From Candidatus Levyibacteriota bacterium (GTDB taxonomy: Bacteria > Patescibacteriota > Microgenomatia > Levybacterales > UBA12049), in NCBI GenBank assembly GCA_016199085.1, contig JACQHJ010000006.1, positions 1 through 59,130 of the forward strand: a stretch of 59,130 nt of DNA, read 5' to 3'. Position 1 is the stretch's first letter. Each line of letters begins with the position of its first letter. A program made the position numbers and the translations under genes. The notes under the pieces are model-generated. The model searched no databases and had not been told where the DNA came from. It saw nothing but the letters and a program-made list of their open reading frames with translations. Positions 1 through 59,130 of this stretch are shown here, piece after piece.

Positions 1-134
1 GCTATGTTCCGCCTAGAGGTAGATTCCTACGCGTTACTCACCCGTCTGCCACTTGGTCCTTGCGGACCCCGTTCGACTTGCATGCCTAAGGCACGCCGCC
101 AGCGTTCATCCTGAACCAGGATCAAATTCTCAAA
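1..134 (-). rRNA. rrs: 16S rRNA, 5' end only (the gene continues beyond the window start)
   Basis: The reverse complement of 61-131 reads GAGAATTTGATCCTGGTTCAGGATGAACGCTGGCGGCGTGCCTTAGGCATGCAAGTCGAACGGGGTCCGCA. This is the conserved 5' end of bacterial SSU rRNA. Confidence 0.93.
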
Positions 135-300
135 AAAATTGGATTAGTTTTACAACTAATACCTTGTCAGATTTCTTTATAGGAATAACCTGACAAAAAT
201 TCCTACCACTTTCTGATCGGAAAGCTAAAAGCTTTCAAATTAAAAGTTAATCCGGTTCCTCACCGATAAATTGTTAAAGTGCGAATTTATACTTGTAAAG

Positions 301-324
301 ATAAAAAATCCCGCCAGAGGCGGG
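301..324 (-). terminator. Rho-independent terminator downstream of the 392-1714 ORF
   Basis: On the minus strand a perfect 6-bp GC stem (cccgcc / ggcggg, 310-315 / 319-324) has a 3-nt loop. It is followed by ATTTTTTAT (301-309). Confidence 0.6.
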
Positions 325-391
325 TTCAAAATCCTTCCTTTGGCAAGAATCTTTACATAGTGGATCTATTATAGTTAATTTTGAAGGAAAG

Positions 392-1714
392 TCAAGAAGC
401 ATAAGAGGCTGGTTTTGAGTGTTCGACAAAATTCATCTTTCTTGCCCACCCGCCCGAACCAATACCTCTACCCCAGGGAAAGTTATGAATTGTATTTCCA
501 GTTGCGAAAGTCAGCCTTCTACCATTCTGGCTTGCCGTTAACCCTCTTCTAGATTTTCTCACTAACCCCCAAGTGCCATCTGCCAGTCCAGAAAGCCTGT
601 CGGAAATTCCTCCAGATAAAACCCGAACAACATTTCTTACGTTTATATTTACGGGGTCAGGAGTTGAGATCCTTGAAAAAGATCGTTGGTTTCTGTCAAG
701 CGGTGTTCCCTTGGCCAAAGTCCAAATTTCCTGTTTAAAAAGGTCTCTTTTAAGCCTTTCTTGCTCCTGACTATCTTGCGGTATTCCTTTAAGTCTTGCG
801 ATTTGCCTATAAAACTCTTTTTGGCCTGCAAAGGCTCCGTTCTTGACTGAACCCGCAAATTGTCTGACCGCTACCTCCGCAGCCATACCTACGCCCATAT
901 TGTATGTCCTTAACGTTCTTTCTAAGACTCCTTTCCCGTGAGTTCCGGCAGGCGTGTCGTATAAAAGCTGAGTTCTTTCTTGTATGTCAACAGGCAAATA
1001 CTTAAAAGTTTTGTCTGAGGTTATAGATCCCTTGGACCCTCCATGAATAATTATTCTCGTTGAATCAAGTTCTCCTTCGGGTAAATGATCATAAAGAAAT
1101 TCTGCATATATCCTTCCGTGTTGTGCAAAACCGTTTCTTCTTACCCCATCTACAAAATCAGGGGTAACCTGTCCTCCCAAAGCAGTAGGGCTGCCAACAA
1201 CATATATATCAACCGTCGGAGGTTTTGTGCCACTCCTTAACGCTGCTGCAATTTTTGGCATTTCACTTATAAATCTTGCTATAGCTATGTCCGTGGCGCT
1301 TATCGCACTACCATCGTCCCCCAGGCCAAAATAAGGCTCCATTAAATAAACATAATGATCAATATTTGGTGCTTTTCGCTTTCTCCTTTTAGCCAACATC
1401 TTCTGTAAATCCTCAGCAGCGCTTACATCTGAAGACTCTGGAGGAGGCGGAGATTTGGTGGCCAGTCTTCTGATTAAATCAGGGGTTACTGCCAAATGTG
1501 CTGAAAGGAATCCTACTCCCGGCTGCTCTCTTGAATTCCAAACCGATAATCCATCTCCCATCAATTGGTTATTAATTTCATCAAGAGTAATGTCAAAAGA
1601 TTGTCTGTGGTCTGGAATTTTTTCGTGGACAATGTCTCTAATTATTCTTACGTACGGGACTTCCAATGTTTGCCTAGAGGCTACCTCTATGTCTGGACTA
1701 TAATCTGCTTCCAT
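392..1714 (-). CDS. Hypothetical protein, possibly a serine hydrolase (GxSxG nucleophile elbow)
   Basis: 440-aa ORF with no signal peptide or TM helix. A beta-strand-plus-elbow pattern TRIIIHGGSKGS is present. It is rich in Arg/Gly/Asp/Pro, poor in Lys/Ile/Asn, and visibly GC-richer than its neighbours. I recognised no family by eye. Confidence 0.4.
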   Translation of the reverse strand: MEADYSPDIEVASRQTLEVPYVRIIRDIVHEKIPDHRQSFDITLDEINNQLMGDGLSVWNSREQPGVGFLSAHLAVTPDLIRRLATKSPPPPESSDVSAAEDLQKMLAKRRKRKAPNIDHYVYLMEPYFGLGDDGSAISATDIAIARFISEMPKIAAALRSGTKPPTVDIYVVGSPTALGGQVTPDFVDGVRRNGFAQHGRIYAEFLYDHLPEGELDSTRIIIHGGSKGSITSDKTFKYLPVDIQERTQLLYDTPAGTHGKGVLERTLRTYNMGVGMAAEVAVRQFAGSVKNGAFAGQKEFYRQIARLKGIPQDSQEQERLKRDLFKQEIWTLAKGTPLDRNQRSFSRISTPDPVNINVRNVVRVLSGGISDRLSGLADGTWGLVRKSRRGLTASQNGRRLTFATGNTIHNFPWGRGIGSGGWARKMNFVEHSKPASYAS

Positions 1715-1755
1715 ATAAGATAAAGCTTATCCTATTAACTTAATCCAATCAAGTA

Positions 1756-2301
1756 TTAATTATTTTTGGTAAAATTGTTTTCAATAACCTGGTATAAAAC
1801 AATTCCCAAAGATACCATTACGTTTAGGCTTTTATTTACTCCAAACATGGGAAGATCTACGACTGCATCTGACGCATCTATTACATCTTTTGCTACTCCT
1901 TCGCTTTCGTGTCCGACAATTAAAGCAATAGGAAACTTGTATTCAAACTTGTCATAGGGAACTGCTTTTTTATCAAGCTCTACAGAGACTATTTGAATTC
2001 CCTTTACATCTTTCCTTAGCTTCTTGATAGCTTCTATCGTAGTTTCGCAATATTCCCATTTAACCCACTCTGTCGTATTAATTGAAGCTTTTTTAATTCT
2101 TGTATGAGGCGGTGTTTCAGTCTGTCCGCAAATAAAAACTTTTCTACATGCGGTGGCATCGGCCAGTCTAAAAATTGCGCCTACATTATATGTATCCAAA
2201 ACATTATCGACTATTATGTAGATAGGGTTTTTGGGTAATTTATTAATAATCTGCGGATCTCCCTTGGTTGTCCTTAGATCTTTTGCCCCAAGCTTTATCA
2301 C
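1756..2301 (-). CDS. SpoU/TrmH-family RNA 2'-O-methyltransferase
   Basis: SPOUT motifs are present: NVGAIFRLAD, LIVGHESEGV and DLPMFGVNKSLNVMVSLGIVLY. Confidence 0.85.
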   Translation of the reverse strand: MIKLGAKDLRTTKGDPQIINKLPKNPIYIIVDNVLDTYNVGAIFRLADATACRKVFICGQTETPPHTRIKKASINTTEWVKWEYCETTIEAIKKLRKDVKGIQIVSVELDKKAVPYDKFEYKFPIALIVGHESEGVAKDVIDASDAVVDLPMFGVNKSLNVMVSLGIVLYQVIENNFTKNN

Positions 2302-2331
2302 AAGTGTTATTATATATAATACTTTTGTGGT

Positions 2332-2360
2332 TTGACAACAATTTTGACTAAAACTATAAT
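2332..2360 (+). promoter_or_regulatory. Sigma70-type promoter for the 2383 ORF
   Basis: TTGACA (2332-2337), a 17-nt spacer, then TATAAT (2355-2360). The ATG lies 22 nt downstream. Confidence 0.55.
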
Positions 2361-2382
2361 GCGCTCTAGGGTTTGACCCTTT

Positions 2383-3951
2383 ATGAATTATTCCTTTTCT
2401 AACCTTGCACTATCTCTAATTAATGTCTTTGAAAGCCAGGCTGCTTTGGACAATGATGAGAAGGTAACCGTTAACGCACTCGTTTCGCGTGTTGCTTCTT
2501 TTTATGAAAAATTCAGAACTGCAATGGATTACGGATCAGAGGAAACAATCCCAAGACGCGCAATTGAAAGAATGCTTAAGAGAATGTTTTTCCTGGAAAA
2601 AAGATCCAAGGCGATATCAGAAGACCTTGTCCGAGAACTTATTTGGGCAGGTTATTTCCCAAATGCAACGGTTCCAGAATCATTAATAGAAAAAGTCGGA
2701 AGTGCAATTGACTTACATCAAAAATTAAAAACTGAAGTCGGAAAACAGAAACTTCTCTCTTCTGATGACTTAAATGAATTTGTCTTACAGATGCTCTCCT
2801 GCGAAATATTCAATATTCTCCTTCCCAATAAGGAAAAAGAGGCTGTGGCCAACTTTATGTTTAGAGTTTTAAAGGATCAGGTAAAAATCGAGGATGAAAC
2901 CGATCAGACAAAAGACATCCAGGTGTTTTTGGCAATTAGAAAAAGTTTTGCCAAAGACGATCTGCCATTTTTAAAATATAAACTTTTTACCCAGATCTTT
3001 GGAAGATTAAACGACATTACAATTGAAGAAACGATAAAAAATTTCGTAAACGGGTATAAGGAGATAAGATTTCAGTTAACATATCCTAAAAAAGAAAGAA
3101 TCTTAAGCTATGTTAAAAGAGTAACTCCGCCGTTTTTAATCCTTTATGATCTTTTATGGGAAGAAAAAGGACATATCAAAATACTTGCCAAAGACCAGGA
3201 AGCTCTAAGACAAAAGGTTTTTGATATTTGTGAAAGAAAATACAGTACAATTAGAGGAAAAATACAAAGAGCAATAGTTAGAAGCTTTATTTTTATCCTT
3301 TTTACAAAAGCGATCATCGCCTTTGCTGTTGAAGGAGCCTTTGAAAGCATATTTTATGGAAGGATCCAGTGGTTTTCAATTGTACTAAACACAATTATTC
3401 CTCCTGCTATTATGGGAGTTGTCGGAGTTACAATCAGAACGCCGAGCGAAGAGAATTCTAAGCTTATTTTTACCGATATCCAAAAACTAATGTTTGTAGA
3501 AAACCCAGTCATTGCAAATGCCATAACTATCACTCTAAAAACGAAAACAAGGGCAAGTCTAAAAGATTATATATTTTCCGCTTTTTGGATTTTTACGATT
3601 CTTCTTGCGTTTGGCATAATTCTCATATTCCTAGACAGACTCAGCTTCAATATTTTAAGTAAAGCAATCTTTATCTTCTTTATAGCCATCATTTCTTTTC
3701 TTTCATACAGAATCTATCAGACTGCACATAGTTTTACCGTTGTTAAAAACCAAAACATCTTTACTCCGATTTTAGAGTTTTTCTTTGTTCCTATCATTCG
3801 AGTCGGAAGAGAATTAACCGAAGCCTTTTCACAGATAAACTTTATCTTACTCGTCATTGACTTTATCATTGAAGCTCCTTTTAAAGGAATAATAGGATTT
3901 TTTGAGCAGTGGTTCTTGTTTGTTGCAGCAAAACGGGAAGAATTGGAGTAG
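2383..3951 (+). CDS. Hypothetical membrane protein (soluble N-terminal half plus about 5 C-terminal TM helices)
   Basis: 522-aa ORF. Residues about 300-510 form several long hydrophobic segments. I recognised no catalytic motif. Confidence 0.45.
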   Translation: MNYSFSNLALSLINVFESQAALDNDEKVTVNALVSRVASFYEKFRTAMDYGSEETIPRRAIERMLKRMFFLEKRSKAISEDLVRELIWAGYFPNATVPESLIEKVGSAIDLHQKLKTEVGKQKLLSSDDLNEFVLQMLSCEIFNILLPNKEKEAVANFMFRVLKDQVKIEDETDQTKDIQVFLAIRKSFAKDDLPFLKYKLFTQIFGRLNDITIEETIKNFVNGYKEIRFQLTYPKKERILSYVKRVTPPFLILYDLLWEEKGHIKILAKDQEALRQKVFDICERKYSTIRGKIQRAIVRSFIFILFTKAIIAFAVEGAFESIFYGRIQWFSIVLNTIIPPAIMGVVGVTIRTPSEENSKLIFTDIQKLMFVENPVIANAITITLKTKTRASLKDYIFSAFWIFTILLAFGIILIFLDRLSFNILSKAIFIFFIAIISFLSYRIYQTAHSFTVVKNQNIFTPILEFFFVPIIRVGRELTEAFSQINFILLVIDFIIEAPFKGIIGFFEQWFLFVAAKREELE

Positions 3952-3954
3952 GTC

Positions 3955-4866
3955 TTAATCCTCAACCTGTTCGGTTTGTTTTAGCTGTTTTTCCGCATTC
4001 TGTGCCTCTTTAAATCTAAGGGCTGCTTCTCTTACTTTTTTTAACGCTTCTTTAGCTGCCTCAAGTTTTTTCTTTCTTTCATCGGAAAGCTTCTTTCTCT
4101 TTTCTTCTATCAGCTTTCTTTGTGCAAGCTGTTTTGCCTGGAGTTTCTTTGCGTCAAGTTTTTTTTGCTCAAGTTGGGCTGCTTTTTGAGCCCTTTTTTC
4201 TAACTTTTGGATTTTCTGCTCAGCTTTTTGGGCTTTTGTCGAAGTTCCCAAAACCGCATTTTCTACCTCGATCTCAAGATCCGATGCAATTGCCTCTTCC
4301 TGATCAGCGGTATTTAGATAGTTTTCGATATCAAGTTTTGAGAGTAAGAGCACATAACTTGCAGACTCAAGCTTGAATGAGAGCTGATCGTCTGAAGCTT
4401 TAGCAACCGTTGCCAAGACCAGCCTGTAATCTTTTAGCGCATCGTTTGCCTGTTTTGCAACAATAGATACGTCGTTTCCGTCCATTGCCGCTTTCTTTAG
4501 GTTTTGGGCAAGATTTTTTGCCTCTCTCTCGATTTCCAAAAGCGCAGTGTTGATGCCCTCGGTGTTTTTTGCCTCATACATTACTTTTAGCTCTGCCATT
4601 CTCTCGCCTAGTATTTGAGTTTGTACTATTGCTTTCTCATCTAAGAAAAAAGCAAGAGAAAGTTTTAATCTTTGAAATGCTTTATCTACGAAATAAAATG
4701 GGCTATCCGGGAGCAAATAACCTGTTCCGGCTGTAATTTGGGGAAAAGTATCGTTATTTGAAGAATAACCTAAAACCTCTTCTATGGGATTTGCAAAGAC
4801 ACTTCTGGAATTTGCAAGTACTGCAAATATTATGATAAGTACTGAAAAAGATATACTTTTTCTCAT
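3955..4866 (-). CDS. Secreted coiled-coil protein, DUF5667-like N-terminal region
   Basis: It has a signal peptide (MRKSISFSVLIIIFAVLANSRSVFA). The LLPDSPFYFVDKAFQRLKLSL pattern recalls DUF5667 proteins of CPR (from memory). The C-terminal tail is long and rich in Lys/Glu/Ala/Gln. Confidence 0.5.
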   Translation of the reverse strand: MRKSISFSVLIIIFAVLANSRSVFANPIEEVLGYSSNNDTFPQITAGTGYLLPDSPFYFVDKAFQRLKLSLAFFLDEKAIVQTQILGERMAELKVMYEAKNTEGINTALLEIEREAKNLAQNLKKAAMDGNDVSIVAKQANDALKDYRLVLATVAKASDDQLSFKLESASYVLLLSKLDIENYLNTADQEEAIASDLEIEVENAVLGTSTKAQKAEQKIQKLEKRAQKAAQLEQKKLDAKKLQAKQLAQRKLIEEKRKKLSDERKKKLEAAKEALKKVREAALRFKEAQNAEKQLKQTEQVED

Positions 4867-4956
4867 TAAGTATATTGTTGCCCTATTTTTATATATTTGT
4901 CAAGTGGTCTTCACCTTGACAAGCCTTTGAACAATTAAGGTATAATAAAAAATACC

Positions 4957-5406
4957 ATGACGGCAACGGGACACGCGATAATAGGCACAGTAATAGCAGC
5001 TAAAGTAGGTAATCCAGCTCTTGCAATACCACTTGCGATCGGATCTCATTTCTTAGCCGATGCATTCCCCCATTGGGACACCGGATACCACAGAGCTCAT
5101 AAAAGTAAGATTAAATTTTTCATACAAACCTTTATTGATGTAGTTGTCAGCTTCACTCTTTCATTTTTGATAATCACTCTTTTATTTCCCAAAACAGACA
5201 TCTGGTACACCTTTTTAATAGTTATTGCTGCGCAGCTTCCGGACTGGCTGACAGCCCCCTATCTTTTCTTCGACATGAAATTTTTTCCCTTTAATTACAT
5301 TTACAAATTCCAGAAACTTTTTGACCATAAGCTAGGGATGCCCTGGGGAGTAATAAATCAGGTTGCCATTCTTACGGCAGTAGTAATCCTTGGGCAGATG
5401 TTTTAA
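4957..5406 (+). CDS. Small polytopic membrane protein, possibly a YdjM/DUF457-like metal-dependent hydrolase
   Basis: 149 aa with 4 hydrophobic helices and His/Asp-containing segments (GHAIIG, SHFLADAFPHWD). Confidence 0.35.
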   Translation: MTATGHAIIGTVIAAKVGNPALAIPLAIGSHFLADAFPHWDTGYHRAHKSKIKFFIQTFIDVVVSFTLSFLIITLLFPKTDIWYTFLIVIAAQLPDWLTAPYLFFDMKFFPFNYIYKFQKLFDHKLGMPWGVINQVAILTAVVILGQMF

Positions 5407-5408
5407 AT

Positions 5409-6248
5409 ATGGAAACCGAAGAAAAATCCTTACCATTACCGGAAAAAGATCTACCGCTTCCTGAAAAAGAAATTACTTCAGGAAACAATAGCCTTTTAGA
5501 ATCAAAATGGGTAAAAATCGGACTAGTAGTTTTTCTTTTAGTCATAGTTGGGGCAGGCGCTTTTGTTTTCGGAAGAAATAACCTGTCTCAAAACCAAGAA
5601 CCGGTTGTTCCTTCTCCTACCCAGACTATAGTACAAGAATCCCCAACCCCAACACCAGATACGAGTGAAACTAAAGACTGGAAAACATATTTAAACAGCC
5701 AGTCTCAATGGGAAATGAAATATCCGGTAGATTTAACTGCAGAAAAAAGAGAGGCAAGCCAGATTGGACCGACAGGAATTGGCGATACTGTTGTGTTTTA
5801 TAAACTTGGCAAAAGTCAATCCACAGGAACTGAATTCTATGATGGAATATCTATAACAGTTGGTGTTTCGAAAAAGTCGGAAGATATTACACTCGAGGCT
5901 TTTGCAGATGAACAAACAAAGCCGAATCCTGAAGTTGGATCAACCAGAACTCCAGTTAAAAAAATTTCAATTAATGGACTAACTGGGGTTGAAACATATA
6001 TTACAAGTTTTGGGAATTCAAGAACAGTATATCTTGAGTATCCAGGGAAAAAAGATAGAACTTACTACATTTCCATAGTATCTGAAGGACCTGATAAAGC
6101 TGCTTATGACAAGACAGCTGAAATGATGCTTCAGACATTTAAGTCAATTGGAAATCAGACTGTTTGCACTCAAGAAGCAAAGCTCTGTCCAGATGGAAGT
6201 TATGTAGGAAGAACAGGACCTAATTGCGAATTTGCAACTTGCCCCTAA
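5409..6248 (+). CDS. Membrane-anchored extracytoplasmic protein with a C-terminal 4-Cys module
   Basis: The N-terminus carries a tandem LPLPEKD/LPLPEKE repeat, followed by one TM helix and a Pro/Thr linker. The C-terminus reads CTQEAKLCPDGSYVGRTGPNCEFATCP. Confidence 0.5.
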   Translation: METEEKSLPLPEKDLPLPEKEITSGNNSLLESKWVKIGLVVFLLVIVGAGAFVFGRNNLSQNQEPVVPSPTQTIVQESPTPTPDTSETKDWKTYLNSQSQWEMKYPVDLTAEKREASQIGPTGIGDTVVFYKLGKSQSTGTEFYDGISITVGVSKKSEDITLEAFADEQTKPNPEVGSTRTPVKKISINGLTGVETYITSFGNSRTVYLEYPGKKDRTYYISIVSEGPDKAAYDKTAEMMLQTFKSIGNQTVCTQEAKLCPDGSYVGRTGPNCEFATCP

Positions 6249-8239
6249 GCAGCGGCTTGTTTTATATCCTCGAGTTTCCAAGCGGCAAAATCACACTTTG
6301 GATAGTTACTGCATCCATAGAAACGGCGGCCTCTTTTGGTCTTTTTGATCACAATTTTTCCTCTATCTTTGGGGCACAAAAGATTAGTCTCCTGGACTAA
6401 TGGTTTGGTAAATTTACAATCAGGAAATGTTGAACAGGATAAGAATTTACCAAATCTTCCGGTTCTGACTACTAGATTTCCTTTTTTACACTCTGGACAA
6501 AGTTCATTAGTCTGCTCTACTTCTATTTTTACTCTTTTTACGTCTTTTACCTTATCCAAGATCTTTTCAAAAGGATCATAAAACTGCCTTATAACAGGAA
6601 CCCATTCTTTTTCTCCGTTTGCAATTTGATCAAGTTCGTCTTCCATTTCCGCTGTAAATGGAATATCGTCAACTGTCGAAAAGTTATCGACCAAAAAATC
6701 ATTTACGGCAATTCCTACGGAAGTTGGTTTAAATCTTGACTCTTCTCTTTCTATGTAACCCCTAGATTCAATCGTTGAAATGATTGTTGCATAAGTTGAA
6801 GGCCTACCAATTCCTTTTTCTTCTAACGTCTTAATTATCGATGCGTCGTTGTACCTTGGAGGCGGAAGTGTTTCATGAAACTCAGAAAGTGAGTTAACGT
6901 AATTTAACTTCTCACTTACTACAAAATCAGGAAGTCTTTTGTCTTCCAAGGCAAAAGGATTGATCTTTAAAAAGCCTTCAAAGACAAGCACTGAACCGTT
7001 TGCTTTAAGAGTATATGCTCCACTGCCTGCGTCAACCATAACAACGGTTGACTCTGTAATTGCATCTGCCATCTGAGTGGCCAAAGCTCTTCTCCAGATA
7101 ATTTCATAGAGCTTCCCGTATTGTGCTCCCAAATCTTTTGTAATCCTATCTGCTGTTACGCTTACCTTTGCTGGTCTTATGGCTTCGTGTGCTTCTTGGG
7201 CATTTTTGGAGGTATTTTTATAAAACCTAGGGGTTTCGGGAAGATATTTGTCTCCAAACTGTTGCTTTACATATTCTGTCATTTGATTTCTTGCGCTGTC
7301 TGCGATAGCAACGGAATCGGTTCTATGATATGTGATATATCCTTCCTCATAGAGTTTTTGGGCCAGCTGCATTGTCCTTCGACCAGATAGTCCCATTCTT
7401 CTTGCTCCGTCTTGCTGAAGAGTTGATGTTGTATATGGAGGAGGAGGCGTTCTTTTCATTTCCTTTTTGGTAACATCGGAAACGACAAAATCCTTTGTCT
7501 TTAGGTCTTCTTCAATCTTTGTTGCTCTTTCCTGGGCTTCGATTGAGGTTTTGGTGAATTTATATTCACCATCATAAAGATCTAACTCTTCTGAAATTTC
7601 AATTTTTTCCTTATTAATTTCCAAAAGTTCAAAAATTGTCTCTGTTGAGTCTTTCTTAAGAGTGGTAAGAATTGTGTAATAGGGGCTTTTCTTGAATTTC
7701 TCAATCTCTCTTTCGCGTTCGACAATGAGCCTTAAGGCAACTGACTGGACTCGTCCTGCTGACAATCCTCTTCGAACTTTAGACCACAAAATTGGTGAAA
7801 GTTTGTAGCCAACGAGTCTGTCCAGTACTCTTCTTGCCGTCTGCGCATCTACCAAATCTTTATTTATTTTTTTAGGGTTTTTAAGCGCTTCTTCTATCGC
7901 TTCCTTTGTTATCTCATGGAAAACAATTCTGTCTACGTCTTTACTGCCAATGTTTTGGGCAATGTGATATGCAATGGCCTCTCCTTCCCTGTCCAAATCT
8001 GTTGCCATTATTATCTTGTCAGCTTTCTTTGAAACTTTTTTAATTTCATCAATGGTTTTTTTCTTATCTTTCAAAAGCTGATAATCTGGTGCAAAGTCTT
8101 TTTCAGTGTCAACGCCAAGTTTTGATTTTGGCAAATCATAAATATGTCCCATTGAAGCAATGACTTCAAAATCCTCCCCCAGAAAGCGGGAAATGGTGCG
8201 TGCTTTAGTTGGTGATTCAACAATTACAAGGTTTTTCAT
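6245..8239 (-). CDS. topA: DNA topoisomerase I
   Basis: TOPRIM N-terminus (LVIVESPTKARTI) and active-site region GYITYHRTDS. Two C-terminal Cys4 zinc ribbons are present (CPECKKG...CSTFPDC; CPKD...CSNYPKC). Confidence 0.95.
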   Translation of the reverse strand: MKNLVIVESPTKARTISRFLGEDFEVIASMGHIYDLPKSKLGVDTEKDFAPDYQLLKDKKKTIDEIKKVSKKADKIIMATDLDREGEAIAYHIAQNIGSKDVDRIVFHEITKEAIEEALKNPKKINKDLVDAQTARRVLDRLVGYKLSPILWSKVRRGLSAGRVQSVALRLIVEREREIEKFKKSPYYTILTTLKKDSTETIFELLEINKEKIEISEELDLYDGEYKFTKTSIEAQERATKIEEDLKTKDFVVSDVTKKEMKRTPPPPYTTSTLQQDGARRMGLSGRRTMQLAQKLYEEGYITYHRTDSVAIADSARNQMTEYVKQQFGDKYLPETPRFYKNTSKNAQEAHEAIRPAKVSVTADRITKDLGAQYGKLYEIIWRRALATQMADAITESTVVMVDAGSGAYTLKANGSVLVFEGFLKINPFALEDKRLPDFVVSEKLNYVNSLSEFHETLPPPRYNDASIIKTLEEKGIGRPSTYATIISTIESRGYIEREESRFKPTSVGIAVNDFLVDNFSTVDDIPFTAEMEDELDQIANGEKEWVPVIRQFYDPFEKILDKVKDVKRVKIEVEQTNELCPECKKGNLVVRTGRFGKFLSCSTFPDCKFTKPLVQETNLLCPKDRGKIVIKKTKRGRRFYGCSNYPKCDFAAWKLEDIKQAAA

Positions 8240-8294
8240 CTAATAAACAAAAGTGTGCATAAATTATACATGGCTTGTCAAGAGGCAAAGGTTT

Positions 8295-10061
8295 TTATTT
8301 GCTAAACCAGGCTTCCAAAATCTTTTTGGCAATGGGAGCTGCGACATTACTTCCCTCCCCGCTGTTTTCAGATAGAACCGTAATTATAACTTGAGGATTA
8401 TAGGCTGGTGCAAAAAGAGTTATCCATGCATGAGGTTTTTGGTTAGGAGTTGTTTCCGCAGTTCCAGTTTTACAGGCAACGACAATTTTTCGCATATCCG
8501 CAGAGCCCGATGCCGGATCAACCGCAAGGATATTCCTTCCATCCACTTTAAGATTTGCGTTTTTAACTTTAAAATTAAACAAAGGCCAGGCAACACCGGT
8601 TGGAGCACAGCTTTCTATCATTCCTTCTCTTATTAAACTAAAAGGCTTATCGTCCAAAAGGTCTTTTTCCAAAACATAGGGTTTTTCGTTCTTTAATAGA
8701 TGGGGTCTGAAAAGTACGCCCTTATTGGCTATTGCCTGTGCCCAGGCATTTACCTGAAGAGGCGTTGTGAGTAAAAAGCCCTGTCCGATTCCGTAATGAT
8801 ATGTGTCTCCCAAATACCACTGTTCTTTGATTACTCTTTCTTTCCATTCAACTGTTGGCAAAACTCCTTTTTCCTCTCCCACCAGATCAATCCCAAGGTT
8901 TTTACCAACGCCAAACTTACCAGCAGTATCAGAAATCGTATCTATTCCAGTTTTCTCAGCAAGTTTATAAAAGAAAATATCGTTTGACCGCTTTATTCCC
9001 TTAACCACATTTACAAATCCGTCTTTTCCTCCATAACCCGTGTAATACCAGTTTGCAAAAGAAAATTCTCCTATTTTTAATACACCCGTATCTTCCACTT
9101 CAAAGTTCTCATCAATAATATTGTTTTGTAAGGCGGCTGAAGCTACGACAATCTTGAAGGTCGATCCGGGAGGATATGTTCCGGAGATGCTTCTGTTTAA
9201 AAGAGGTTGATTCTCAAAGTCAAGTAAAATTGACTCCAGTGTTTTGTATGCACTGTCCGTTGCAGCCTTATAATCCTCTCCCAAAGTAAAAAGGTTTGGG
9301 TCAAAAGAGGGCTTGCTGACTAAAGCCAAGATCTCTCCTTTTGGAGTTGAGACAATTACTGCTCCTTTTTTAATGTCTTTAGCTGCTTCGTAGGTTTTTA
9401 ACTGAAGATCAATATCCAAAGTTAAAGTTACATTTTCTCCGGCAACGGGCTCGTCTCTTCCCAAGTTTCTAATAGTATTTCCTTTTGCGTCTATTTCAAA
9501 AAGTTCTCTTCCGTCAACCCCTTTTAATTTTGCCTCAAATACTCTCTCGATCCCATCTTTTCCTAAAACGTCGTTTACTGCATAGTCAGAAAAAAGAGGA
9601 TCTTTTAGCTGGTCCTCACTTATTTGACCCAAGAAGCCTAGTACATGGGAGACTGCGTCCCTGTATTGGTACTTTCTCAAAGTATCAATCTCTAGATTGT
9701 TTTTACCCTTTGCAATTTGCTCGAGTGCTTTCTCTTGAGGAACAAATATTGTCTTACCGTTAACGTTTTCCCTAAAACCGGGGATATTATAAACCAGAGG
9801 TTTTTGGTTTCTGTCAAAGATTATTCCCCTTGGAGCGTGTATTACGACTGTCTTTGTCCTATTTGAATCCGAAAGCCCCCTGTAATATGAGCCTTTGACA
9901 ATTTGGAGATAAAAGGTTCTTGAGATTAAAACCACAAAAAAGACAATAAAAAGTAAAGGCAAAAACATCTGCCTTGCGCTAATTTTTACGTTACTCCATT
10001 GTCTTTTGCTGGATACCTCTGAAATTATGCTTTCAGAAAAAGCATCTGTTGGCCTAATCAT
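8295..10061 (-). CDS. mrdA: Penicillin-binding protein 2 (elongasome transpeptidase)
   Basis: It has an N-terminal TM anchor and the SxxK (PGSTFKIV), SxN (RSNDIFF) and KTG (CKTGTAE) motifs. It lies in an operon with mreCD. Confidence 0.9.
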   Translation of the reverse strand: MIRPTDAFSESIISEVSSKRQWSNVKISARQMFLPLLFIVFFVVLISRTFYLQIVKGSYYRGLSDSNRTKTVVIHAPRGIIFDRNQKPLVYNIPGFRENVNGKTIFVPQEKALEQIAKGKNNLEIDTLRKYQYRDAVSHVLGFLGQISEDQLKDPLFSDYAVNDVLGKDGIERVFEAKLKGVDGRELFEIDAKGNTIRNLGRDEPVAGENVTLTLDIDLQLKTYEAAKDIKKGAVIVSTPKGEILALVSKPSFDPNLFTLGEDYKAATDSAYKTLESILLDFENQPLLNRSISGTYPPGSTFKIVVASAALQNNIIDENFEVEDTGVLKIGEFSFANWYYTGYGGKDGFVNVVKGIKRSNDIFFYKLAEKTGIDTISDTAGKFGVGKNLGIDLVGEEKGVLPTVEWKERVIKEQWYLGDTYHYGIGQGFLLTTPLQVNAWAQAIANKGVLFRPHLLKNEKPYVLEKDLLDDKPFSLIREGMIESCAPTGVAWPLFNFKVKNANLKVDGRNILAVDPASGSADMRKIVVACKTGTAETTPNQKPHAWITLFAPAYNPQVIITVLSENSGEGSNVAAPIAKKILEAWFSK

Positions 10062-10470
10062 TTGTATTTTGTTTTTTTGTCAATTTTTTAAAAATCTCAA
10101 ATAAAACCAAAGAGATAAGCATAGAAACAAGGGATTGAATAATGACATTTCCTCTTTGGAAAAGTAATAAAAACGTCAAGCTGCTTAAAGCAGTGGCAAA
10201 AGCTATAAAGTACCTATTGTATATTTCAAACTTTTTCTCATAAATAAGTATTAAAAAGACCAAAAAGGTGAAAAAAAGGCTTGATAGTCCTATTTGGCTA
10301 AAACTTAAGATATCTAAAAAAATTCCAAAGATAAAGAAAAGTAAAAATATACTGTAATCTCTAAAAATTACCGTTGAAACGACTAATATTGCAATTGTAA
10401 ATGGAATTGTTGTTATTGAATTTTCCAAAATTAAAGCAATGAAAAGCAAAATTATTAAAAGTAGCTTCAT
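10054..10470 (-). CDS. mreD: Rod shape-determining protein MreD (by position and topology)
   Basis: 138-aa polytopic membrane protein lying between mreC and mrdA, with start/stop overlaps on both sides. Confidence 0.6.
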   Translation of the reverse strand: MKLLLIILLFIALILENSITTIPFTIAILVVSTVIFRDYSIFLLFFIFGIFLDILSFSQIGLSSLFFTFLVFLILIYEKKFEIYNRYFIAFATALSSLTFLLLFQRGNVIIQSLVSMLISLVLFEIFKKLTKKQNTND

Positions 10471-11258
10471 TAAAGTCCCTTAACTACAAAGACAGTAGAA
10501 AGATTACTAAAATCTAAGAGCGACTTTACTTTTGCAACCTGGAAAAGATCGCTTGGATTTTTATTGACAGACAAGATTTTGCCAATAACCAAACTTGGCA
10601 TAATACCTCTTTCCAGATCCCCTTCTCCTTTTGTCAAAACCAAATCATCCTGCTTTAATGCTTGGGATAAGATAACATTATCCAAAATCAACTCTCCCCC
10701 TCCTTGTCCTTTTACTACACCCTGGGCTTTTGTTTGAAAAGTTTCGGATATAACTGAAAAGTTGGAATTTGTTACAAGGATAATTTTAGATGCGTTACCG
10801 CTTACTTCTTGGATTTTCCCGATTAAATTATCTTTGTAAACTACAGCCATGCCTTTTTTGACTTGATCTTTTTCTCCTTTATCAATAACTAATGTTTCGG
10901 GAAGATTGACTCCCGGAATAAAGGAAGGAGAGCTTATGACACGAGCTTCTAAAAGCTGTTGGGTTTTTGGGTATTGGATACTAAACTGATCTCTTAAGGC
11001 TTTGTTGTCAGATGTAATTTTCCCCTGGTCAACTATTTTTCGCGTTAATTCCAGATTTTGCTTTTTTAAATCATTTATTTCTTTATTTTGTCCAAACCCC
11101 AAAAAGATATTGTGCGTTAAAGACTGGACCGGGGAAAAGATGTTTTGGACAAAAGAGGAAACGGGTTGAAATATCGGGAGTTTAAAAAGAAAAAATATGA
11201 GGATAGAAAGAGTTAAGAAAAGTACAAAAATATAGATCCAATTTTTTCTTTTTTGCAT
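10470..11258 (-). CDS. mreC: Rod shape-determining protein MreC
   Basis: It has an N-terminal TM helix, a coiled-coil segment (LKKQNLELTRKIVDQ) and beta-barrel-like repeats (GMAVVYKDNLIGKIQEV, GIMPSLVIGKILSV). It is adjacent to mreB and mreD. Confidence 0.8.
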   Translation of the reverse strand: MQKRKNWIYIFVLFLTLSILIFFLFKLPIFQPVSSFVQNIFSPVQSLTHNIFLGFGQNKEINDLKKQNLELTRKIVDQGKITSDNKALRDQFSIQYPKTQQLLEARVISSPSFIPGVNLPETLVIDKGEKDQVKKGMAVVYKDNLIGKIQEVSGNASKIILVTNSNFSVISETFQTKAQGVVKGQGGGELILDNVILSQALKQDDLVLTKGEGDLERGIMPSLVIGKILSVNKNPSDLFQVAKVKSLLDFSNLSTVFVVKGL

Positions 11259-11296
11259 GGAACCATTTTAGCCTTTTTGCAGTATCTATACAAGTT

Positions 11297-11742
11297 CTAA
11301 GAAGTTTGTAGTTTATTAATTAAGCCGTCTACTTTTTCTTTTATTCTCTCAAATGTTTCCTCAGTTTTTTTCATTCTTTCCAAATCCGTATTAAGATTTG
11401 GAAATTTATCCAAATCTCTTATATCCCAGATCTCATACTCTCTGGAATTAAATCCAAGGTTTTCCCTACAGAATTTATACATGTATCTTTCCATGAAAAT
11501 CGTATAGTCGCCATTTGCTAGAAGCTCTTTTGAGGTTTTCTGAAAGGTAAGCTCATAAAACTGGGGAGTTTGTTTTTCTCAATAAGTCTTTGCGCTAACC
11601 AACATATTGGACCAAGTAGGTCATCACCCGCTACAATTCCGCTTGAAAAACACGTAAGGTTTTTAGATGTTTTGGAGTTGAAATATACCTCACAAAGCCT
11701 ACTTCTGTATACGTTTCCAGCACAAACAAAATGAATTTTCAT
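11297..11742 (-). pseudogene. Low-molecular-weight phosphotyrosine phosphatase/ArsC-like gene, interrupted by a frameshift
   Basis: The 5' ORF (11518-11742) carries the CX5R(S) P-loop VCAGNVYRS. The 3' ORF frame is open from 11578 and supplies the rest of the fold (DYTIFMERYMY...WDIRD). The two frames join at an A5 run (11573-11577). Confidence 0.7.
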
Positions 11743-11746
11743 ACTT

Positions 11747-12850
11747 TTAGGAAAGGCCGCCGATTACTTTTACTCTGTTTAAAAGATTCTCGTCTTCCAA
11801 TACTTTTCCGGTTCCTCGGACAACTGACGTTAACGGATCTTCGGAAAGCATTACGGGAATATGGATTCTCTCTATTATCAAATGGTCAAGTCCAAAAAGC
11901 TTTGATCCTCCGCCTGTTAAAAGTATTCCGTGCTCTAAAATATCACTTGTAAGCTCGGGTGGCGATTCCTCTAGGATATCGGCAATAGAATCAACTATCT
12001 GGGTTAGAACAGGAGATAACGCTTCCCTTACCTCAACTTCCGTAATCTTTAGACTTTTGGGAAGACCTGTTTCAATGTCTCTTCCTCTGATGATTGCTAC
12101 CTTTTCGCTATTTTTATCATCCTTTTGGACCTCGTCTTCCTTGACCGGCCTTGGTTTTGGTTTGTGGCCTTGATATGCACTTCCGATTGAAAGTTTTAAA
12201 TCCTCTGCTGTTTTCTCTCCTATTAAAAGACCGTGTCTAAGTCTTATGTAATGGGAGATTGCACTATCCATCTCGTCTCCTGCGACCCGAAGGGATTTCC
12301 CAACAACTATTCCACCTAAAGAAATAACGGCAATTTCGGTAGTTCCTCCTCCGATATCAACTATCATGACTCCTTTGGGAGAAAAAACAGATATTTCTTC
12401 ACCGATTGCCGCTGCCATTGGTTCTTCTATTAGATATGCCTGTCTTGCACCGGCTGACAAAGCCGCTTCCCAGACTGCCCTTCTTTCAACTTCTGTAACG
12501 GCTGAGGGGATTCCGATTACTACACGGGGCCTTGAAAAAGCAGTGGGGATGGTTCCTCCGACTTCGTGTACTTTTTGAATGTAGTATGAAATCATAGCAA
12601 GTGTTGCATCAAAATCCGAGATAACTCCACCCCTTAAAGGTCTTACGGTAATAATTGATGCGGGAGTTTTTCCGATCATTTTCTTGGCCTCTGTTCCTAT
12701 GGCGATAACCTTTTTGGTTTTTTTGTGCATGGCAACAACAGAGGGTTCTCTGATTACAATTCCCTTTCCTCTGACAAAAACCAAAGTGTTTGCGGTTCCA
12801 AGATCAATGCCGATATCGTGGGAAAAAAGTGAAAAAAACTTATCTAACAT
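11747..12850 (-). CDS. mreB: Rod shape-determining actin homologue MreB (copy 1, with an insertion)
   Basis: Actin-fold motifs are present: IGIDLGTANTLV, MIVDIGGGTTEIAVISLGG and LTGGGSKL. An extra segment of about 20 residues (HKPKPRPVKEDEVQKDDKNSEK) is absent from copy 2. Confidence 0.93.
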   Translation of the reverse strand: MLDKFFSLFSHDIGIDLGTANTLVFVRGKGIVIREPSVVAMHKKTKKVIAIGTEAKKMIGKTPASIITVRPLRGGVISDFDATLAMISYYIQKVHEVGGTIPTAFSRPRVVIGIPSAVTEVERRAVWEAALSAGARQAYLIEEPMAAAIGEEISVFSPKGVMIVDIGGGTTEIAVISLGGIVVGKSLRVAGDEMDSAISHYIRLRHGLLIGEKTAEDLKLSIGSAYQGHKPKPRPVKEDEVQKDDKNSEKVAIIRGRDIETGLPKSLKITEVEVREALSPVLTQIVDSIADILEESPPELTSDILEHGILLTGGGSKLFGLDHLIIERIHIPVMLSEDPLTSVVRGTGKVLEDENLLNRVKVIGGLS

Positions 12851-12943
12851 AAAAGACTTAGTTAATCTATAGTTTCAATTGGTAGTTATAATATCATCTT
12901 GCGAGGAGTTTTCCAATATGTTAGGATAATTCCACCCTGTTAA

Positions 12944-15436
12944 ATGAAATTATTAAACCTATTAAATAAAACTATTGAGTACTCCTTTTATCTTCTCTTC
13001 TTTTTAGTCCCTCTCGCTCTAACCGGAGACACTTCTGAGCTTTATGAATTTAATAAACTTTGGGTAACCTTTATTTTAACAATAATAATTGGAACTGCCT
13101 GGATTTTAAAAATGGTAGTAAAAAGGGAGTTTCGAATTCAAAAAACTCCTCTAGATATACCAATTGCCATATTTACGGTTTCTCTTATTCTTTCAACGAT
13201 CTTTTCGTTAGATACTCATACTTCTTTATGGGGATATTATTCAAGGTTTAATGGAGGACTTTTTTCAATGCTTTCATATATCTTTTTATACTATGCCTTT
13301 GTCTCAAACTACAAAGATCTAACCAGAGACGAGGAAGAAAAAGAGATAAAGGCCTCCCAAATACTTTTGTTTCTAGGGGCAGTTTCTTTGTTTTTTGCAG
13401 GAAACTTTATTGCAGCACAAACAGTCAAAATGGGGGGAACCTCAACTATTCCTTTTCAGATGTTAATTTCTCTAGTTACCGCAATTTCTTCTTTGGCAAT
13501 TTTTGCAAAAGCAATAAAAGGAAGCTTTTTAATCAAATCCTTCTTTGCAATTTTGACTTCTGCCGCAGTCGTAGTTTTATGGGGACTTCCCTCGCATTTC
13601 GGCTATGATCCAACGTGTTTACTGTTTAGGGGAACTTTTGATGTTTCCTGTTGGACAGTTGATTTCCAACCTAAAATAAGAGTCTTTTCAACATTGGGAC
13701 AGCCCGCTTGGCTGGCTGCATATCTTGCCGCCTTAATTCCCTTAATAACTGCAATTTTTATTAATTTTCTAAAAGAAAGGAAACTTTCCCCTAAACAAAA
13801 TCCTTTCAAAAACTACAATCTTTTCTACAGCACGTTTCTTTTTCTTTTTATCGCAGTCTCTTACTTAATGCTTTTATATACTCTTTCAAGAGGCGCTGTC
13901 ATAGCGATCTGGATTGAGATTTTGCTTTTGGCAGCTTTTTACTTTTGGTTTTATGTTAAACCAAGGCTTACCAAACAAAAGATTGCAGTTGATTTTAAAA
14001 TAGCAGTTGCTCTACTTATAACAATAGCCGCCATTACTTTTTTCAACGGACAACCATTTGGATTTTTGGATATCTTCACTTTTAAAGGAATTCAAGAAAA
14101 ACTTACAGTTAAGCCCGCGGGACAAACAAACCAGCCAACAAAACCAACCCCTACTCCCGTACCAGCCTCAACAGGAGAGCTAGGTGGAACGGATTCGGGT
14201 ACGATCAGGTTATATGTTTGGAGAGGTGCGGTTGATATTTGGAAACACTATCCTATTTTTGGCTCAGGACTTGAGACCTATGCCTTTGCCTATTATCAGT
14301 TCAAACCCCAGGGGCACAACTTAACTTCCGAATGGAACTATTTATATAACAAGGCTCATAACGAGTTTTTAAATTATCTGGCAACAACCGGGACACTTGG
14401 CATAGCCTCCTATCTTTTTCTTATCGGCTCATTTGTATTTATCTCCCTAAAACACCTAATGACAAGGCTTAAGAATCCAACCAAAGAAGACCTTTTAATC
14501 TATGCACTTTTATTAGGATATTTAGGAATTCTGATTACCAATTTCTTTGGCTTTTCGGTTGTATATATCAATATTTTGTTTTTCATGTTTCCCGCTTTTG
14601 TTTTTATTCTTGCCCAAAAAATAGACTTTGAAAAATCATATCAGCTTTCTTTTAACACAAATAAAACTGAGGTTTATGCTCTTTCCAATCCGCAAAAGGC
14701 TGTCTTTATTGTAGTTACTCTTGTATCTCTCTATCTTCTTTTTGTCCTGGCAAGATTCTGGCAGGCTGACAGATACTATTATCTTGGCTACAATCTGGAC
14801 AGAAGCCAGGATTATCAAAATGCATATCAGTATCTTCAGCTTGCAGTCGCCACAAGGCCAAGCGAACCGGTTTTCAGAGACGAGTTGGCGTTAAATAACG
14901 CAATCGTCGGCTCGGCAATTCTCTATCAAAACCAAACGCAGGAAAAACCCGATGAGCAAACCGCAAAATTTGGGCAGCAATTAATACAAAACGCAATTGA
15001 TACAAGCGATAAGCTTATATTGGAACATCCAAGAAATGTCGTGTTTGTAAAAACAAGGGTAAGAATCTTTTATACACTTTCCCAGATTAATCCTGGGTAT
15101 GCTGTCCAAGCTTTGGATGCAGTTAAAAAAGCAGCCATTCTTGCACCCACTGACGCCGATGTCTCGTATAATCTTGGGGTTTTGCTTGGCCAAAACGGAG
15201 ATATTGAGAAAGGCATTAAGGAGCTTAAGCGCACTTTAGAGCTAAAACCGGATTATACAAACGCACATTATGCGCTCGGCATCTTCTACCATCAGCTTGC
15301 AATTAACGACAAAGATCAGGTTGTAAACAGGGAATTTGCTCAGAAAGCAATTGATATTATGAAAAACCTTATAAAAACATATGGTCCAAACGAACAGGCG
15401 CAAACCGCAATCGATACATGGGAAAAACAGCTTTAA
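12944..15436 (+). CDS. O-antigen ligase/polymerase-like polytopic membrane protein with C-terminal TPR repeats
   Basis: 830 aa with more than 10 TM helices. It has a Wzy_C-like loop (LSRGAVIAIWIE...HNEFLNYL) and C-terminal TPR-like repeats (YNLGVLLGQNGDIEKGIKELKRTLELKPDYTNAHYALGIFY). Confidence 0.7.
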   Translation: MKLLNLLNKTIEYSFYLLFFLVPLALTGDTSELYEFNKLWVTFILTIIIGTAWILKMVVKREFRIQKTPLDIPIAIFTVSLILSTIFSLDTHTSLWGYYSRFNGGLFSMLSYIFLYYAFVSNYKDLTRDEEEKEIKASQILLFLGAVSLFFAGNFIAAQTVKMGGTSTIPFQMLISLVTAISSLAIFAKAIKGSFLIKSFFAILTSAAVVVLWGLPSHFGYDPTCLLFRGTFDVSCWTVDFQPKIRVFSTLGQPAWLAAYLAALIPLITAIFINFLKERKLSPKQNPFKNYNLFYSTFLFLFIAVSYLMLLYTLSRGAVIAIWIEILLLAAFYFWFYVKPRLTKQKIAVDFKIAVALLITIAAITFFNGQPFGFLDIFTFKGIQEKLTVKPAGQTNQPTKPTPTPVPASTGELGGTDSGTIRLYVWRGAVDIWKHYPIFGSGLETYAFAYYQFKPQGHNLTSEWNYLYNKAHNEFLNYLATTGTLGIASYLFLIGSFVFISLKHLMTRLKNPTKEDLLIYALLLGYLGILITNFFGFSVVYINILFFMFPAFVFILAQKIDFEKSYQLSFNTNKTEVYALSNPQKAVFIVVTLVSLYLLFVLARFWQADRYYYLGYNLDRSQDYQNAYQYLQLAVATRPSEPVFRDELALNNAIVGSAILYQNQTQEKPDEQTAKFGQQLIQNAIDTSDKLILEHPRNVVFVKTRVRIFYTLSQINPGYAVQALDAVKKAAILAPTDADVSYNLGVLLGQNGDIEKGIKELKRTLELKPDYTNAHYALGIFYHQLAINDKDQVVNREFAQKAIDIMKNLIKTYGPNEQAQTAIDTWEKQL

Positions 15437-15453
15437 TGCTATAATTAAGGCAA

Positions 15454-15996
15454 ATGTTAGAAATATTAAATGCCCCTACGGAGGTTTTATCTAAAAAAGC
15501 GAATCCTATCAACAAAATAGATAGCTCTATTCTTGTCTTTATAAAACAAATGGGTGAAGCTTTGGAGGCGGCAACCGATCCGATTGGAGTAGGTCTTGCA
15601 GCTCCCCAGGTTGGTAAATCCCTTCGTCTTTTTATAGTAAAACCAAAAGTAAACTCAAAAATAATTGCTTTTATTAATCCAAAAATTATTAACCAAAAAC
15701 CTCTTGTAAAGACAAAAAAGGGGCAAAAGCACAAAAAACTCGAAGGATGCCTCTCGTTAAAAGATATCTGGGGAGAGGTGGAAAGATTTCCCGAGATTAC
15801 TCTTGAATACCAAGATGAAGAAGGCACTAAACACATTAAAGTATTTAACGGATTTATGGCAACCATAATTCAGCATGAAATAGACCATCTGGAAGGTGTA
15901 CTTTTCCCAAAAAGAGTTTTGGAGCAAAAAGGAACGCTTTATAAAAGCGAAAAAGACGAAAAAGGCCAAGACGTCTTTGAAGAAATAAAAATTTAG
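15454..15996 (+). CDS. def: Peptide deformylase
   Basis: Motifs GVGLAAPQVG, EGCLS and QHEIDHLEG. Confidence 0.93.
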   Translation: MLEILNAPTEVLSKKANPINKIDSSILVFIKQMGEALEAATDPIGVGLAAPQVGKSLRLFIVKPKVNSKIIAFINPKIINQKPLVKTKKGQKHKKLEGCLSLKDIWGEVERFPEITLEYQDEEGTKHIKVFNGFMATIIQHEIDHLEGVLFPKRVLEQKGTLYKSEKDEKGQDVFEEIKI

Positions 15997-15999
15997 CTT

Positions 16000-16851
16000 A
16001 TGAAAACTGTATTTTTTGGAGGATCCTCTTATGTAATTCCAATCATTGAAGTCCTTAGAAAAGACTTTGGTTTAAGCCTTGTCGTTGTAAAAAACAAAGA
16101 CGATCCTTTAATAAATTATTGCAAGTTAAACACAATACCATTTGAGATTAACGGTCATCTTAAGTATGCTTTGGAAGAAGCTTGGGAAAATGACACGAAA
16201 ATCTTAAATAAAGATTTTGATCTTGGAATAGTTGCGGATTATGGAGTTTATATTCCAAATGACATTTTAACTTTTTATCCAAAAGGGATTTTAAACATCC
16301 ATCCGTCAATCTTGCCAAAATTCAGAGGACCAACCCCGGTTCAGACTGCAATTTTGTCCGGTGAGACAAAAACAGGCGTAACAATTATTAAAATTGATAA
16401 TAAAATTGACCACGGTCCAATTCTTGCGCAAAAAGAATTTCAAATCTTGAAGAGTGAGACTTCGCAAGACTTACTTAAAAAACTATTCCAAGAAGGCTCA
16501 ATTTTACTCAAAGAAGTTTTACCTAAATATATAAATGGCACAGTGGTACCGAAAATCCAAGACGACTCAAAAGCAACCTTCACCAGAATTTTTGTTAAAG
16601 ATGACGGCCTGATTAATATTGATGACATTCTAAGCTTTGAAAAACTTGAAGCTATGATAAGCGCATATTTCCCCTGGCCAGGAGTATGGACAAAAACAAG
16701 TGTAGGAAGAGAAAATGAAAGAATAATTAAATTTCTACCAAATAAAAAAATACAAGTAGAGGGTAAAAAGGAGATGTCATATAAAGATTTCCTAAATGGC
16801 TATCCTGATGCAGATGTAAACTTAAAAGAATTTTTAAGAAAACATGCTTAA
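16000..16851 (+). CDS. fmt: Methionyl-tRNA formyltransferase
   Basis: It has the formyltransferase core LNIHPSILPKFRGPTPVQTAIL and the C-terminal domain pattern PWPGVWT. It lies immediately downstream of def. Confidence 0.9.
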   Translation: MKTVFFGGSSYVIPIIEVLRKDFGLSLVVVKNKDDPLINYCKLNTIPFEINGHLKYALEEAWENDTKILNKDFDLGIVADYGVYIPNDILTFYPKGILNIHPSILPKFRGPTPVQTAILSGETKTGVTIIKIDNKIDHGPILAQKEFQILKSETSQDLLKKLFQEGSILLKEVLPKYINGTVVPKIQDDSKATFTRIFVKDDGLINIDDILSFEKLEAMISAYFPWPGVWTKTSVGRENERIIKFLPNKKIQVEGKKEMSYKDFLNGYPDADVNLKEFLRKHA

Positions 16852-17248
16852 GATAAACTGGAAACTTGTATTCTCTTTTTGGGCAACTCTATTTATTCCC
16901 TTTTTATATCTGGTTAATATTTATGTGGCTGCTAACTTTGGGAATACAATTGCAATACCACCTGCACTTAGATTTCTAGGGATTGTTTTAGGCGTAACCG
17001 GAATAGTACTTTGGATTGTAAGCTATATAAACTTAGGTCTTGCATTCGGAGTCTTACCTCAAAAACAAAAGAGGATTAAAAGAGGTTTATATAAATACTT
17101 TAATCACCCGATGTACATGGCAATATTTTTAACCTTTCTGGGATTAAGCATTGCAAACGCGTCATGGCAAGGACTTATCTTTCTAAACATAATCATTCTT
17201 CCGCTTCTTTTTGTAAGAGCTTTCCTTGAGGATAAAAGATTAAATTAG
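16844..17248 (+). CDS. ICMT/PEMT-family membrane methyltransferase-like protein
   Basis: 134 aa with 4 TM helices. The C-terminal motif GLYKYFNHPMYMAIFLTFLG matches the G-x-Y-x3-RHP-x-Y family signature. Confidence 0.55.
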   Translation: MLKINWKLVFSFWATLFIPFLYLVNIYVAANFGNTIAIPPALRFLGIVLGVTGIVLWIVSYINLGLAFGVLPQKQKRIKRGLYKYFNHPMYMAIFLTFLGLSIANASWQGLIFLNIIILPLLFVRAFLEDKRLN

Positions 17249-17493
17249 GCAACTACTGGGGTAACTTGAGGCTGATTTTCAACAATCACTTCTTGGCTTT
17301 TAACTTTTGGGGCTTTGAAAAGTCTTAGGCATTTTGTACAAAGTCTCATTGTTTTATAAACTCCGGAAACCTTCACCCTTGATCTATGAAGATTTGGTTT
17401 AAAAATCTTTCTTGTTCTGTTTTTTGCATGAGAAACATTATGTCCGTACATAATGCCTTTGCCACAATTATCACATTTGTTTCCTTTTGTCAT
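17245..17493 (-). CDS. rpmB: 50S ribosomal protein L28 (C-terminally extended)
   Basis: MTKGNKCDNCGKGIMYGHNVSHAKNRTRKIFKPNLH matches the L28 signature. The start is set at the internal Met (MTKG), not at the 16-codon upstream extension of the ORF track. Confidence 0.85.
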   Translation of the reverse strand: MTKGNKCDNCGKGIMYGHNVSHAKNRTRKIFKPNLHRSRVKVSGVYKTMRLCTKCLRLFKAPKVKSQEVIVENQPQVTPVVA

Positions 17494-17572
17494 TTGGTAA
17501 TTATAGCTTAAATTAACTACCTTTTCAATAATCGGTGGCAATTGTTTGTGATTTGTAGTATTTTATATAAAT

Positions 17573-18214
17573 ATGGATTTAACGTTTGCCGTTATTACAA
17601 TTATCATCCTTGTCTATAGTGCAATTCTCCATGAGATCGCCCACGGATACGTTGCATATAGATTAGGTGACCCGACTGCAAAACTCTTGGGAAGATTAAC
17701 TCTTGATCCAAGACCTCACATTGATCCTATTATGAGCATAGCCCTGCCTTTGATTTTAATTTTATCAGGCTCTCCTGTAATTTTTGGAGCTGCAAAGCCT
17801 GTTCCAGTTGATGGGTTTAATCTTCGAGATGGCAGAAAAGACATTGCAATAGTCTCTCTTGCCGGCCCAGCTACAAACTTTTTAATCGCAGCCATTGGTG
17901 CCTTACTTATCAAACTTGTCTTAATATCGCCAATTGAACCTAATATTACAGTCATGCTGCATTGGCTTTTATTAACCATAGTCAGACTTAATCTTTTACT
18001 TGGCATATTCAATCTAATTCCCATTCCGCCACTTGACGGATCAAAAGTATTTGCTCTTTTGCTTCCTGAAAAAGAAGCAGCAGCTTATCTTTCAATCGGA
18101 AGCATTGGAATCTTTATTCTCTTTTTTCTTCTTATGTTTCCGATCGGAGGATTTTCTTTGGGAGAATTTATTTTCAATCTTTTAACCTTCTCGGAAAAAC
18201 TACTGGGAATTTAA
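17573..18214 (+). CDS. Peptidase M50 (site-2 protease-like) membrane metalloprotease
   Basis: It has the HExxH motif (LHEIAHGY) in a TM helix, GRLTLDPRPHIDP, and the second motif NLLLGIFNLIPIPPLDGS. Confidence 0.8.
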   Translation: MDLTFAVITIIILVYSAILHEIAHGYVAYRLGDPTAKLLGRLTLDPRPHIDPIMSIALPLILILSGSPVIFGAAKPVPVDGFNLRDGRKDIAIVSLAGPATNFLIAAIGALLIKLVLISPIEPNITVMLHWLLLTIVRLNLLLGIFNLIPIPPLDGSKVFALLLPEKEAAAYLSIGSIGIFILFFLLMFPIGGFSLGEFIFNLLTFSEKLLGI

Positions 18215-19621
18215 GTTTGTTAATGCTGGAAAAGTTATTTTAGAAAGCCTATTATCAGCCCAAATAACAGCTTCCTGTTTTCTTTTATCAGCCAGGTTTC
18301 CAGATGACAAAACCTTTGACCTGTTATGGTGAAAAGCCAGATCGAAATCTGAAACAATTTCCGGTAGAGGCGGAAGCAACCTATGCAATATGTTTACATA
18401 TAAGAAGCCATAGGAATGTTCCCAGTCTATATATATTCCCTGAGATGTGAAGATGACTCTTAAACCAGGAAGTAAACCAGTTCCTTCACCTATCTCATCA
18501 AGAATAAAAGTCGTTAGAGCGGCTGGGTTTTTAACATTTGCCAAAACGCCTCGTATAAACCTTTGCGGATTTTCAGGAAGTCTGGGAGCTCCCTCGCCGA
18601 ATTTTTCAAATTTTGCACTTATCTGTTTCCAAATTTTTCCATTCTGCTCAATCACCTCTACGGGCTCTGCCGGCCTGTAAGGAAAAGCTCCAAACGTCTC
18701 AGGACCATGAAATCCTGCAATAAAATCTTTAATTTGCTTATTCCCATATGGTCTTAGAAGTACTTCTACCCCGGTTATTTCCTCAACCTGTCTCCATCTT
18801 TGGACCATTTCCGGCCAGTCTTCATCTAAGCTGTATGCTGATACAATTAATTTTCCCGTATCCGGATTTCTATATGCATGGGGATTATTCTCGGCATAAG
18901 ATTTATAGTGATTTACCCATTTTACAAGCCTTTGAACCGATGGGTTACCGTCTCCATCACGTTCATATAAAGGAGCCAGCCTTACAAGTTTATGTGGATT
19001 TGCTTCTGAGCTTGCAAATTCATATATTTTCTGTCCTGCCAAATCTGTTTTTGAGTTTACCCCCCAGTTGGATAAAAAAAGTATCGGTATATTCATATGT
19101 TTTGCCATTATCATTACTCTTTCCCAATAAACCGGATCATCAGAGCTATAAAGCTGTTTTGAGGGGGTAATGGTTCCATCTGGATTAATTTTATATATCG
19201 GCATTATGTCGTTTATCCAACTATGAGGGGGGTTTGAATGATTATCTATCCAATAACTACCCTGCCAAGTCCCCCCGTTAAATTCAGGATTGCGTGTCCA
19301 AGGATATACAATCAAAGCTGAACTTCCCCATGGAGGCTGCCATTTATCAACTTGGCTTTCTGCAATTTTTTCGGTTGAAATGTTAGGAGTAGGATCTAAG
19401 GTAAACTTATCGAAATATGTTGGCTGGTCAACATCAGGATTATAACTCGCAGCTATTATATGAGGTGGGTATACTCTTGCTTCGAGCCTATATGACGGTG
19501 GTTGCAAGGTGACTGAACCAAGACCAGAAAATTCCGCACTGATAATTCCCGCGGCAACTGCAGAAGCCAACTTTCTTTTAATACTGGCTGCTTTATTTCT
19601 ACGAGGTCGTTCTCTTTCCAC
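18200..19621 (-). CDS. Hypothetical extracytoplasmic protein (N-terminal anchor, Trp/Tyr/Pro/Asn-rich body, possibly carbohydrate-active)
   Basis: 473-aa ORF. A basic N-terminus and one hydrophobic segment (LASAVAAGIISAEF) precede an aromatic-rich domain. It is GC-richer than its flanks. I recognised no family. Confidence 0.35.
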   Translation of the reverse strand: MERERPRRNKAASIKRKLASAVAAGIISAEFSGLGSVTLQPPSYRLEARVYPPHIIAASYNPDVDQPTYFDKFTLDPTPNISTEKIAESQVDKWQPPWGSSALIVYPWTRNPEFNGGTWQGSYWIDNHSNPPHSWINDIMPIYKINPDGTITPSKQLYSSDDPVYWERVMIMAKHMNIPILFLSNWGVNSKTDLAGQKIYEFASSEANPHKLVRLAPLYERDGDGNPSVQRLVKWVNHYKSYAENNPHAYRNPDTGKLIVSAYSLDEDWPEMVQRWRQVEEITGVEVLLRPYGNKQIKDFIAGFHGPETFGAFPYRPAEPVEVIEQNGKIWKQISAKFEKFGEGAPRLPENPQRFIRGVLANVKNPAALTTFILDEIGEGTGLLPGLRVIFTSQGIYIDWEHSYGFLYVNILHRLLPPLPEIVSDFDLAFHHNRSKVLSSGNLADKRKQEAVIWADNRLSKITFPALTNLNSQ

Positions 19622-19682
19622 AGTTTTAGGAATTATACATCTGAAACTTAATCAATGCTAGTACTATTTTGAAGCTAATTTC

Positions 19683-19711
19683 TTTTCAAAAAATTAAGAT
19701 AGTATTATAAT
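19683..19711 (+). promoter_or_regulatory. Promoter positioned for a leaderless transcript of the 19718 ORF
   Basis: TTTTCA (19683-19688), a 17-nt spacer, then TATAAT (19706-19711). Only 6 nt separate the -10 box from the ATG at 19718. Confidence 0.4.
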
Positions 19712-19717
19712 CTCCAT

Positions 19718-19942
19718 ATGCTTTGTATAAGAATTTTTAAGACCAGGAAAGAAGCGCAGTGGGCTAAAAATGTTTTAAAAGAAGGCGGGATTATGTCTTT
19801 TATAGACGAAGATAAGTTTAACAATGTTCCTATTCAGGAATTTGGAGTAAGGGCACGCCTTAGACTACATGTTTTAGAAGAAGATTTTCTTAAAGCTGCA
19901 AACTCTCTGGCAAAAAAGATAAGGGAAAGTAGATTGAAATAA
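19718..19942 (+). CDS. Small hypothetical protein, DUF2007-like (putative signal-transducing fold)
   Basis: 74 aa. It shows the pattern 'strand - EAQWAKNVLKEGGI - strand ... V.EEDFLKAANSL', which is typical of DUF2007 (recalled). Confidence 0.35.
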   Translation: MLCIRIFKTRKEAQWAKNVLKEGGIMSFIDEDKFNNVPIQEFGVRARLRLHVLEEDFLKAANSLAKKIRESRLK

Positions 19943-19950
19943 CTTTAATG

Positions 19951-20022
19951 CAGGGGCGGAGAGATTCGAACTCTCAGGAACCGCTTTGGAGGCGGTCCGT
20001 TTAACCGTTAACGAACGCCCCT
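19951..20022 (-). tRNA. tRNA-Trp (anticodon CCA)
   Basis: Cloverleaf folded by hand: acceptor AGGGGCG/CGCCCCT, D-stem CGTT/AACG, anticodon stem ACCGC/GCGGT with loop CTCCAAA, and T-arm GAGAG-TTCGAAT-CTCTC. Length 72 nt. Confidence 0.9.
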
Positions 20023-20673
20023 ATTTAGGGTAAAGGCATTATATATTGCTTCAAGTTCTTTTGCAATTTTTGCATCATAATAGCAAATAGCTATACATCC
20101 TGGATACCCCAGTTTTTTCCTTTTACCTGTATTTGCTTTCCTAAAGCTTGAGTTAAATTGCCTTAAGGGAATATTTGTAATATTACTCCAATATTCTTGC
20201 TGTGTTTTTTCATCATGGTATTGATGTAAATGTAGCAAACCTCTAAACTTTGACTCATCAAGATTAAATCCAGATCTTAAAACATACAAAAAATTCTGAA
20301 TCATTGTTGGATCTGAATTAGTAAATCGAATATACGATGTTTCTTTATTGCCCTCACACCACCAAAGAAGAGCGCTGTAGAGCTTAAATAATTCCCTTGA
20401 GATAGGTATATTCTTAATCTCATCATATGCCTTTCCAAAAGCGAGTTCTTTTTGCTCTTCTCTAAATTTTTTCTTAATAAGCATTGCTTTATAAGGCCCT
20501 AGTATGCGGTTTTTTTCAAGCCTGTCCTGAGCTTTTTTTGAAAGCTCAATGGAAGATAACCAAATCGAAGCTGTACTTTTAGATATTTTCAAATTATCTG
20601 AAATTTCCTTTAAGGAGAAGCCCTTTTTCCGTAATAATTCTGCTTTAGTTTTTAACTCAAATGAATGAGACAT
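20008..20673 (-). CDS. HTH-domain protein with a possible LAGLIDADG-like homing-endonuclease core
   Basis: The N-terminus is a helix-turn-helix (GFSLKEISDNLKISKSTASIWL). The core region reads LLWWCEGNK...IRFTNSDPTMIQNFLYVL...YWSNITNIP...YPGCIAICYYD, which resembles single-motif LAGLIDADG-type proteins (recalled). The last 15 nt overlap the tRNA-Trp 5' end. Confidence 0.4.
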   Translation of the reverse strand: MSHSFELKTKAELLRKKGFSLKEISDNLKISKSTASIWLSSIELSKKAQDRLEKNRILGPYKAMLIKKKFREEQKELAFGKAYDEIKNIPISRELFKLYSALLWWCEGNKETSYIRFTNSDPTMIQNFLYVLRSGFNLDESKFRGLLHLHQYHDEKTQQEYWSNITNIPLRQFNSSFRKANTGKRKKLGYPGCIAICYYDAKIAKELEAIYNAFTLNRGVR

Positions 20674-20791
20674 GATGAGTAGTTATATAATCTACTATCA
20701 CAGTACGATTTTTTAGCCTCTTTGTCAACCTTAAGAAAATACATAGTCAATAGCGCTTATCAATAAACACAACCGAGGATAAATGAAGTTA

Positions 20792-20968
20792 TTACTTAAG
20801 TTTTTCGTTTTCTTTATGGTCGGTTACTTTCCTGCAATGCTTACAAAACTTCTTTAAAAGTAGCTTTTCTTCCGTATTCAACTTGTTTCTGGTCGTAACA
20901 TAATTTCTGTTTTTACAAACTGTACAAACAAGTCCTAGTGTTACTCTGTGTTCTCCTTTTTTTGCCAT
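20792..20968 (-). CDS. rpmG: 50S ribosomal protein L33 (58 aa, below the ORF-track cutoff)
   Basis: Hand translation gives MAKKGEHRVTLGLVCTVCKNRNYVTTRNKLNTEEKLLLKKFCKHCRKVTDHKENEKLK. It has the CxxC...CxxC zinc-ribbon pattern typical of L33. Confidence 0.9.
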   Translation of the reverse strand: MAKKGEHRVTLGLVCTVCKNRNYVTTRNKLNTEEKLLLKKFCKHCRKVTDHKENEKLK

Positions 20969-21025
20969 AGCTAAGTATTATATATAAATTTGTTGCTTAA
21001 TTCAATTGCTGAGATTAAATTAGTG

Positions 21026-21098
21026 AGCCGGCTGTGAGAATCGAACTCACGGTCTAGTAATTACCAATTACTTGCTCTAGCCACTGAGCCAAGCCGGC
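21026..21098 (-). tRNA. tRNA-Thr (anticodon GGT)
   Basis: Acceptor GCCGGCT/AGCCGGC, D-arm GCTC-AGTGGCTA-GAGC, anticodon stem AGTAA/TTACT with loop TTGGTAA, and T-arm GTGAG-TTCGATT-CTCAC. Confidence 0.9.
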
Positions 21099-21102
21099 TT
21101 TG

Positions 21103-21187
21103 TGCTGGGTGAGAGATTTGCACTCCCGCAGCCCTTACGAGCTCCTCGTCTACAGCGAGGTGCGATTGACTACTCCGCCAACCCAGC
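21103..21187 (-). tRNA. tRNA-Tyr (anticodon GTA), class II with a long variable arm
   Basis: Acceptor GCTGGGT/ACCCAGC, anticodon stem CCTCG/CGAGG with loop CTGTAGA, and variable arm AGCTC-GTAA-GGGCT. The T-arm GGGAG-TGCAAAT-CTCTC has a non-canonical G at position 55. Confidence 0.8.
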
Positions 21188-21193
21188 ATTGTG

Positions 21194-21265
21194 AGCCGAA
21201 GGGGAATTTCGCAATCCCGACCTTTACTTTACAAAAGTACTGCTCTACTTCTGAGCTACTTCGGC
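21194..21265 (-). tRNA. tRNA-Thr (anticodon TGT)
   Basis: Acceptor GCCGAAG/CTTCGGC, D-arm GCTC-AGAAGTA-GAGC and anticodon loop TTTGTAA. The T-arm GGGAT-TGCGAAA-TTCCC has G55 and a T53-T61 mismatch. Confidence 0.72.
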
Positions 21266-21603
21266 AATATTCTTACAGCTTTGATTTTATCAAAATTTGA
21301 GTAAAGAAGGAATAGCTGCCTCTTATTGGAGGAAAATAAAGAATAAATTCGTCCTTGGTAAAGTGTTAAGTTGATGTTTCCCCGAGCCTGTAATTAGGTG
21401 AGCTAAGTTCTAAACCCACGGGTCAAGAACAATCACTCTGTCATCTTGAATTTCAAGATTACCTCAAACCCAGTGAACCTGTAGAGGAAATTCTTACCAA
21501 CCAACTCTTATACCAAAGAACAACTAGATTATACCACTTGTCTTCAAATTTTTGTCAATGACTTTTAACAAAATTATCTAAAGTGGTATAATTCTTGACT
21601 TAT

Positions 21604-21975
21604 ATGGAAAGACCCCGTGACATTCCCGTTACCAGATTTTGCAAATCCTGCAAAGAAGCGGCAGACCCTGGTTTTGTGCCGGTATGTATATTCAAAGCAG
21701 ATGTTTTGACCTTAATTGATCAGCGACAGGCCGGAGAAATATCGGCAGAAGAAGGACGCAATCGCCTTTCCAGCAAATCGCAAGCCGCACGCACCCGAGC
21801 TTGTCCGAATATCTCCATGCTTAGAAATGAGCTGGATAGGTTTGTTGATCCTATTCTTAGCAATAGGGCTCATTTTAAACGTACTGATGTAGCCGATACC
21901 CAGAAACAACCATTCTATGACAGAGCTACAGGAATGAAATCCAAAAAAGTCCAATCTGATAAATGGAGATCATAA
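21604..21975 (+). CDS. Hypothetical protein (GC-richer orphan)
   Basis: The ORF track starts at a TTG (21595). An ATG at 21604 (MERPRD...) lies 11 nt after a TATAAT box (21587-21592). The protein is Arg/Asp/Ala-rich with a CxxC...C segment. No family recognised. Confidence 0.3.
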   Translation: MERPRDIPVTRFCKSCKEAADPGFVPVCIFKADVLTLIDQRQAGEISAEEGRNRLSSKSQAARTRACPNISMLRNELDRFVDPILSNRAHFKRTDVADTQKQPFYDRATGMKSKKVQSDKWRS

Positions 21976-22593
21976 AAACAACAGAGAAAGCACTGCAAAT
22001 GAAGCTCCCAAAAATATTCCACCAATAACATCGCTACTCCAATGCTCTGCAAGATAGACTCTTGAAATAAGCATGGCTAAATCAAAGGCTAAAATTAACC
22101 CATAAACTAAATATTTTTGGTATTTGGAAAGCTTTGTTTTATGAATTAAAAAGGCAAAAACTATTGAGATAAAAACAGCCCTTGCAGCATGCCCTGATGG
22201 ATATGAAGAACCCGGCTGGACATAAGAACTGGGAAACAGAAAGTCTATATCATATCTAAAAAACATGTAAGGAGGACCTGGATGATTAACATACATCTTT
22301 CCAAAAAGTTCGGGAAGATGTAAAAAGATAAAAAAGAAAAGAACAAAAATTCCCTTCAATTTCTTAAATATAATAAGCAATAACAATAAAAATCCACTTG
22401 CAATTTCAAAGCTGCCAACTAGGCTAAGATAGGAAAAAGGAGTGTCTAGTTGCCTTGAGATATTGTCCTGAAGCTTAACCGTTGTATCAAAGTCGAACTG
22501 GATAAAGAGATCTTTATGAACTAAATAAGAGAAAAAAACAAATGCTAAAAGAAGAATTACAAATCCTATTAGAAAAGGCAGGTGTTTTTTCAT
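21970..22593 (-). CDS. PAP2-family lipid phosphatase (undecaprenyl-diphosphatase / PgpB-like)
   Basis: It has 5-6 TM helices and the PAP2 motifs SYPSGHAARA and SRVYLAEHWSSDVIGG. Confidence 0.8.
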   Translation of the reverse strand: MKKHLPFLIGFVILLLAFVFFSYLVHKDLFIQFDFDTTVKLQDNISRQLDTPFSYLSLVGSFEIASGFLLLLLIIFKKLKGIFVLFFFIFLHLPELFGKMYVNHPGPPYMFFRYDIDFLFPSSYVQPGSSYPSGHAARAVFISIVFAFLIHKTKLSKYQKYLVYGLILAFDLAMLISRVYLAEHWSSDVIGGIFLGASFAVLSLLFL

Positions 22594-22913
22594 TTTTTCC
22601 TCTCCCCTTTTGTTCTTACTTTTCTCCCTATTCCCACCATTCCAACCGCTGCTGCACTTATCAATGTCAATACTAATTTTTTCTCCGGATGTTTAACTCT
22701 TGCAAAAATTACCATTCCTTCATTATGAAAAGTATGTACTAATTTCCTAAGTTTGCCTCTAAGTTTTCTTTTGTCTTCAAAAATCATATTAGGATCACCT
22801 TGTATGTCTTCTCTTTCGAGTTCTAAAGTACCCATACGATCCGAAGGAACCTCTCCATGTACTTGATCCGTAGCCTCAGAAGGCGTATTTGGCCTTAATT
22901 CCAAGCCGATCAT
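22590..22913 (-). CDS. Hypothetical protein with a C-terminal hydrophobic helix
   Basis: 107-aa ORF between galU and the PAP2 gene, with an ATGA stop/start overlap with the PAP2 gene. No family recognised. Confidence 0.3.
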   Translation of the reverse strand: MIGLELRPNTPSEATDQVHGEVPSDRMGTLELEREDIQGDPNMIFEDKRKLRGKLRKLVHTFHNEGMVIFARVKHPEKKLVLTLISAAAVGMVGIGRKVRTKGERKK

Positions 22914-22915
22914 AT

Positions 22916-23806
22916 TTAGACCTTAAGCTCCTTGAGGAATTTTTTGAAATCTTCACTTATATCTTCATGTTTTAGGGCAAATTCAACAACTGTTTTCATA
23001 TATTCAAGTTTGTTTCCCGTGTCATAATATTTACCGCCCTTAATTTCTGCAGCCAATACTCTTTTATTATCCGAAAGCATTAATTTTAAAGCGTCGTTGT
23101 AATAGAACTCCGCACCTTCTTCAAGATTTTCCAATACCTGGTCAAGATAATTGAAAATGTCAGGAGTAAATAAAAATCCGGAAACCGTTGCAAGATCGGA
23201 AGGCGCATTATCTTTCCCGGGTTTTTCAATTACCGTTTTGACGTCAATAATGCCGTCCTCAATTTCTTCTCCTCCTGCAAAACCATATCTTGTGTAATCC
23301 TCATCTGTTTTTGCCCTTATTCCTCCTAAAACAGAGCACTTATACTTTTCATATATTTCAATCATCTGCTTCACTCTTGAAGGATCAGAAACGATAAAAT
23401 CATCGCTCCAGATATAGATAAAAGGCTCGTCTCCAATCAAATGTCTAACATTCATAAGGGGCGTTCCGTTTCCATATGGCCCTTTTTGTCTGACATAGAC
23501 AAAATTAGCCATGGTTGAGATTTTTTCAATTTCTTCAAGAAGCGGTCTTTTTTTCTCCCCGCCCTGTCGTAGATTTTCAAGTAGATCAAGATTGGCTGCG
23601 TCAAAATGATCTTCGATTGTTCTTTTGTGATATCCGGTAACGAGAATTATATCTGTAATGCCGGCATCTACCAATTCCTCTACTATATGCTGGATAATTG
23701 GCTTGTCTACTATCGGAAGCATTTCTTTGGGCATTGCCTTGGTTTGGGGAAGAAATCTTGTTCCAAATCCGGCTGCGGGGATTACTGCTTTTCTGATCTT
23801 TGACAT
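22916..23806 (-). CDS. galU: UTP--glucose-1-phosphate uridylyltransferase
   Basis: N-terminal signature KAVIPAAGFGTRFLPQTKAMPKEMLPIVDKPIIQ. The length, 296 aa, is typical. Confidence 0.92.
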   Translation of the reverse strand: MSKIRKAVIPAAGFGTRFLPQTKAMPKEMLPIVDKPIIQHIVEELVDAGITDIILVTGYHKRTIEDHFDAANLDLLENLRQGGEKKRPLLEEIEKISTMANFVYVRQKGPYGNGTPLMNVRHLIGDEPFIYIWSDDFIVSDPSRVKQMIEIYEKYKCSVLGGIRAKTDEDYTRYGFAGGEEIEDGIIDVKTVIEKPGKDNAPSDLATVSGFLFTPDIFNYLDQVLENLEEGAEFYYNDALKLMLSDNKRVLAAEIKGGKYYDTGNKLEYMKTVVEFALKHEDISEDFKKFLKELKV

Positions 23807-23919
23807 AGTGTATCTTTGATTTTAAAATTAAAAACCTTTCCTGTCAACACCATTATATTTAAAAACCTATTATAAAAAAGGGGTTGCAGAAATAGATTTG
23901 GAAAAAAGTAAAAATAATA

Positions 23920-24552
23920 TTATTCAAGTTTTTTCCTTGTGAGTCGATATGTTTCTTTACTAAAGTAGTCTTTTATTTCTTGCCAGTTTACTGAAATTTT
24001 CATTTTAGGCATATCACTTTCTTTTTCAGCATCTTCAAAATAGTCTAATGAGCGCATAATAGAATATAGATGGTCCTCCAAAACACCATATTTCCTCTGG
24101 TAAAACCCTAACATTTCCAAAAGCGTATACTTTTTTGAGAGAAAATAGACATCAACGAAATCTCTTTTTGTTCCTCTATCGGAAATTGCGTGGATTTTCA
24201 TAGCAGCAATATCCGAAAGATTTGCTAATTGAATTCCCTCATATGATGTTGTTTTCTCAAGTAACGGATATTTGTAATAGAATATACTAAACTTTGTCTG
24301 ACCGATTTTCCCCCATACAGTCCATTTTGCAGTACCAGCTTGAAGAAATTCCTGAAAAGAGGCAAGTTTTGTAGATAGCTTGGCTTCGTTAAACTCATCT
24401 TGTGTAAAGAAATCAAGGTCAATGGAGGTTCGATGTTCAATCTGAAGTGCTAAGGCAGTTCCTCGTACAAGGTATGCTTTCTGAATTTCAGGAAAATCTG
24501 AAACTAGCTTGATAGCCCGAAGTGTATCGGGAAGTAAGGTTTTTGTAAACAT
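23920..24552 (-). CDS. AbiEii/AbiGii-family nucleotidyltransferase-like protein (toxin-like)
   Basis: Motifs YLVRGTALALQIEHRTSIDLDFFT (a GGTAL...R.S.DLDF variant) and KIHAISDRGTKRDFVDVYFL. Confidence 0.7.
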   Translation of the reverse strand: MFTKTLLPDTLRAIKLVSDFPEIQKAYLVRGTALALQIEHRTSIDLDFFTQDEFNEAKLSTKLASFQEFLQAGTAKWTVWGKIGQTKFSIFYYKYPLLEKTTSYEGIQLANLSDIAAMKIHAISDRGTKRDFVDVYFLSKKYTLLEMLGFYQRKYGVLEDHLYSIMRSLDYFEDAEKESDMPKMKISVNWQEIKDYFSKETYRLTRKKLE

Positions 24553-24818
24553 GGTACCTCTCGTTTATCAATCCCCAGTATATCTGCCCAAAAATTACCG
24601 GTAGGACGTGCTAAATCTTTTGTTCCCATAACTACTTTCTTTATTTCATCTTTCCCGTATACTTTTAAAAGCCATCGAATATCAGATAGATTTCCTCTAT
24701 CTAAGACTCTTTTTATAATAAGATGTGCGCTTTTTTCGATCTCTAACTCTTCAAATGCTACATCCCAAAAGTAGGATCGAAAAGTTTGCGGAAGTTGTGG
24801 TTTTTTCTCCTGATTCAT
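24504..24818 (-). CDS. Small Trp/Phe-rich partner protein of the NTase (DUF6922-like?)
   Basis: 104-aa ORF directly upstream of the NTase gene and overlapping it by 49 nt. The FWDVAFEELEIEKSAHLIIKRVLDRG pattern resembles small proteins that accompany AbiEii-like genes (recalled, unverified). Confidence 0.4.
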   Translation of the reverse strand: MNQEKKPQLPQTFRSYFWDVAFEELEIEKSAHLIIKRVLDRGNLSDIRWLLKVYGKDEIKKVVMGTKDLARPTGNFWADILGIDKREVPCLQKPYFPIHFGLSS

Positions 24819-24918
24819 GGTATTATTATCGCATATTTTGCTCTATTAATCCACTCTAAAAAGAGTGACAACATCTCAATACTCAATCTTTACATACAAA
24901 CTCAAATTTGCTAAAATG

Positions 24919-24946
24919 TTGACAAATCCCAAAATATTGTTATGTT
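24919..24946 (+). promoter_or_regulatory. Promoter of the secE-nusG-rplKA unit
   Basis: TTGACA (24919-24924), a 16-nt spacer, then TATGTT (24941-24946). The ATG lies at 24960. Confidence 0.45.
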
Positions 24947-24959
24947 GGGATTTTAATTT

Positions 24960-25151
24960 ATGGCACAAACACCTGTTGGTTTTTTTAAAGAGGTAACGGA
25001 CGAACTTAAAAAAGTTGTCTGGCCAACCAAGGAAGAAGTTATAAGACTTACAGGAGTAGTAATATTGGTAAGCGTGATTGTAGGACTATTTTTAGGAGGA
25101 GCTGACTTTATATTAACCAAGCTAGTCGAAGTCTTAATACTTAGAAGATAA
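24960..25151 (+). CDS. secE: Preprotein translocase subunit SecE
   Basis: 63 aa with a single TM helix. It has an FFKEVTDELKKVVWPTKEEV signature and sits immediately upstream of nusG. Confidence 0.85.
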   Translation: MAQTPVGFFKEVTDELKKVVWPTKEEVIRLTGVVILVSVIVGLFLGGADFILTKLVEVLILRR

Positions 25152-25153
25152 AT

Positions 25154-25942
25154 ATGCAAAACGACGATACAAATAAGAATTTAGCAAAAGAACAAGCCGC
25201 ACAAGATGTGGAACAAGCTCCTGGGCAAAATTCTGATACAGATGCTACTCCACAACCTCAGGAACAACCAGGGAAAGTAAGAGAGGCTAATAAAGAAACT
25301 CCACAAGAAGAAACAAAAACAAAGGACGCCAAAGAGGATAAAGAGGAATCAAAAGAAGAAACACAAAAAGAGGAAAAAGAGAAAAAAGAAGAGCCAAAAG
25401 CTCCTCCTTCTCCATCGGATAATGCCAAATGGTATATAGTCCACACATATTCGGGGCATGAAAATAAGGTTGCAAAATCCCTGCATCAAAGAGTTGAAAG
25501 TATGGGATTTGAGCAAAGAATATTCGATATCATTGTCCCAACCAGAGATACTGTCAGAGTTTCCCAGGGAAAGAAAGAAAATATCAAGGAAAAAATCTTT
25601 CCGGGCTACGTCTTGGTAAAGATGATTTTGGATGATGAATCATGGCTTTTGGTCAGAACAACCCAGGGAGTAACGGCATTTATAGGAGCAGGCAACAAAC
25701 CAACTCCAATTTCAGATAAGGAAGTTGAGGCAATCCAAAAGTTTATGAATGCAGAACAACCTTTGTTTACGACTTCCTTTACAATCGGTGAAGCTGTTAA
25801 GATAGTTGACGGTCCGTTTACGGATTTCCTTGGAACAGTTGACAATATTGATGAGGCTAAAGGAAAAGTCAAAGTATTAGTCTCAATCTTTGGCAGGGAA
25901 ACTCCGGTTGAGCTTGATTTTCTTCAGGTATCTAAACTTTAA
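25154..25942 (+). CDS. nusG: Transcription termination/antitermination factor NusG with an N-terminal low-complexity extension of about 90 aa
   Basis: The NGN domain starts at WYIVHTYSGHENKV and the KOW motif is GEAVKIVDGPFTDFLGTV. The first roughly 90 residues are Lys/Glu/Gln/Pro-rich. Confidence 0.9.
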   Translation: MQNDDTNKNLAKEQAAQDVEQAPGQNSDTDATPQPQEQPGKVREANKETPQEETKTKDAKEDKEESKEETQKEEKEKKEEPKAPPSPSDNAKWYIVHTYSGHENKVAKSLHQRVESMGFEQRIFDIIVPTRDTVRVSQGKKENIKEKIFPGYVLVKMILDDESWLLVRTTQGVTAFIGAGNKPTPISDKEVEAIQKFMNAEQPLFTTSFTIGEAVKIVDGPFTDFLGTVDNIDEAKGKVKVLVSIFGRETPVELDFLQVSKL

Positions 25943-25944
25943 AT

Positions 25945-26367
25945 ATGGCAAAAAAGATTAAAACAATCATTAAAATTAATATTGCTGCCGGAGCCGCAAC
26001 TCCTGCGCCACCCGTAGGCACTGCTCTTGGTCCACACGGACTCCCCATCATGGAGTTTGTAAAAGCATTTAATGATAAAACGGCAGATCAAAAAGGAACA
26101 ATAGTTCCTGCAGTTATCACTGTTTTCGAAGATAGAACCTTTTCATTTATTGTCAAAAAATCCCCAATTGCCGAAATGATCAAAAAAGCTTTGGGTAAAG
26201 AAAAGGGATCGGGAAAACCCGGAACCGAATCAGCGGGAACCCTCTCGAGGGCCCAAGCCGAGGAAATTGCCAAAAACAAAATGGAAGATTTAAATACGGA
26301 TGAAGTAAGCCAGGCCGTAAAAATAGTGGAAGGAGTGGCCCGTTCAATGGGTGTAAAGGTACAATAA
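25945..26367 (+). CDS. rplK: 50S ribosomal protein L11
   Basis: KINIAAGAATPAPPVGTALGPHGLPIMEFVKAFN is the L11 signature. Confidence 0.95.
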   Translation: MAKKIKTIIKINIAAGAATPAPPVGTALGPHGLPIMEFVKAFNDKTADQKGTIVPAVITVFEDRTFSFIVKKSPIAEMIKKALGKEKGSGKPGTESAGTLSRAQAEEIAKNKMEDLNTDEVSQAVKIVEGVARSMGVKVQ

Positions 26368-27173
26368 TGGGAAAAATCAGAGTAAAAACATTTGGAGACG
26401 AAGCAGAAGAGCTCGAAGAGAAGAAAAAGCTTGAAAAAAAGCGTGAAGAAAAAAAGGCAAGACAAAAAGCCCAAACAAAAGAAATTGTTGAAGAAGCTCC
26501 TCAAGAAGATATTAAGCCTGAGGAAGAAGTTAAAGTTGAAGAGCCAAAAAAGGAAAAAGTTAAGATTAAGGTCAAAAAAGACCAAAAAGCCCCCCGCTCC
26601 CAAAAATATGGCGATTTAAACAACCAGGTCGATAAAACAAAGACATATACGCTTTCTGAGGCTTTGGATCTTTTGGTTAAACTTCAAAGAGGAAAATTCG
26701 ATGAAACAGTTGAAATTCATGTCAACACATTAACTCCCGGTATTTCAGGAAATGTCACTCTCCCCCACGGAACAGGCAAAAAAACCAGAGTCGCAATTGC
26801 AACCGATGCTGTCATTTCCGAGATTGAAAAAGGAACGATAAATTTTGATATTTTGGTTGCAGAGCCTTCTCAGATGTCCAAGTTGGCCAAAGTTGCAAGA
26901 ATTTTAGGACCTAAAGGACTTATGCCAAGTCCCAAAAACGGTACAATTGCCCCAAAACCCGAAGAAGTTGCCAAAAAGTATGAAGGAGGCCTTATTTCTT
27001 TTAAAACGGAAGCTAAAAACCCATTACTTCATTTAACAGTTGGTAAAATATCGTTTGGAAAAGAAAAGTTAACCGAAAACATTGAAGAAATGTTAAAAGC
27101 AGTTAAAAAAGCAAATATAGTAAATGTTACTTTAAAATCTACAATGTCTCCTGGAATTAAACTAAAGGTTTAA
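26367..27173 (+). CDS. rplA: 50S ribosomal protein L1 with an N-terminal Lys/Glu-rich extension of about 80 aa
   Basis: The L1 core begins near YTLSEALDLLVKLQRGKFDETVEIHVNT and continues with ...LPHGTGK...LGPKGLMPSPKNGT. Confidence 0.93.
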   Translation: MGKIRVKTFGDEAEELEEKKKLEKKREEKKARQKAQTKEIVEEAPQEDIKPEEEVKVEEPKKEKVKIKVKKDQKAPRSQKYGDLNNQVDKTKTYTLSEALDLLVKLQRGKFDETVEIHVNTLTPGISGNVTLPHGTGKKTRVAIATDAVISEIEKGTINFDILVAEPSQMSKLAKVARILGPKGLMPSPKNGTIAPKPEEVAKKYEGGLISFKTEAKNPLLHLTVGKISFGKEKLTENIEEMLKAVKKANIVNVTLKSTMSPGIKLKV

Positions 27174-27187
27174 CCTGCCTCAAACAA

Positions 27188-27979
27188 ATGAGAGAAAGAT
27201 TTACGGCTTCTATTAAAGATCGGGCAAAAGGCCTGGTTGGAACTGCACTCTGGAGAGGATCAGGACTTGTAATAAGACGGGACATAGTCAGCGAAAGCAG
27301 AAGCCTTGAGAGAACAAGAAGCCACTTGAAGCAAGGAAGACCCTTGATTGTTGTCATCAATCATACTCATTCACTTGATACGGTTGTAATCGGACACGCA
27401 GTTGAAGATTATATTTCCCCTCTTGATAGAGTTGCCGGGGTAACTGCCTTAAAACACTCTGACCCGGATAGACATAAATTTGACAAAACAGTTAAACGTC
27501 ATGAATACATGTTAATAGAGCTTGGTCAAAAATCCAGAAAGTTTAGGATATTAAGATTTGTCCAAAGGTCAGAAGAGGAAAGGCGGTATTATAAAGATCA
27601 TCCCCAAGCTTTGGGTGGAAAATCCATTATGAGATTTAATTTTGACTCCGGAAATGAAGCTATTGAGATATTAAGAGAAGGAGGAATAGTCATGATTGCA
27701 CCGGAAGGAACAAGAAGTAAAGACGGCAATATGCAGGAAGCTCAAACAGGAACAGAAGGACTTTTGGAAAGAGTAAAAGACAACGGACTTGTGCTACCGG
27801 CCAGCGTCTTACCTATAGACGGAAAGTTTAGGGTAGTTTTTGGAGAACCTTTTTCCTATGAAGATCTTATGAGAGAACAAGCACAACATCCGCAAATTAA
27901 GCTAAAAGATTTGATAATGAGAAAAGTTGCAAGACTAGTGCCTAGAGGAAGAAGAGGATTTTACGAAAACTTAGCTTAA
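27188..27979 (+). CDS. PlsC-like (lysophospholipid/glycerol-phosphate) acyltransferase-family protein
   Basis: It has the HX4D catalytic motif (VINHTHSLD) and an APEGTRS motif at the appropriate spacing. No TM helix is present. It is GC-richer than the flanking ribosomal genes. Confidence 0.65.
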   Translation: MRERFTASIKDRAKGLVGTALWRGSGLVIRRDIVSESRSLERTRSHLKQGRPLIVVINHTHSLDTVVIGHAVEDYISPLDRVAGVTALKHSDPDRHKFDKTVKRHEYMLIELGQKSRKFRILRFVQRSEEERRYYKDHPQALGGKSIMRFNFDSGNEAIEILREGGIVMIAPEGTRSKDGNMQEAQTGTEGLLERVKDNGLVLPASVLPIDGKFRVVFGEPFSYEDLMREQAQHPQIKLKDLIMRKVARLVPRGRRGFYENLA

Positions 27980-28035
27980 AAACATGATATACATCACTGA
28001 CAGGACATATTTAGATCTCTAAAATTGCCAATGAT

Positions 28036-28701
28036 ATGCCGGCAGTTGCGCGAAGCGAATCAGGGATAAAACCACCTCCTACCCCACAAGATGTTGACGC
28101 TGTTAGAAAACAGGCAGAAAGCATGGGTAAACATTTAACTTTGTTTTTGAAAGCACATCAAGGAGCAGACTTAAGTCATCGTCATTTCGGAGCAAGGGCA
28201 AAAGAGATGCAGACAGAACTAGGAAGCCTCCTTACGGAAATACATGACTTAAGAGTTGAAGGCTCTATTGGTGTACTACGGAGTATGAATGCAGCTATTT
28301 GCGCCGGAGAACATCCTGACAAGCCACAAGCAACAACATCTGAACAGCAATTGGAAGAATTAGGCGTACACTCAAAAGATTTATCCACTCTTTTAGTCAC
28401 CCAAACACCTATTGAAGACGGTGAAGGACTTGATTTTAGTTATACACTTGAAAGACTATGCCCACAACATGCACCAAACCAGGATCAATCAAGAACACAA
28501 CCTGTTGTTTCTGCCGAATTACTGGAAAGATTAGAACATTCATATGCTGTAGGCAAACTAAACTCAACAAGAGGAGATGCAATTATGACTGCTTCAGGCT
28601 TTACACCACCTGAGTTGCCTCAACCCGTAATGGAAGCTTACGAAACTACTATCATTTTTGACGCCTCATTCCCCTATCCTCCTGATTCAACTTGGATGTA
28701 A
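28036..28701 (+). CDS. Hypothetical protein (GC-richer orphan)
   Basis: 221-aa ORF with no TM helix or signal peptide. The first 60 nt are 32/60 G+C by hand count. A plausible own promoter is CTGACA-17-TAAAAT at about 27999-28027. Confidence 0.3.
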   Translation: MPAVARSESGIKPPPTPQDVDAVRKQAESMGKHLTLFLKAHQGADLSHRHFGARAKEMQTELGSLLTEIHDLRVEGSIGVLRSMNAAICAGEHPDKPQATTSEQQLEELGVHSKDLSTLLVTQTPIEDGEGLDFSYTLERLCPQHAPNQDQSRTQPVVSAELLERLEHSYAVGKLNSTRGDAIMTASGFTPPELPQPVMEAYETTIIFDASFPYPPDSTWM

Positions 28702-28707
28702 AACCAA

Positions 28708-28736
28708 TTGACAGTTAAACCCATAAGTGATATTAT
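28708..28736 (+). promoter_or_regulatory. Promoter of the rplJ-rplL unit
   Basis: TTGACA (28708-28713), a 17-nt spacer, then TATTAT (28731-28736). Confidence 0.6.
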
Positions 28737-28844
28737 TAGATTCACCTAAGACAGTAGGCAAAACTTAAGTCCTACCGAGGAAGTAACAAGAGCAAACTTT
28801 AAATGCTCGTAAACACTTCAGTTTTAGGAGTGTTTTTTTATTAT
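28737..28844 (+). promoter_or_regulatory. L10 (rplJ) leader with a terminator-type attenuator
   Basis: The CCTAAGACAGTAGG...CCTACCGAGG stem resembles the L10-leader/23S L10-binding-site mimic (recalled). It is followed by the hairpin AAACACT(28811-17)/AGTGTTT(28829-35) and a T-run (28836-28842), just before the rplJ ATG. Confidence 0.55.
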
Positions 28845-29525
28845 ATGGATACCAAAGATACAAAAGTATCGGCAAACAGACAAAAAAAGGTGGAAATAGT
28901 AGCTTCACTTTCAGATAAGTTTAACAAGGCTAAGGCTGTTGTCTTTACAAACTACGAGGGTCTCACCCACAAACAAATCGAAGCACTTAAAAAAGCAATT
29001 AAACCTTTGGAGGGTGAATTCGTTGTTGCCAAAAACTCTTTGGTAACGAGGTCCTTGGATGAAAAAAAGCTAAAACTAGAAGATGATCACGCCTTAGAAG
29101 GGCCAACAGGTACTCTTTTTATATATAACGATATAGTTGCGCCGTTAAAAGCACTGGCAAAGACTATTAAAGAATTAAATCTTCCATCAGTAAAGTTTGG
29201 AATCATGGATAAAGCTTTTATAGGAAGTGAGCAGGTATTAAAGCTCTCTACTCTTCCAACCAGGGAAGTTTTACTCGCCCAGCTAGTTGGCGGACTTAAA
29301 TCACCTATCGTTAACTTACATAGAGCATTAAACTGGAACTTACAAAAACTCGTCTTAACCTTAAATGCAGTAGCAAGTGCAAAACCAGCACCAAAAGCTC
29401 CCGCGCCAGAACCTGAAGAACCACAAGAAGCTGCACCTGCCGAAACCACACAGGAAGAAAAACCAGCTGAACCAACCCAGACAGAAGAGAAACTTATTGA
29501 AGATCCTAAAGGTGGTGAGAATTAA
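28845..29525 (+). CDS. rplJ: 50S ribosomal protein L10 with a C-terminal Pro/Ala/Glu-rich extension
   Basis: [39 protein letters not shown]...VVAKNSL is the L10 signature. The start is set at MDTK, because the upstream 14 codons of the ORF track overlap the attenuator hairpin. Confidence 0.9.
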
Positions 29526-29914
29526 TGGCAAAATTATCACAAGAAGACTTACTTAAAGCAGTTGAAGAAATGTCAGTTCTCCAGCTTTCAGAGTTTGTAA
29601 AAACTTTGGAAGAAAAGTTCGGTGTCAGCGCACAAGCTATGGTTGCTCAAGCACCGGCAGCTCAAGCTCCAGCAGAAGCAGGAGAAGCAGTGGAAGAACA
29701 GACAGTCTTTAACGTTGTTATTGCATCAGGCGGAGCAAACAAAATAGCTGTAATTAAAGCAGTCAGAGAATTAGTCCCAACCTTGGGACTTGCTGACGCA
29801 AAAGCTTTGGTTGACAGTGCTCCAAAAGAAGTAATGACAGCAGTCAACAAGAAAACAGCTGAAGAAGCAAAAGCCAAATTAACAGAGGCCGGAGCAACAG
29901 TTGAACTTAAATAA
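29525..29914 (+). CDS. rplL: 50S ribosomal protein L7/L12
   Basis: It has an N-terminal dimerisation helix, an Ala/Pro hinge, and the C-terminal domain [31 protein letters not shown]...[17 protein letters not shown]. Confidence 0.95.
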
Positions 29915-29940
29915 GTTTAATTTCGATGTTTTCCAAAATT

Positions 29941-29971
29941 TCCCTTAACAAAGTTAAGGGATTTTTGTTTT
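29941..29971 (+). terminator. Rho-independent terminator after rplL
   Basis: A 9-bp stem (TCCCTTAAC / GTTAAGGGA) with a 3-nt loop is followed by TTTTTGTTTT. Confidence 0.85.
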
Positions 29972-30065
29972 ATAAGCTAGTTTGCCTATTGACAACTTTG
30001 TTCTATTTTGTTACTTTAAGTAAGTATAGTAATCACATTGATTATTAAACGATTACTAAATAAAT

Positions 30066-30275
30066 ATGGCAGAACAACTATCAATCAATAGCCTCCCAGA
30101 TTTACTAACCGTTCGAGAAGTAGCTCAAATATTAAGAGTTTCTCCCCTAACTATTAAGAGATGGGGCAAAAGAGGAAAATTGCCTGCAATAAGAATTAAC
30201 TCCCGAGGAGACAGAAGATATAAAAAAGATGCTGTCCTTTGGCTACTCGGAATAGCAGGAAAAACACAAGAGTAA
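30066..30275 (+). CDS. Excisionase/MerR-superfamily HTH DNA-binding protein
   Basis: 69 aa. LLTVREVAQILRVSPLTIKRWGKRGKLPAIRI...RRYKKDAV is typical of 'helix-turn-helix, excisionase family' domains. Confidence 0.6.
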   Translation: MAEQLSINSLPDLLTVREVAQILRVSPLTIKRWGKRGKLPAIRINSRGDRRYKKDAVLWLLGIAGKTQE

Positions 30276-30322
30276 CTCCCCTATTTGACTTTGTATAGAT
30301 CCAAAACCCTAATTTATTCTAC

Positions 30323-31195
30323 TTAGGAGAATCTGTGGTATTTTGCCCTGTGGGTTGAGCGTATTTTCTCTTCATCAGGTGTATCAAAGTGTTCCTTAAT
30401 GAAATCTATTGTTTCCTGGGAGTCCTGAGTATTAACAAAAACATTTGTTCCAACTTCAAACCCCCCTATTATCTTATACCTTGGCACAAGCCTTAGATAC
30501 CAATCGCTATACGGATAGATATAGAGATTGTAGGGAAATTCATGACCATGTCTTAGATCAAAAATGCCAAGAAGTCTGTAAAGAGCCTTGGAAAGATCAC
30601 GGATCTGGTCATCGGTAATCTCGCCAAAAAACTTGTCTCGTACTTTAGGATATAGCCAGACTTCATCCGGCCACTGGCTTTCATATGGACAAAAGATGGA
30701 AAATTCGCTAGTTTCCTTAACTCTTCCAGGATCAAGTTCTTTGTGATGCGGAAGGCTGAGCTTAACGTGGCTTGGTATAACTACAAGCTGGCTGTGGGGA
30801 TGTGGAAGGCTCTCCCCTGCTTCTTCACCGCTATTAGTGAAGATATAGACGCTTCCCTTATCTTTATGATCGTTGAAACGTTGCCTAAATGCCTTTAGTA
30901 CCAATTGGGACTGATCCAAGGGAAGCTCGTCAAAGCTTTTGTGATGGTCTGGAGAATGGACTATTATTTCATGCAATGGTGCAAAGGGATATTTGTTTTT
31001 AATAACTCTTACTTTCCATTCTGTTTCTTTTGAGTCGGAAGGTATCCTATAGACTTCGGGGTTTGAACCTTCCTGTCCAACACAAAAAGGACAAACCGGT
31101 TCTGTACCTTTTAGAGCATTTGGTCTTTTTGATCTTTTAGGTGCCGCTATAATCCACCTACCCGCTTGAATATCTTCAATGAATTTAAAGTCCAT
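30323..31195 (-). CDS. Galactose-1-phosphate uridylyltransferase-like (HIT superfamily, GalT branch) nucleotidyltransferase
   Basis: It has an N-terminal zinc site (CPFC) and the active-site HxHxQ motif (HPHSQL). Length 290 aa. Confidence 0.78.
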   Translation of the reverse strand: MDFKFIEDIQAGRWIIAAPKRSKRPNALKGTEPVCPFCVGQEGSNPEVYRIPSDSKETEWKVRVIKNKYPFAPLHEIIVHSPDHHKSFDELPLDQSQLVLKAFRQRFNDHKDKGSVYIFTNSGEEAGESLPHPHSQLVVIPSHVKLSLPHHKELDPGRVKETSEFSIFCPYESQWPDEVWLYPKVRDKFFGEITDDQIRDLSKALYRLLGIFDLRHGHEFPYNLYIYPYSDWYLRLVPRYKIIGGFEVGTNVFVNTQDSQETIDFIKEHFDTPDEEKIRSTHRAKYHRFS

Positions 31196-32010
31196 ACTTT
31201 AATTAAAGACTATTTGAGTAAAGTATGCAATTGGAATAAAAGACAATAAAAAATAGAATTAAAAACGAAAGGCAACCAAAGTGATAAATTTAAGTAAAAA
31301 TAGCCTTAAAATCACGTATTATAGGCTTAGAAGATTCTTCAATTAGCAAGTGGGGTCAATGAGTGACATATGCCATACTTGACAGTTTAGATTATAAAGA
31401 CAGTCTAATTGTAAGCTCATCAATAAAAATATCCTTTCAATAATCTCTATTAATACTGTCTCCTTCGGGATATTCAACTGTCCTGTGAAAAAAAATCAAG
31501 ATAGTGTTTCACGTTCAAAATACTCATCGGTAAATATTCGGTAAAAGAATTTAGTTAGCCTCAAATTAATCAATATTCTTATTTTTTTCTTCTCTAGCTC
31601 TTACTTTTCTAAAAGTTATTTTTAGCTAAAAATGGAAATTACTAACTTAAATATCTAAATAATTAGCTAAATATATCAAATTACTTCAAAGTATACTTTT
31701 ACTCTTTTTTAACTCTGGTGAGTTAAAACCATTTATAACATTTATAAATAGTGTATTTTAGTAATTGTCTATTTATTAATTCTTTGCTGATTGTAGATTT
31801 TATAAATATTTCTTTACATTAAATTTTATCTTAGAGTATTAGTTTTTGTGTTTTACAAAAAATAATTATTTAAATTCATTTAATTCTTTCTGCCCCTTGC
31901 TATTATATATAGTAGTTATCTTCTGAATAATTTACCTTTAAGTAACTAGTGGTTAATTTAGGGTAAAATTGGTAAAAATAGAAATTTTAAACGACTGTAG
32001 AGGTTTAAAT

Positions 32011-32724
32011 CTAGAAATTGTATTTTTCTTTAAAAACCAAGAAAATAAACTTAACTAGAGAAAATTGGCGTTTAATTCTCCAAGGTTGAACTAGTAGGCG
32101 GAATAACCATTCAAGTCCCAAATTTCTTAAAAGTTTAGGCGATCTTTTGACATTGCCGGTTATAAAATCAAATGTTCCCCCTACTCCTATTACAACTCTG
32201 GCATTAACATTATTTAGATTTTTACTTATCCAAATTTCCTGTTTTGGGGAGCCAAAAGCAACAAATAAAATGTCTGTTTTTTTGTCTTTTAATGAAGAAT
32301 CATACTCCTTCGAAAACCATGAAACTTTTAGTCCGGGGTATTTTTTAACCAAGCACTCAGCAGTTAACTCTGCTATTTTAGGCCCACCCCCAAGAAAGCT
32401 TACCGTTATAGGCCGTTTTGAAATGTAATTACATAGACTTTCAGTAAAGTCTACGCCCGTAATTCTTTGCCTAAGTGACCTACCCACAAACCTTGCTCCC
32501 CACATGACTCCTATGCCGTCAGCCAAGGCTAATTTGGCATTATTTAGGACTTTCTTATAGTCCTTGTCTTCATCGGCAATTACCAAAAGTTCGGGGTTAG
32601 GGGTAACGATGTAATACTTTTCAGTTGATTTTTGTAGGCCTGTATAAATATACTCTAAGATTTCGTCTTCTGAGGCATTAGTAAACCCCACTCCAAGCAA
32701 AAAATTTTTCTTTAAATCATTCAT
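32011..32724 (-). CDS. WecG/TagA/CpsF-family glycosyltransferase
   Basis: ALADGIGVMW, FVAFGSPKQEIW and the C-terminal GLEWLFRLLVQPWRIKR are the family hallmarks. Confidence 0.8.
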   Translation of the reverse strand: MNDLKKNFLLGVGFTNASEDEILEYIYTGLQKSTEKYYIVTPNPELLVIADEDKDYKKVLNNAKLALADGIGVMWGARFVGRSLRQRITGVDFTESLCNYISKRPITVSFLGGGPKIAELTAECLVKKYPGLKVSWFSKEYDSSLKDKKTDILFVAFGSPKQEIWISKNLNNVNARVVIGVGGTFDFITGNVKRSPKLLRNLGLEWLFRLLVQPWRIKRQFSLVKFIFLVFKEKYNF

Positions 32725-32953
32725 TTTACTACAAGATTAATTTGTAATTTTATTATTTTCGTGTTTTAAGCCTTTTTGATCACTTTTTTTATTCATAAAT
32801 ACTACTCCTGTGATGACCTTAGATTGCTTTTAAAACCTTGTTTTATAACGCTCTGGCAATCCAAATACTATAAACCAATTTCTCGTGAAAAAACTGTATG
32901 TTTTGGGGTATTTCGATAAGGTTGATAAATTCATAATAATAATTATAGGATAA

Positions 32954-33973
32954 TTACTTCTTGGCTATACTTCTTTTGTAGAGTTCGATGTTTTCAAGCG
33001 CAACCCCTGTTCCCCTGACTACGCAAAGCAGTGCGTCCTCCGCAACATGACAAGGAACTCCGGTTACTTTTGTCATAAGCTTATCAAAGTTAGTCAGAAG
33101 CGATGTTCCCCCGCTCATGACGACTCCCTTGTCAATGATGTCGCTTGCCAGTTCAGGCGGAGTTTGTTCCATAACACCTTTCACTGCCGAGATTATATCC
33201 ATAAGTACGGAAAGTATTGCTTCATTTACCTGGCCTTCATTTAATTGAATTGTTCTGGGAAGCCCCGTGATAGAATCTCTTCCTCTTATTTCCATAACCT
33301 TTTGATCGGATACCTTTTTTTCATCAATCAGTGCATTTCCCATTTCTATTTTTATTATCTCTGAAGTTCTTTCACCAATGAGAAGATTAAACTTCTTTTT
33401 GACATAGAGTGCAATAGCCTCGTCTATCTTAGTTCCTCCTACTCTTACAGAGTCATGGACTACTACTCCGCCAAGAGAAATAACGGCTGATTCGGTAGAT
33501 CCTCCGCCAATATCGACTACCATGTGTCCAGCAGGCTGGGCAATGGGAATTTTGGCTCCAATGGCTGCTGCCAGAGGTTCTTCTATTAAATAGGCAACTT
33601 TTGCCCCCGCTGCCATAGTTGCGTCAAGAACAGCTCTTCTTTCCACCTGGGTGATACCTGAGGGAATGCAAATCATAACTTCGGGTTTGAAAAAACGCGC
33701 CTTTCCGGTTGCCTTATCAATAAAGTAGGAAAGCATTGCCTCTGTTATGGTATAGTCAGCGATTACCCCGTCTCGTAGGGGTCGCATGGCAACAATATTT
33801 CCGGGGGTTCTACCAAGCATATCTTTTGCCTCTTTACCAACGGCAACTACCCTATTTTCTTCTGCAGTAACTGCTACAACTGTCGGTTCATTTAAAACAA
33901 TTCCTTCACCTGCCAGATAGACAAGCGTATTGGCTGTTCCAAGGTCAATTCCGATTCTTTTTGATAATGGCAT
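32954..33973 (-). CDS. mreB: Actin homologue MreB (copy 2, canonical length, not linked to mreCD)
   Basis: IGIDLGTANTLVY, MVVDIGGGSTESAVISLGG and MSGGTSLL. Length 339 aa. Confidence 0.93.
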   Translation of the reverse strand: MPLSKRIGIDLGTANTLVYLAGEGIVLNEPTVVAVTAEENRVVAVGKEAKDMLGRTPGNIVAMRPLRDGVIADYTITEAMLSYFIDKATGKARFFKPEVMICIPSGITQVERRAVLDATMAAGAKVAYLIEEPLAAAIGAKIPIAQPAGHMVVDIGGGSTESAVISLGGVVVHDSVRVGGTKIDEAIALYVKKKFNLLIGERTSEIIKIEMGNALIDEKKVSDQKVMEIRGRDSITGLPRTIQLNEGQVNEAILSVLMDIISAVKGVMEQTPPELASDIIDKGVVMSGGTSLLTNFDKLMTKVTGVPCHVAEDALLCVVRGTGVALENIELYKRSIAKK

Positions 33974-34115
33974 ATGTTTAAATTAGCTTCAAATTCAGAG
34001 ACTATATCAAAATATATAATATCTGTATCATATAAGGGTCTGGCCTTAATATTTTAGATTATAACACCGGCAGAATAACTTGCAAGAGGGATTATGAATC
34101 GGTATAATCTAAGAC

Positions 34116-35318
34116 ATGAGAAAACAGCTTATAATCTCTCTTGTACTCGTCGGTTTAATGATTTTGGCAACAGCTGCAGTAATTCTTTATGGAATGGGAT
34201 ACAGGTTTAGCTTAAATAAGGGAAATCCGGCAGTATCCGGAACCGGACTCCTGGTTGCCACCTCCGCTCCTGATGGTGCTCAGGTCTTTATCAACGACCA
34301 TTTGACTACGGCAACCGACAATACAATTAACCTTGAACCGGGAGAATACAATATTAGGATCTTTAAAGACGGTTATTTTCCCTGGCAGAAGAAAATTACC
34401 ATTAAAAAAGAGGTTGTAAGCAAGGCTGATGCTCTTTTACTCCCCGCAGCTCCCAAACTTGAAAGCATAACCAATACAGGAGTTCTAAATGCCGTTATCG
34501 ATCCTACAAAAACAAAGCTGGCGTATTCGGTTGCCTCCCAATCCGCTCTTAAAAACGGTATTTATGTTTTGGATATGACTCTAAGGCCGATTTTAACTCT
34601 GCAAAGCGCTTCAACCCAGATCGCAACAGACACTGTCACAAGTTTTTCCAAAAGTACGCTTAAGTGGTCACCTGACAGTAAACAGCTTTTAGCCTCATTT
34701 GGAAACCCAAGTATTGCAGATTATTTGCTTTCTGCAAGTGTCCTTAACTCAAATCCGCAGGATGTAACAGAAACTCTTTTGACTGTAAATTCAGCCTGGC
34801 AAAGATTAAGAGATGAAAAGAAGGTGGCATTAAATAACAGTCTGCCAAGAAAACTAAGGCCGATTGTCTCCCAGTATTTCAACGTGATTGACTGGTCTGA
34901 CGATGAGACAAAAGTCTTGTATTCAGCTTCGATCTCTGGAACACTGCCAATTGTTATAAATCCTCCTTTAATAGGCGTAGATTCAACTCCAGAGCAAAGA
35001 AATATAGAAGAGGACGCAATCTATGTCTATGACATCAAAGAGGACAGAAATTACAAAATACTCGATAATATGCCCCTTGTGGATGAAGGATCTTCCCTTC
35101 CATTAATGTGGTTTCCGGATTCAAAACATTTAGTTTTTGTTCATAACGGCAAAATAGATATTATGGAATATAACGCATTAAACCAGACAACGATCTACGC
35201 GGGTCCTTTTGTAGATAATTTTGTCTTCCCCTGGCCAGATGCGAGTAAGATTGTGATCCTAACTAACCTGGGAAACCCTGCAATAAATCCCAATTTATAT
35301 ACAATTAGCCTCAAGTAA
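34116..35318 (+). CDS. Membrane-anchored PEGA-domain protein with a beta-propeller-like C-terminal region
   Basis: An N-terminal TM helix is followed by a PEGA domain (SAPDGAQVFINDH...LEPGEYNIRIFKDGYFPWQKKITI). Repeated W-S-P-D / W-F-P-D segments recall TolB-like WD40 blades. Confidence 0.6.
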   Translation: MRKQLIISLVLVGLMILATAAVILYGMGYRFSLNKGNPAVSGTGLLVATSAPDGAQVFINDHLTTATDNTINLEPGEYNIRIFKDGYFPWQKKITIKKEVVSKADALLLPAAPKLESITNTGVLNAVIDPTKTKLAYSVASQSALKNGIYVLDMTLRPILTLQSASTQIATDTVTSFSKSTLKWSPDSKQLLASFGNPSIADYLLSASVLNSNPQDVTETLLTVNSAWQRLRDEKKVALNNSLPRKLRPIVSQYFNVIDWSDDETKVLYSASISGTLPIVINPPLIGVDSTPEQRNIEEDAIYVYDIKEDRNYKILDNMPLVDEGSSLPLMWFPDSKHLVFVHNGKIDIMEYNALNQTTIYAGPFVDNFVFPWPDASKIVILTNLGNPAINPNLYTISLK

Positions 35319-35988
35319 ACCTTTCCTTAACTTTTAATAAGACATCTTTCCAATCCTTGCAATAGATATGATTTGGTTTTTTAGCCATATCTTGATGGTA
35401 ATAATAGAGAAAAACCGTTCCTTTATAGTCATTTGGCATGTTGGCTATTAGGCTGTAACTATCATCCACTATCCCGGAAACGTAGGGGAAAAGATATTTC
35501 AGTACTTTGACTTTCCACAGAGATCCCTTACTGTAATGTACGTATCTTGGCCTGGTAATAATTGGCGCTTTTGGGAAGTTATGTTTTTCCAGCCATTTTC
35601 TTGTTCCTTCTATAGCTCTCTCCGGCCTGATAGTTAAGTAACAGACAATGGGAACTATTTTATTAATTTTATTGACAATATGATTTGAATTTTCTATTAA
35701 AGGGAGGAATTCCTGCACTCTACTCGTACTTCTTGCTTTCTTCATCCATGCCTGAGCCTGAGCGTTTTTGAAATGAGGGTATCTTTGCAGAATCTTGTAT
35801 TTATTAATTATTTCACTGGCAGTGAGATTGTCGGGGTTGCCAAATTTTTTCGTCAGATTCTCGACCCAATACAAAGCAGTGAAGGAAAGAGTATCATCAA
35901 TATCCAAGGCCAAGCCGTGGAGGTCAGATTTCTTAAGCTTTTCTTTTAATTTGGATATTTTCACAATTCTCCTACTTTGGCTTCGCAT
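35311..35988 (-). CDS. HAD-superfamily hydrolase-like protein
   Basis: HAD motif I DxDxT is present (LALDIDDTLS), and the C-terminal GIVDDS is consistent with motif IV. The remainder is unassigned. Confidence 0.45.
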   Translation of the reverse strand: MRSQSRRIVKISKLKEKLKKSDLHGLALDIDDTLSFTALYWVENLTKKFGNPDNLTASEIINKYKILQRYPHFKNAQAQAWMKKARSTSRVQEFLPLIENSNHIVNKINKIVPIVCYLTIRPERAIEGTRKWLEKHNFPKAPIITRPRYVHYSKGSLWKVKVLKYLFPYVSGIVDDSYSLIANMPNDYKGTVFLYYYHQDMAKKPNHIYCKDWKDVLLKVKERFT

Positions 35989-36709
35989 AGACGAGTAGCC
36001 TTTGAAATGTTGTTCCAGGAGGCCAGCAGGTCTGCAGAATGAGGGTTTCCTCTCCTACGTTTTGAGCATCTACTATGTGCGATACATCTTCAGGACTGAC
36101 CACTTCTGATCCACTTACTATATAGTCGTACCGCTTATTTTGATAGAAAACTACCACTTCATCACCCGGCACAAGATCTTTTAGAAGATAAAAGATGGCA
36201 TTATATCTTCCAATATTCCAGAAATTGTCGGTTGAATGGGCAAAGAGATAAATATTGCCGGTAATTCCTGGAAAAACAGTTCCCTGTGCGTGGGCAACTC
36301 CCTGGGCAAGGATTGGCAGGAATTCCTCCTGATTGCCAGGATTTACATTAGCAAAGACCTTTGCTGAGGCCCCAATCTTAGGTATTAATAGGCCGAACTT
36401 GGTGTCTTTTGCTACAAGTACCTGTTCTTTTGCACCAAGGAGAACTTGGGCAAAATTATCTACTCCGGATGAAATTTGTTGATCTTGAGGCTGAATTTGA
36501 TCAGCAGAAGTTTCATTTGAAGTTGTATCTGGCAAACTAGGAGTCTGACTGATAACGTATTTCACTCCCCTAGCCTGAGCTATGCGGTAGTTAACTTCAA
36601 AGTATAAAGCAGGACCAAAAGTCGCTATTGCAGCGTAAATGGCAAACAAGACCAGGAAGTTGCCAACTGTTCGAAGTATAAGGAATTTAATAATTTCTTG
36701 TTTTTTCAC
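35972..36709 (-). CDS. Sortase-family transpeptidase
   Basis: It has an N-terminal TM anchor, the catalytic His context IYLFAHS, the Cys motif LILQTCWPPGT and the downstream Arg (QRLLVYA). Confidence 0.8.
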   Translation of the reverse strand: MKKQEIIKFLILRTVGNFLVLFAIYAAIATFGPALYFEVNYRIAQARGVKYVISQTPSLPDTTSNETSADQIQPQDQQISSGVDNFAQVLLGAKEQVLVAKDTKFGLLIPKIGASAKVFANVNPGNQEEFLPILAQGVAHAQGTVFPGITGNIYLFAHSTDNFWNIGRYNAIFYLLKDLVPGDEVVVFYQNKRYDYIVSGSEVVSPEDVSHIVDAQNVGEETLILQTCWPPGTTFQRLLVYAKPK

Positions 36710-36751
36710 TTAAGCATAATTATACAATATTGAAGGAGATAATAAGTTAAG

Positions 36752-36823
36752 TACCCTTGAGGGGAATTGAACCTCTATCTACGCGTTAGGACTGCGTTGC
36801 TCTATCCGTTGAGCTACAAGGGC
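36752..36823 (-). tRNA. tRNA-Arg (anticodon CCT)
   Basis: Acceptor GCCCTTG/CAAGGGT (G1-T72 wobble), D-arm GCTC-AACGGATA-GAGC, anticodon loop GTCCTAA and T-arm AGAGG-TTCAATT-CCCCT. There is one mismatch each in the anticodon and T stems. Confidence 0.75.
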
Positions 36824-36868
36824 ATATTTGTATTTTACCACAGAAAACTATAAAATGAACCTTAATCA

Positions 36869-36940
36869 CGGGCTGTAGTGAATCGGTATCACGCTGCATT
36901 CGGGATGCAGAAACAGAAAGTTCAATTCTTTCCAGCCCGA
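36869..36940 (+). tRNA. tRNA-Pro (anticodon CGG)
   Basis: Acceptor CGGGCTG/CAGCCCG, D-stem GTGA/TCAC, anticodon stem CTGCA/TGCAG with loop TTCGGGA, and T-arm GAAAG-TTCAATT-CTTTC. Confidence 0.88.
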
Positions 36941-36966
36941 CTTATAGTAATATAAATTCACCTTAC

Positions 36967-36994
36967 TTGACAATTTAAAATAAAAGCCTATAAT
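36967..36994 (+). promoter_or_regulatory. Consensus promoter positioned for a leaderless transcript of the 37003 ORF
   Basis: TTGACA (36967-36972), a 16-nt spacer, then TATAAT (36989-36994). Only 8 nt lie between the -10 box and the ATG. Confidence 0.6.
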
Positions 36995-37002
36995 AGCCAC
37001 CT

Positions 37003-37407
37003 ATGGCAGGTTTAAAAGAAAGAACTGTTGAGGCCTTAAGAAGAATTAGACCACAAGTAATTGAGGTCGGCAGCGTTGAGAGTTTTGAAGCAACGGTTAG
37101 AAGAGGCGCTGCAGATTGTGTTTATGTACAGCCGCTTGCAGTTTTGACTCCTATCCTGGATTCAGCTCCCCCAATGTTAAAACATATAGTCAGATGCACC
37201 GGCACAGCTTTAACAGGAGGTAAGCTTGTATATGACAGGCCTACCGGAATGTCCCCAGAAGAAGAAGCTGTAGTGGAAAGAGCAAAGAGTTACATGACGG
37301 CGGAAAAATTAACAAACGAACTAAATGCGCGAGGCATAACTGCATACATGCTTGACTGGCAAGGAGAAATAGTACCTCCTGCCCAATACGCAGAAGATCA
37401 TTTATAA
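37003..37407 (+). CDS. Hypothetical protein (GC-richer orphan)
   Basis: 134-aa ORF, Arg/Ala/Val/Glu-rich, with no TM helix or signal peptide and its own consensus promoter. No family recognised. Confidence 0.3.
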   Translation: MAGLKERTVEALRRIRPQVIEVGSVESFEATVRRGAADCVYVQPLAVLTPILDSAPPMLKHIVRCTGTALTGGKLVYDRPTGMSPEEEAVVERAKSYMTAEKLTNELNARGITAYMLDWQGEIVPPAQYAEDHL

Positions 37408-37477
37408 AAAGCTCTTAGGCTTCTTGTATACAATTTACCTCTTGAAATTAAGCTTACAAAATGGCATTATTACATTT

Positions 37478-38221
37478 ATGGATTCAGATGAGAAATTAAC
37501 CAAAGCCCAAAAAAGAGAACTTCGAAAACTTGAATGGGAACAAAAAGCCCAAAGCCAAGCAAAAACGGCGCAATATAAAAAAATCGGTCTTTGGATAGGA
37601 GTTACCTTTGCCGTAATCTTAGGAATTTTCGGCCTTGCAATGATAGTCAACTCCCCTACTACGTCTTCCGGAGGGGGTCTTCAAGCACCAGCTCCAACCA
37701 AAGAAGACATATATACCAAAGGAAATCCTAATTCAAAAGTAGTCGTCGTTGAATACGGAGATTACCAGTGCCCTGCTTGCGCACAATACCAGCCGATTGT
37801 CAAAGCTCTTTTAGAAGAATATAAAGACAAAGTATATTTTGTTTACAGGGATTTTCCTCTTATTAATTCTCATCAAAACGCACACATTTCGGCAAGAGCT
37901 GCGTTTGCAGCCAATAAACAGGGAAAGTTCTGGGAAATGTATGACGCTTTATATGAAAATCAGACCGAATGGGCAACCAATCCAAATGCAGAAACAATAT
38001 TTACAAATTATGCTTCAAACCTTGGGTTAAATGCGGATAAATTTAAAAACGATTTAAACTCAAATGAGGCTAAAAGCTTTGTAGATAACGCTTTAAGCAA
38101 TGCTACTTCAATTGGATTAAATTCAACTCCAAGCTTTTTTATTAACGGGTCCAAGATTGAAAACCCAAGCTCATATGACGAACTCAAAGCTCTGATTGAT
38201 AATGAACTTAACAAAGAATAA
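37478..38221 (+). CDS. DsbA-family thiol:disulfide oxidoreductase (membrane-anchored)
   Basis: It has a TM anchor, a thioredoxin-fold CxxC (YGDYQCPACAQY) and the cis-Pro region (LNSTPSFFING). The start is set at the ATG (MDSDEK), not at the TTG of the ORF track. Confidence 0.8.
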   Translation: MDSDEKLTKAQKRELRKLEWEQKAQSQAKTAQYKKIGLWIGVTFAVILGIFGLAMIVNSPTTSSGGGLQAPAPTKEDIYTKGNPNSKVVVVEYGDYQCPACAQYQPIVKALLEEYKDKVYFVYRDFPLINSHQNAHISARAAFAANKQGKFWEMYDALYENQTEWATNPNAETIFTNYASNLGLNADKFKNDLNSNEAKSFVDNALSNATSIGLNSTPSFFINGSKIENPSSYDELKALIDNELNKE

Positions 38222-38642
38222 ACTATTTCTCTACTCTGCCATTTTGGCCTTTTTGGGTTTTTTAGACGCAACTTACCTCACAATTATTCATTACAGGCAA
38301 ATAATCCCACCTTGTACAATTGGAAGCTGCGAAACCGTTCTGAATAGTGAGTTTGCAACAATCTTAGGCATTCCTACGGCACTTCTAGGGAGCTTATTCT
38401 ATTTATCAGTAATAGTCATTACTCTTTTAATACTTACAAACTATAAAAAGATGTATGTAAGTCTATTTTATCTCTTAGCAACTACTGGATTTGGGGTATC
38501 TTTATTTCTTCTTTATATACAAGCCTTTGTTCTACATTCATTTTGCCAGTATTGCCTACTTTCGGCAGCGACTTCAACAGGTATTTTTATACTAGCAGTC
38601 TTGCAGATTAGAAAAGAAAAGAATTCCCTATTGACTAAGTAA
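38196..38642 (+). CDS. Vitamin K epoxide reductase (VKOR)-family membrane protein
   Basis: It has 4-5 TM helices, a loop Cys pair (PPCTIGSC) and an in-membrane CxxC (FCQYC). It overlaps the end of the DsbA-like gene. Confidence 0.75.
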   Translation: MIMNLTKNKLFLYSAILAFLGFLDATYLTIIHYRQIIPPCTIGSCETVLNSEFATILGIPTALLGSLFYLSVIVITLLILTNYKKMYVSLFYLLATTGFGVSLFLLYIQAFVLHSFCQYCLLSAATSTGIFILAVLQIRKEKNSLLTK

Positions 38643-38683
38643 GACAATAGTTTTAAAATCTTTTAATTCCTGCCTCATAACTT

Positions 38684-39877
38684 ATGCCAGCAAGAGTAGA
38701 ACTAGCTAAACAACGAAGGCCAAACTACGAAGGAGGCTCCCTCTATCAAGATGCCGGAGTATTTGCGGTAAATTATCTTAAACAACATCCTCACATGGCT
38801 TCTGATCCCAGAATGTCAGGTTTGCTTTTGGACTTACAAAACGGTTTTTTTTGGGGCGTGCTTACTGCGCTAGACGGACCGACTGAAGAAGCATCAACAT
38901 ATCCTACTAGAAAACCTGTCTTTGGCTACAAAAGCGCATTTGATCAGGAAAGGCATCAGGCAAGAGACTGGACAAGAGAAGCTTTTACGGCTCCCGAGTT
39001 GGCGGAACTAACTGATTTAACTGTCGATTTTGCACTTAATCCACCTGCTGTTAAGGGAAAATCCGGCTTTCTCAGAGGCCATAGTACTCTCTTAAGACAC
39101 ATGGTTGATAAACCGGGTTCAATTTTTAAAGACGGGGTAGATGAGAAAGGAAGAAAAAGGCTTGTTAACGGTGCTTTTTGGGAAGAGTTAGGAGATGCAG
39201 CAATTCCTGCACGGGTTAGTAATATCTTGCTTGATCACCAAGAAAGCCTCGATCCTGCCTTTGCTAAACAAGGAATCGCTCTTTATAAAAGAAACAGAGA
39301 CGCGAATACTGCTGAGGCAGTTAAGCGGAATATAGACATGGATCTTTTCCCAGAGGAAGCTTTAGATAGGTATGTTGATTTTGTTGCACAAGTAGCAGCA
39401 GTTAAAGACGAACAAGGAGAAAACGCAATAGATGAAGCAACAATCGATGAACTGTTGCAGCCTTATATGTTGGCGGTTTTGGCTCCCGATGAAGACGATA
39501 TATATGAATTAAGGTTTGGCCCCCATCTTGACTTAGAAACCCATGCAACCGTAACGCCTTTAAATGGTTTTAACGTAAGACTTGCTAATCCTTTAATCCA
39601 GGAGTCACTGAAAAGGTCCCCTCTTAACCGAATAGTTGTCGCAGAAAGGTTGGGAGAAATACTTACCAGTCCTGATGGAAGAACAGATACTGCGCTTGAT
39701 GTAATAGCTGTATTGGGAGAAGAATTGGGAGATAGAATTTTACGAACTGTAATAAGGACAGAAAGAAATACTACTGAAGCAACCTATCTCAGAATGGCAA
39801 TTGAACAAAGTTACTCACCTTTAAAAGATCGCGCTCTTGCCATACTGGACGGGTTCTCCGCAAAAAGTCCCAAGTAA
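38684..39877 (+). CDS. Hypothetical protein (GC-richer orphan, 397 aa)
   Basis: A long ORF with no TM helix or signal peptide, rich in Asp/Glu/Leu/Ala/Arg. The first 60 nt are 30/60 G+C by hand count. No family recognised. Confidence 0.3.
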   Translation: MPARVELAKQRRPNYEGGSLYQDAGVFAVNYLKQHPHMASDPRMSGLLLDLQNGFFWGVLTALDGPTEEASTYPTRKPVFGYKSAFDQERHQARDWTREAFTAPELAELTDLTVDFALNPPAVKGKSGFLRGHSTLLRHMVDKPGSIFKDGVDEKGRKRLVNGAFWEELGDAAIPARVSNILLDHQESLDPAFAKQGIALYKRNRDANTAEAVKRNIDMDLFPEEALDRYVDFVAQVAAVKDEQGENAIDEATIDELLQPYMLAVLAPDEDDIYELRFGPHLDLETHATVTPLNGFNVRLANPLIQESLKRSPLNRIVVAERLGEILTSPDGRTDTALDVIAVLGEELGDRILRTVIRTERNTTEATYLRMAIEQSYSPLKDRALAILDGFSAKSPK

Positions 39878-39889
39878 AGTTTGACTAAT

Positions 39890-40441
39890 TTAATAACTGT
39901 GGATTTCTGAAGGTTCAAACCAGAGGGTTTTTTCAAAATTTGCTTCTTCAACCGTAGCTGAAATGTGAACTATATTTTCTACGGCTCTTTTTTCTTCATT
40001 TGCATAAGCCGCACTGTCTGTCGAGAAGTCTCCCCGAATAGTTCCAGCAGGAGCATTTACAGGCATTGTAGGACCTGCAATTGACACAACATTTTCAACT
40101 GCATGTTTTCCTTCGATAACCATGGCTATAACAGGACTTGAGCTCATAAAATCAAGTAACCAGCCTACGACTACTTTTCCAACTACTGCGGGATCGTCTG
40201 TACCAAACTCCTTTTTTACATCTTTACCATACTTTTTGTATGTAGTAATTGTTTTTCCACCGATTCTCTCAACCGTTGAAGCTTTATCCGTAGCATAATG
40301 TTTGTCTAGAAGTGTTTTCTTTGGGATAACCATCTTCATACCGACAATTTTAAGACCCATTCTTTCAAATCTGTGAATGATTTCACCGACTATTCCTCTT
40401 TTAACACCGTCCGGTTTGATAAGTACGACTGTTTGTTCCAT
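39890..40441 (-). CDS. ndk: Nucleoside diphosphate kinase (with insertions)
   Basis: TVVLIKPDGVKRGIVGEIIHRFERMGLKIVGMKM, the GTIRGDF motif and the active-site His context NIVHISA. Its 183 aa exceed the usual ~140-150 aa. Confidence 0.85.
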   Translation of the reverse strand: MEQTVVLIKPDGVKRGIVGEIIHRFERMGLKIVGMKMVIPKKTLLDKHYATDKASTVERIGGKTITTYKKYGKDVKKEFGTDDPAVVGKVVVGWLLDFMSSSPVIAMVIEGKHAVENVVSIAGPTMPVNAPAGTIRGDFSTDSAAYANEEKRAVENIVHISATVEEANFEKTLWFEPSEIHSY

Positions 40442-40448
40442 AAACTCG

Positions 40449-41723
40449 CTATAATTTTAACAATTTTTCAAATCTTTGTCTATCTTCAAAGTTACCTATG
40501 ATCGCAAGGTTAAGCCCTTTAGAAACAAAATACTTTTTAGCAACAGCTTCAACCTGATCCAAAGTGACCTTATCAATCCCTTTTAACAGGTCTTCCGGTG
40601 TTTCTATTTTGTTCTCTAAAAGTTCGGCCTGAGCATAGAAAGCAGCCACAAAACGGCTGTCCTCAAGCTCCAAAACTAAATGTCCTTTGAGGTATTCCTT
40701 TGCCTTAACCAACTCGTCTTTGGTGATTTTAGCCACACCTTTGGCAAATTTTGAATACTCGTTTATGATTACCTCAATTCCCTCCTCCACTCTTTTAGGA
40801 TCAAGTCCTGCCGTTGAGACGAGGTTTCCAGCGTCTTGGTAGTTTTCAGAGCCTGTTCGAACGTAATAAGCCAGTCCTCTTTTTTCTCTTACTTCGGAAA
40901 ACAGCCTTGAACTCATGCCTCCGCCTAGGATTGAAGACAAAACCGACAAAGCGTGTCTTTTGGTTGATCCGATCGGAACGGTTCTAAATCCTACTCCTAT
41001 ATGCACCTGTTCTGTTTTTTTGTGCTTTATATAAAGATCTGGTTTGACCTGGTTTTCAACTAATGGAGTGTATCTAACTATATCGAAGTTAGACATCCTC
41101 TCGAAGTACTTACTGACCAATTCCTCCACTTCCTCAACTTTTATTCCTCCGGCAACAACTACTGTAATATTATCTGCGCTATAAAGCCCTTGCATGTAAT
41201 TTACGAAATCTTCTCTTGTTATAGCCTTGATTACCTCTTTTCTGCCTGCTATGTCCCAACCCATGGGCGTATCTCCATATAAGAGATTTTCATAGACGTC
41301 TCCAATTTTTCTACTAGGCGTATCCTCATAGAGATTTATTTCTTCAAGTATTACTCCTCTTTCTTTTTCTATCTCTTTTATATCAAGCTTTGAGTGCTGG
41401 AGCATGTCGGATAAAACGTCTAAACAGAGCTCGACGTGTGTTTTAGAGGCTTTTACAAAATATCCTGTTACTTCTTTTGAGGTAAAAGCATTAAATTCTC
41501 CGCCTATTCCGTCGATTAAAGCTGCTATATCTTGAGCAGTTGGTCTTTTTGTCGTTCCCTTAAATGCCATGTGTTCCAAAAAGTGGGAAATGCCGTTATT
41601 TTGTGCTCTCTCGTATCTTGATCCTGCTCCAACCATTACCATTACGGTTGCGGATTCAAATGAAGGCATGGGGATTGTGATGAGTCTTAATCCGTTTCGA
41701 AGAATAGTTCTCTTATATTGCAT
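40449..41723 (-). CDS. Peptidase M16 (pitrilysin-family) zinc protease
   Basis: It has the inverted zinc motif HxxEH (HFLEHMAFKGT) and a downstream Glu (EKERGVILEE). The start is set at the internal Met (MQYKRT...). Confidence 0.85.
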   Translation of the reverse strand: MQYKRTILRNGLRLITIPMPSFESATVMVMVGAGSRYERAQNNGISHFLEHMAFKGTTKRPTAQDIAALIDGIGGEFNAFTSKEVTGYFVKASKTHVELCLDVLSDMLQHSKLDIKEIEKERGVILEEINLYEDTPSRKIGDVYENLLYGDTPMGWDIAGRKEVIKAITREDFVNYMQGLYSADNITVVVAGGIKVEEVEELVSKYFERMSNFDIVRYTPLVENQVKPDLYIKHKKTEQVHIGVGFRTVPIGSTKRHALSVLSSILGGGMSSRLFSEVREKRGLAYYVRTGSENYQDAGNLVSTAGLDPKRVEEGIEVIINEYSKFAKGVAKITKDELVKAKEYLKGHLVLELEDSRFVAAFYAQAELLENKIETPEDLLKGIDKVTLDQVEAVAKKYFVSKGLNLAIIGNFEDRQRFEKLLKL

Positions 41724-41836
41724 GTTGGAAATTATAACAGGAATTAAGGAGATTTTAAAGGATAAAAATATCCCCAAAGTCCTCATTTTTAAATTTTGGA
41801 ATATTAAGTTGCTTCTTCATATAAATACACCCACTT

Positions 41837-42514
41837 TTATTTAAAGATCTCGCTCTTTAAGGATTTTGCTAATTTTGTGTAAAACTTCTCCATCTCTTTA
41901 CTGTTAAAAGGAATAAACATTCTAGGCATGTCTTGATACTCGTTTACTTTTAAAAATATCTGTGAAAGGCGTATCGGGTCAATGTCCCAATCAAACTTTG
42001 CTTTTGCAAGCATACGTATGCCATTCACATCAAATTTATTCTTTACAGATAATAAAAATAGGTCAATAAAATCTCGTGTTCTGGCTCTGGTTGAGATTGT
42101 ATGAATTTTATTAGCTGCAATGTCTATTTCACTATCAACCGCGATATTCTTCCATTTTATTCCTTTTTCAATTCTTGGATATGGATAAAAATTAAAGTCT
42201 ACTTTTAATAAATCTTTGTTTTTATATGTTAAGAGAAAGGATTGAAGACCTAAAAAGGGATTGTGATCTATCTTAACAAGACCAAGTAGTCTTTTATTAG
42301 CATCAAGAAATTGCCTGATTTTGGGAAGATAGATTTCTTTCTCTGAAAAAAGATCAAGATCATGGGATTCACGGTGGTGCAAATAGAATGCCGACAGAGC
42401 TGTTCCACCGGTTAAATAAAAGTTTTTGGTTAGGTACGGATTTTGTGAAACCAGCTCCAGAAATTGCTTCTGTCTGGGTTCAAACCCGGCTCCTTTGTCC
42501 ATGGTTTTTGCCAT
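41837..42514 (-). CDS. AbiEii/AbiGii-family nucleotidyltransferase-like protein (second copy)
   Basis: FYLTGGTALSAFYLHHRESHDLDLFS and KIHTISTRARTRDFIDLFLL. Confidence 0.7.
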   Translation of the reverse strand: MAKTMDKGAGFEPRQKQFLELVSQNPYLTKNFYLTGGTALSAFYLHHRESHDLDLFSEKEIYLPKIRQFLDANKRLLGLVKIDHNPFLGLQSFLLTYKNKDLLKVDFNFYPYPRIEKGIKWKNIAVDSEIDIAANKIHTISTRARTRDFIDLFLLSVKNKFDVNGIRMLAKAKFDWDIDPIRLSQIFLKVNEYQDMPRMFIPFNSKEMEKFYTKLAKSLKSEIFK

Positions 42515-42708
42515 ATGAAAAACTCAATTACCTTTTTTTTATCAGGATCAAGATCATCTTTTATCTTAGGCCAGGCTTTTTTAACCTCTTCTTCTTCCAG
42601 CTTCTCACCATCTAAGCCAAAATTGATAAGCTGGGTAAGTCTCCAGAGCTTATATTTCTTGGGGTTTTCTCTTTTAAATTTTTCTTCATCTGTAGACCAG
42701 TTGTACAT
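42430..42708 (-). CDS. Small Trp-rich partner protein of the second NTase
   Basis: 92-aa ORF directly upstream of the NTase gene and overlapping it by 85 nt. It contains 8 Trp. No family recognised. Confidence 0.35.
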   Translation of the reverse strand: MYNWSTDEEKFKRENPKKYKLWRLTQLINFGLDGEKLEEEEVKKAWPKIKDDLDPDKKKVIEFFIWQKPWTKEPGLNPDRSNFWSWFHKIRT

Positions 42709-42809
42709 ACTATTATTATAGCATCTTTAAGAGCTTAATAATAGATTTAACTAGCTTTTTTATAAACCTTGTTTAAATATATTCTGGTATTCTAATGGTA
42801 GATATTATT

Positions 42810-44444
42810 CTACATTCTCGAAGGCGCAGATACTCCCAAAAGGGTTAGGGTGTTTTTAAGAGTAATTTGAGTTGCTTTCAAAAGCGCTAGCCTTGCTTTA
42901 GTCAACTCCTTGTTATCTGAAATTACCCTATGCGATTCATAGAATTTGTGAAATAGATTGGCAATCTCCAAGGTATAATTACAAAATGCGTTTACCTCCA
43001 AAGACTTACTTACTTCCTCAACAAGATTTGGGAAATTAATAAGGCTTCTGATAAGCTCAATCTCTTCTTTCTCTTTTAGAAGAGGCAGATCCGCATCTGA
43101 AAAGCTTTCTTTTGTGTTTTTAAATACGCTGCAAATCCTGGAATACGCATACTGGACGTAAAAAACTGGATTTTGCGAAGCTTTTTTCTTGGCAAGCTCC
43201 AGGTCAAAATCCATATGGGTCTGGGATCTTGGGGTAAGTAAGAAAAACCTAAACGCATCTACCCCAACTTCATCCAAGACTTCTCTGGCTGTGATAAAAG
43301 TTCCTGCACGCTTGCTCATTTTAACTACCTCGTCTCCCCTTTTAAGCCTTATCCATTGATATAAAATTGCTCTGAAATTATTTATATCAAAACCTAAAGC
43401 CTTAACTACAGCCTGAAGTCTTGGAACGTGCCCGCTGTGATTTGCCCCAAGTACGTCGATAATCTCGTCGTTTTGACTCATTTTCTCGTTGTGATAGACA
43501 ATATCTGAGGCAAAATACGTATATTCTCCGTTAGATTTTCTGACAACGGTTTCCCGGTCTTTTAAAAATTCGTCATTTGGAGCAAACCATAAAGCGCCCT
43601 CATTTTCTTTTAGATAGTTTTTAATCTTGGGAAGGACATTTTCAACTTCTTTTTTCAAATCAGACTCGCTTCTCACTTTGTCAAATATAATTCCCATAGC
43701 TTTACAATCTTTAAGAATCTCTTCAAGCATTAATTCAACTGCAATTTGGCCTGCTTTTTGAATAAAGTCTTCTTGGGAAAGGTCGTCGTGCTTGTCCATT
43801 CTCTCTTCTACCGTTTCTGATAGTTCTTTTACATACTCTCCCTGGTATTGGATTTCTATATTTTCGGATTTTTGATCAGGATGAAGAGTGAAGTAGATTG
43901 CTTCACCTAATCTTTCTACTTGTCCTCCGACGTTATTATGTAGATATTCCCTTACTACCTTGTATCCTGCTTTTTGTAAAACATTAGCAATTGTATCTCC
44001 CAAGGGCCCTCCTCTTGCATTTCCAATGTGAAGTGGTCCTGTCGGATTGGCCGAAACAAACTCTACGCTTACCTTTTTGCCTCTCCCAATCTCCAAAGAA
44101 CCGAAAGAGTCTCCTTTTTCGATGATTTCAGAGATTTCTGAGGCTAGAAAGTTTTTCGAAAAATAGAAGTTGATAAAACCCGGAGCTACTGCTTCTACCT
44201 TTTCAAAGTAATCTTCTAATTCTTTATTTTCTTTTAAACTTTCAACTAAATCTTTGGCGATTTTCAAAGGATTATCTTTAAGTGTTTTTGAAAGTGCAAG
44301 GCCGATATTTGAGGCTAAATCGCCATGTGATTTGTCTTTTGGAATTTCAACTAAAAAGAAAGCTTCTTTTACGCCCAGATCCGTAGCTAAGGATTGTAAT
44401 AATGAGTAAATTTTTTCTTTCGCGTTTTTTGTCATTTTCTTCAT
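42810..44444 (-). CDS. argS: Arginine--tRNA ligase
   Basis: It has the class I HIGH motif (SANPTGPLHIGNARG), a KMSKS-like MSKR, and the C-terminal anticodon-binding DALR-type domain. Confidence 0.95.
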   Translation of the reverse strand: MKKMTKNAKEKIYSLLQSLATDLGVKEAFFLVEIPKDKSHGDLASNIGLALSKTLKDNPLKIAKDLVESLKENKELEDYFEKVEAVAPGFINFYFSKNFLASEISEIIEKGDSFGSLEIGRGKKVSVEFVSANPTGPLHIGNARGGPLGDTIANVLQKAGYKVVREYLHNNVGGQVERLGEAIYFTLHPDQKSENIEIQYQGEYVKELSETVEERMDKHDDLSQEDFIQKAGQIAVELMLEEILKDCKAMGIIFDKVRSESDLKKEVENVLPKIKNYLKENEGALWFAPNDEFLKDRETVVRKSNGEYTYFASDIVYHNEKMSQNDEIIDVLGANHSGHVPRLQAVVKALGFDINNFRAILYQWIRLKRGDEVVKMSKRAGTFITAREVLDEVGVDAFRFFLLTPRSQTHMDFDLELAKKKASQNPVFYVQYAYSRICSVFKNTKESFSDADLPLLKEKEEIELIRSLINFPNLVEEVSKSLEVNAFCNYTLEIANLFHKFYESHRVISDNKELTKARLALLKATQITLKNTLTLLGVSAPSRM

Positions 44445-44532
44445 TTTATCACATTCAAATGAACAAGTTTACTGCACTTGCATTGAAACCTAATATCATA
44501 TAAGATATACACTATACTATAAGTCTTTATAT

Positions 44533-44892
44533 ATGACAGGTTTATTTACATTTTTATTTTCAATCTGGCTCGGGTACATTCTCTTTCTTTACTTTTCTCA
44601 TCCAAGTAAGAAAAAGCATAAGGTTCCCCAGGTCAGAGTCTGGCGAATTGAGATTTTGCCAAATATCAGAATTCATTCAAGATCAAAGACATATCATATT
44701 CACCATTGGGTAATTCTTTCCATGCTTACGGCTATTACTCTTTTAAACTATGAAGGATTCCAGTATTTAACCATAGTTAAGGGAATGGCAATCGGAGGCA
44801 TAATTCAGGGGCTACGTTATCCTGACAGATTCAAGTTCAGACACCATAAGAAGCTATCGCCTAGTTTCAGTAGGTCAAGAAAAAGCCTCTAA
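44533..44892 (+). CDS. Small hypothetical membrane protein
   Basis: 119 aa with 2-3 hydrophobic helices and a basic C-terminal tail. Confidence 0.3.
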   Translation: MTGLFTFLFSIWLGYILFLYFSHPSKKKHKVPQVRVWRIEILPNIRIHSRSKTYHIHHWVILSMLTAITLLNYEGFQYLTIVKGMAIGGIIQGLRYPDRFKFRHHKKLSPSFSRSRKSL

Positions 44893-45746
44893 TCTACTCT
44901 CCAGAAAGTCTTTCCATTGGTAATTATCTCTATTTCTCCTTCTTTATCCGTTCTTAGTATTTCCGTCTTATATTTAGAAAGTAAATCCAAGGCTTCTTTA
45001 GTAGGATGGCCGTATCTATTACCCTTACCTACGCTTATTATTGAAATCTCAGGCAAAACCTGGCTTAGGAAATAATCACTCATGCCGGTCTTAGACCCAT
45101 GGTGAGGCACCTTAAGAAGGTCCACGTCGCCAGCAATAGCTGCTATCTGGTCTTCTACTACTTTGCCCGCGTCGCCTGTTAAAAGAGCTCTGAAATTACC
45201 ATATTGCAAAACCTGGATAATTGAATATTCGTTGACCACTGAGTAGTTTTTAGGATTTAGTTTCTGGGTAGCCTCAGAAGAAGGCCAGATAACGTTTGAA
45301 AAGCTTCCGTCTGAAAAGTCGATCTTATCATTTGCAAAGACGTATTTTAGGCTTAAACCTTCATTTTTCAAAGCTTTTAAAAATTTCTTATAAATCCCCG
45401 TGTCTTTGGAAGTTTTAGAAGTAACAAAGTTAAGCACATTATATCTTTCTAGTACACTTACCAGCCCGGTGAGATGATCTGCGTCAGGATGAGTCAGAAT
45501 TACAAGCTCAATATCCCTATCCCAAAAAGGCATATTGCTGCCCAAACAATCTAAAACTTTGTCTGACGGTCCTGCGTCAACCAAAATATCTTTGCCGGAA
45601 GGGGTCTTAATATAGATTGAGTCTCCCTGCCCTACGTCACAGACGACCAAATGCAGGTTTTTATCATTATTAACACTTTCTTGGTAAAAGAATATGCCTA
45701 AAAGAGCAAAAAAACTGGCGATGGTTAAAAACAAATAGTTTTTCAT
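44889..45746 (-). CDS. ComEC C-terminal module: TM helix plus metallo-beta-lactamase domain (separate gene)
   Basis: LVVCDVGQGDSIYIKTPSGKDILVDAGP, LTHPDADHLTG and VPHHGSK are MBL/ComEC motifs. The start is set at MKNYL, whose ATG overlaps the upstream gene's TGA (ATGA at 45743-45746). Confidence 0.8.
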   Translation of the reverse strand: MKNYLFLTIASFFALLGIFFYQESVNNDKNLHLVVCDVGQGDSIYIKTPSGKDILVDAGPSDKVLDCLGSNMPFWDRDIELVILTHPDADHLTGLVSVLERYNVLNFVTSKTSKDTGIYKKFLKALKNEGLSLKYVFANDKIDFSDGSFSNVIWPSSEATQKLNPKNYSVVNEYSIIQVLQYGNFRALLTGDAGKVVEDQIAAIAGDVDLLKVPHHGSKTGMSDYFLSQVLPEISIISVGKGNRYGHPTKEALDLLSKYKTEILRTDKEGEIEIITNGKTFWRVD

Positions 45747-46960
45747 TTTCTGACTTTGAAGACTATTATACTGGTTAGTAGTAGATAATATGAGAGAGTA
45801 AATGGCCAAGGTAGACTTTCAACAGCAAAACTCTGTTTAAGATTGCCAAAGACAGTTACAATACTTTCAAAAAAGTATAAAAAGGGAAGGCAAAGATATA
45901 GAATTAATGACGAGGCTAAAGGAAAAACAAAGCTAAAAAAAGCAGCAACTGCTCCTAAGATCATAAGAATTGGCACTGTCCAAAGAATAAGACCGTTTAC
46001 GACAATTGACCAAAGCGAATAATTGCCAAAATTGGAAACCAGGATAGGAAGTGTTGCCAGTTGTGCAGAAAAGGTTGTAATAAAACTTTCTGTAAAGCTG
46101 TTTTGGATCTTTTTGAAAATGTTTGGGATATATAAAAGCCCTAGAGTTGCGGCAAAAGAAAGCTGAAATCCGGTATCAACCAGAAAATCAGGTCTTACCA
46201 AAAACATAAAAAAGGCTGTTATTAAAAGCGTATTTAAAGCAAAAGTCTGTCTTCCCAAAGCTTGGGCGCTAAAAACTATTGTTCCCATAATGGCAGCTCT
46301 GACAATTGATGCTTCAAAACCGGCTAAACCGGTATAGAAAAATATTCCCAAAACCGATAATAGAATTGCAGTCTGCCTTCTAAAGAAAGCTCCGAAGATA
46401 TAAAACAAAAATCCCGAAACCATTGTCACATTCATTCCGGATGCTGCAATTACGTGCATTACTCCTGTTATCTGGATATCTTCCAAAAACTCTTTGGGAA
46501 GGTTTTCCTTTATACCAAAGACAATGCCTAGCATCAGTCCTGCAGAAACAGGATCTAAATTTGATTTGAAATTAGCTATGATTTTTTGGCGAATCGAATA
46601 AACGACTGCTAAAGGCAATACATTTTCACGAAAATTTGCTTCAATTTTAGGATGGTCAAGCGTGAAAATAGTGGATCTATCATTTAGCAATATCGTTTTG
46701 AGTCTGCCAGATACTTTTATATAATCTCCGTATGCTAGATTTCTATCCACGTCTGTTTTTATAAGAACTTTATTTAACGCGTCAATATTTACATAAACTG
46801 TTTGATAGTACGAAGAGAATTTGGGATTTGAGTCAATCTGGGTGGTAAAAATTATATCTTCCCCTTGTTTATAAGTTTTCTGGCTTTGGTAGAAAGTAAT
46901 TAATCTGAAAGACAAAATTACAATACAAACCGCATAGACCGCAAGAAATGGCTTACTCAT
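45743..46960 (-). CDS. ComEC N-terminal module: DUF4131-like OB region plus polytopic competence channel domain
   Basis: 405 aa. An N-terminal anchor and beta-rich region are followed by about 8 TM helices carrying the competence-domain pattern (GVMHVIAASGMNV...GFQLSFAAT). Confidence 0.8.
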   Translation of the reverse strand: MSKPFLAVYAVCIVILSFRLITFYQSQKTYKQGEDIIFTTQIDSNPKFSSYYQTVYVNIDALNKVLIKTDVDRNLAYGDYIKVSGRLKTILLNDRSTIFTLDHPKIEANFRENVLPLAVVYSIRQKIIANFKSNLDPVSAGLMLGIVFGIKENLPKEFLEDIQITGVMHVIAASGMNVTMVSGFLFYIFGAFFRRQTAILLSVLGIFFYTGLAGFEASIVRAAIMGTIVFSAQALGRQTFALNTLLITAFFMFLVRPDFLVDTGFQLSFAATLGLLYIPNIFKKIQNSFTESFITTFSAQLATLPILVSNFGNYSLWSIVVNGLILWTVPILMILGAVAAFFSFVFPLASSLILYLCLPFLYFFESIVTVFGNLKQSFAVESLPWPFTLSYYLLLTSIIVFKVRK

Positions 46961-46967
46961 AAATTAG

Positions 46968-47579
46968 CTAATAAGCAGATATTTTGTCCTTAATCTGGTC
47001 AAAAACCTTTTGGGAAACAACTTTTTTAGTCAATAAATCGTCTGTCTGGCTATATGGCCTGTTGTTGATTATCTTTTCAGCCGTGACAGGTCCGATTCCC
47101 GGCAGAGTATCTAACTCAGATTCCAAAGCAGAGTTAATGTTAATTACGGCTGGGACAGTATCGGAAACCGTTGAGCCTAAAACAGAAGACGAAATAGATT
47201 CACCGATTCTTGGAATATAGATCTTTTGAGAATCAGTAAGTTTTAAGGCAAGGTTGAGGTTTTTAGAAACCCAGTCTCTGTCTGCCGAAGCTGAAAGACC
47301 TCCTGCTAAAGCTAGGCCGTCTTGGACTATTGAGCCTTGTTTTAGCCTGTATACGCCTGGGTTTGTGACTTCCCCTTCTATATCAACTGTTAAGAGGTTT
47401 TCCGAAGCTGTTTGAGTGTTGGAATTTGTCTGAATTTTAATATCTCCTGAAGACTTACTCTGACCCAAAAAAGCTATCAAACCATATACAAAGAATATCA
47501 AACCAAGTAGGGCTAGAGAAAGGGGTAACCAATGTTTTCTTAAAACATCCTTCCACTTTTCGGATAACTGACTATCCAT
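46968..47579 (-). CDS. comEA: ComEA-like DNA receptor (SLBB plus helix-hairpin-helix)
   Basis: It has a TM anchor, an SLBB-like segment (GEVTNPGVYRLKQGSIVQDGLALAGG) and an HhH motif (ININSALESELDTLPGIGPVTAEKII). Confidence 0.85.
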   Translation of the reverse strand: MDSQLSEKWKDVLRKHWLPLSLALLGLIFFVYGLIAFLGQSKSSGDIKIQTNSNTQTASENLLTVDIEGEVTNPGVYRLKQGSIVQDGLALAGGLSASADRDWVSKNLNLALKLTDSQKIYIPRIGESISSSVLGSTVSDTVPAVININSALESELDTLPGIGPVTAEKIINNRPYSQTDDLLTKKVVSQKVFDQIKDKISAY

Positions 47580-47580
47580 T

Positions 47581-49839
47581 TTAAACTACAAAATTAATGA
47601 TTTTACCTTCTATGTATATTACCTTCTTTATAGCACTGGTTAGGTATTTTGCCACCTTTTGACTACTTTTAGCCTCATTTTCGACCTTTTCCTGGGATTT
47701 TATAAATTCTCTTTTCACGACAATTGCGTCCCTAAGTTTACCGTTAACCTGAACTGCTATATTTACCGAATCTGAAATTAAGTATTTAGATTGAAATACC
47801 GGCCAATCTTCTAAATGAACAGAGTTAGCATTTGGATTTAACAAGTGCCAAAGCTCATCCGTGATGTGGGGCGCAAAAGGCGCTAAAAGCCTAAGTAATG
47901 TCTTATACTCCTCACTTGTAACAGTCTTTTTGGAAGTTAAATGGTTTAACCAGATCATTAAACTAGATACTGCCGTATTAAACGCTAAATTCTCAAGGTC
48001 AACGCCTACCTTTTTAATTGCCTGGTGCATTTTAGAAAGGTCCTGCCTGGAAAGCTCTCCCTTATCTACTTTTTCTAAAAGATCCCAGGCTCTTTTTAAA
48101 AATTTATAGACTCCGCCTATGGCTGTAGGCGACCAAGGCGATGTTGCTTCGTAGGGCATCATAAAACAAAGATAGAGTCTGACCGTATCTGCACCGTATT
48201 CTTTGACTACGTCGTCAGGACTGACTACATTTCCCCTTGATTTACTCATTCTGTCTCCGTCAGGTCCTAATATTACTCCGTGCTGGATTCTTTTTTTGGC
48301 AAACTCGTCAAATTCTAGAAGACCAAGTTCCTTGAAAAACTTTGTGAAAAACCTCGCATAAAGTGTGTGACCCAAAGTGTGTTCCGAGCCTCCGAAATAG
48401 ACGTCTACAGGCATAAGCTTAGCTACTTCTTTTGGATCAAAAGGACCTTTATGAAACTCAGGAGACACATAGCGGTAGTAATACCAGGCGCTGTCAAAGA
48501 AAGTATCCAAGGTTTCGGCATCTCTTTTAGCCTCACCGCCACACTTTGGACACTTCACGTTTAGCCATTTCTCATCTGAAGCCAAAGGCGGCTTTCCTTT
48601 AGGCGTATAGTCAACATTATATGGCAGCTCAACGGGTAAGTCTTTTTCCGGTACAGGCACCAAACCGCACTTTTCACAATGTATTATCGGCACGGGCGTT
48701 CCCCAGTATCTTTGTCTTGAGATTGACCAGTCTCTTAAATGGTAGTTAATTGTCTTTTCACCTTTGGGTTTAGCGTTAAATTTAGTTTCTATAATGGGAA
48801 GATTGAATTTTTGGGCAAACTCCCTATCTCTCTCGTCTACATATGGAACTGCCATAATAGCACCAGTACCATAACCTGCTAAAACATAATCTGATATCCA
48901 GACAGGGACATCTTTTCCGGTTACAGGGTTTTTCACATACTTTCCTGAAAATACTCCTGATTTTGTTCTATCTTCTTTTCTTTCCATCTCTGTTTTTTTA
49001 GAAGCAGCTAAAACGTAATCTTCAACTTCTTTGGTCTTAGAAAGATTTTTCACAAACTCATGCTCAGGCGCAACAACGAGAAATGTTGCTCCATCAATCG
49101 TTTCAGGTTTGGTTGTAAAAACTTCTATTCCCGAAAAGTCAATCAACATTCCCTCTGATTTTCCTATCCAGTTGTTTTGTCCTTCAATTACCTGTTTTGG
49201 CCAATCAGCCTGAGGTGGATTTTTCCAGATTAAACTTTCTGCGTATTTGGTGATGGCCAAAAACCATTGCTCTACTTCTTTTTGAACTACTTCTGCTCCG
49301 CATCTCCAGCATTTACCAGCTTCTATATGTTCGTTAGCCAGTACAGTCTGATCTGTTGGGCACCAGTTTGATAGTGCAATTCCACGGTAGGCAATTCCCT
49401 TTTCAAACATTTTTAGAAATATCCACTGGTTCCATCTGTAAAAATCCGGAAGACAAGTAATTGTAGAATGAGTCCAGTCAATCATCGTTCCCATAATGTC
49501 AAACTGGGTACGCATTACTTCAATATTTTTCATTGTCCAATCCCGAGGGTGAATTCCCCGTTTTATCGCTGCATTTTCAGCCGGAAGGCCGAATGCATCA
49601 AAGCCGTTTGGATAAAAAACATTAAAGCCCGACATTTTCTTAAAACGGGCATGGACATCAGCAGGAACAAAGGCAAACCAATGACCAAGATGGAGATCGC
49701 CTGAGGGATACGGAAGTTCTACGAGGTTATAGTATTTTTGTTTTTTAGGATCATCTTTAAACTCAAAGGAGTTTTGTTTTTTCCAGTTTTCTCTCCATTT
49801 AGCTTCAATTTTGTCTGCAAAATATCTTCCCTGTTTCAT
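47581..49839 (-). CDS. leuS: Leucine--tRNA ligase
   Basis: It has HIGH (PYPSGDLHLGHW), the CP1 editing-domain marker (FTTKPETIDGATF...YGTGAIMAVPYVDERD) and KMSKS (RMSKSRGN). Confidence 0.95.
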   Translation of the reverse strand: MKQGRYFADKIEAKWRENWKKQNSFEFKDDPKKQKYYNLVELPYPSGDLHLGHWFAFVPADVHARFKKMSGFNVFYPNGFDAFGLPAENAAIKRGIHPRDWTMKNIEVMRTQFDIMGTMIDWTHSTITCLPDFYRWNQWIFLKMFEKGIAYRGIALSNWCPTDQTVLANEHIEAGKCWRCGAEVVQKEVEQWFLAITKYAESLIWKNPPQADWPKQVIEGQNNWIGKSEGMLIDFSGIEVFTTKPETIDGATFLVVAPEHEFVKNLSKTKEVEDYVLAASKKTEMERKEDRTKSGVFSGKYVKNPVTGKDVPVWISDYVLAGYGTGAIMAVPYVDERDREFAQKFNLPIIETKFNAKPKGEKTINYHLRDWSISRQRYWGTPVPIIHCEKCGLVPVPEKDLPVELPYNVDYTPKGKPPLASDEKWLNVKCPKCGGEAKRDAETLDTFFDSAWYYYRYVSPEFHKGPFDPKEVAKLMPVDVYFGGSEHTLGHTLYARFFTKFFKELGLLEFDEFAKKRIQHGVILGPDGDRMSKSRGNVVSPDDVVKEYGADTVRLYLCFMMPYEATSPWSPTAIGGVYKFLKRAWDLLEKVDKGELSRQDLSKMHQAIKKVGVDLENLAFNTAVSSLMIWLNHLTSKKTVTSEEYKTLLRLLAPFAPHITDELWHLLNPNANSVHLEDWPVFQSKYLISDSVNIAVQVNGKLRDAIVVKREFIKSQEKVENEAKSSQKVAKYLTSAIKKVIYIEGKIINFVV

Positions 49840-49897
49840 AACCTAAAGTATAGCATATAGACTTGAAGTTTTACTATAAATTCCCTAGTATAAATAT

Positions 49898-50530
49898 ATG
49901 AAGGCTTTTCTAGAACCCTTAGTAATCATCGCCTCTTTTATTACCGTTTTTATCTGGCAAGAAAGCCCCTTAAAGGATTATACTGTCCAGCTTTTAGGTC
50001 TTTTTATAGTCTTGTATTTTATAGTTTCGGCAAGAAAAGGAGGAAAAGGCTTTTTAACTTTGGGAGGAGAAGGATTTATGGGTGTTTTTATCTTAAACAC
50101 GCTTATTTTTCTTCTCATTTTCTCAACAGGAGGCTTACAAAGCGCTCTTTTCTTTGTTCTTTACTTCCTTTCATTTGGCATAGCTTTTGTCTTTGATCCT
50201 AAAAATGTTTTTGTTTTTATACTCGGAGGTATACTTATCTTTTATCCCGAGATCCAAATGGGAGATTTGACGAGTAACCTATTAAAGATTGGCTCCTTAG
50301 CTTTAATTTCTCCTCTTGCCTACTTTTTCGGAAGAGAATACAGAAGATCTGATCAGCAAGATGAAAAAGTTAATGCCCTTAAAGATCGAACCAAAGAAGC
50401 CGCAGATACGATATCAGAAGACATTGAAGAAGTCATAGAAGAAGAAAAGGGAAGCCTAAAAGAGAAAGACGTAGAAAAGCTAAACGAAGTCTTGGAAGAA
50501 ACAGAAGATCTTCGAAGCGAGTCGAAATGA
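49898..50530 (+). CDS. Polytopic membrane protein with an acidic coiled-coil tail; first gene of the surface cluster
   Basis: 210 aa with about 5 TM helices and a C-terminal Glu/Asp/Lys-rich tail of about 60 aa. Its stop overlaps the next gene's start (ATGA at 50527-50530). Confidence 0.45.
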   Translation: MKAFLEPLVIIASFITVFIWQESPLKDYTVQLLGLFIVLYFIVSARKGGKGFLTLGGEGFMGVFILNTLIFLLIFSTGGLQSALFFVLYFLSFGIAFVFDPKNVFVFILGGILIFYPEIQMGDLTSNLLKIGSLALISPLAYFFGREYRRSDQQDEKVNALKDRTKEAADTISEDIEEVIEEEKGSLKEKDVEKLNEVLEETEDLRSESK

Positions 50531-51261
50531 ACAGCTTTAAATATTTCTTGTTTTTAGTAATTTTACCCCTTATCTACCTTTCTTTATATATTGGGGCAAG
50601 CTTTGCCCAGACAATGTCAAACGACGACTACACAGTCCAAATGGGAAATTTAAACAGCATTTCAGGAAGAGCTTCGGGGTCGGGTAAAAACCTAACTTTC
50701 ACCTCGGGAGAAACAGGAGCGCATCTTTTCACAGGCACAAACTATAAAGTCAGGGCAGGTTTTCAATATATTAACTCCATTATTCCCTTTACTTTCTCAA
50801 TCTCGAGTATCTTTATTGATTTTGGCATAATCAACCCGACCACTCCGGTTACAAGAACGAATGACTTAACGGTTTCCTTTGGCTCTGCCCACGGATACCA
50901 GGTAACAGCTTCGCAAAACCACAATCTAAGGGCAGACGCAACCGGATTTGATATTCCGCCAACAACCTGTGACTCCGGCACCTGTACGACAACAACTGCC
51001 GCAGCCTGGACAAGCTCCCTAGTCTACGGCTTTGGCTACAGATGCGACAACATAACCGGGACTGATTGCGACAGCGGTTTTGCAACTGCTGATTTTTATA
51101 AGCAGTTTATCTCTTCTCCTTCGGCGGTTTCGGTAATGAGCTCGTTAAATGTTGGAAGAAACAGAAAAGGACGAATAACTTATAAAGTAAACGTCGCCGG
51201 AACCCAACCTTCAGGACTATATACAAATATAATTAACTATATAGCAACAGCTACATTTTAA
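50527..51261 (+). CDS. Secreted beta-rich subunit A (WxL-like architecture, 4 Cys)
   Basis: It has a signal peptide ending ASFAQ. It is Thr/Ser/Gly/Asn-rich and contains the internal motif HGYQVTAS and two Cys pairs (TTCDSGTC, YRCDNITGTDC). The extreme C-terminus reads GLYTNIINYIATATF. Confidence 0.55.
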   Translation: MNSFKYFLFLVILPLIYLSLYIGASFAQTMSNDDYTVQMGNLNSISGRASGSGKNLTFTSGETGAHLFTGTNYKVRAGFQYINSIIPFTFSISSIFIDFGIINPTTPVTRTNDLTVSFGSAHGYQVTASQNHNLRADATGFDIPPTTCDSGTCTTTTAAAWTSSLVYGFGYRCDNITGTDCDSGFATADFYKQFISSPSAVSVMSSLNVGRNRKGRITYKVNVAGTQPSGLYTNIINYIATATF

Positions 51262-52265
51262 TGAAAAACAATATATTTTTAACAACAATTATAACGCTAA
51301 GTTTTATAGCCTTTAGCTTATTTTTGATAAGAGAAATATCTTTCGCCCAAAACGTTTCCATAGGAGTTTATCCCCCTATTATGCAGATGGATACTACGCC
51401 ACCGGCCAATCCTAAAGCTGACTTTTTCTTAACTAATCCGTCTGACCAAAGCCTAGAACTTAGTATTTCCTACAAACCTTTTAAACCAAAAGGAACCAAA
51501 AACGGCGAGATCGAGTTATCCGATGATCTGTCTTCCTTTCCCGATCCTTTGTTTGTAAACAGGGTTAAGATTTTAGAAGAAGACGAACCGGTAAAATCTG
51601 TTGTCCTTTCTCCAAAGCAAAATAAAAAACTTACGCTTGAATTACAGCTTCCACCTAACGAGCAAAAAGGAGATTATTACTTTACGATTCTTTTTAGCAG
51701 TAGGCCAACAACGAATATAAAAGCAAACTCAAGCCTTTTGTATCCGACAATCGGCATGAATGTCTTACTTACGGTTGGGCCTAAGGGAAAAACCGAAGGT
51801 TATATCTCAAGGTTTAGCGTTCCCCTCTTTGTCGACAGCGGTCCGGTTGTCTTTAATGTAGAAATCGCAAACAGAAGCGATCATTTCATTTCCCCAACCT
51901 CTGAAATTACAATTAAAAACCTGACAACGGGTAAAAAAGATATTGTCAGTTTACTTCCTGTTAATATTCTGGCTAATACGGTAAGGGCCATTCCCGACTC
52001 GCTGCAGGCTGAAGTAGGTTCAAGCGAATACGAGAAAATAAGAGACATTGTTGAAAGACAGGATTCTCCTGTAGCTGTATATCCCAAAAAATTTCTCTTG
52101 GGCTTTTACAACGCGACCTTAAATGTTTCCCTAGAAGAAACGCAAACCAAATTTACCAAATCCATTACCTTTTTTGCTTTTCCTATAAGTTTATTACTTG
52201 GCATAGTTGTCCTTTTAGGGATAGTTGTCTTTATAGTGTTAAGGGTAAGAAAGAAGATTTCCTAA
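51261..52265 (+). CDS. Membrane-anchored two-domain beta-sandwich-like partner A (DUF916/DUF3324-like architecture)
   Basis: It has a signal peptide ending SFAQ. Motifs are LQLPPNEQKGDYYFTILF and NRSDHFISPTSEITI. A C-terminal TM helix is followed by an RVRKKIS tail. Its start overlaps the upstream stop (TAATG). Confidence 0.55.
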   Translation: MKNNIFLTTIITLSFIAFSLFLIREISFAQNVSIGVYPPIMQMDTTPPANPKADFFLTNPSDQSLELSISYKPFKPKGTKNGEIELSDDLSSFPDPLFVNRVKILEEDEPVKSVVLSPKQNKKLTLELQLPPNEQKGDYYFTILFSSRPTTNIKANSSLLYPTIGMNVLLTVGPKGKTEGYISRFSVPLFVDSGPVVFNVEIANRSDHFISPTSEITIKNLTTGKKDIVSLLPVNILANTVRAIPDSLQAEVGSSEYEKIRDIVERQDSPVAVYPKKFLLGFYNATLNVSLEETQTKFTKSITFFAFPISLLLGIVVLLGIVVFIVLRVRKKIS

Positions 52266-52394
52266 AGTTAGTCTTAGTTTGTAAGGAAAATTACAAAAAC
52301 TATTTGACAAATGTCATTTAATTGTTAATACTTATTCTATTAGTATTATTGTGTAGATATTTAATCATTTATTGAATATTCTAGGCTCAGTTAT

Positions 52395-53813
52395 ATGAAG
52401 AAATTATTGCCTCTTTTGATCCTAATCCTCATGGTAGGATTTTTTAGTGTCCCAAAAGCAAATGCAGCGTCCCTTAGTAACGTCAAAGACACCCTTACAA
52501 CCTCAAGGCCTTCGCCCTCCTCTCCGTTAAATGCAGACCAGGCTGCAGGCGCAACACAAATCAGTATTGTTGATAACGGATCAATTTTCCTTGCTTCAGA
52601 CAGCGCAATATTAGACCTTGATACGGGGCAAACTATTGAAAGCGTAAATGTTTCTTCTATGTCTGCACAAATTAGTGGCAGTCCTAACAGCAGAAACATA
52701 TATTTGAATTCAAGCCTTACCAACACGCACCATAAAGGAACTGCTGTTTGGACAGGGATAACGGCAACGCATACAATTCAATTTACAGTCAACACGTCTA
52801 TTCCTAGTGGCGGAAAAATAAAAATCACCTTCCCAGGTGCTGCATCAAATATTGCATCACCCTCTGCAGCCACTTTTTCGTTTAATAATCTCCAGACTAG
52901 TGCTGTTAAATGCTATCCTACCTCTGCCTGTGACTCTATTTCTGTTTCAGCACCAAGCATAACCTTAACAACCAACGCTACTCAGACAACCGGAACAATA
53001 ATTTATGTACTAATTGGCTGCACAACTCAATCAACAGGAGCTTGTACTGCTTATGCACCGGCCCTAATCAATCCTACCAAGATAAACAGTGCCGGCTCAT
53101 CCGATCAGTGGAGAGTTTTGATAGAGACTTTGGATGCTTCAGATATTGTCTTGGATTCTTCTCCTATTAAGATAGCAACCATTGACTCTGTTCAGGTCCA
53201 AGGAATTGTCGAACCGTCAATTACTTTTACTATCACAGGTCTTGCCCATGGAACAAACATTACGACCCAAAATGCAAGCTGTACGGGAGCAGATATTACC
53301 AATCCGGGCTCTGGACTTGACGCAACAGCCACTTTTGTAAATTTAGGAGGACTTTCAAACGGAAATATCAATATCTCAGCTCAGGAACTCAGTGTTTCAA
53401 CGAATGCATTTTCGGGTTATGTTATTACTGCCACTTCTTCCGGCCGTTTTATTAATCCAGCCACAGGTTTTTGGATAACCGATGCCAACGGAGGAGACGG
53501 TTTGACGGCTAACGATACACCAGCGCCTGCAGTCCTTCCTGCAACCGGTAACCCTGCTTTTGGAATACATCCTTGCGGAGCTGACGTAGCAAGCGGCACT
53601 TGGGCCAATGCGGCAACTGCGTTTGGATCAGGTGCCAAATACTCAAACCCATGGAATACCGGAGTCAACGGCTACTATGCCACTCTGGCAAGCTATAGCC
53701 AGCCTGCAAGTGCTCGAAAAACAGAAGTTGAATACGCGGGAACAGTTGCAGCTACAACTCCTGCAGGAACTTATACGACAGTCTTTACCTTTGTTGCAAC
53801 AGGAACTTTTTAA
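52395..53813 (+). CDS. Secreted beta-rich subunit B (large, 6 Cys)
   Basis: It has a signal peptide ending PKANAAS. It is 472 aa and extremely Thr/Ser/Ala/Gly/Asn-rich. It contains the internal motif SGYVITAT. The extreme C-terminus GTYTTVFTFVATGTF aligns position by position with subunit A. Confidence 0.55.
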   Translation: MKKLLPLLILILMVGFFSVPKANAASLSNVKDTLTTSRPSPSSPLNADQAAGATQISIVDNGSIFLASDSAILDLDTGQTIESVNVSSMSAQISGSPNSRNIYLNSSLTNTHHKGTAVWTGITATHTIQFTVNTSIPSGGKIKITFPGAASNIASPSAATFSFNNLQTSAVKCYPTSACDSISVSAPSITLTTNATQTTGTIIYVLIGCTTQSTGACTAYAPALINPTKINSAGSSDQWRVLIETLDASDIVLDSSPIKIATIDSVQVQGIVEPSITFTITGLAHGTNITTQNASCTGADITNPGSGLDATATFVNLGGLSNGNINISAQELSVSTNAFSGYVITATSSGRFINPATGFWITDANGGDGLTANDTPAPAVLPATGNPAFGIHPCGADVASGTWANAATAFGSGAKYSNPWNTGVNGYYATLASYSQPASARKTEVEYAGTVAATTPAGTYTTVFTFVATGTF

Positions 53814-53816
53814 AAA

Positions 53817-54800
53817 ATGAGGACACTGTCCAAAAATTACTTAAATAAACTTTTAATAACAGTAGCCTTGGTAGCTTGTCTATCCATAGCTTCAACCGCT
53901 TTTGCCCAAGAAATACAAAGAACTTATACCATCATTAACCCCGCCATCGTGCACACCTTAAACCCGGGACAAAGAGCGGAAGGAGTAACCAAAGTCATAA
54001 ACCAAAGTAACGTTGAATTAACATTTAAATTAAACGTTCAGGATTATATTGTCACCGACACAAAAGGAACGCCCAATATTCTCCCCCCGGATACTTTGAA
54101 TTCAAAATATTCTGCAGCAGCCTGGATAGGAGTAAGTCCGAGCACATTTACCCTAAAACCAGGAGCAACCCAAGTTGTCAGTTACTTTATCCAAATTCCA
54201 CCCAATGCAGCACCGGGAGGACACTATGCAGCCATTGTCTATGCTCCGACAACTGTCGCCCAAGAACAGGCAACTGGAGGCACTGTTAATACTCAAGTCG
54301 GTTCCCTCTTCTATCTAACGGTAAACGGCCCTGTTAAAGAAAAGGCAGAGGTTTCAAAGTTTGAAACAAACGGTTTTTCCGAATACGGGCCAGTGAAGAT
54401 ACTAACGCAAGTCAAAAACATGGGAGATTTGCATATAAATCCCAAAGCCAAAATTACCGTCTCAGGACTTTTTTTTAACGAGAAACAGGATCTTCTCTCC
54501 CAAAACATCTATCCCCAGACAGCCAGGGATTTTGAAAACACTTTCGGAAGCCTTTTCATGCTTGGAAGATATAAGGCTGATTTTGTAGGATCATACGGCA
54601 AGGAGAATAACCTACCTCTGGTTGCAAGCTTGTACTTCTGGGTCTTTCCATGGAGACTGGCGCTTGTAATAACGCTTGCAGTCATAGCCATAATTCTTGG
54701 CACCATCTACCTTAAAAGAAAAAAGGAAAAGGGTTCTAAACCACAAGATGAGTCCAGGGACGAGGCTACAAAACCATACAAAGAAGAAAAAGCCTCCTAA
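53817..54800 (+). CDS. Membrane-anchored two-domain beta-sandwich-like partner B (paralogue of 51261-52265)
   Basis: It has a signal peptide ending TAFAQ. Motifs are IQIPPNAAPGGHYAAIVY and NMGDLHINPKAKITV. A C-terminal TM helix is followed by a Lys/Glu-rich tail. Confidence 0.55.
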   Translation: MRTLSKNYLNKLLITVALVACLSIASTAFAQEIQRTYTIINPAIVHTLNPGQRAEGVTKVINQSNVELTFKLNVQDYIVTDTKGTPNILPPDTLNSKYSAAAWIGVSPSTFTLKPGATQVVSYFIQIPPNAAPGGHYAAIVYAPTTVAQEQATGGTVNTQVGSLFYLTVNGPVKEKAEVSKFETNGFSEYGPVKILTQVKNMGDLHINPKAKITVSGLFFNEKQDLLSQNIYPQTARDFENTFGSLFMLGRYKADFVGSYGKENNLPLVASLYFWVFPWRLALVITLAVIAIILGTIYLKRKKEKGSKPQDESRDEATKPYKEEKAS

Positions 54801-54842
54801 GCTTTCCAAAACCTCAATTTTTTGCTATAATTTCAGCCGCTT

Positions 54843-55250
54843 ATGTTAAGCAGTATTGAAGCATTAGAAGGGCAAATGCTACGTCCTTATAAAAGAAGAG
54901 CATATATGTCGGAAAGACACGTAACCCTTGACCCGGCAGATGAAGCAGTTTTAAGGGCAAAGCTCGTAAAATCGATTCTGGACGGCAAGGATCTTTTAAA
55001 AAGACCGGGCAGAAGAGAAATTGCCATGATTGATCCAAATATATCCTCCGACCTACTCCCCTCTAACCTTGCCCCGAGCGAGGTTGTAGTTTGGGAAAGA
55101 CAGCTTGGAAGCCAGTTTTCAAGAGTCTATCTCCCCTATCAAGCCGAAACGATCAGGGAAAGACTCGAAATGGGCTTGGACATAGCCCAGGTTATAGTAA
55201 ACGTAGACCAAAGAAATATAAGACCGGTTGCGCTGCTTTCCGGTAAATAA
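54843..55250 (+). CDS. Hypothetical protein (GC-richer orphan)
   Basis: 135-aa ORF, Arg/Leu/Glu-rich, with no TM helix or signal peptide. A TATAAT box (54826-54831) lies 11 nt upstream of the ATG. Confidence 0.3.
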   Translation: MLSSIEALEGQMLRPYKRRAYMSERHVTLDPADEAVLRAKLVKSILDGKDLLKRPGRREIAMIDPNISSDLLPSNLAPSEVVVWERQLGSQFSRVYLPYQAETIRERLEMGLDIAQVIVNVDQRNIRPVALLSGK

Positions 55251-55308
55251 TATTAGACACGTCGGAACTCAGACTAATACTTAATAGAACTTTATTACAT
55301 ATATCTTC

Positions 55309-55337
55309 TTGACTTACCCTATATAATCCTATATAAT
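55309..55337 (+). promoter_or_regulatory. Promoter positioned for a leaderless fic transcript
   Basis: TTGACT (55309-55314), a 17-nt spacer, then TATAAT (55332-55337). Seven nt lie between the -10 box and the ATG at 55345. The -10 box is tandemly duplicated (CTATATAAT twice). Confidence 0.55.
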
Positions 55338-55344
55338 CATATAT

Positions 55345-56406
55345 ATGAACCATATAACGCATTTTGATAAAAGACTTGAGCAAATCCCTAATAAGATTTG
55401 GTCTAAGATCGCTTATGTAGATGAACTGAAAGGCAGATGGAGTGCGGGAGTAAATCTTAGTCCTGAAGTTCTAAAAAGACTTAAAAGATCAGTTTTAGTC
55501 ACGTCTACAGGAGCCTCTACCCGCATTGAAGGAGGAAAGCTTTCCGATGAAGAAATAGAAAAAATGATACGGGGAATATCAATAGAAAAATTTAGTAACC
55601 GCGATGAGGCTGAAGCTCAAGGTTACTTCGAGCTGTTAAGCAATGTATTTAATGCCTGGGATAGCTTAAAATTAAATGAAAACACTATAAAACATTTCCA
55701 CCAAGAACTTTTAAAATATACCCAAAAAGATCTATTACACAGAGGAAGATACAAAAGCAAAGAAAACCAGGTAAGAATGATTGGGCCAGAAGGAGAAGAT
55801 ATGGGAGTACTTTTTGATACTACTCCCGCCTACTTAACTCCAAAAGAAGTAAACGAACTCGTAGAATGGACAAATCAAGCTTTTGAAAGTAAAAAATACC
55901 ATCCCCTACTTATTATAGGAAATTTTATTGTTGAATTTCTAAGTATCCATCCTTTTGAAGATGGAAATGGCAGATTGTCAAGAATTTTAACCAATTTATT
56001 GCTTTTAAAACAAGGTTATTTATATACGCCTTATGTCTCCCATGAAAAATTGATTGAAGACAGTAAGGCGGATTATTATCTAGCTCTTCGAAATAGCCAG
56101 AAGACTTTTAGAACCGGAAAAGAAGACCTATCTTTTTGGCTTGATTTTTTCCTAAAAATACTTTCAATACAATCCGAGCTGGCAATAGAACTTATGACAA
56201 GCGAAAATATTGAGAGTATGCTTTCCTCAAAGCAGCTTGCCGTTTGGCAATATTTGCAAGAAACAAATGATGCATCCCCTATGGAAATAGCTAAAAAGAT
56301 AAATATAGCTAGAATTACCGTTAACCAAGTATTGAATAAGCTTTTAAAGATCAAAAGAATTGAAAGGATAGGCCAAGGATCAGGTATTAGGTATAGAAAG
56401 AAATGA
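55345..56406 (+). CDS. Fic-family protein (AMPylase-type) with a C-terminal winged-HTH
   Basis: It has the canonical Fic motif HPFEDGNGRLSR. The C-terminal region (LAVWQYLQETNDASPMEIAKKINIARITVNQVLNKL) looks like a wHTH. Confidence 0.9.
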   Translation: MNHITHFDKRLEQIPNKIWSKIAYVDELKGRWSAGVNLSPEVLKRLKRSVLVTSTGASTRIEGGKLSDEEIEKMIRGISIEKFSNRDEAEAQGYFELLSNVFNAWDSLKLNENTIKHFHQELLKYTQKDLLHRGRYKSKENQVRMIGPEGEDMGVLFDTTPAYLTPKEVNELVEWTNQAFESKKYHPLLIIGNFIVEFLSIHPFEDGNGRLSRILTNLLLLKQGYLYTPYVSHEKLIEDSKADYYLALRNSQKTFRTGKEDLSFWLDFFLKILSIQSELAIELMTSENIESMLSSKQLAVWQYLQETNDASPMEIAKKINIARITVNQVLNKLLKIKRIERIGQGSGIRYRKK

Positions 56407-56407
56407 T

Positions 56408-56671
56408 ATGAAAAAACCGCTTAACAGACCAAAATTTAAAAATGAGGACCAAGAAAGAGAATATTGGGCAAAGCTTGACCTTTCAGAATATTTTGAACCC
56501 AGTGATTTCGTGCCCGTTAGCTTTCCAAATCTAAAACCCACCACTCGTTTAATATCCATTAAGACTGCCTAGTATCTTTTGGCTAGAGTTAAAGAAAAAG
56601 CCAACGAGCTTGCTATTCCTTATCAAAGCTTAATAAAACAGTATATTAAAAAAGGAGTTTTTACGGAATAG
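56408..56671 (+). pseudogene. BrnA/CopG-like antitoxin gene with an in-frame TAG
   Basis: Hand translation gives MKKPLNRPKFKNEDQEREYWAKLDLSEYFEPSDFVPVSFPNLKPTTRLISIKTA*YLLARVKEKANELAIPYQSLIKQYIKKGVFTE. This matches the BrnA pattern (EEREFW...tDY...ISIRL...LL..LK..A...GIPYQSLIK) on both sides of the TAG at 56570-56572. Confidence 0.65.
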
Positions 56672-56679
56672 ATCTATGT

Positions 56680-57576
56680 TTAATAACCCATAAAGTATTT
56701 GTGATGCAGCGGGTGTTCCCTCTTAAACTTATCTCCAAAAAAGATTACAAGTTTGTTTCTATAAATAAAGGAGAAACGCTCCGGCCAGAGCTTAACAAGG
56801 AGTATAATAATCAGGATAAGGATTGGTATAGCAAGCCAAAGTGGTCCGAATGACAAAGACGTAAAGAAGTCCCTAATCTTATTTAGAAACTGCCTTAGCC
56901 ATTCTAAGAATTGCTCCCATAAAGATAAAGATTTAAGGGTCAGCTTTCTCTCCGGCTCAAGAGATGGTTTCTCATCTAACACCGCTGTTGCATAAAGCTG
57001 GTAAGTGCCTGCCTTAACGTCTTTTATGACAAATTGATAGTATCCTGTTTCATCCGCAAATGTTGTATACGTCTTATTCCCAAAATGTAAGGTAACTAAA
57101 GCATTTGGCATTGAATATCCAAAAGCCACAGCCGAGCTTCCGGCCTCAATCGTTGTACGCAAAAGTCCAAGAGTTGGAGGAAGAAAAATGTCTTTAATTG
57201 TCGTGTTTTCTTTTATAGGAGGTACTGTCATACAGCTGTATGACTCACCTAGCCTCCTAAAGTCAACGGCATCAAAGCAAAAGCGGGTAAGACCAGCCTT
57301 AACCAGGACTTCCGAGATGGTAAAGTAGCCGTTTTGATCTGCAGTCGTTGCCCTAAGATATACTCCGTCTGTATATAAAACTATGGAAGCAAAAGGAGCT
57401 ATGTAGCCTGATAGACTTAAATAAAAATCTCCCAGCTTTCCATAGACGGTTGAACTATGACTACCCTGAGGAAGCTTATATTGAGCAAGCGTTACTCTTG
57501 CATACAGGAAAAACAAAAAGATTGCAAAGCTAAATAGGATCAATAAAAATAAGGCCTTGGGCAGAAATTTTTTCAT
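56680..57576 (-). CDS. Surface protein with two CarboxypepD_reg/Ig-like beta-sandwich repeats and a C-terminal TM segment
   Basis: It has an N-terminal signal/anchor ending VTLAQ. The repeats are TTADQNGYFTISEV and FADETGYYQFVIKDVKAGTYQLYA. A TM helix (LWLAIPILILIIILLV) is followed by a basic/aromatic tail. Confidence 0.5.
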   Translation of the reverse strand: MKKFLPKALFLLILFSFAIFLFFLYARVTLAQYKLPQGSHSSTVYGKLGDFYLSLSGYIAPFASIVLYTDGVYLRATTADQNGYFTISEVLVKAGLTRFCFDAVDFRRLGESYSCMTVPPIKENTTIKDIFLPPTLGLLRTTIEAGSSAVAFGYSMPNALVTLHFGNKTYTTFADETGYYQFVIKDVKAGTYQLYATAVLDEKPSLEPERKLTLKSLSLWEQFLEWLRQFLNKIRDFFTSLSFGPLWLAIPILILIIILLVKLWPERFSFIYRNKLVIFFGDKFKREHPLHHKYFMGY

Positions 57577-57860
57577 TTGACTTACCTAATTATGCCGAAA
57601 ATAGTAGCTTTTTGCAATTTAGATAAATTTGCAGGTTTTTAGAAGATTTGCTTGGGATACAACATATGTCTATTACCGCCTTACATATCCGGGGGGTATT
57701 TGTCAATTATAAGTGTGGGCTAAAAAGATAAAATAACCTTTTAAGCTGTAGATTTCCACATTAGTACGATTTTTGAAAAGATCGACTACTGAAATAGCGG
57801 GATTAATTGATAACCACTATTCATTTTAGCACTAGATTGCATAACGGATGGCAAAAAAAC

Positions 57861-57889
57861 TTGACAAGAATACAAAAAGTACCTATAAT
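57861..57889 (+). promoter_or_regulatory. Consensus promoter of the AbiEi/AbiEii operon
   Basis: TTGACA (57861-57866), a 17-nt spacer, then TATAAT (57884-57889). Confidence 0.6.
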
Positions 57890-57903
57890 GGTTTCAGAAA
57901 AGG

Positions 57904-58509
57904 GTGAATATGTATACTTTACTGAAACCATTATCAGCAAGAGAGGAACTTATTAAAAAAAGAATATTTATCTTTACTCCCTATGATTTTGAGCGTATTT
58001 TTAACCTTCCGAAACACAAAGTTAAGTATTTTTTGGAGAAAGAAAGCAGTACTGGATTATTTTTACGGCTGAAAAAAGGTTTATACAGCTTAAAAACAGA
58101 TTTACCGGGAGAGGAAGAAATTGCCAATCGCCTTTACCAACCTTCTTATATTTCATTTGAATATGCGCTAGCTTATTTTAATATACTTCCTGAAATGCCC
58201 TATTTGGTAACTTCCGCTACGACAAAACCAACCAGAGAATTTATCATAGAAAGCAAAATCTTTTCGTACCTAACAATTAAAAGAAATGCCTATACAGGTT
58301 ATATTCTTGTAAAACAAAATGGGAAGTCGTTTTTAATAGCCGAGCCTGAGAAAGCCTTGGTTGATTATCTCTATTTTGTAGTTTTAGGCAAGAAACCTAC
58401 AAATGACCGTCTGAATATTTCCTTGCTAAACAAAGAAAAACTTTTTAACTATGCCTTACTCTTTGGCAGAGATAAACTTACAAAGCTTATAAAGGAGCTC
58501 TATGATTAG
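57904..58509 (+). CDS. AbiEi-family antitoxin/transcriptional regulator-like protein
   Basis: About 200 aa. An N-terminal wHTH-like region (FTPYDFERIFNLPKHKVKYFLEKESSTGLFLRLKKGLYSL) and a C-terminal domain (PSYISFEYALAYFNILPE...AEPEKALVDYLY) are typical of AbiEi_4. An ATG at 57910 preceded by AAGGGTG is the more likely start. Confidence 0.7.
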   Translation: MNMYTLLKPLSAREELIKKRIFIFTPYDFERIFNLPKHKVKYFLEKESSTGLFLRLKKGLYSLKTDLPGEEEIANRLYQPSYISFEYALAYFNILPEMPYLVTSATTKPTREFIIESKIFSYLTIKRNAYTGYILVKQNGKSFLIAEPEKALVDYLYFVVLGKKPTNDRLNISLLNKEKLFNYALLFGRDKLTKLIKELYD

Positions 58510-59130
58510 CCAGGATGAAATTAAAAAAATTATAAATAAAAATCAGACTACCCAGTTAAACATCAGGCGTGAATATTTGCAACATTTGTTTCTGTCGTAT
58601 TTTTATAAACAGCCTCAGACTGAGGCTATTTATTTCAAGGGAGGAACGGCACTTAGAGTTATCTATCAAAGTCCGCGTTTCTCTGAAGATTTAGATTTCT
58701 CAACTGGTAACGATATTACAACAATTGAGAATGTAATAATACAGACTTTGACAGAGATTGAAAAGACAGGTGTAAATACTCAATTAAAAGAAGCAAAAAA
58801 AACCAGCGGTGGGTATTTGGCAGCTGTTGTTTTTGACTTCCTTGGACAAACAATCTCAATTCTTTTGCAAATTTCGCTTCGGCAAGGCAAGCAGAAAGGA
58901 GAAGTTGTTACTATTGTAAGTGATTTTATTCTTCCTTATATTGTTATAAGTTTATCAAGACAACAATTGATTGATGAAAAAATGCAAGCTCTTTTAAGTA
59001 GGCAAAAGCCAAGAGACTTCTACGATTTATACTTTATTCTACGCTCAAATCTACTTCTTCCCGAAAAAAAGGCTATATTATCCAAGGCTCTTAAAATACT
59101 GCAAGATTCAGACCTTAACTTCGAGAAAGA
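58502..59130 (+). CDS. AbiEii-family nucleotidyltransferase toxin (3' end beyond the window)
   Basis: Hand translation gives MISQDEIKK...IYFKGGTALRVIYQSPRFSEDLDFST...RQKPRDFYDLYFIL. It overlaps the AbiEi-like stop by 8 nt. It is absent from the ORF track because no stop codon falls within the window. Confidence 0.8.
   Translation, partial: MISQDEIKKIINKNQTTQLNIRREYLQHLFLSYFYKQPQTEAIYFKGGTALRVIYQSPRFSEDLDFSTGNDITTIENVIIQTLTEIEKTGVNTQLKEAKKTSGGYLAAVVFDFLGQTISILLQISLRQGKQKGEVVTIVSDFILPYIVISLSRQQLIDEKMQALLSRQKPRDFYDLYFILRSNLLLPEKKAILSKALKILQDSDLNFEK

Follow-up and report, generated by a model that had tools for sequence, protein, structure and literature searches.

We identified in a genome of the Levybacteria (class Microgenomatia, CPR/Patescibacteria) a five-gene cluster that most likely builds a thin, usher-less surface fiber of the kind known from ultrasmall CPR bacteria as the Pam pilus. 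The locus is probably the Levybacteria version of this chaperone-assisted system, in which the pilins are joined by donor-strand exchange. Pam pili, which are proven filaments, were described from Candidatus Mycosynbacter amalyticus (Saccharimonadia) and combine donor-strand-exchange pilins with membrane-anchored PapD-like chaperones and no usher (10.64898/2026.03.03.709456). As described there, the set comprises the pilins PamA/B/E, the short PamT, the PapD/FimC-like chaperones PamC/PamD with a C-terminal transmembrane (TM) helix, and the TM-anchored PamR; the pilins have a signal peptide, paired cysteines, an N-terminal beta-sandwich, a linker that is their most conserved part, and a truncated Ig-like C-terminal domain. 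Distant Pam homologues are also reported there from Microgenomatia.

A prior sequence-only reading of this DNA had proposed that secreted subunits and membrane-anchored partners with two beta-sandwiches form a system dedicated to assembling a surface fiber or surface complex and undescribed in CPR bacteria. Our results support the proposed system, but its novelty is out of date because Pam pili were described in 2026 and both subunits match NCBIfam models for them. Since a Pam-type fiber is the most likely product, the locus is best seen as a divergent member of a class of systems that entered the literature in 2026, not as an undescribed one.

Organization of the gene cluster

The features discussed below lie in the window, i.e., the whole 59,130-nucleotide stretch of DNA analyzed.

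49898..50530, + strand: g1, polytopic membrane protein, 210 aa, with a C-terminal tail that is acidic
50527..51261, + strand: g2, short secreted subunit, 244 aa, PamT-like
51261..52265, + strand: g3, membrane-anchored chaperone-like partner, 334 aa
52266..52394, + strand: intergenic region before the accessory g4+g5 module, with a promoter-like TTGACA-17-AATACT at 52304-52332
52395..53813, + strand: g4, long two-domain pilin, 472 aa
53817..54800, + strand: g5, second membrane-anchored chaperone-like partner, 327 aa, paralogue of g3
56680..57576, - strand: 298-aa convergent neighbor, candidate PamR-like base or anchor by architecture only

All five co-directional ORFs of the cluster (49898-54800) are present with the coordinates and lengths originally assigned to them. 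The stop codon of g1 overlaps the start of g2 in an ATGA, as previously noted, and g2 and g3 overlap in a TAATG; judging from the first of these junctions, g1 and g2 are translationally coupled. The TTGACA box earlier pointed out in the 129-bp gap before g4 begins at 52304 and is followed by a second hexamer, AATACT. It scores 10/12 as a consensus match only, in a scan in which promoter-like sites are barely enriched (25 found versus 17.8 +/- 3.5 expected from shuffles). In keeping with its description as polytopic, g1 has about four to five hydrophobic segments within residues 1 to 125, followed by the acidic tail. It matches no family in Pfam or NCBIfam, and 58 orthologues with conserved motifs were collected from the same position in 72 related loci.

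The secreted subunits

Both g2 and g4 have signal-like N termini, as called from hydrophobicity and AXA-like sites (ASFAQ|T and KANA|A, respectively). The two proteins are rich in Thr/Ser/Gly/Asn/Ala and carry paired cysteines (148/153/173/181 in g2 and 173/179/209/217/296/394 in g4), although at 47% in g2 and 54% in g4 these residues do not make them up "almost entirely", as had been stated. The G-Y-x-[VI]-T-A-[ST] motif that they were said to share is found as GYQVTAS at residue 123 of g2 and GYVITAT at residue 341 of g4, and their C termini read NYIATATF and FTFVATGTF. The N-terminal part of g2 comprises about 60 residues; a conserved segment resembling a beta-strand, IIPFTFSIS, follows at 85-93, and the four cysteines lie in a pilin C-terminal domain at 96-244. 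The signal peptide of g4 is followed by an N-terminal beta-sandwich domain (~28-262) with two Cys pairs, a linker and putative donor strand that includes SITFTITGL (residues 263-283, nt 53181-53243), and a C-terminal pilin domain (residues 307-472, nt 53313-53810). The linker is the most conserved of these parts (0.80, against 0.71 for the C-terminal and 0.63 for the N-terminal domain). An AlphaFold2 (AF2) model of g4 (pLDDT 84.1) displays two all-beta domains and, between them, a flexible hinge (266-270) modeled at low confidence; Foldseek searches with the whole protein returned generic Ig-like matches only.

The C-terminal domain of g4 is similar to g2 in BLASTP (E 4e-6) and hhalign (96%, E 1.6e-9), and an HMM of the g4 family aligns to g2 residues ~78-244 (E 4e-9). 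Sequence comparison thus indicates that g2 matches the C-terminal domain of g4 only and hence is no smaller copy of it. Searches against NCBIfam linked both subunits to Pam pilins: g2 matches NF058579 (PamT; E 7.8e-7) and NF058581 (E 1.6e-5), and g4 matches NF058581 (E 2.3e-6) over model positions 2-148 of 148 with the alignment ending at the C terminus, at scores far below the curated cutoffs (27.8 and 25 bits versus 55 and 28.7 versus 240). The similarity extends across both families (best E values of 8.8e-10 to 8.9e-12): NF058579 is matched by 37/38 members of the g2 family (best E 8.9e-12), and NF058581 by all 38 of them (best E 7.8e-10) and by 38/41 members of the g4 family. Authentic WxL proteins, which are likewise Thr/Ser/Gly-rich, do not match the Pam models even at an E value of 10, which argues against a composition artifact.

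The membrane-anchored partners

Like the subunits, g3 and g5 bear signal-like N termini by the same approach (ISFAQ|N and TAFAQ|E), so that all four proteins originally predicted to have signal peptides show such N termini. In g3, a DUF916-like beta-sandwich (~41-149, nt 51381-51707) and a second beta-sandwich (~180-306) precede a TM helix (309-333, nt 52185-52259), and the protein ends in a basic tail; a TM helix and basic tail also close g5. Their designation as paralogues holds (BLASTP E 2e-13, 24% identity), whereas the first of the motifs proposed for the pair fails as written, with only [LI]Q[LI]PPN matching exactly. The significant BLASTP scores, together with the HMM and hhalign results for g2 and the g4 C-terminal domain, place both paralogies beyond chance.

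The AF2 model of g3 (pLDDT 90.7) consists of two beta-sandwiches and the TM helix, and, by Foldseek, its fold is not of the solute-binding or lipoprotein kind. Its best matches are WxLIP structures from E. faecium (9i25_C/9i1y, E 1e-11), followed by RbmA, CsuC, CfaA, and Caf1M. The chaperones CsuC, CfaA, Caf1M, SafB, DraB, and EcpB, drawn from archaic, alternative, and classical chaperone-usher pili, are matched at E 1e-9 to 1e-7, which supports the analogy earlier drawn with pilin-plus-Ig-fold-chaperone systems; other, nonchaperone matches are transglutaminase domains and CEP192. Because Pfam PF06030 (DUF916) is matched by 39/42 family members (g3, E 2e-4; g5, E 0.031), hhalign against real WxLIP proteins gives 90-95%, and solved WxLIPs are the best structural matches, sequence comparison and structural modeling together indicate that the N-terminal domain of the partners is homologous to DUF916/WxLIP_PGBD. 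No DUF3324 domain is detectable in them by sequence, and neither partner matches a Pam-named NCBIfam model or, at the sequence level, the PapD-type Pfam families.

Conservation and genomic neighborhood

Across 72 related Levybacteria loci from about 70 species, the short-subunit gene adjoins a partner gene in all but one (71/72), and of 32 loci in which the sequence extends beyond the long pilin, 31 have a g5-type partner after it; g5 is probably dedicated to g4. The g4+g5 module is accessory, being absent in about 20 related species, while extra long-pilin copies occur in 4. The notion of one two-gene unit occurring twice is oversimplified: the modules are paralogous, but they differ, with a short PamT-like g2 in one and a two-domain pilin in the accessory other.

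The locus has a fixed position beside leuS/comEA/comEC, and 12 kb upstream lies a gene for a DsbA-like protein. The 298-aa neighbor has a signal peptide and two Ig-like/CarboxypepD_reg-type domains (Pfam CarboxypepD_reg, 3.8e-7; Big_6); at its C terminus, a TM helix leads into a conserved cytoplasmic tail, LHH..GY. This protein was detected downstream of the cluster in 39/72 loci, convergently except in L030, and directly follows it in L001, L002, and L028. It matches no Pam model in NCBIfam, and its architecture tentatively suggests a PamR-like base or anchor. In relatives, a giant tail-fiber-like gene (Peptidase_S74/G2) adjoins the cluster. Consistent with the original reading, none of the window ORFs that were scanned encodes an usher, a type IV pilus component, or an LPXTG subunit, and the largest specifies a Wzy-like ligase rather than an usher; nor were ATP-synthase genes found among them.

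Alternative explanations

The DUF916 homology and the WxLIP structural matches could instead point to a nonfilamentous complex of the WxL/Csc type, in which a WxLIP-like partner presents a small and a large subunit one-to-one, with no polymerization. In the current model of firmicute WxL clusters, partners bind subunits in this manner and WxL proteins are regarded as monomers attached to the wall, not fibers (PMC1534035, PMC9772566, PMC10599100). The order of small subunit, partner, and large subunit with a common C-terminal domain recurs in Listeria L075 and is described in PMC10599100, the species without g4+g5 have just a short subunit and one partner, and weak alignments place GYx[VI]T onto GWxL and the C-terminal Y..[YF][IV]AT onto Y..tltWtL. 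However, homology of g2 and g4 to WxL domains lacks statistical support, and this motif register alone agrees: Pfam PF13731 matches neither g2 nor any of the 41 g4-family members, and hhalign gives 0.5-0.7%, equal to controls. The specificity of the Pam matches, the lack of a sequence-detectable DUF3324 and of an LPXTG protein, and the proven filaments of the homologous Pam proteins also speak against such a complex, which we consider unlikely. The WxL analogy of the earlier reading thus survives in the partners and not in the subunits.

It is less probable still that the cluster merely juxtaposes genes for unrelated proteins, secreted or associated with the wall (adhesins or S-layer-like proteins, for instance), with genes for generic Ig-fold membrane proteins that have no role in assembly. 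Two-domain Ig-like folds do match nonchaperones such as RbmA, and the family matches lie under curated thresholds. Nevertheless, gene order is strict across the Levybacteria loci, the genes are translationally coupled, the modules are paralogous with co-occurring subunit and partner types, and two independent family links, the Pam pilin C-terminal domain and DUF916, each indicate subunit-plus-partner systems.

A proposed model for fiber assembly

For the Pam-type fiber, sequence features, predicted folds, and homology suggest the early steps. Sec would export g2 and g4, with signal peptides cut after the AXA-like sites and the paired cysteines oxidized outside the cell, potentially with the DsbA-like protein encoded nearby. 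The similarly exported g3 and g5 would be tethered to the cytoplasmic membrane by their TM helices, their two Ig-like domains being predicted to form a PapD/CsuC/WxLIP-like chaperone. The later steps can be conceived by analogy with Pam and chaperone-usher pili. Each chaperone might capture a subunit by lending a beta-strand to its C-terminal domain, an incomplete Ig-like fold, with g3 likely pairing with g2 and g5 with g4. During polymerization, the linker strand of the next subunit (g4 ~274-282, SITFTITGL) would displace the chaperone strand from the groove of the preceding C-terminal domain. The PamT-like g2 might serve as the distal or initiating subunit of a shaft built by g4, or as the sole fiber subunit in the ~20 species without g4/g5, and the convergent 298-aa protein may terminate and anchor the fiber, as proposed for PamR. 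Such a fiber is likely to function in reach and attachment to the host cell.

Comparison with known systems

With Gram-negative chaperone-usher pili (Pap/Fim, archaic Csu, alternative CFA/I, and Caf1), the locus shares the two-Ig-domain chaperone fold and, in the subunits, an Ig-like domain, a conserved C-terminal strand that ends at the free C terminus, and a candidate donor strand. Unlike in those systems, there is no outer membrane or usher, the chaperone is membrane tethered rather than soluble and lacks PapD-type sequence matches, and, going by the Pam structures (PDB 25PZ and 25QA for PamA and PamB), the donor strand would be an internal linker instead of an N-terminal extension.

The Pam system and the Levybacteria locus both occur in CPR bacteria, lack an usher, and combine signal-peptide pilins bearing paired cysteines, among them a short C-terminal-domain-type subunit and a two-domain pilin (beta-sandwich, conserved linker, and Ig-like domain), with two paralogous chaperone-like proteins, each having a pair of Ig-like domains and a TM helix at the C terminus. 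Both also have an adjoining TM-anchored two-Ig-domain protein and, in relatives of our locus as at pam loci (10.64898/2026.03.03.709456), a tail-fiber-like gene nearby; significant HMM similarity links the pilins. In contrast to Pam, the Levybacteria locus has one long pilin instead of three, its pilin scores fall far under the curated cutoffs, and its partners match no Pam-named model. Its operon opens with the short subunit, which is its best conserved and most universal component, whereas the long pilin and its chaperone are accessory. It lies beside leuS/comEA/comEC and not the ATP-synthase genes reported near pam operons. Further, the additional conserved polytopic membrane gene g1 has no counterpart in the accessible part of the Pam description (10.64898/2026.03.03.709456), and although PamT is described as having no linker strand, a strand-like segment is retained in g2 ahead of the C-terminal domain.

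From WxL systems (PDB 9i1y and 9i25; PMC1534035, PMC9772566, PMC10599100), the locus differs in that g2 and g4 lack the two Trp-x-Leu motifs and do not match WxL domains significantly in Pfam or hhalign comparisons, in having no LPXTG protein or HTH regulator in the cluster and no sequence-detectable DUF3324, and in that WxL proteins are regarded as monomers bound to the wall and not as fibers. The partners nevertheless have the same architecture as WxLIP (DUF916, DUF3324, and a TM helix), combining a signal peptide, two Ig-like domains, a TM helix, and a basic tail in ~330-340 aa, with an N-terminal domain homologous to DUF916 by hhalign (95%), Pfam, and Foldseek. In both systems, the small subunit is essentially the shared domain that the large one has C-terminally, and the subunit is predicted to receive a strand from the partner. 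This link between Pam and WxLIP is the most novel lead to emerge from the locus.

Organization of the five-gene cluster

The cluster is real and coherent and consists of five codirectional genes, all of whose products are annotated as hypothetical. An ORF listing reproduced exactly the coordinates and lengths claimed in the sequence-only reading:

49898-50530, +, g1, polytopic membrane protein, 210 aa
50527-51261, +, g2, short subunit, 244 aa
51261-52265, +, g3, membrane-anchored partner, 334 aa
52395-53813, +, g4, long subunit, 472 aa
53817-54800, +, g5, membrane-anchored partner, 327 aa

Scripted inspection bore out most of the accompanying detail. The stop of g1 overlaps the start of g2 (ATGA), a TTGACA box lies in the 129-bp gap ahead of g4, and the g1 product has a polytopic N-terminal half and an acidic tail; the g2/g3 junction is a TAATG overlap. 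Signal-like hydrophobic N termini are present, ending in FAQ in g2, g3, and g5 and in ANA in g4, and in the two subunits the hydrophobic stretch followed by an AXA-like site is suggestive of a Sec signal. Both g3 and g5 close with a C-terminal transmembrane (TM) helix and a basic tail. The subunits share the GY.[VI]TA[ST] motif and a C-terminal ...[YF][IV]AT[AG]TF motif; g2 contains four cysteines and g4 six. They had been described as made almost entirely of Thr, Ser, Gly, Asn, and Ala, but these residues account for 47% of g2 and 54% of g4, so that the proteins are rich in them only.

The partners g3 and g5 are paralogues, as had been proposed (BLASTP E 2e-13, well beyond chance). The related claim of a duplicated two-gene unit holds insofar as a subunit-partner pair occurs twice, but the counterpart of g2 is the C-terminal third of g4 alone, again with similarity well beyond chance (BLASTP E 4e-6; HMM E 4e-9; hhalign 96.3%, E 1.6e-9). 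What is duplicated is thus a subunit-partner pair in two forms, first with a short subunit and then with a long, two-domain one. A family HMM scan of the window recovered no further copy of either family.

The subunits are distant homologues of Pam pilins

Searches with the subunits against Pfam, including the WxL, spore coat U, and TasA profiles that the sequence-only reading had proposed, retrieved nothing, and the S-layer, sortase-signal, and usher families likewise gave no match. PDB sequence searches, run with g2 and g4 and also with profiles A1 and A2, returned nothing useful. In the NCBIfam scan, g2 matched NF058579 ("CPR-type pilus protein PamT"; E 7.8e-7, 28.7 bits) and NF058581 ("Pam pilus system pilin subunit"; E 1.6e-5), and g4 matched NF058581 over the entire model, with the alignment ending at the C terminus (E 2.3e-6). 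The matches extend across the families: NF058581 is found in 38 of the 41 g4 homologues and all 38 g2 homologues, and the PamT model in 37 of the latter, with best E values of 8.8e-10 to 8.9e-12. Authentic WxL proteins, which have a similar composition, gave zero matches to the Pam models in the reciprocal NCBIfam scan. At the level of sequence profiles, we regard the subunits as demonstrated homologues of the Pam pilin C-terminal domain. The scores for g2 and g4 lie far under the curated cut-offs (27.8 and 25 bits against 55 for NF058581; 28.7 against 240 for the PamT equivalog), which makes these proteins distant homologues outside those curated families.

A 2026 preprint (10.64898/2026.03.03.709456) reports the solved structure of thin filaments made by the CPR parasite Ca. 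Mycosynbacter amalyticus, whose subunits it names PamA and PamB (PDB 25PZ and 25QA). These pilins have a signal peptide, a nine-strand β-sandwich N-terminal domain, paired cysteines, and a linker strand that serves as donor for the neighboring subunit's truncated, Ig-like C-terminal domain. The AlphaFold2 (AF2) model of g4 (pLDDT 84.1) has two all-β domains joined through a low-confidence hinge (266-270) followed by a strand (276-282). Conservation in the g4 family is highest in the linker (263-283; 0.80) and falls to 0.71 in the C-terminal domain and 0.63 in the N-terminal domain, and the preprint emphasizes the same trend for donor strand and groove (10.64898/2026.03.03.709456). As modeled, g4 thus fits the two-domain Pam pilin plan of a β-sandwich N-terminal domain, conserved linker strand, Ig-like C-terminal domain, and paired cysteines. 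Whole-protein Foldseek searches with g4 recovered generic Ig-like matches only (integrin, ClfA/FnBPA, SafDAA, and CfaB).

The partners are predicted tethered chaperones related to DUF916

The AF2 model of g3 (pLDDT 90.7) comprises a signal helix, two β-sandwich domains, and a TM helix. In Foldseek searches of the PDB, it scores best against two E. faecium WxLIP structures, 9i25_C and 9i1y (E 1e-11), and next against RbmA and the chaperone-usher chaperones CsuC, CfaA, Caf1M, SafB, DraB, and EcpB. That 9i1y and 9i25_C are genuine WxLIP proteins was verified through their matches to an annotated plasmid WxLIP (E 3.5e-42 and 6.9e-42); the WxL chain of 9i25 was not recovered by sequence search. The structural check suggested earlier, as run on g3, yielded a chaperone-usher/WxLIP-like fold in the predicted structure. 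Both partners conform to a PapD/FimC-like chaperone with a C-terminal TM helix, g3 through its modeled fold and both through the helix and tail. This likeness is structural only, as no PapD-family Pfam match was obtained for the partners at E <= 1, and no Pam-named NCBIfam model matched the partner family.

The sole Pfam signal of the partners is PF06030 (WxLIP_PGBD, i.e., DUF916), for which g3 scores 21.8 bits (E 2e-4) against a gathering score of 27.3 and g5 gives an E value of 0.031. The same model matches 39 of the 42 partner-family members (best E 1.1e-9), and many partner homologues carry it as a precomputed annotation. An exhaustive profile search showed the partner superfamily to be very large, with 6,906 representatives of 50%-identity clusters at E <= 1e-3; the best 150 of these are all close relatives, and the more distant ones may include Firmicute or Saccharimonadia members.

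Conserved synteny and modularity in Levybacteria

The homologues are all annotated as hypothetical, and those that are named come from Candidatus Levybacteria/Levyibacteriota. The 72 related loci compared, which represent about 70 species, show an almost unvarying arrangement of leuS(-), g1, short subunit, and partner. The adjacency of subunit and partner, which the sequence-only reading had singled out as a check, holds in 71 of these 72 loci for the short subunit, and in 31 of the 32 loci whose sequence extends beyond the long pilin, a partner of the g5 type comes after it. The complete string from leuS(-) through g1 to g5, ending at a convergent gene of ~300 aa, occurs in 23 loci. The long pilin is present in two or three copies in four species (expanded loci L006, L012, L054, and L059), whereas its module is missing entirely from about 20 species. 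In minimal loci (L028, L036, L039, L050, and L035), the cluster is reduced to g1, the short subunit, and a single partner, together with the convergent TM protein. The short subunit is universal and shows the strongest conservation in the set (60-81% identity among the matches listed); g1 is conserved and translationally coupled.

These counts establish a modular system with a core of the short subunit and one tethered chaperone, usually with g1, and an accessory module of the long pilin and second chaperone that has been gained, lost, and amplified. To our knowledge, no host-attachment apparatus is known for Levybacteria, which are uncultured CPR bacteria; assignment of the locus to the Pam type gives them a concrete candidate for host contact and a conserved marker set easily located beside leuS.

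Genes surrounding the cluster

A conserved convergent gene lies downstream of the cluster:

56680-57576, -, convergent neighbor, 298 aa, with two Ig-like domains between a signal peptide and a C-terminal TM helix

Between it and g5 lie a gene for a 135-aa hypothetical protein (54843-55250) and a Fic-domain gene (55345-56406; Pfam E 1.6e-15), which look like a local insertion since two related loci (L001 and L002) lack both at that position. An AbiEii toxin gene was confirmed at 41837-42514(-) (Pfam E 5.2e-18), and the right end of the window (57904-58509 and ~58520-59130) carries what we take to be an AbiEi/AbiEii-like pair with the motif FKGGTALR. The region therefore holds several toxin-antitoxin or defense-type insertions.

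In Levybacteria relatives, a giant ORF of 1,300 to over 3,900 aa, which lies outside the present window, adjoins the pilus cluster:

L052, 9052-13107, giant ORF
L057, 9552-13787, giant ORF
L065, 9344-13681, giant ORF
L032, 2057-6112, giant ORF
L002, 13312-19416, giant ORF
L001, 13018-16005, giant ORF

It combines tandem N-terminal Phage_int_SAM domains with a Peptidase_S74/G2 tail-fiber intramolecular-chaperone domain and, where complete, ends in [FL]NW[IWL][IV][IV]N; similarity to the pilin C-terminal domain was undetectable.

As had been noted earlier, the window ORFs scanned include no usher, type IV pilus gene, or LPXTG subunit; the largest (830 aa) is a Wzy_C/TPR protein. A sortase is encoded 14 kb upstream of the cluster (35972-36709, -; E 2e-20) and is probably unrelated, given that the subunits have no LPXTG signal. 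The window further encodes two MreB proteins (11747-12850, -, E 2e-127; 32954-33973, -, E 6e-134), near which lie a PBP2-type transpeptidase (8295-10061) and the 830-aa Wzy_C and TPR protein (12944-15436).

Relationship to WxL surface-protein clusters

The likeness to Firmicute WxL/DUF916-DUF3324 loci proposed in the sequence-only reading was examined with seven authentic WxL clusters from plasmids. These were found via a synthetic, motif-based WxL bait, which itself retrieved nothing from the PDB, and only the real sequences were used thereafter; their WxL and WxLIP proteins match PF13731, PF06030, and PF11797 at 1e-43 to 1e-51. The partner family aligns with WxLIP (hhalign 90.2%, E 1.5e-6), and its N-terminal domain alone does so better (94.9%, E 4.5e-8), with reversed controls at 0.25-0.28%. 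The DUF916/WxLIP homology of the tethered chaperone is solid, and this part of the proposal stands. The remainder found no such support. The second partner domain against DUF3324 gave noise (0.09%), and PF11797 (DUF3324/WxLIP_HBD) had no Pfam match in the partners or their family, only the structural alignment covering both domains. PF13731 is absent from g2, g4, and all 41 g4-family members in Pfam, and the pilin C-terminal domains against 16 authentic WxL domains yielded 0.5-0.7%, within the noise of the controls (0.1-1.7%). The motifs agree in register alone: both weak alignments superimpose GY.[VI]T and the first GW.L motif, in a greedy one the C-terminal Y....[YF][IV]AT falls on Y..tltWtL, and Tyr/Phe replace the Trp positions in the subunits, as first observed in the sequence-only reading. 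We treat this agreement as a lead rather than as evidence. With the WxL-domain and DUF3324 features missing, identity as a WxL cluster is rejected; nor does the five-gene cluster encode a small LPXTG-type protein like CscD.

The main rival to a pilus is a nonpolymerizing WxL-like surface complex, which would share the DUF916 homology of its partner proteins with this locus. It is weakened by the Pam-specific homology of the subunits, and we consider it unlikely.

The homology of the tethered chaperone to WxLIP nevertheless hints at a wider monoderm superfamily. TM7x_00820 (329 aa) of Ca. Nanosynbacter lyticus TM7x is among the DUF916-only proteins in Supplementary Table S5 of Hassan et al. (PMC10599100), along with entries for a Kazan-group CPR bacterium and for Thermomonospora curvata. 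This places the tethered-chaperone family in Saccharibacteria and Actinobacteria; that study gives these proteins no pilus reading. The Pam preprint (10.64898/2026.03.03.709456) never mentions WxL or DUF916, and the literature searched contained nothing linking DUF916 with Pam or describing 9i25/9i1y. It is conceivable, at somewhat less than an even chance, that Pam pili, Firmicute WxL/Csc clusters, and Actinobacteria DUF916 proteins are branches of one ancient superfamily of membrane-anchored chaperones and subunits. The chaperone half of this proposal is well supported, whereas for the subunit half, equating the Pam C-terminal domain with the WxL domain, the collinear motif register is no more than a hint. 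Were the proposal true, Pam pili would not be exclusive CPR inventions, and in Enterococcus, Listeria, and Lactobacillus the chaperoning of WxL proteins, and perhaps also their polymerization, would work via strand complementation. The partner homology in itself connects a new CPR pilus with a large, medically relevant Firmicute system whose mechanism is debated.

Proposed assembly and comparison with the Pam system

For a Pam-type pilus, we envisage that the proteins are exported via Sec and that disulfides form outside the cell. The membrane-tethered chaperone would capture the incomplete C-terminal domain of each subunit, and polymerization would proceed by donor-strand exchange, with the next subunit's linker strand taking the place of the chaperone strand. 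The long pilin g4 would form the shaft and the 298-aa TM protein the base, whereas g2 might be the distal or initiating subunit and, in minimal loci, the sole one. A DsbA-like thioredoxin encoded 12 kb upstream (37424-38221, +; E 1.6e-35) could be the oxidant of the paired pilin cysteines.

As described in the preprint (10.64898/2026.03.03.709456), the pam operon also encodes PamE; PamT, a short protein with only the C-terminal domain; PamC and PamD, a pair of PapD/FimC-like chaperones that each carry a C-terminal TM helix; and a TM-anchored, RbmA-like protein, PamR. It has no usher, a tail-fiber-like protein is its constant neighbor, and distant homologues (~21% identity) occur in Microgenomatia. 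The inventory of the present cluster, as known from its genes and models, agrees part for part with this description. The 298-aa protein is a candidate counterpart of PamR that matches it in architecture, but without detectable homology to any Pam model. The giant ORF adjoining the cluster in relatives is probably the tail-fiber-like protein of the preprint. ATP synthase, another feature of the Pam neighborhood, was not seen among the window ORFs scanned. The earlier claim of an undescribed system has thus been overtaken by the 2026 preprint, and the best classification of the locus is as a divergent variant, from Levybacteria, of the Pam pilus system, outside the curated NCBIfam families. To what is described for that system, it adds the core/accessory modularity, g1 as an additional membrane gene, the fixed position beside leuS, and the DUF916/WxLIP homology of the chaperones.

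Follow-up and report, generated by a model that had tools for sequence, protein, structure and literature searches.

A conserved C-terminal strand common to two putative Pam-type pilus subunits of a Candidatus Levyibacteriota bacterium

Among described systems, the closest to the locus examined here are the Pam pili of CPR bacteria, for which filaments of PamA and PamB have been solved (Troman et al. 2026 preprint, 10.64898/2026.03.03.709456). In both pilins the C-terminal domain, described as an open barrel or a truncated Ig-like fold, takes up a strand of the adjacent pilin. This strand is the linker that joins the N-terminal to the C-terminal domain, and linker and binding site are the most conserved regions of these proteins. 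PamT is a single-domain tip pilin, PamC and PamD are PapD-like chaperones anchored in the membrane by a C-terminal TM helix, and Pam homologues are present in Microgenomatia; filament assembly by donor-strand exchange is known only for PamA and PamB of M. amalyticus (10.64898/2026.03.03.709456). Chaperone-usher pilins are built without a seventh, C-terminal strand G, and their groove is filled by the G1 strand of the chaperone (PMC3960871). The WxL clusters of Firmicutes consist of a small WxL protein, a large WxL protein and a WxLIP with a TM helix (PMC9772566, PMC10599100). In an AF2 prediction the WxL sandwich gains its completing strand from the WxLIP (PMC10599100), and 9i25 is a solved structure of a WxLIP-WxL complex.

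The window, that is the whole stretch of 59,130 nucleotides analysed here (contig JACQHJ010000006.1), carries a conserved gene module on the forward strand. Its first gene, taken from the list of open reading frames, encodes a polytopic membrane protein of 210 aa whose C-terminal tail is acidic (49898..50530, +) and overlaps the start codon of the small pilin gene (ATGA). There follow a small subunit of 244 aa (50527..51261, +), PamT-like by NF058579, NF058581 and AF2; partner 1 of 334 aa (51261..52265, +), WxLIP/DUF916-like and PamC/D-like by Pfam and a family profile; a large subunit of 472 aa (52395..53813, +), PamA-like by NF058581 and AF2; and partner 2 of 327 aa (53817..54800, +), a paralogue of partner 1 (BLASTP E 2e-13). 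This order of small pilin, partner, large pilin and partner recurs in loci L001 and L002 and in further genomes. With pilin genes written as P and partner genes as C, P-C-P-C is also the commonest of the arrangements in 54 loci (24, against 11 P-C, 10 P-C-P and 3 P-C-P-C-P). The earlier note had asked whether a DUF916-like partner gene is always adjacent; partner genes do adjoin the pilins, but in nearly all of the 54 loci rather than in every one. The 210-aa protein matches no known family in Pfam or NCBIfam. Its homologues occupy the equivalent position in L001 and L002 and occur in 31 of the 54 genome loci, directly upstream of a pilin ORF in 28 of the 31. A 298-aa protein encoded on the opposite strand (56680..57576, -) has a signal/anchor, two Ig-like (CarboxypepD_reg/Big-like) regions and a C-terminal TM helix; its match to Pfam CarboxypepD_reg (E 3.7e-7) is just under the cut-off. 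Homologues occur in 47 of the 54 loci and adjoin the module in L001 and L002. The protein is possibly a PamR-like anchor; the NCBIfam PamR model has no match among the module neighbours. In the window and the same two loci, the module contains no usher-sized gene, no sortase and no LPXTG protein.

The two subunits end alike. Translation of 53766-53813 gives GTYTTVFTFVATGTF and the stop of the 472-aa ORF (52395-53813), and translation of 51214-51261 gives GLYTNIINYIATATF and the stop of the 244-aa ORF (50527-51261). The terminal motif thus occupies 53766..53810 (+) in the large subunit, with predicted beta-strand E464-470, and 51214..51258 (+) in the small one, with predicted strand E230-242; its common pattern is G-x-Y-T-x-h-h-x-[YF]-[IV]-A-T-x-T-F-stop. 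The gapless alignment of the last 15 residues, from which the earlier note had started, holds up well. With 7/15 identical residues it scores 46 in BLOSUM62, the highest value among all 85,600 ungapped 15-mer pairs of the two mature proteins and one reached by none of 200,000 composition-matched random draws, so that the match is beyond chance. At the DNA level only 29 of 45 positions are identical, with synonymous differences, which points to selection on the protein sequence of the tail. Gene conversion was rejected as the origin of the common tail on the same DNA identity.

In a superfamily alignment of 174 sequences, no other 15-column window of the domain is as well conserved as the tail (rank 1 of 151, 2.54 bits versus a mean of 1.86). 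All 120 of the 120 sequences in the family of the large subunit match G.Y.[TN]..[TSNV][YF][IVT][AV][TS]..F at the C-terminus. The 244-aa protein has 505 homologues, and in its family G-x-Y is kept in 118 of 120 sequences and the last residue is F or Y in 116 of 120. Counted over 145 diverse representatives, the conserved positions are Y-13 (143), the aromatic residue at -7 (137), the terminal F/Y (133), G-15 (131) and A-5 (125). A domain profile built here matched 1,814 cluster representatives, and in nearly all of the best 150 matches the domain extends to the C-terminus of the protein. Complete pilin ORFs from 54 other genomes have the domain to the last residue, together with the motif, in 94 of 94 cases. 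The search of homologue C-termini that the earlier note suggested has thus found the motif terminal in every homologue examined. This yields a candidate signature for Pam-type pilins, G-x-Y-x-[NT]-h-h-[TN]-[YF]-[IV]-A-x-[PA]-x-[FY]-COOH, invariably at the very end of the protein; it is simple to check and serves a large branch of CPR, the Microgenomatia.

Similarity of the two subunits is not confined to the tail. The rest of the proteins had been described as strongly diverged, which needs correcting: some 130-160 C-terminal residues are alignable by BLASTP (27% identity, E 4e-6), and profile-profile comparison (hhalign) joins residues 311-472 of the large subunit to residues 93-244 of the small one, so that the alignment runs to the final residue of both (probability 96%, E 2.2e-9). 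These alignments place the tail at the end of a homologous C-terminal domain of ~150 residues in both subunits. The NCBIfam model NF058581 (Pam pilus system pilin subunit, CPR_Pam_pilin_C) matches the 244-aa protein with 25.0 bits (E 1.6e-5), the full 472-aa protein with 27.8 bits (E 2.3e-6) and the C-terminal domain of the latter alone with 35 bits (E 1.4e-8). The matches start at profile positions 2-5, run to position 148 of 148 and end at residues 244/244 and 472/472; each of 34 domains taken from the two families likewise matches the profile end to end (best E 8.4e-12). With 25-35 bits the matches do not reach the curated cut-off of 55 bits; significant as they are, they indicate remote homologues under the naming threshold. 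The NCBIfam PamT model NF058579 matches the N-terminal half of the 244-aa protein (28.7 bits, E 7.8e-7), over profile positions 5-128 of 241 only and far below the equivalog cut-off of 240 bits, by which the protein is classed as PamT-like and not as a PamT equivalog. As all these scores fall under the NCBIfam cut-offs, the two subunits are placed by sequence in a divergent Levybacteria branch of the Pam-type pilus, a system described in 2026. For the same reason, Microgenomatia pilin genes are still annotated as 'hypothetical'. Neither the single pilin sequence nor the domain profile had a match in the PDB (searched without the PamA/PamB entries 25PZ and 25QA), and weak PapD-like/ASH Pfam matches fall on the pilin domain rather than on the partner.

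Partner 1 has a putative signal peptide, two beta-rich regions and a C-terminal TM helix at residues ~307-327 followed by RVRKK; partner 2 has its TM helix at residues ~277-298, followed by a basic tail. Both match Pfam PF06030 (WxLIP_PGBD) below its gathering score of 27.3, with 21.8 bits (E 2e-4) for partner 1 and 14.8 bits (E 0.03) for partner 2. At the level of the family the relationship becomes clear: PF06030 is matched by 48 of 51 members (best E 1.1e-9), and a precomputed match is present in about half of 120 partner homologues. The family profile has a sole match in the PDB, EfmWxLIP1 (9i1y, E 9e-4), and hhalign against seven Firmicute WxLIPs gives 95.8% (E 7.8e-9), over domain 1 only. 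A search of the PDB with the single partner sequence had returned only a spurious ribosomal-protein match, and the family profile was needed for EfmWxLIP1. DUF3324 (HBD) is absent among the families matched by the 51 members, and no NCBIfam Pam chaperone model matches the partners. Their sequences thus clearly indicate homology to the WxLIP/DUF916 proteins of Firmicutes, and the neighbours that had been called DUF916-like deserve that name. This link is absent from the Pam preprint (10.64898/2026.03.03.709456). In the partner, one Arg is invariant (R242) and basic residues are conserved at several positions; a PapD-like Arg/Lys carboxylate anchor is not claimed.

In both subunits a putative signal sequence is seen as a hydrophobic N-terminus and modelled as a helix by AF2. 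In the 244-aa protein it is followed by a conserved region (residues 26-83; pLDDT below 50) and a putative C-terminal acceptor domain (residues ~86-244; pLDDT 83-91 at residues 89-244). The model of the 472-aa protein (mean pLDDT 86.9) has a beta-rich N-terminal domain at residues 28-262, a predicted beta-sandwich, then a linker at 263-282 and a beta-rich putative acceptor domain at residues ~300-472 (pLDDT 90-96). The linker (residues ~263-282, nt 53181-53240) is modelled with low confidence just upstream of the domain and is conserved at V266, V268, Q269, V272, P274, T277, I280 and G282. A resemblance seen by eye between this linker, VQVQGIVEPSITFTIT, and the segment VRAGFQYINSIIPFTFSIS of the 244-aa protein was dropped at an hhalign E of 0.15. 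The C-terminal domain has ~nine predicted strands, and the tail is modelled confidently as the terminal one in both subunits. In the large subunit, E464-470 pairs in a hairpin with E438-451. The hairpin of the tail consists of a strand, a T/Q-P-A-G turn, a Tyr and the second strand, with a Gly-x-Tyr turn, the chain stopping directly after. It aligns with a hairpin in the first, Ig-like domain of the partner, PKQNKKLTLELQLPPNEQKGDYYFTILFSSRP (score 28.2, E 6e-4); beyond this point the partner chain goes on and the pilin chain ends. Fold searches with both models return type 1 pilus subunits, SafDAA and a TasA fibre, with E values of 4e-4 to 0.1 and low TM-scores, matches that are weak and non-specific.

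The explanation that best covers these observations, to which a probability of about 0.7 is given, is that the tail is the last beta-strand of a C-terminal domain common to two Pam-type pilus subunits. Such a pilus would be a chaperone-assisted but usher-less donor-strand-exchange pilus of CPR/Patescibacteria. The 472-aa protein would be its PamA-like shaft pilin, with N-terminal beta-sandwich, conserved linker and C-terminal acceptor domain, the 244-aa protein a PamT-like single-domain subunit, and each pilin gene is followed by one for a membrane-anchored, WxLIP/DUF916-like and PamC/D-like partner. By analogy, the tail would form the second arm of an E-F hairpin in an Ig-like fold with a tyrosine corner; the label 'F strand' is an analogy only, because, with ~nine predicted strands, this domain exceeds a chaperone-usher pilin of six strands in complexity. 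The pilin domain would be one strand short, and the conserved face of the tail (Y-13, N/T-11, a hydrophobic residue at -9, Y/F-7, A-5, P/A-3 and F-1) may help to build the hydrophobic site for a donated strand. A strand of the partner would fill this site first, with the subunit kept at the membrane, and the linker strand of the next pilin would fill it afterwards. The candidate partner strand lies at residues ~160-172 of partner 1 (IGMNVLLTV, nt 51738-51776). The tail may thus line the acceptor site, with a free C-terminus that presumably matters, and it is best read as the final strand of a fold left incomplete, lying next to the donor-strand site rather than being the strand that is donated. 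Since PamA and PamB donate their linker and the C-terminal domain accepts, the tail most likely belongs to the acceptor domain. The earlier note had suggested, among other roles, a recognition or assembly signal, for example in donor-strand exchange. Such a system is supported by the match to the Pam pilin domain and by the DUF916/WxLIP partners, but the direction is probably reversed, and insertion of the tail into the partner or a neighbouring subunit would give way to a role on the accepting side. The motif also pinpoints where the mechanism of Pam assembly can be probed.

A purely structural role is unlikely, in which the tail would be the best-packed core strand, with its tyrosine corner, of a self-contained beta-sandwich, serving folding only in monomeric surface adhesins. 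AF2 needs no partner to model the C-terminal domain confidently as a monomer, which counts for this view and against an incomplete fold. The hairpin pattern may be a generic feature of the fold, because it is found in the complete Ig-like domain of the partner as well, and the side chains of the WxL motif are reported to be buried (PMC9772566). Internal packing, however, needs neither an aromatic end nor a chain stop, and yet the terminal aromatic is conserved and the chain ends exactly after the strand in the 94 complete ORFs and in nearly all of the best 150 representatives. Nor does it fit the dedicated partner gene after each pilin gene, the polymerization of the homologous PamA and PamB through this domain, or the conserved, low-confidence linker just upstream of it in the large subunit. 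Very improbable is a C-terminal sorting or secretion signal, similar to the Phe-ending beta-signal of outer-membrane proteins or to a sortase-type signal and read by an export or attachment machinery. The extreme C-terminal position, alternating hydrophobics and terminal Phe would suit it, and the conserved polytopic 210-aa protein at the head of the operon would be a candidate reader. The motif is nevertheless an integral, confidently modelled strand within the NF058581 profile rather than a detachable tag; it resembles neither an LPXTG-like nor a hydrophobic-anchor pattern, in a module that is free of sortase, and CPR bacteria are described as having neither an outer membrane nor the Bam machinery.

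It is quite unlikely that the domain is a CPR version of WxL, a non-covalent cell-wall anchor in which the tail, as counterpart of the distal WxL motif, would keep the two secreted proteins on the envelope, stabilised there by the WxLIP-like partner and forming no filament. Besides the true WxLIP/DUF916 homology of the partner, this view can draw on the gene layout, which equals the definition of a WxL cluster (PMC9772566, PMC10599100), with small client, large client and a WxLIP with TM helix, and recurs in other genomes. The pilin tail also lies in gapless register with WxL tails (Y/Y, I/L, T/T, Y/W, A/L), and in the hhalign comparison the two domains are co-linear over their full length, the two motifs facing one another. 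Its score of 19.3 exceeds all 150 column shuffles (10.7 +/- 1.9, maximum 17.9), but it is only slightly above unrelated real beta-domains used as controls (14.5-16.7), and it corresponds to an E of 0.026-0.034 and a probability of ~2%. Pfam WxL (PF13731) matches 0 of 34 pilin domains even at E<=10, and Pam domains score no better than control domains with the WxL HMM. At the positions of the WxL motifs the pilin domain reads G-Y-x-V (Y-x-V) and Y-[IV]-A, with neither Trp present, and the WxL chain 9i25_A is outside the top 50 of both fold searches. The fold match to 9i25_C is a match to the WxLIP chain of that complex and not to WxL. Among families with a significant match the Pam pilin domain comes nearest, and its solved members form filaments; peptidoglycan binding by WxL itself is largely inferred. 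The cell-wall or outer-layer anchor that had been suggested for the tail is accordingly disfavoured. No homology between the pilin and WxL domains is claimed, because the WxL HMM gives no signal over the controls; such a relationship is unproven.

A wider relationship may be put forward tentatively, at somewhat less than even odds. Pam pili and the WxL clusters of Enterococcus, Listeria and lactobacilli might be two branches of one ancient monoderm system, in which a membrane-tethered chaperone of the DUF916/WxLIP type completes the C-terminal domain of its client by strand donation. The client chain would then end with a G-x-Y...aromatic strand, and the tail described here would have its Firmicute counterpart in the distal WxL motif. 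WxLIP would in that case act as a chaperone of assembly rather than as a peptidoglycan- or host-binding protein, and WxL proteins might join each other, or an LPXTG base protein, by donor-strand exchange. The connection is made neither in the Pam preprint nor in the WxL papers. The partner homology ties a new CPR pilus to puzzling surface-protein clusters of Firmicutes associated with virulence and adhesion, and chaperone strand complementation is suggested as a testable mechanism for these.

Compared with known systems, the module would share with TasA fibres, archaeal threads and bundling pili the extracellular beta-sandwich subunits, donated strands and absence of an outer membrane, and a TasA fibre is among the weak fold matches of the AF2 models. 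TasA and the archaeal filaments are chaperone-free, lacking genes dedicated to a chaperone, whereas here a partner gene accompanies every pilin gene, and the similarity in fold is weak. The likeness to Pap and Fim pilins would lie in a subunit chain that ends at the last strand of an incomplete Ig-like fold, and in a hydrophobic site filled by a chaperone strand and then by a strand of the neighbouring subunit. The C-terminal strand of these pilins is itself conserved, with alternating hydrophobics, a Gly ~14 residues before the C-terminus and an aromatic residue close to that terminus, as in the tail. Unlike them, the system here has neither usher nor outer membrane, its partner is tethered to the membrane rather than being a soluble periplasmic chaperone, the Pam-type donor strand is an internal linker instead of an N-terminal extension, and the acceptor domain is larger (~150 residues, ~nine strands); homology to Pap/Fim is undetectable in the pilin sequences.

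WxL clusters (WxLIP being DUF916, DUF3324 and TM helix; 9i1y, 9i25) resemble the module in the homologous partner, in the layout of small subunit, large subunit and TM-anchored partner, in a conserved domain that is always C-terminal with its tail in register with the distal WxL motif, and in the inserted partner strand that, by prediction, would complete the sandwich of the client. They differ in having W-x-L where Y-x-V and Y-I-A stand here and Pfam WxL finds no match, in the LPXTG protein and sortase that this module does without, and in DUF3324, which is undetected in the partner. WxL proteins are moreover described as peptidoglycan-bound adhesins and not as filaments, and homology between the clients is not established. 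Relative to the Pam system, with its PamA/PamB/PamE shaft, PamT tip and PamC/PamD chaperones, the operon is simpler, having two pilins and two partners and no recognisable PamB, PamE or PamR. It has in addition the conserved 210-aa membrane protein, the convergent Ig-like TM protein and a conserved N-terminal region of ~55 residues in the small subunit, and its neighbours are LeuRS and ComEC/ComEA instead of the ATP synthase context of M. amalyticus. With Pam pili it nonetheless shares a C-terminal pilin domain matched end to end, a two-domain large subunit with conserved linker beside a single-domain small subunit, putative Sec signal peptides, conserved pairs of cysteines, partners in adjacent genes that carry a TM helix at the C-terminus, and an occurrence in CPR (Microgenomatia).

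The two pilin-like proteins, of 472 aa (large pilin, 52395–53813, + strand) and 244 aa (small pilin, 50527–51261, + strand), end on translation in GTYTTVFTFVATGTF-stop and GLYTNIINYIATATF-stop, exactly the gapless common C-terminal 15-mer reported in the earlier note. Aligned without gaps, the two tails have a BLOSUM62 score of 46, the top of 85,600 ungapped 15-mer pairs between the mature proteins and a value met by 0 of 200,000 composition-matched random draws, so the match is real and far beyond chance. The DNA under the tails is identical at 29 of 45 positions, with synonymous changes among the differences, indicating that selection at the protein level keeps the likeness. These same features rule out a recent gene conversion as the origin of the common tail.

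The tail is explained by the Pam pilus system described in 2026, to which the locus belongs as a divergent Levybacteria representative. The C-terminal ~130–160 residues of the two proteins share 27% identity (BLASTP, E 4e-6), and alignment of the two families (55 sequences for the large pilin, 60 for the small) by hhalign pairs residues 311–472 of the large pilin with 93–244 of the small, last residue included (96% probability, E 2.2e-9). Further blocks common to both families are F-[VI]-[DN]-[FL]-G, L-[TS]-V-S...G-Y-x-[VI]-T and F-G-[IY]..C. The small family conserves the cysteines C148, C153, C173 and C181, the large family C296 and C394. A Pfam search with both proteins gave no match. Among the models of NCBIfam release 20, NF058581 (‘Pam pilus system pilin subunit’) matches both proteins over about the whole of its 148 positions, with alignments that include the final residue of each chain. 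The small pilin has a second match, of its N-terminal half, to NF058579 (‘CPR-type pilus protein PamT’). NF058581 also matches 34/34 isolated domains of both families (best E 8e-12); since all scores for both models are under the curated cut-offs, the matches are taken as significant remote homology and not as formal membership. Both models derive from a 2026 preprint (10.64898/2026.03.03.709456), in which cryo-EM of filaments of the CPR bacterium Ca. Mycosynbacter amalyticus revealed two pilins, PamA and PamB, that use donor-strand exchange and are most highly conserved at the linker and the binding site. It also describes a single-domain tip pilin (PamT), two PapD/FimC-like chaperones that retain a C-terminal transmembrane helix (PamC, PamD), and homologues from Saccharimonadia and Microgenomatia. 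Ca. Levybacteria, to which the named relatives of the window proteins belong, fall within Microgenomatia.

In the AF2 models both chains end in a confidently predicted strand formed by the tail (residues 464–470 of the large pilin, 230–242 of the small), in domains with pLDDT values of 90–96 and 83–91, respectively. Together with the long strand before it, the tail makes up a hairpin whose turn, T/Q-P-A/S-G, is followed by Tyr. Fold searches with both models returned weak matches. The motif is kept in all 120 large-family members, while in the small family G-x-Y occurs in 118/120 and a terminal F or Y in 116/120. An exhaustive profile search with the domain gave 1,814 cluster representatives (765 at E<=1e-10), and almost all of the 150 best have a domain that extends to the last residue of the protein. 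Among 145 diverse representatives, Tyr at position -13 is found in 143, an aromatic residue at -7 in 137, N/T at -11 in 135, a terminal F/Y in 133, Gly at -15 in 131, Ala at -5 in 125 and Pro at -3 in 123. Ranked by conservation, the final 15 columns come first among the 151 windows of that width in the domain, and the conserved positions alternate (-13, -11, -9, -7, -5, -3, -1), defining one face of the strand. The expectation that homologues in other genomes would carry the motif at their C-terminus is borne out by 54 genome loci, where all 94 complete ORFs have the domain up to their final residue and end in G-x-Y-(11 residues)-[FYWLI]-stop. The tail is a sharp C-terminal signature for Pam-type pilins.

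Donor-strand exchange had been proposed as one possible use of the tail, but the tail is probably not the donated strand, and is better read as part of an incomplete fold that would receive one. The terminal hairpin of the large pilin (53706–53810) aligns with a hairpin in the first domain of the membrane-anchored partner 1 (residues 117–148, PKQNKKLTLELQLPPNEQKGDYYFTILFSSRP; score 28.2, E 6e-4). Its pattern of strand, P..G-x-Y, strand is what we take to be an Ig-like E-F hairpin with a tyrosine corner, and the likeness may be no more specific than that, or it may come from common ancestry of the pilin acceptor and chaperone domains. Beyond the hairpin, the partner chain goes on while the pilin chain ends, and the tail is therefore proposed as the strand with which an incomplete fold ends, the label ‘F strand’ being an analogy because the domain has ~9 predicted strands. 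As such it would help to build the site for a donated strand, supplied at first by the adjacent partner and later by the linker of the next pilin (residues ~263–282 of the 472-aa protein, conserved and partly of low AF2 confidence). We infer that the tail lines this site and that its free C-terminus matters. In PapD-type chaperones, conserved basic residues anchor the C-terminal carboxylate of the pilin. Partner residue R242 (window ~51984–51986) is an Arg that does not vary in the 51 partner sequences, which include both paralogue types. Several other basic positions (K72, R101, K122 in partner 1) are at least 88% conserved.

Residues 26–83 of the small pilin (50602–50775) are among the most conserved parts of the protein (Q28, N32, M39, G40, N41, G47, G61, G70, N72, G78, F79 and Y81 are invariant), yet AF2 gives them a pLDDT <50 and almost no secondary structure, a pattern that in such models is typical of folding only on a partner. 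PamT is described as lacking a donor strand (10.64898/2026.03.03.709456), and candidate roles for the segment are cap, adhesin or donor.

The small pilin is followed by partner 1 (334 aa, 51261–52265), and the large pilin by its paralogue partner 2 (327 aa, 53817–54800; E 2e-13); each partner carries a signal sequence and, at the C-terminal end, a hydrophobic helix with basic residues behind it. The gene order of the window is found again in two long metagenomic contigs. In 54 loci from species-representative genomes, scanned for the order of pilin (P) and partner (C) genes, the two alternate (P-C-P-C 24, P-C 11, P-C-P 10, P-C-P-C-P 3), evidence that each pilin gene has a paired partner gene. 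A partner gene lies beside the pilin genes in nearly all loci. Extra large-pilin paralogues (L057 and L058, both on contig PLZJ01000002.1; 12556–14040 of metagenomic contig L002; loci L014, L017 and L024) are found either behind partner 2, as a third pilin, or elsewhere on the same contig as an orphan without a partner gene, which suggests pilins diversifying around a shared chaperone. The titles of the genome records for L010, L012, L014, L017 and ~20 other loci read ‘uncultured Gammaproteobacteria bacterium’, in one case ‘Clostridia bacterium’; these look like placeholders or mis-binned labels and no sign of the taxonomic spread of the system.

A gene directly upstream (49898–50530, + strand) overlaps the start codon of the small pilin; its product is a polytopic membrane protein of 210 aa whose long C-terminal tail is acidic. 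It has no family match; homologues occur in 31/54 loci, directly upstream of a pilin gene in 28 of the 31. The protein is a candidate extra part of the assembly machinery. The Pam preprint does not mention a membrane protein of this type. Downstream, a convergent gene (56680–57576, - strand) encodes a protein of 298 aa that carries a signal/anchor, two Ig-like regions (CarboxypepD_reg/Big-like) and a TM helix at the C-terminus, and that has homologues near the module in 47/54 loci. In architecture it resembles the PamR anchor (two beta-sandwich domains plus TM helix), though neither a family model nor homology backs this assignment. Between partner 2 and this gene, at 54843–56406, lie a 353-aa Fic/DOC-family gene (Pfam Fic E 1.6e-15; C-terminal HTH-like region) and, ahead of it, a 135-aa ORF, which look like a genome-specific insertion because the same position holds them in 0/54 and 2/54 loci, respectively. 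The upstream flank (44889–49839, - strand) encodes a metallo-beta-lactamase-fold protein, ComEC (Competence domain, E 2e-50), a ComEA-like SLBB/HHH protein and leucyl-tRNA synthetase, and this synteny is preserved in metagenomic contig L001. In contrast, an ATP-synthase neighbourhood is reported for the M. amalyticus pam operon.

The tail had also been likened to the C-terminal WxL motif, a comparison that is solid on the side of the partners. Sequence comparison makes the WxLIP homology of the partners firm: Pfam WxLIP_PGBD/DUF916 matches 48/51 family members (best E 1e-9), the sole match of the partner profile among 177,635 PDB sequences is E. faecium WxLIP1 (9i1y, E 9e-4), and hhalign against seven Firmicute WxLIPs from annotated plasmid clusters gives 95.8%, E 7.8e-9 over 156 columns. 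For the pilin domain, homology to the WxL domain is not established. WxL and Pam-type tails do align without gaps in the same register (e.g. IELSVPGSTTKYAKKYSTTFTWVLSDTP with ITYKVNISGTQPAGLYTNIINYIATPTF), and hhalign of the two domains is co-linear, with both motifs facing each other. Its score of 19.3 exceeds all 150 column-shuffled nulls (mean 10.7, SD 1.9, max 17.9) and the reversed profile (11.8), but E is only ~0.03 and unrelated real beta-domains score 14.5–16.7. Neither the Pfam WxL model nor a WxL HMM gave a signal against Pam-type domains, and the solved WxL chain (9i25) is not among the top fold-search matches of the pilin models.

The analysis adds the C-terminal pilin signature, evidence for pilin-partner gene pairing and the WxLIP homology of the partners. 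The Pam preprint names neither WxL nor DUF916, and among the papers searched, a 2013 review is the only one to contain both ‘WxL’ and ‘donor strand’. The partners' homology opens a possible link between the Pam pili of CPR bacteria and the WxL clusters of Firmicutes, plausible but unproven. In the latter, a WxLIP strand is predicted by AF2 to insert and complete the WxL sandwich (PMC9772566, PMC10599100), and a WxLIP-WxL complex has been solved (PDB 9i25). The published clusters combine one small and one large WxL protein with a WxLIP that carries a TM helix (PMC9772566, PMC10599100), a layout mirrored by the small and large subunits and TM-helix partners of the window.
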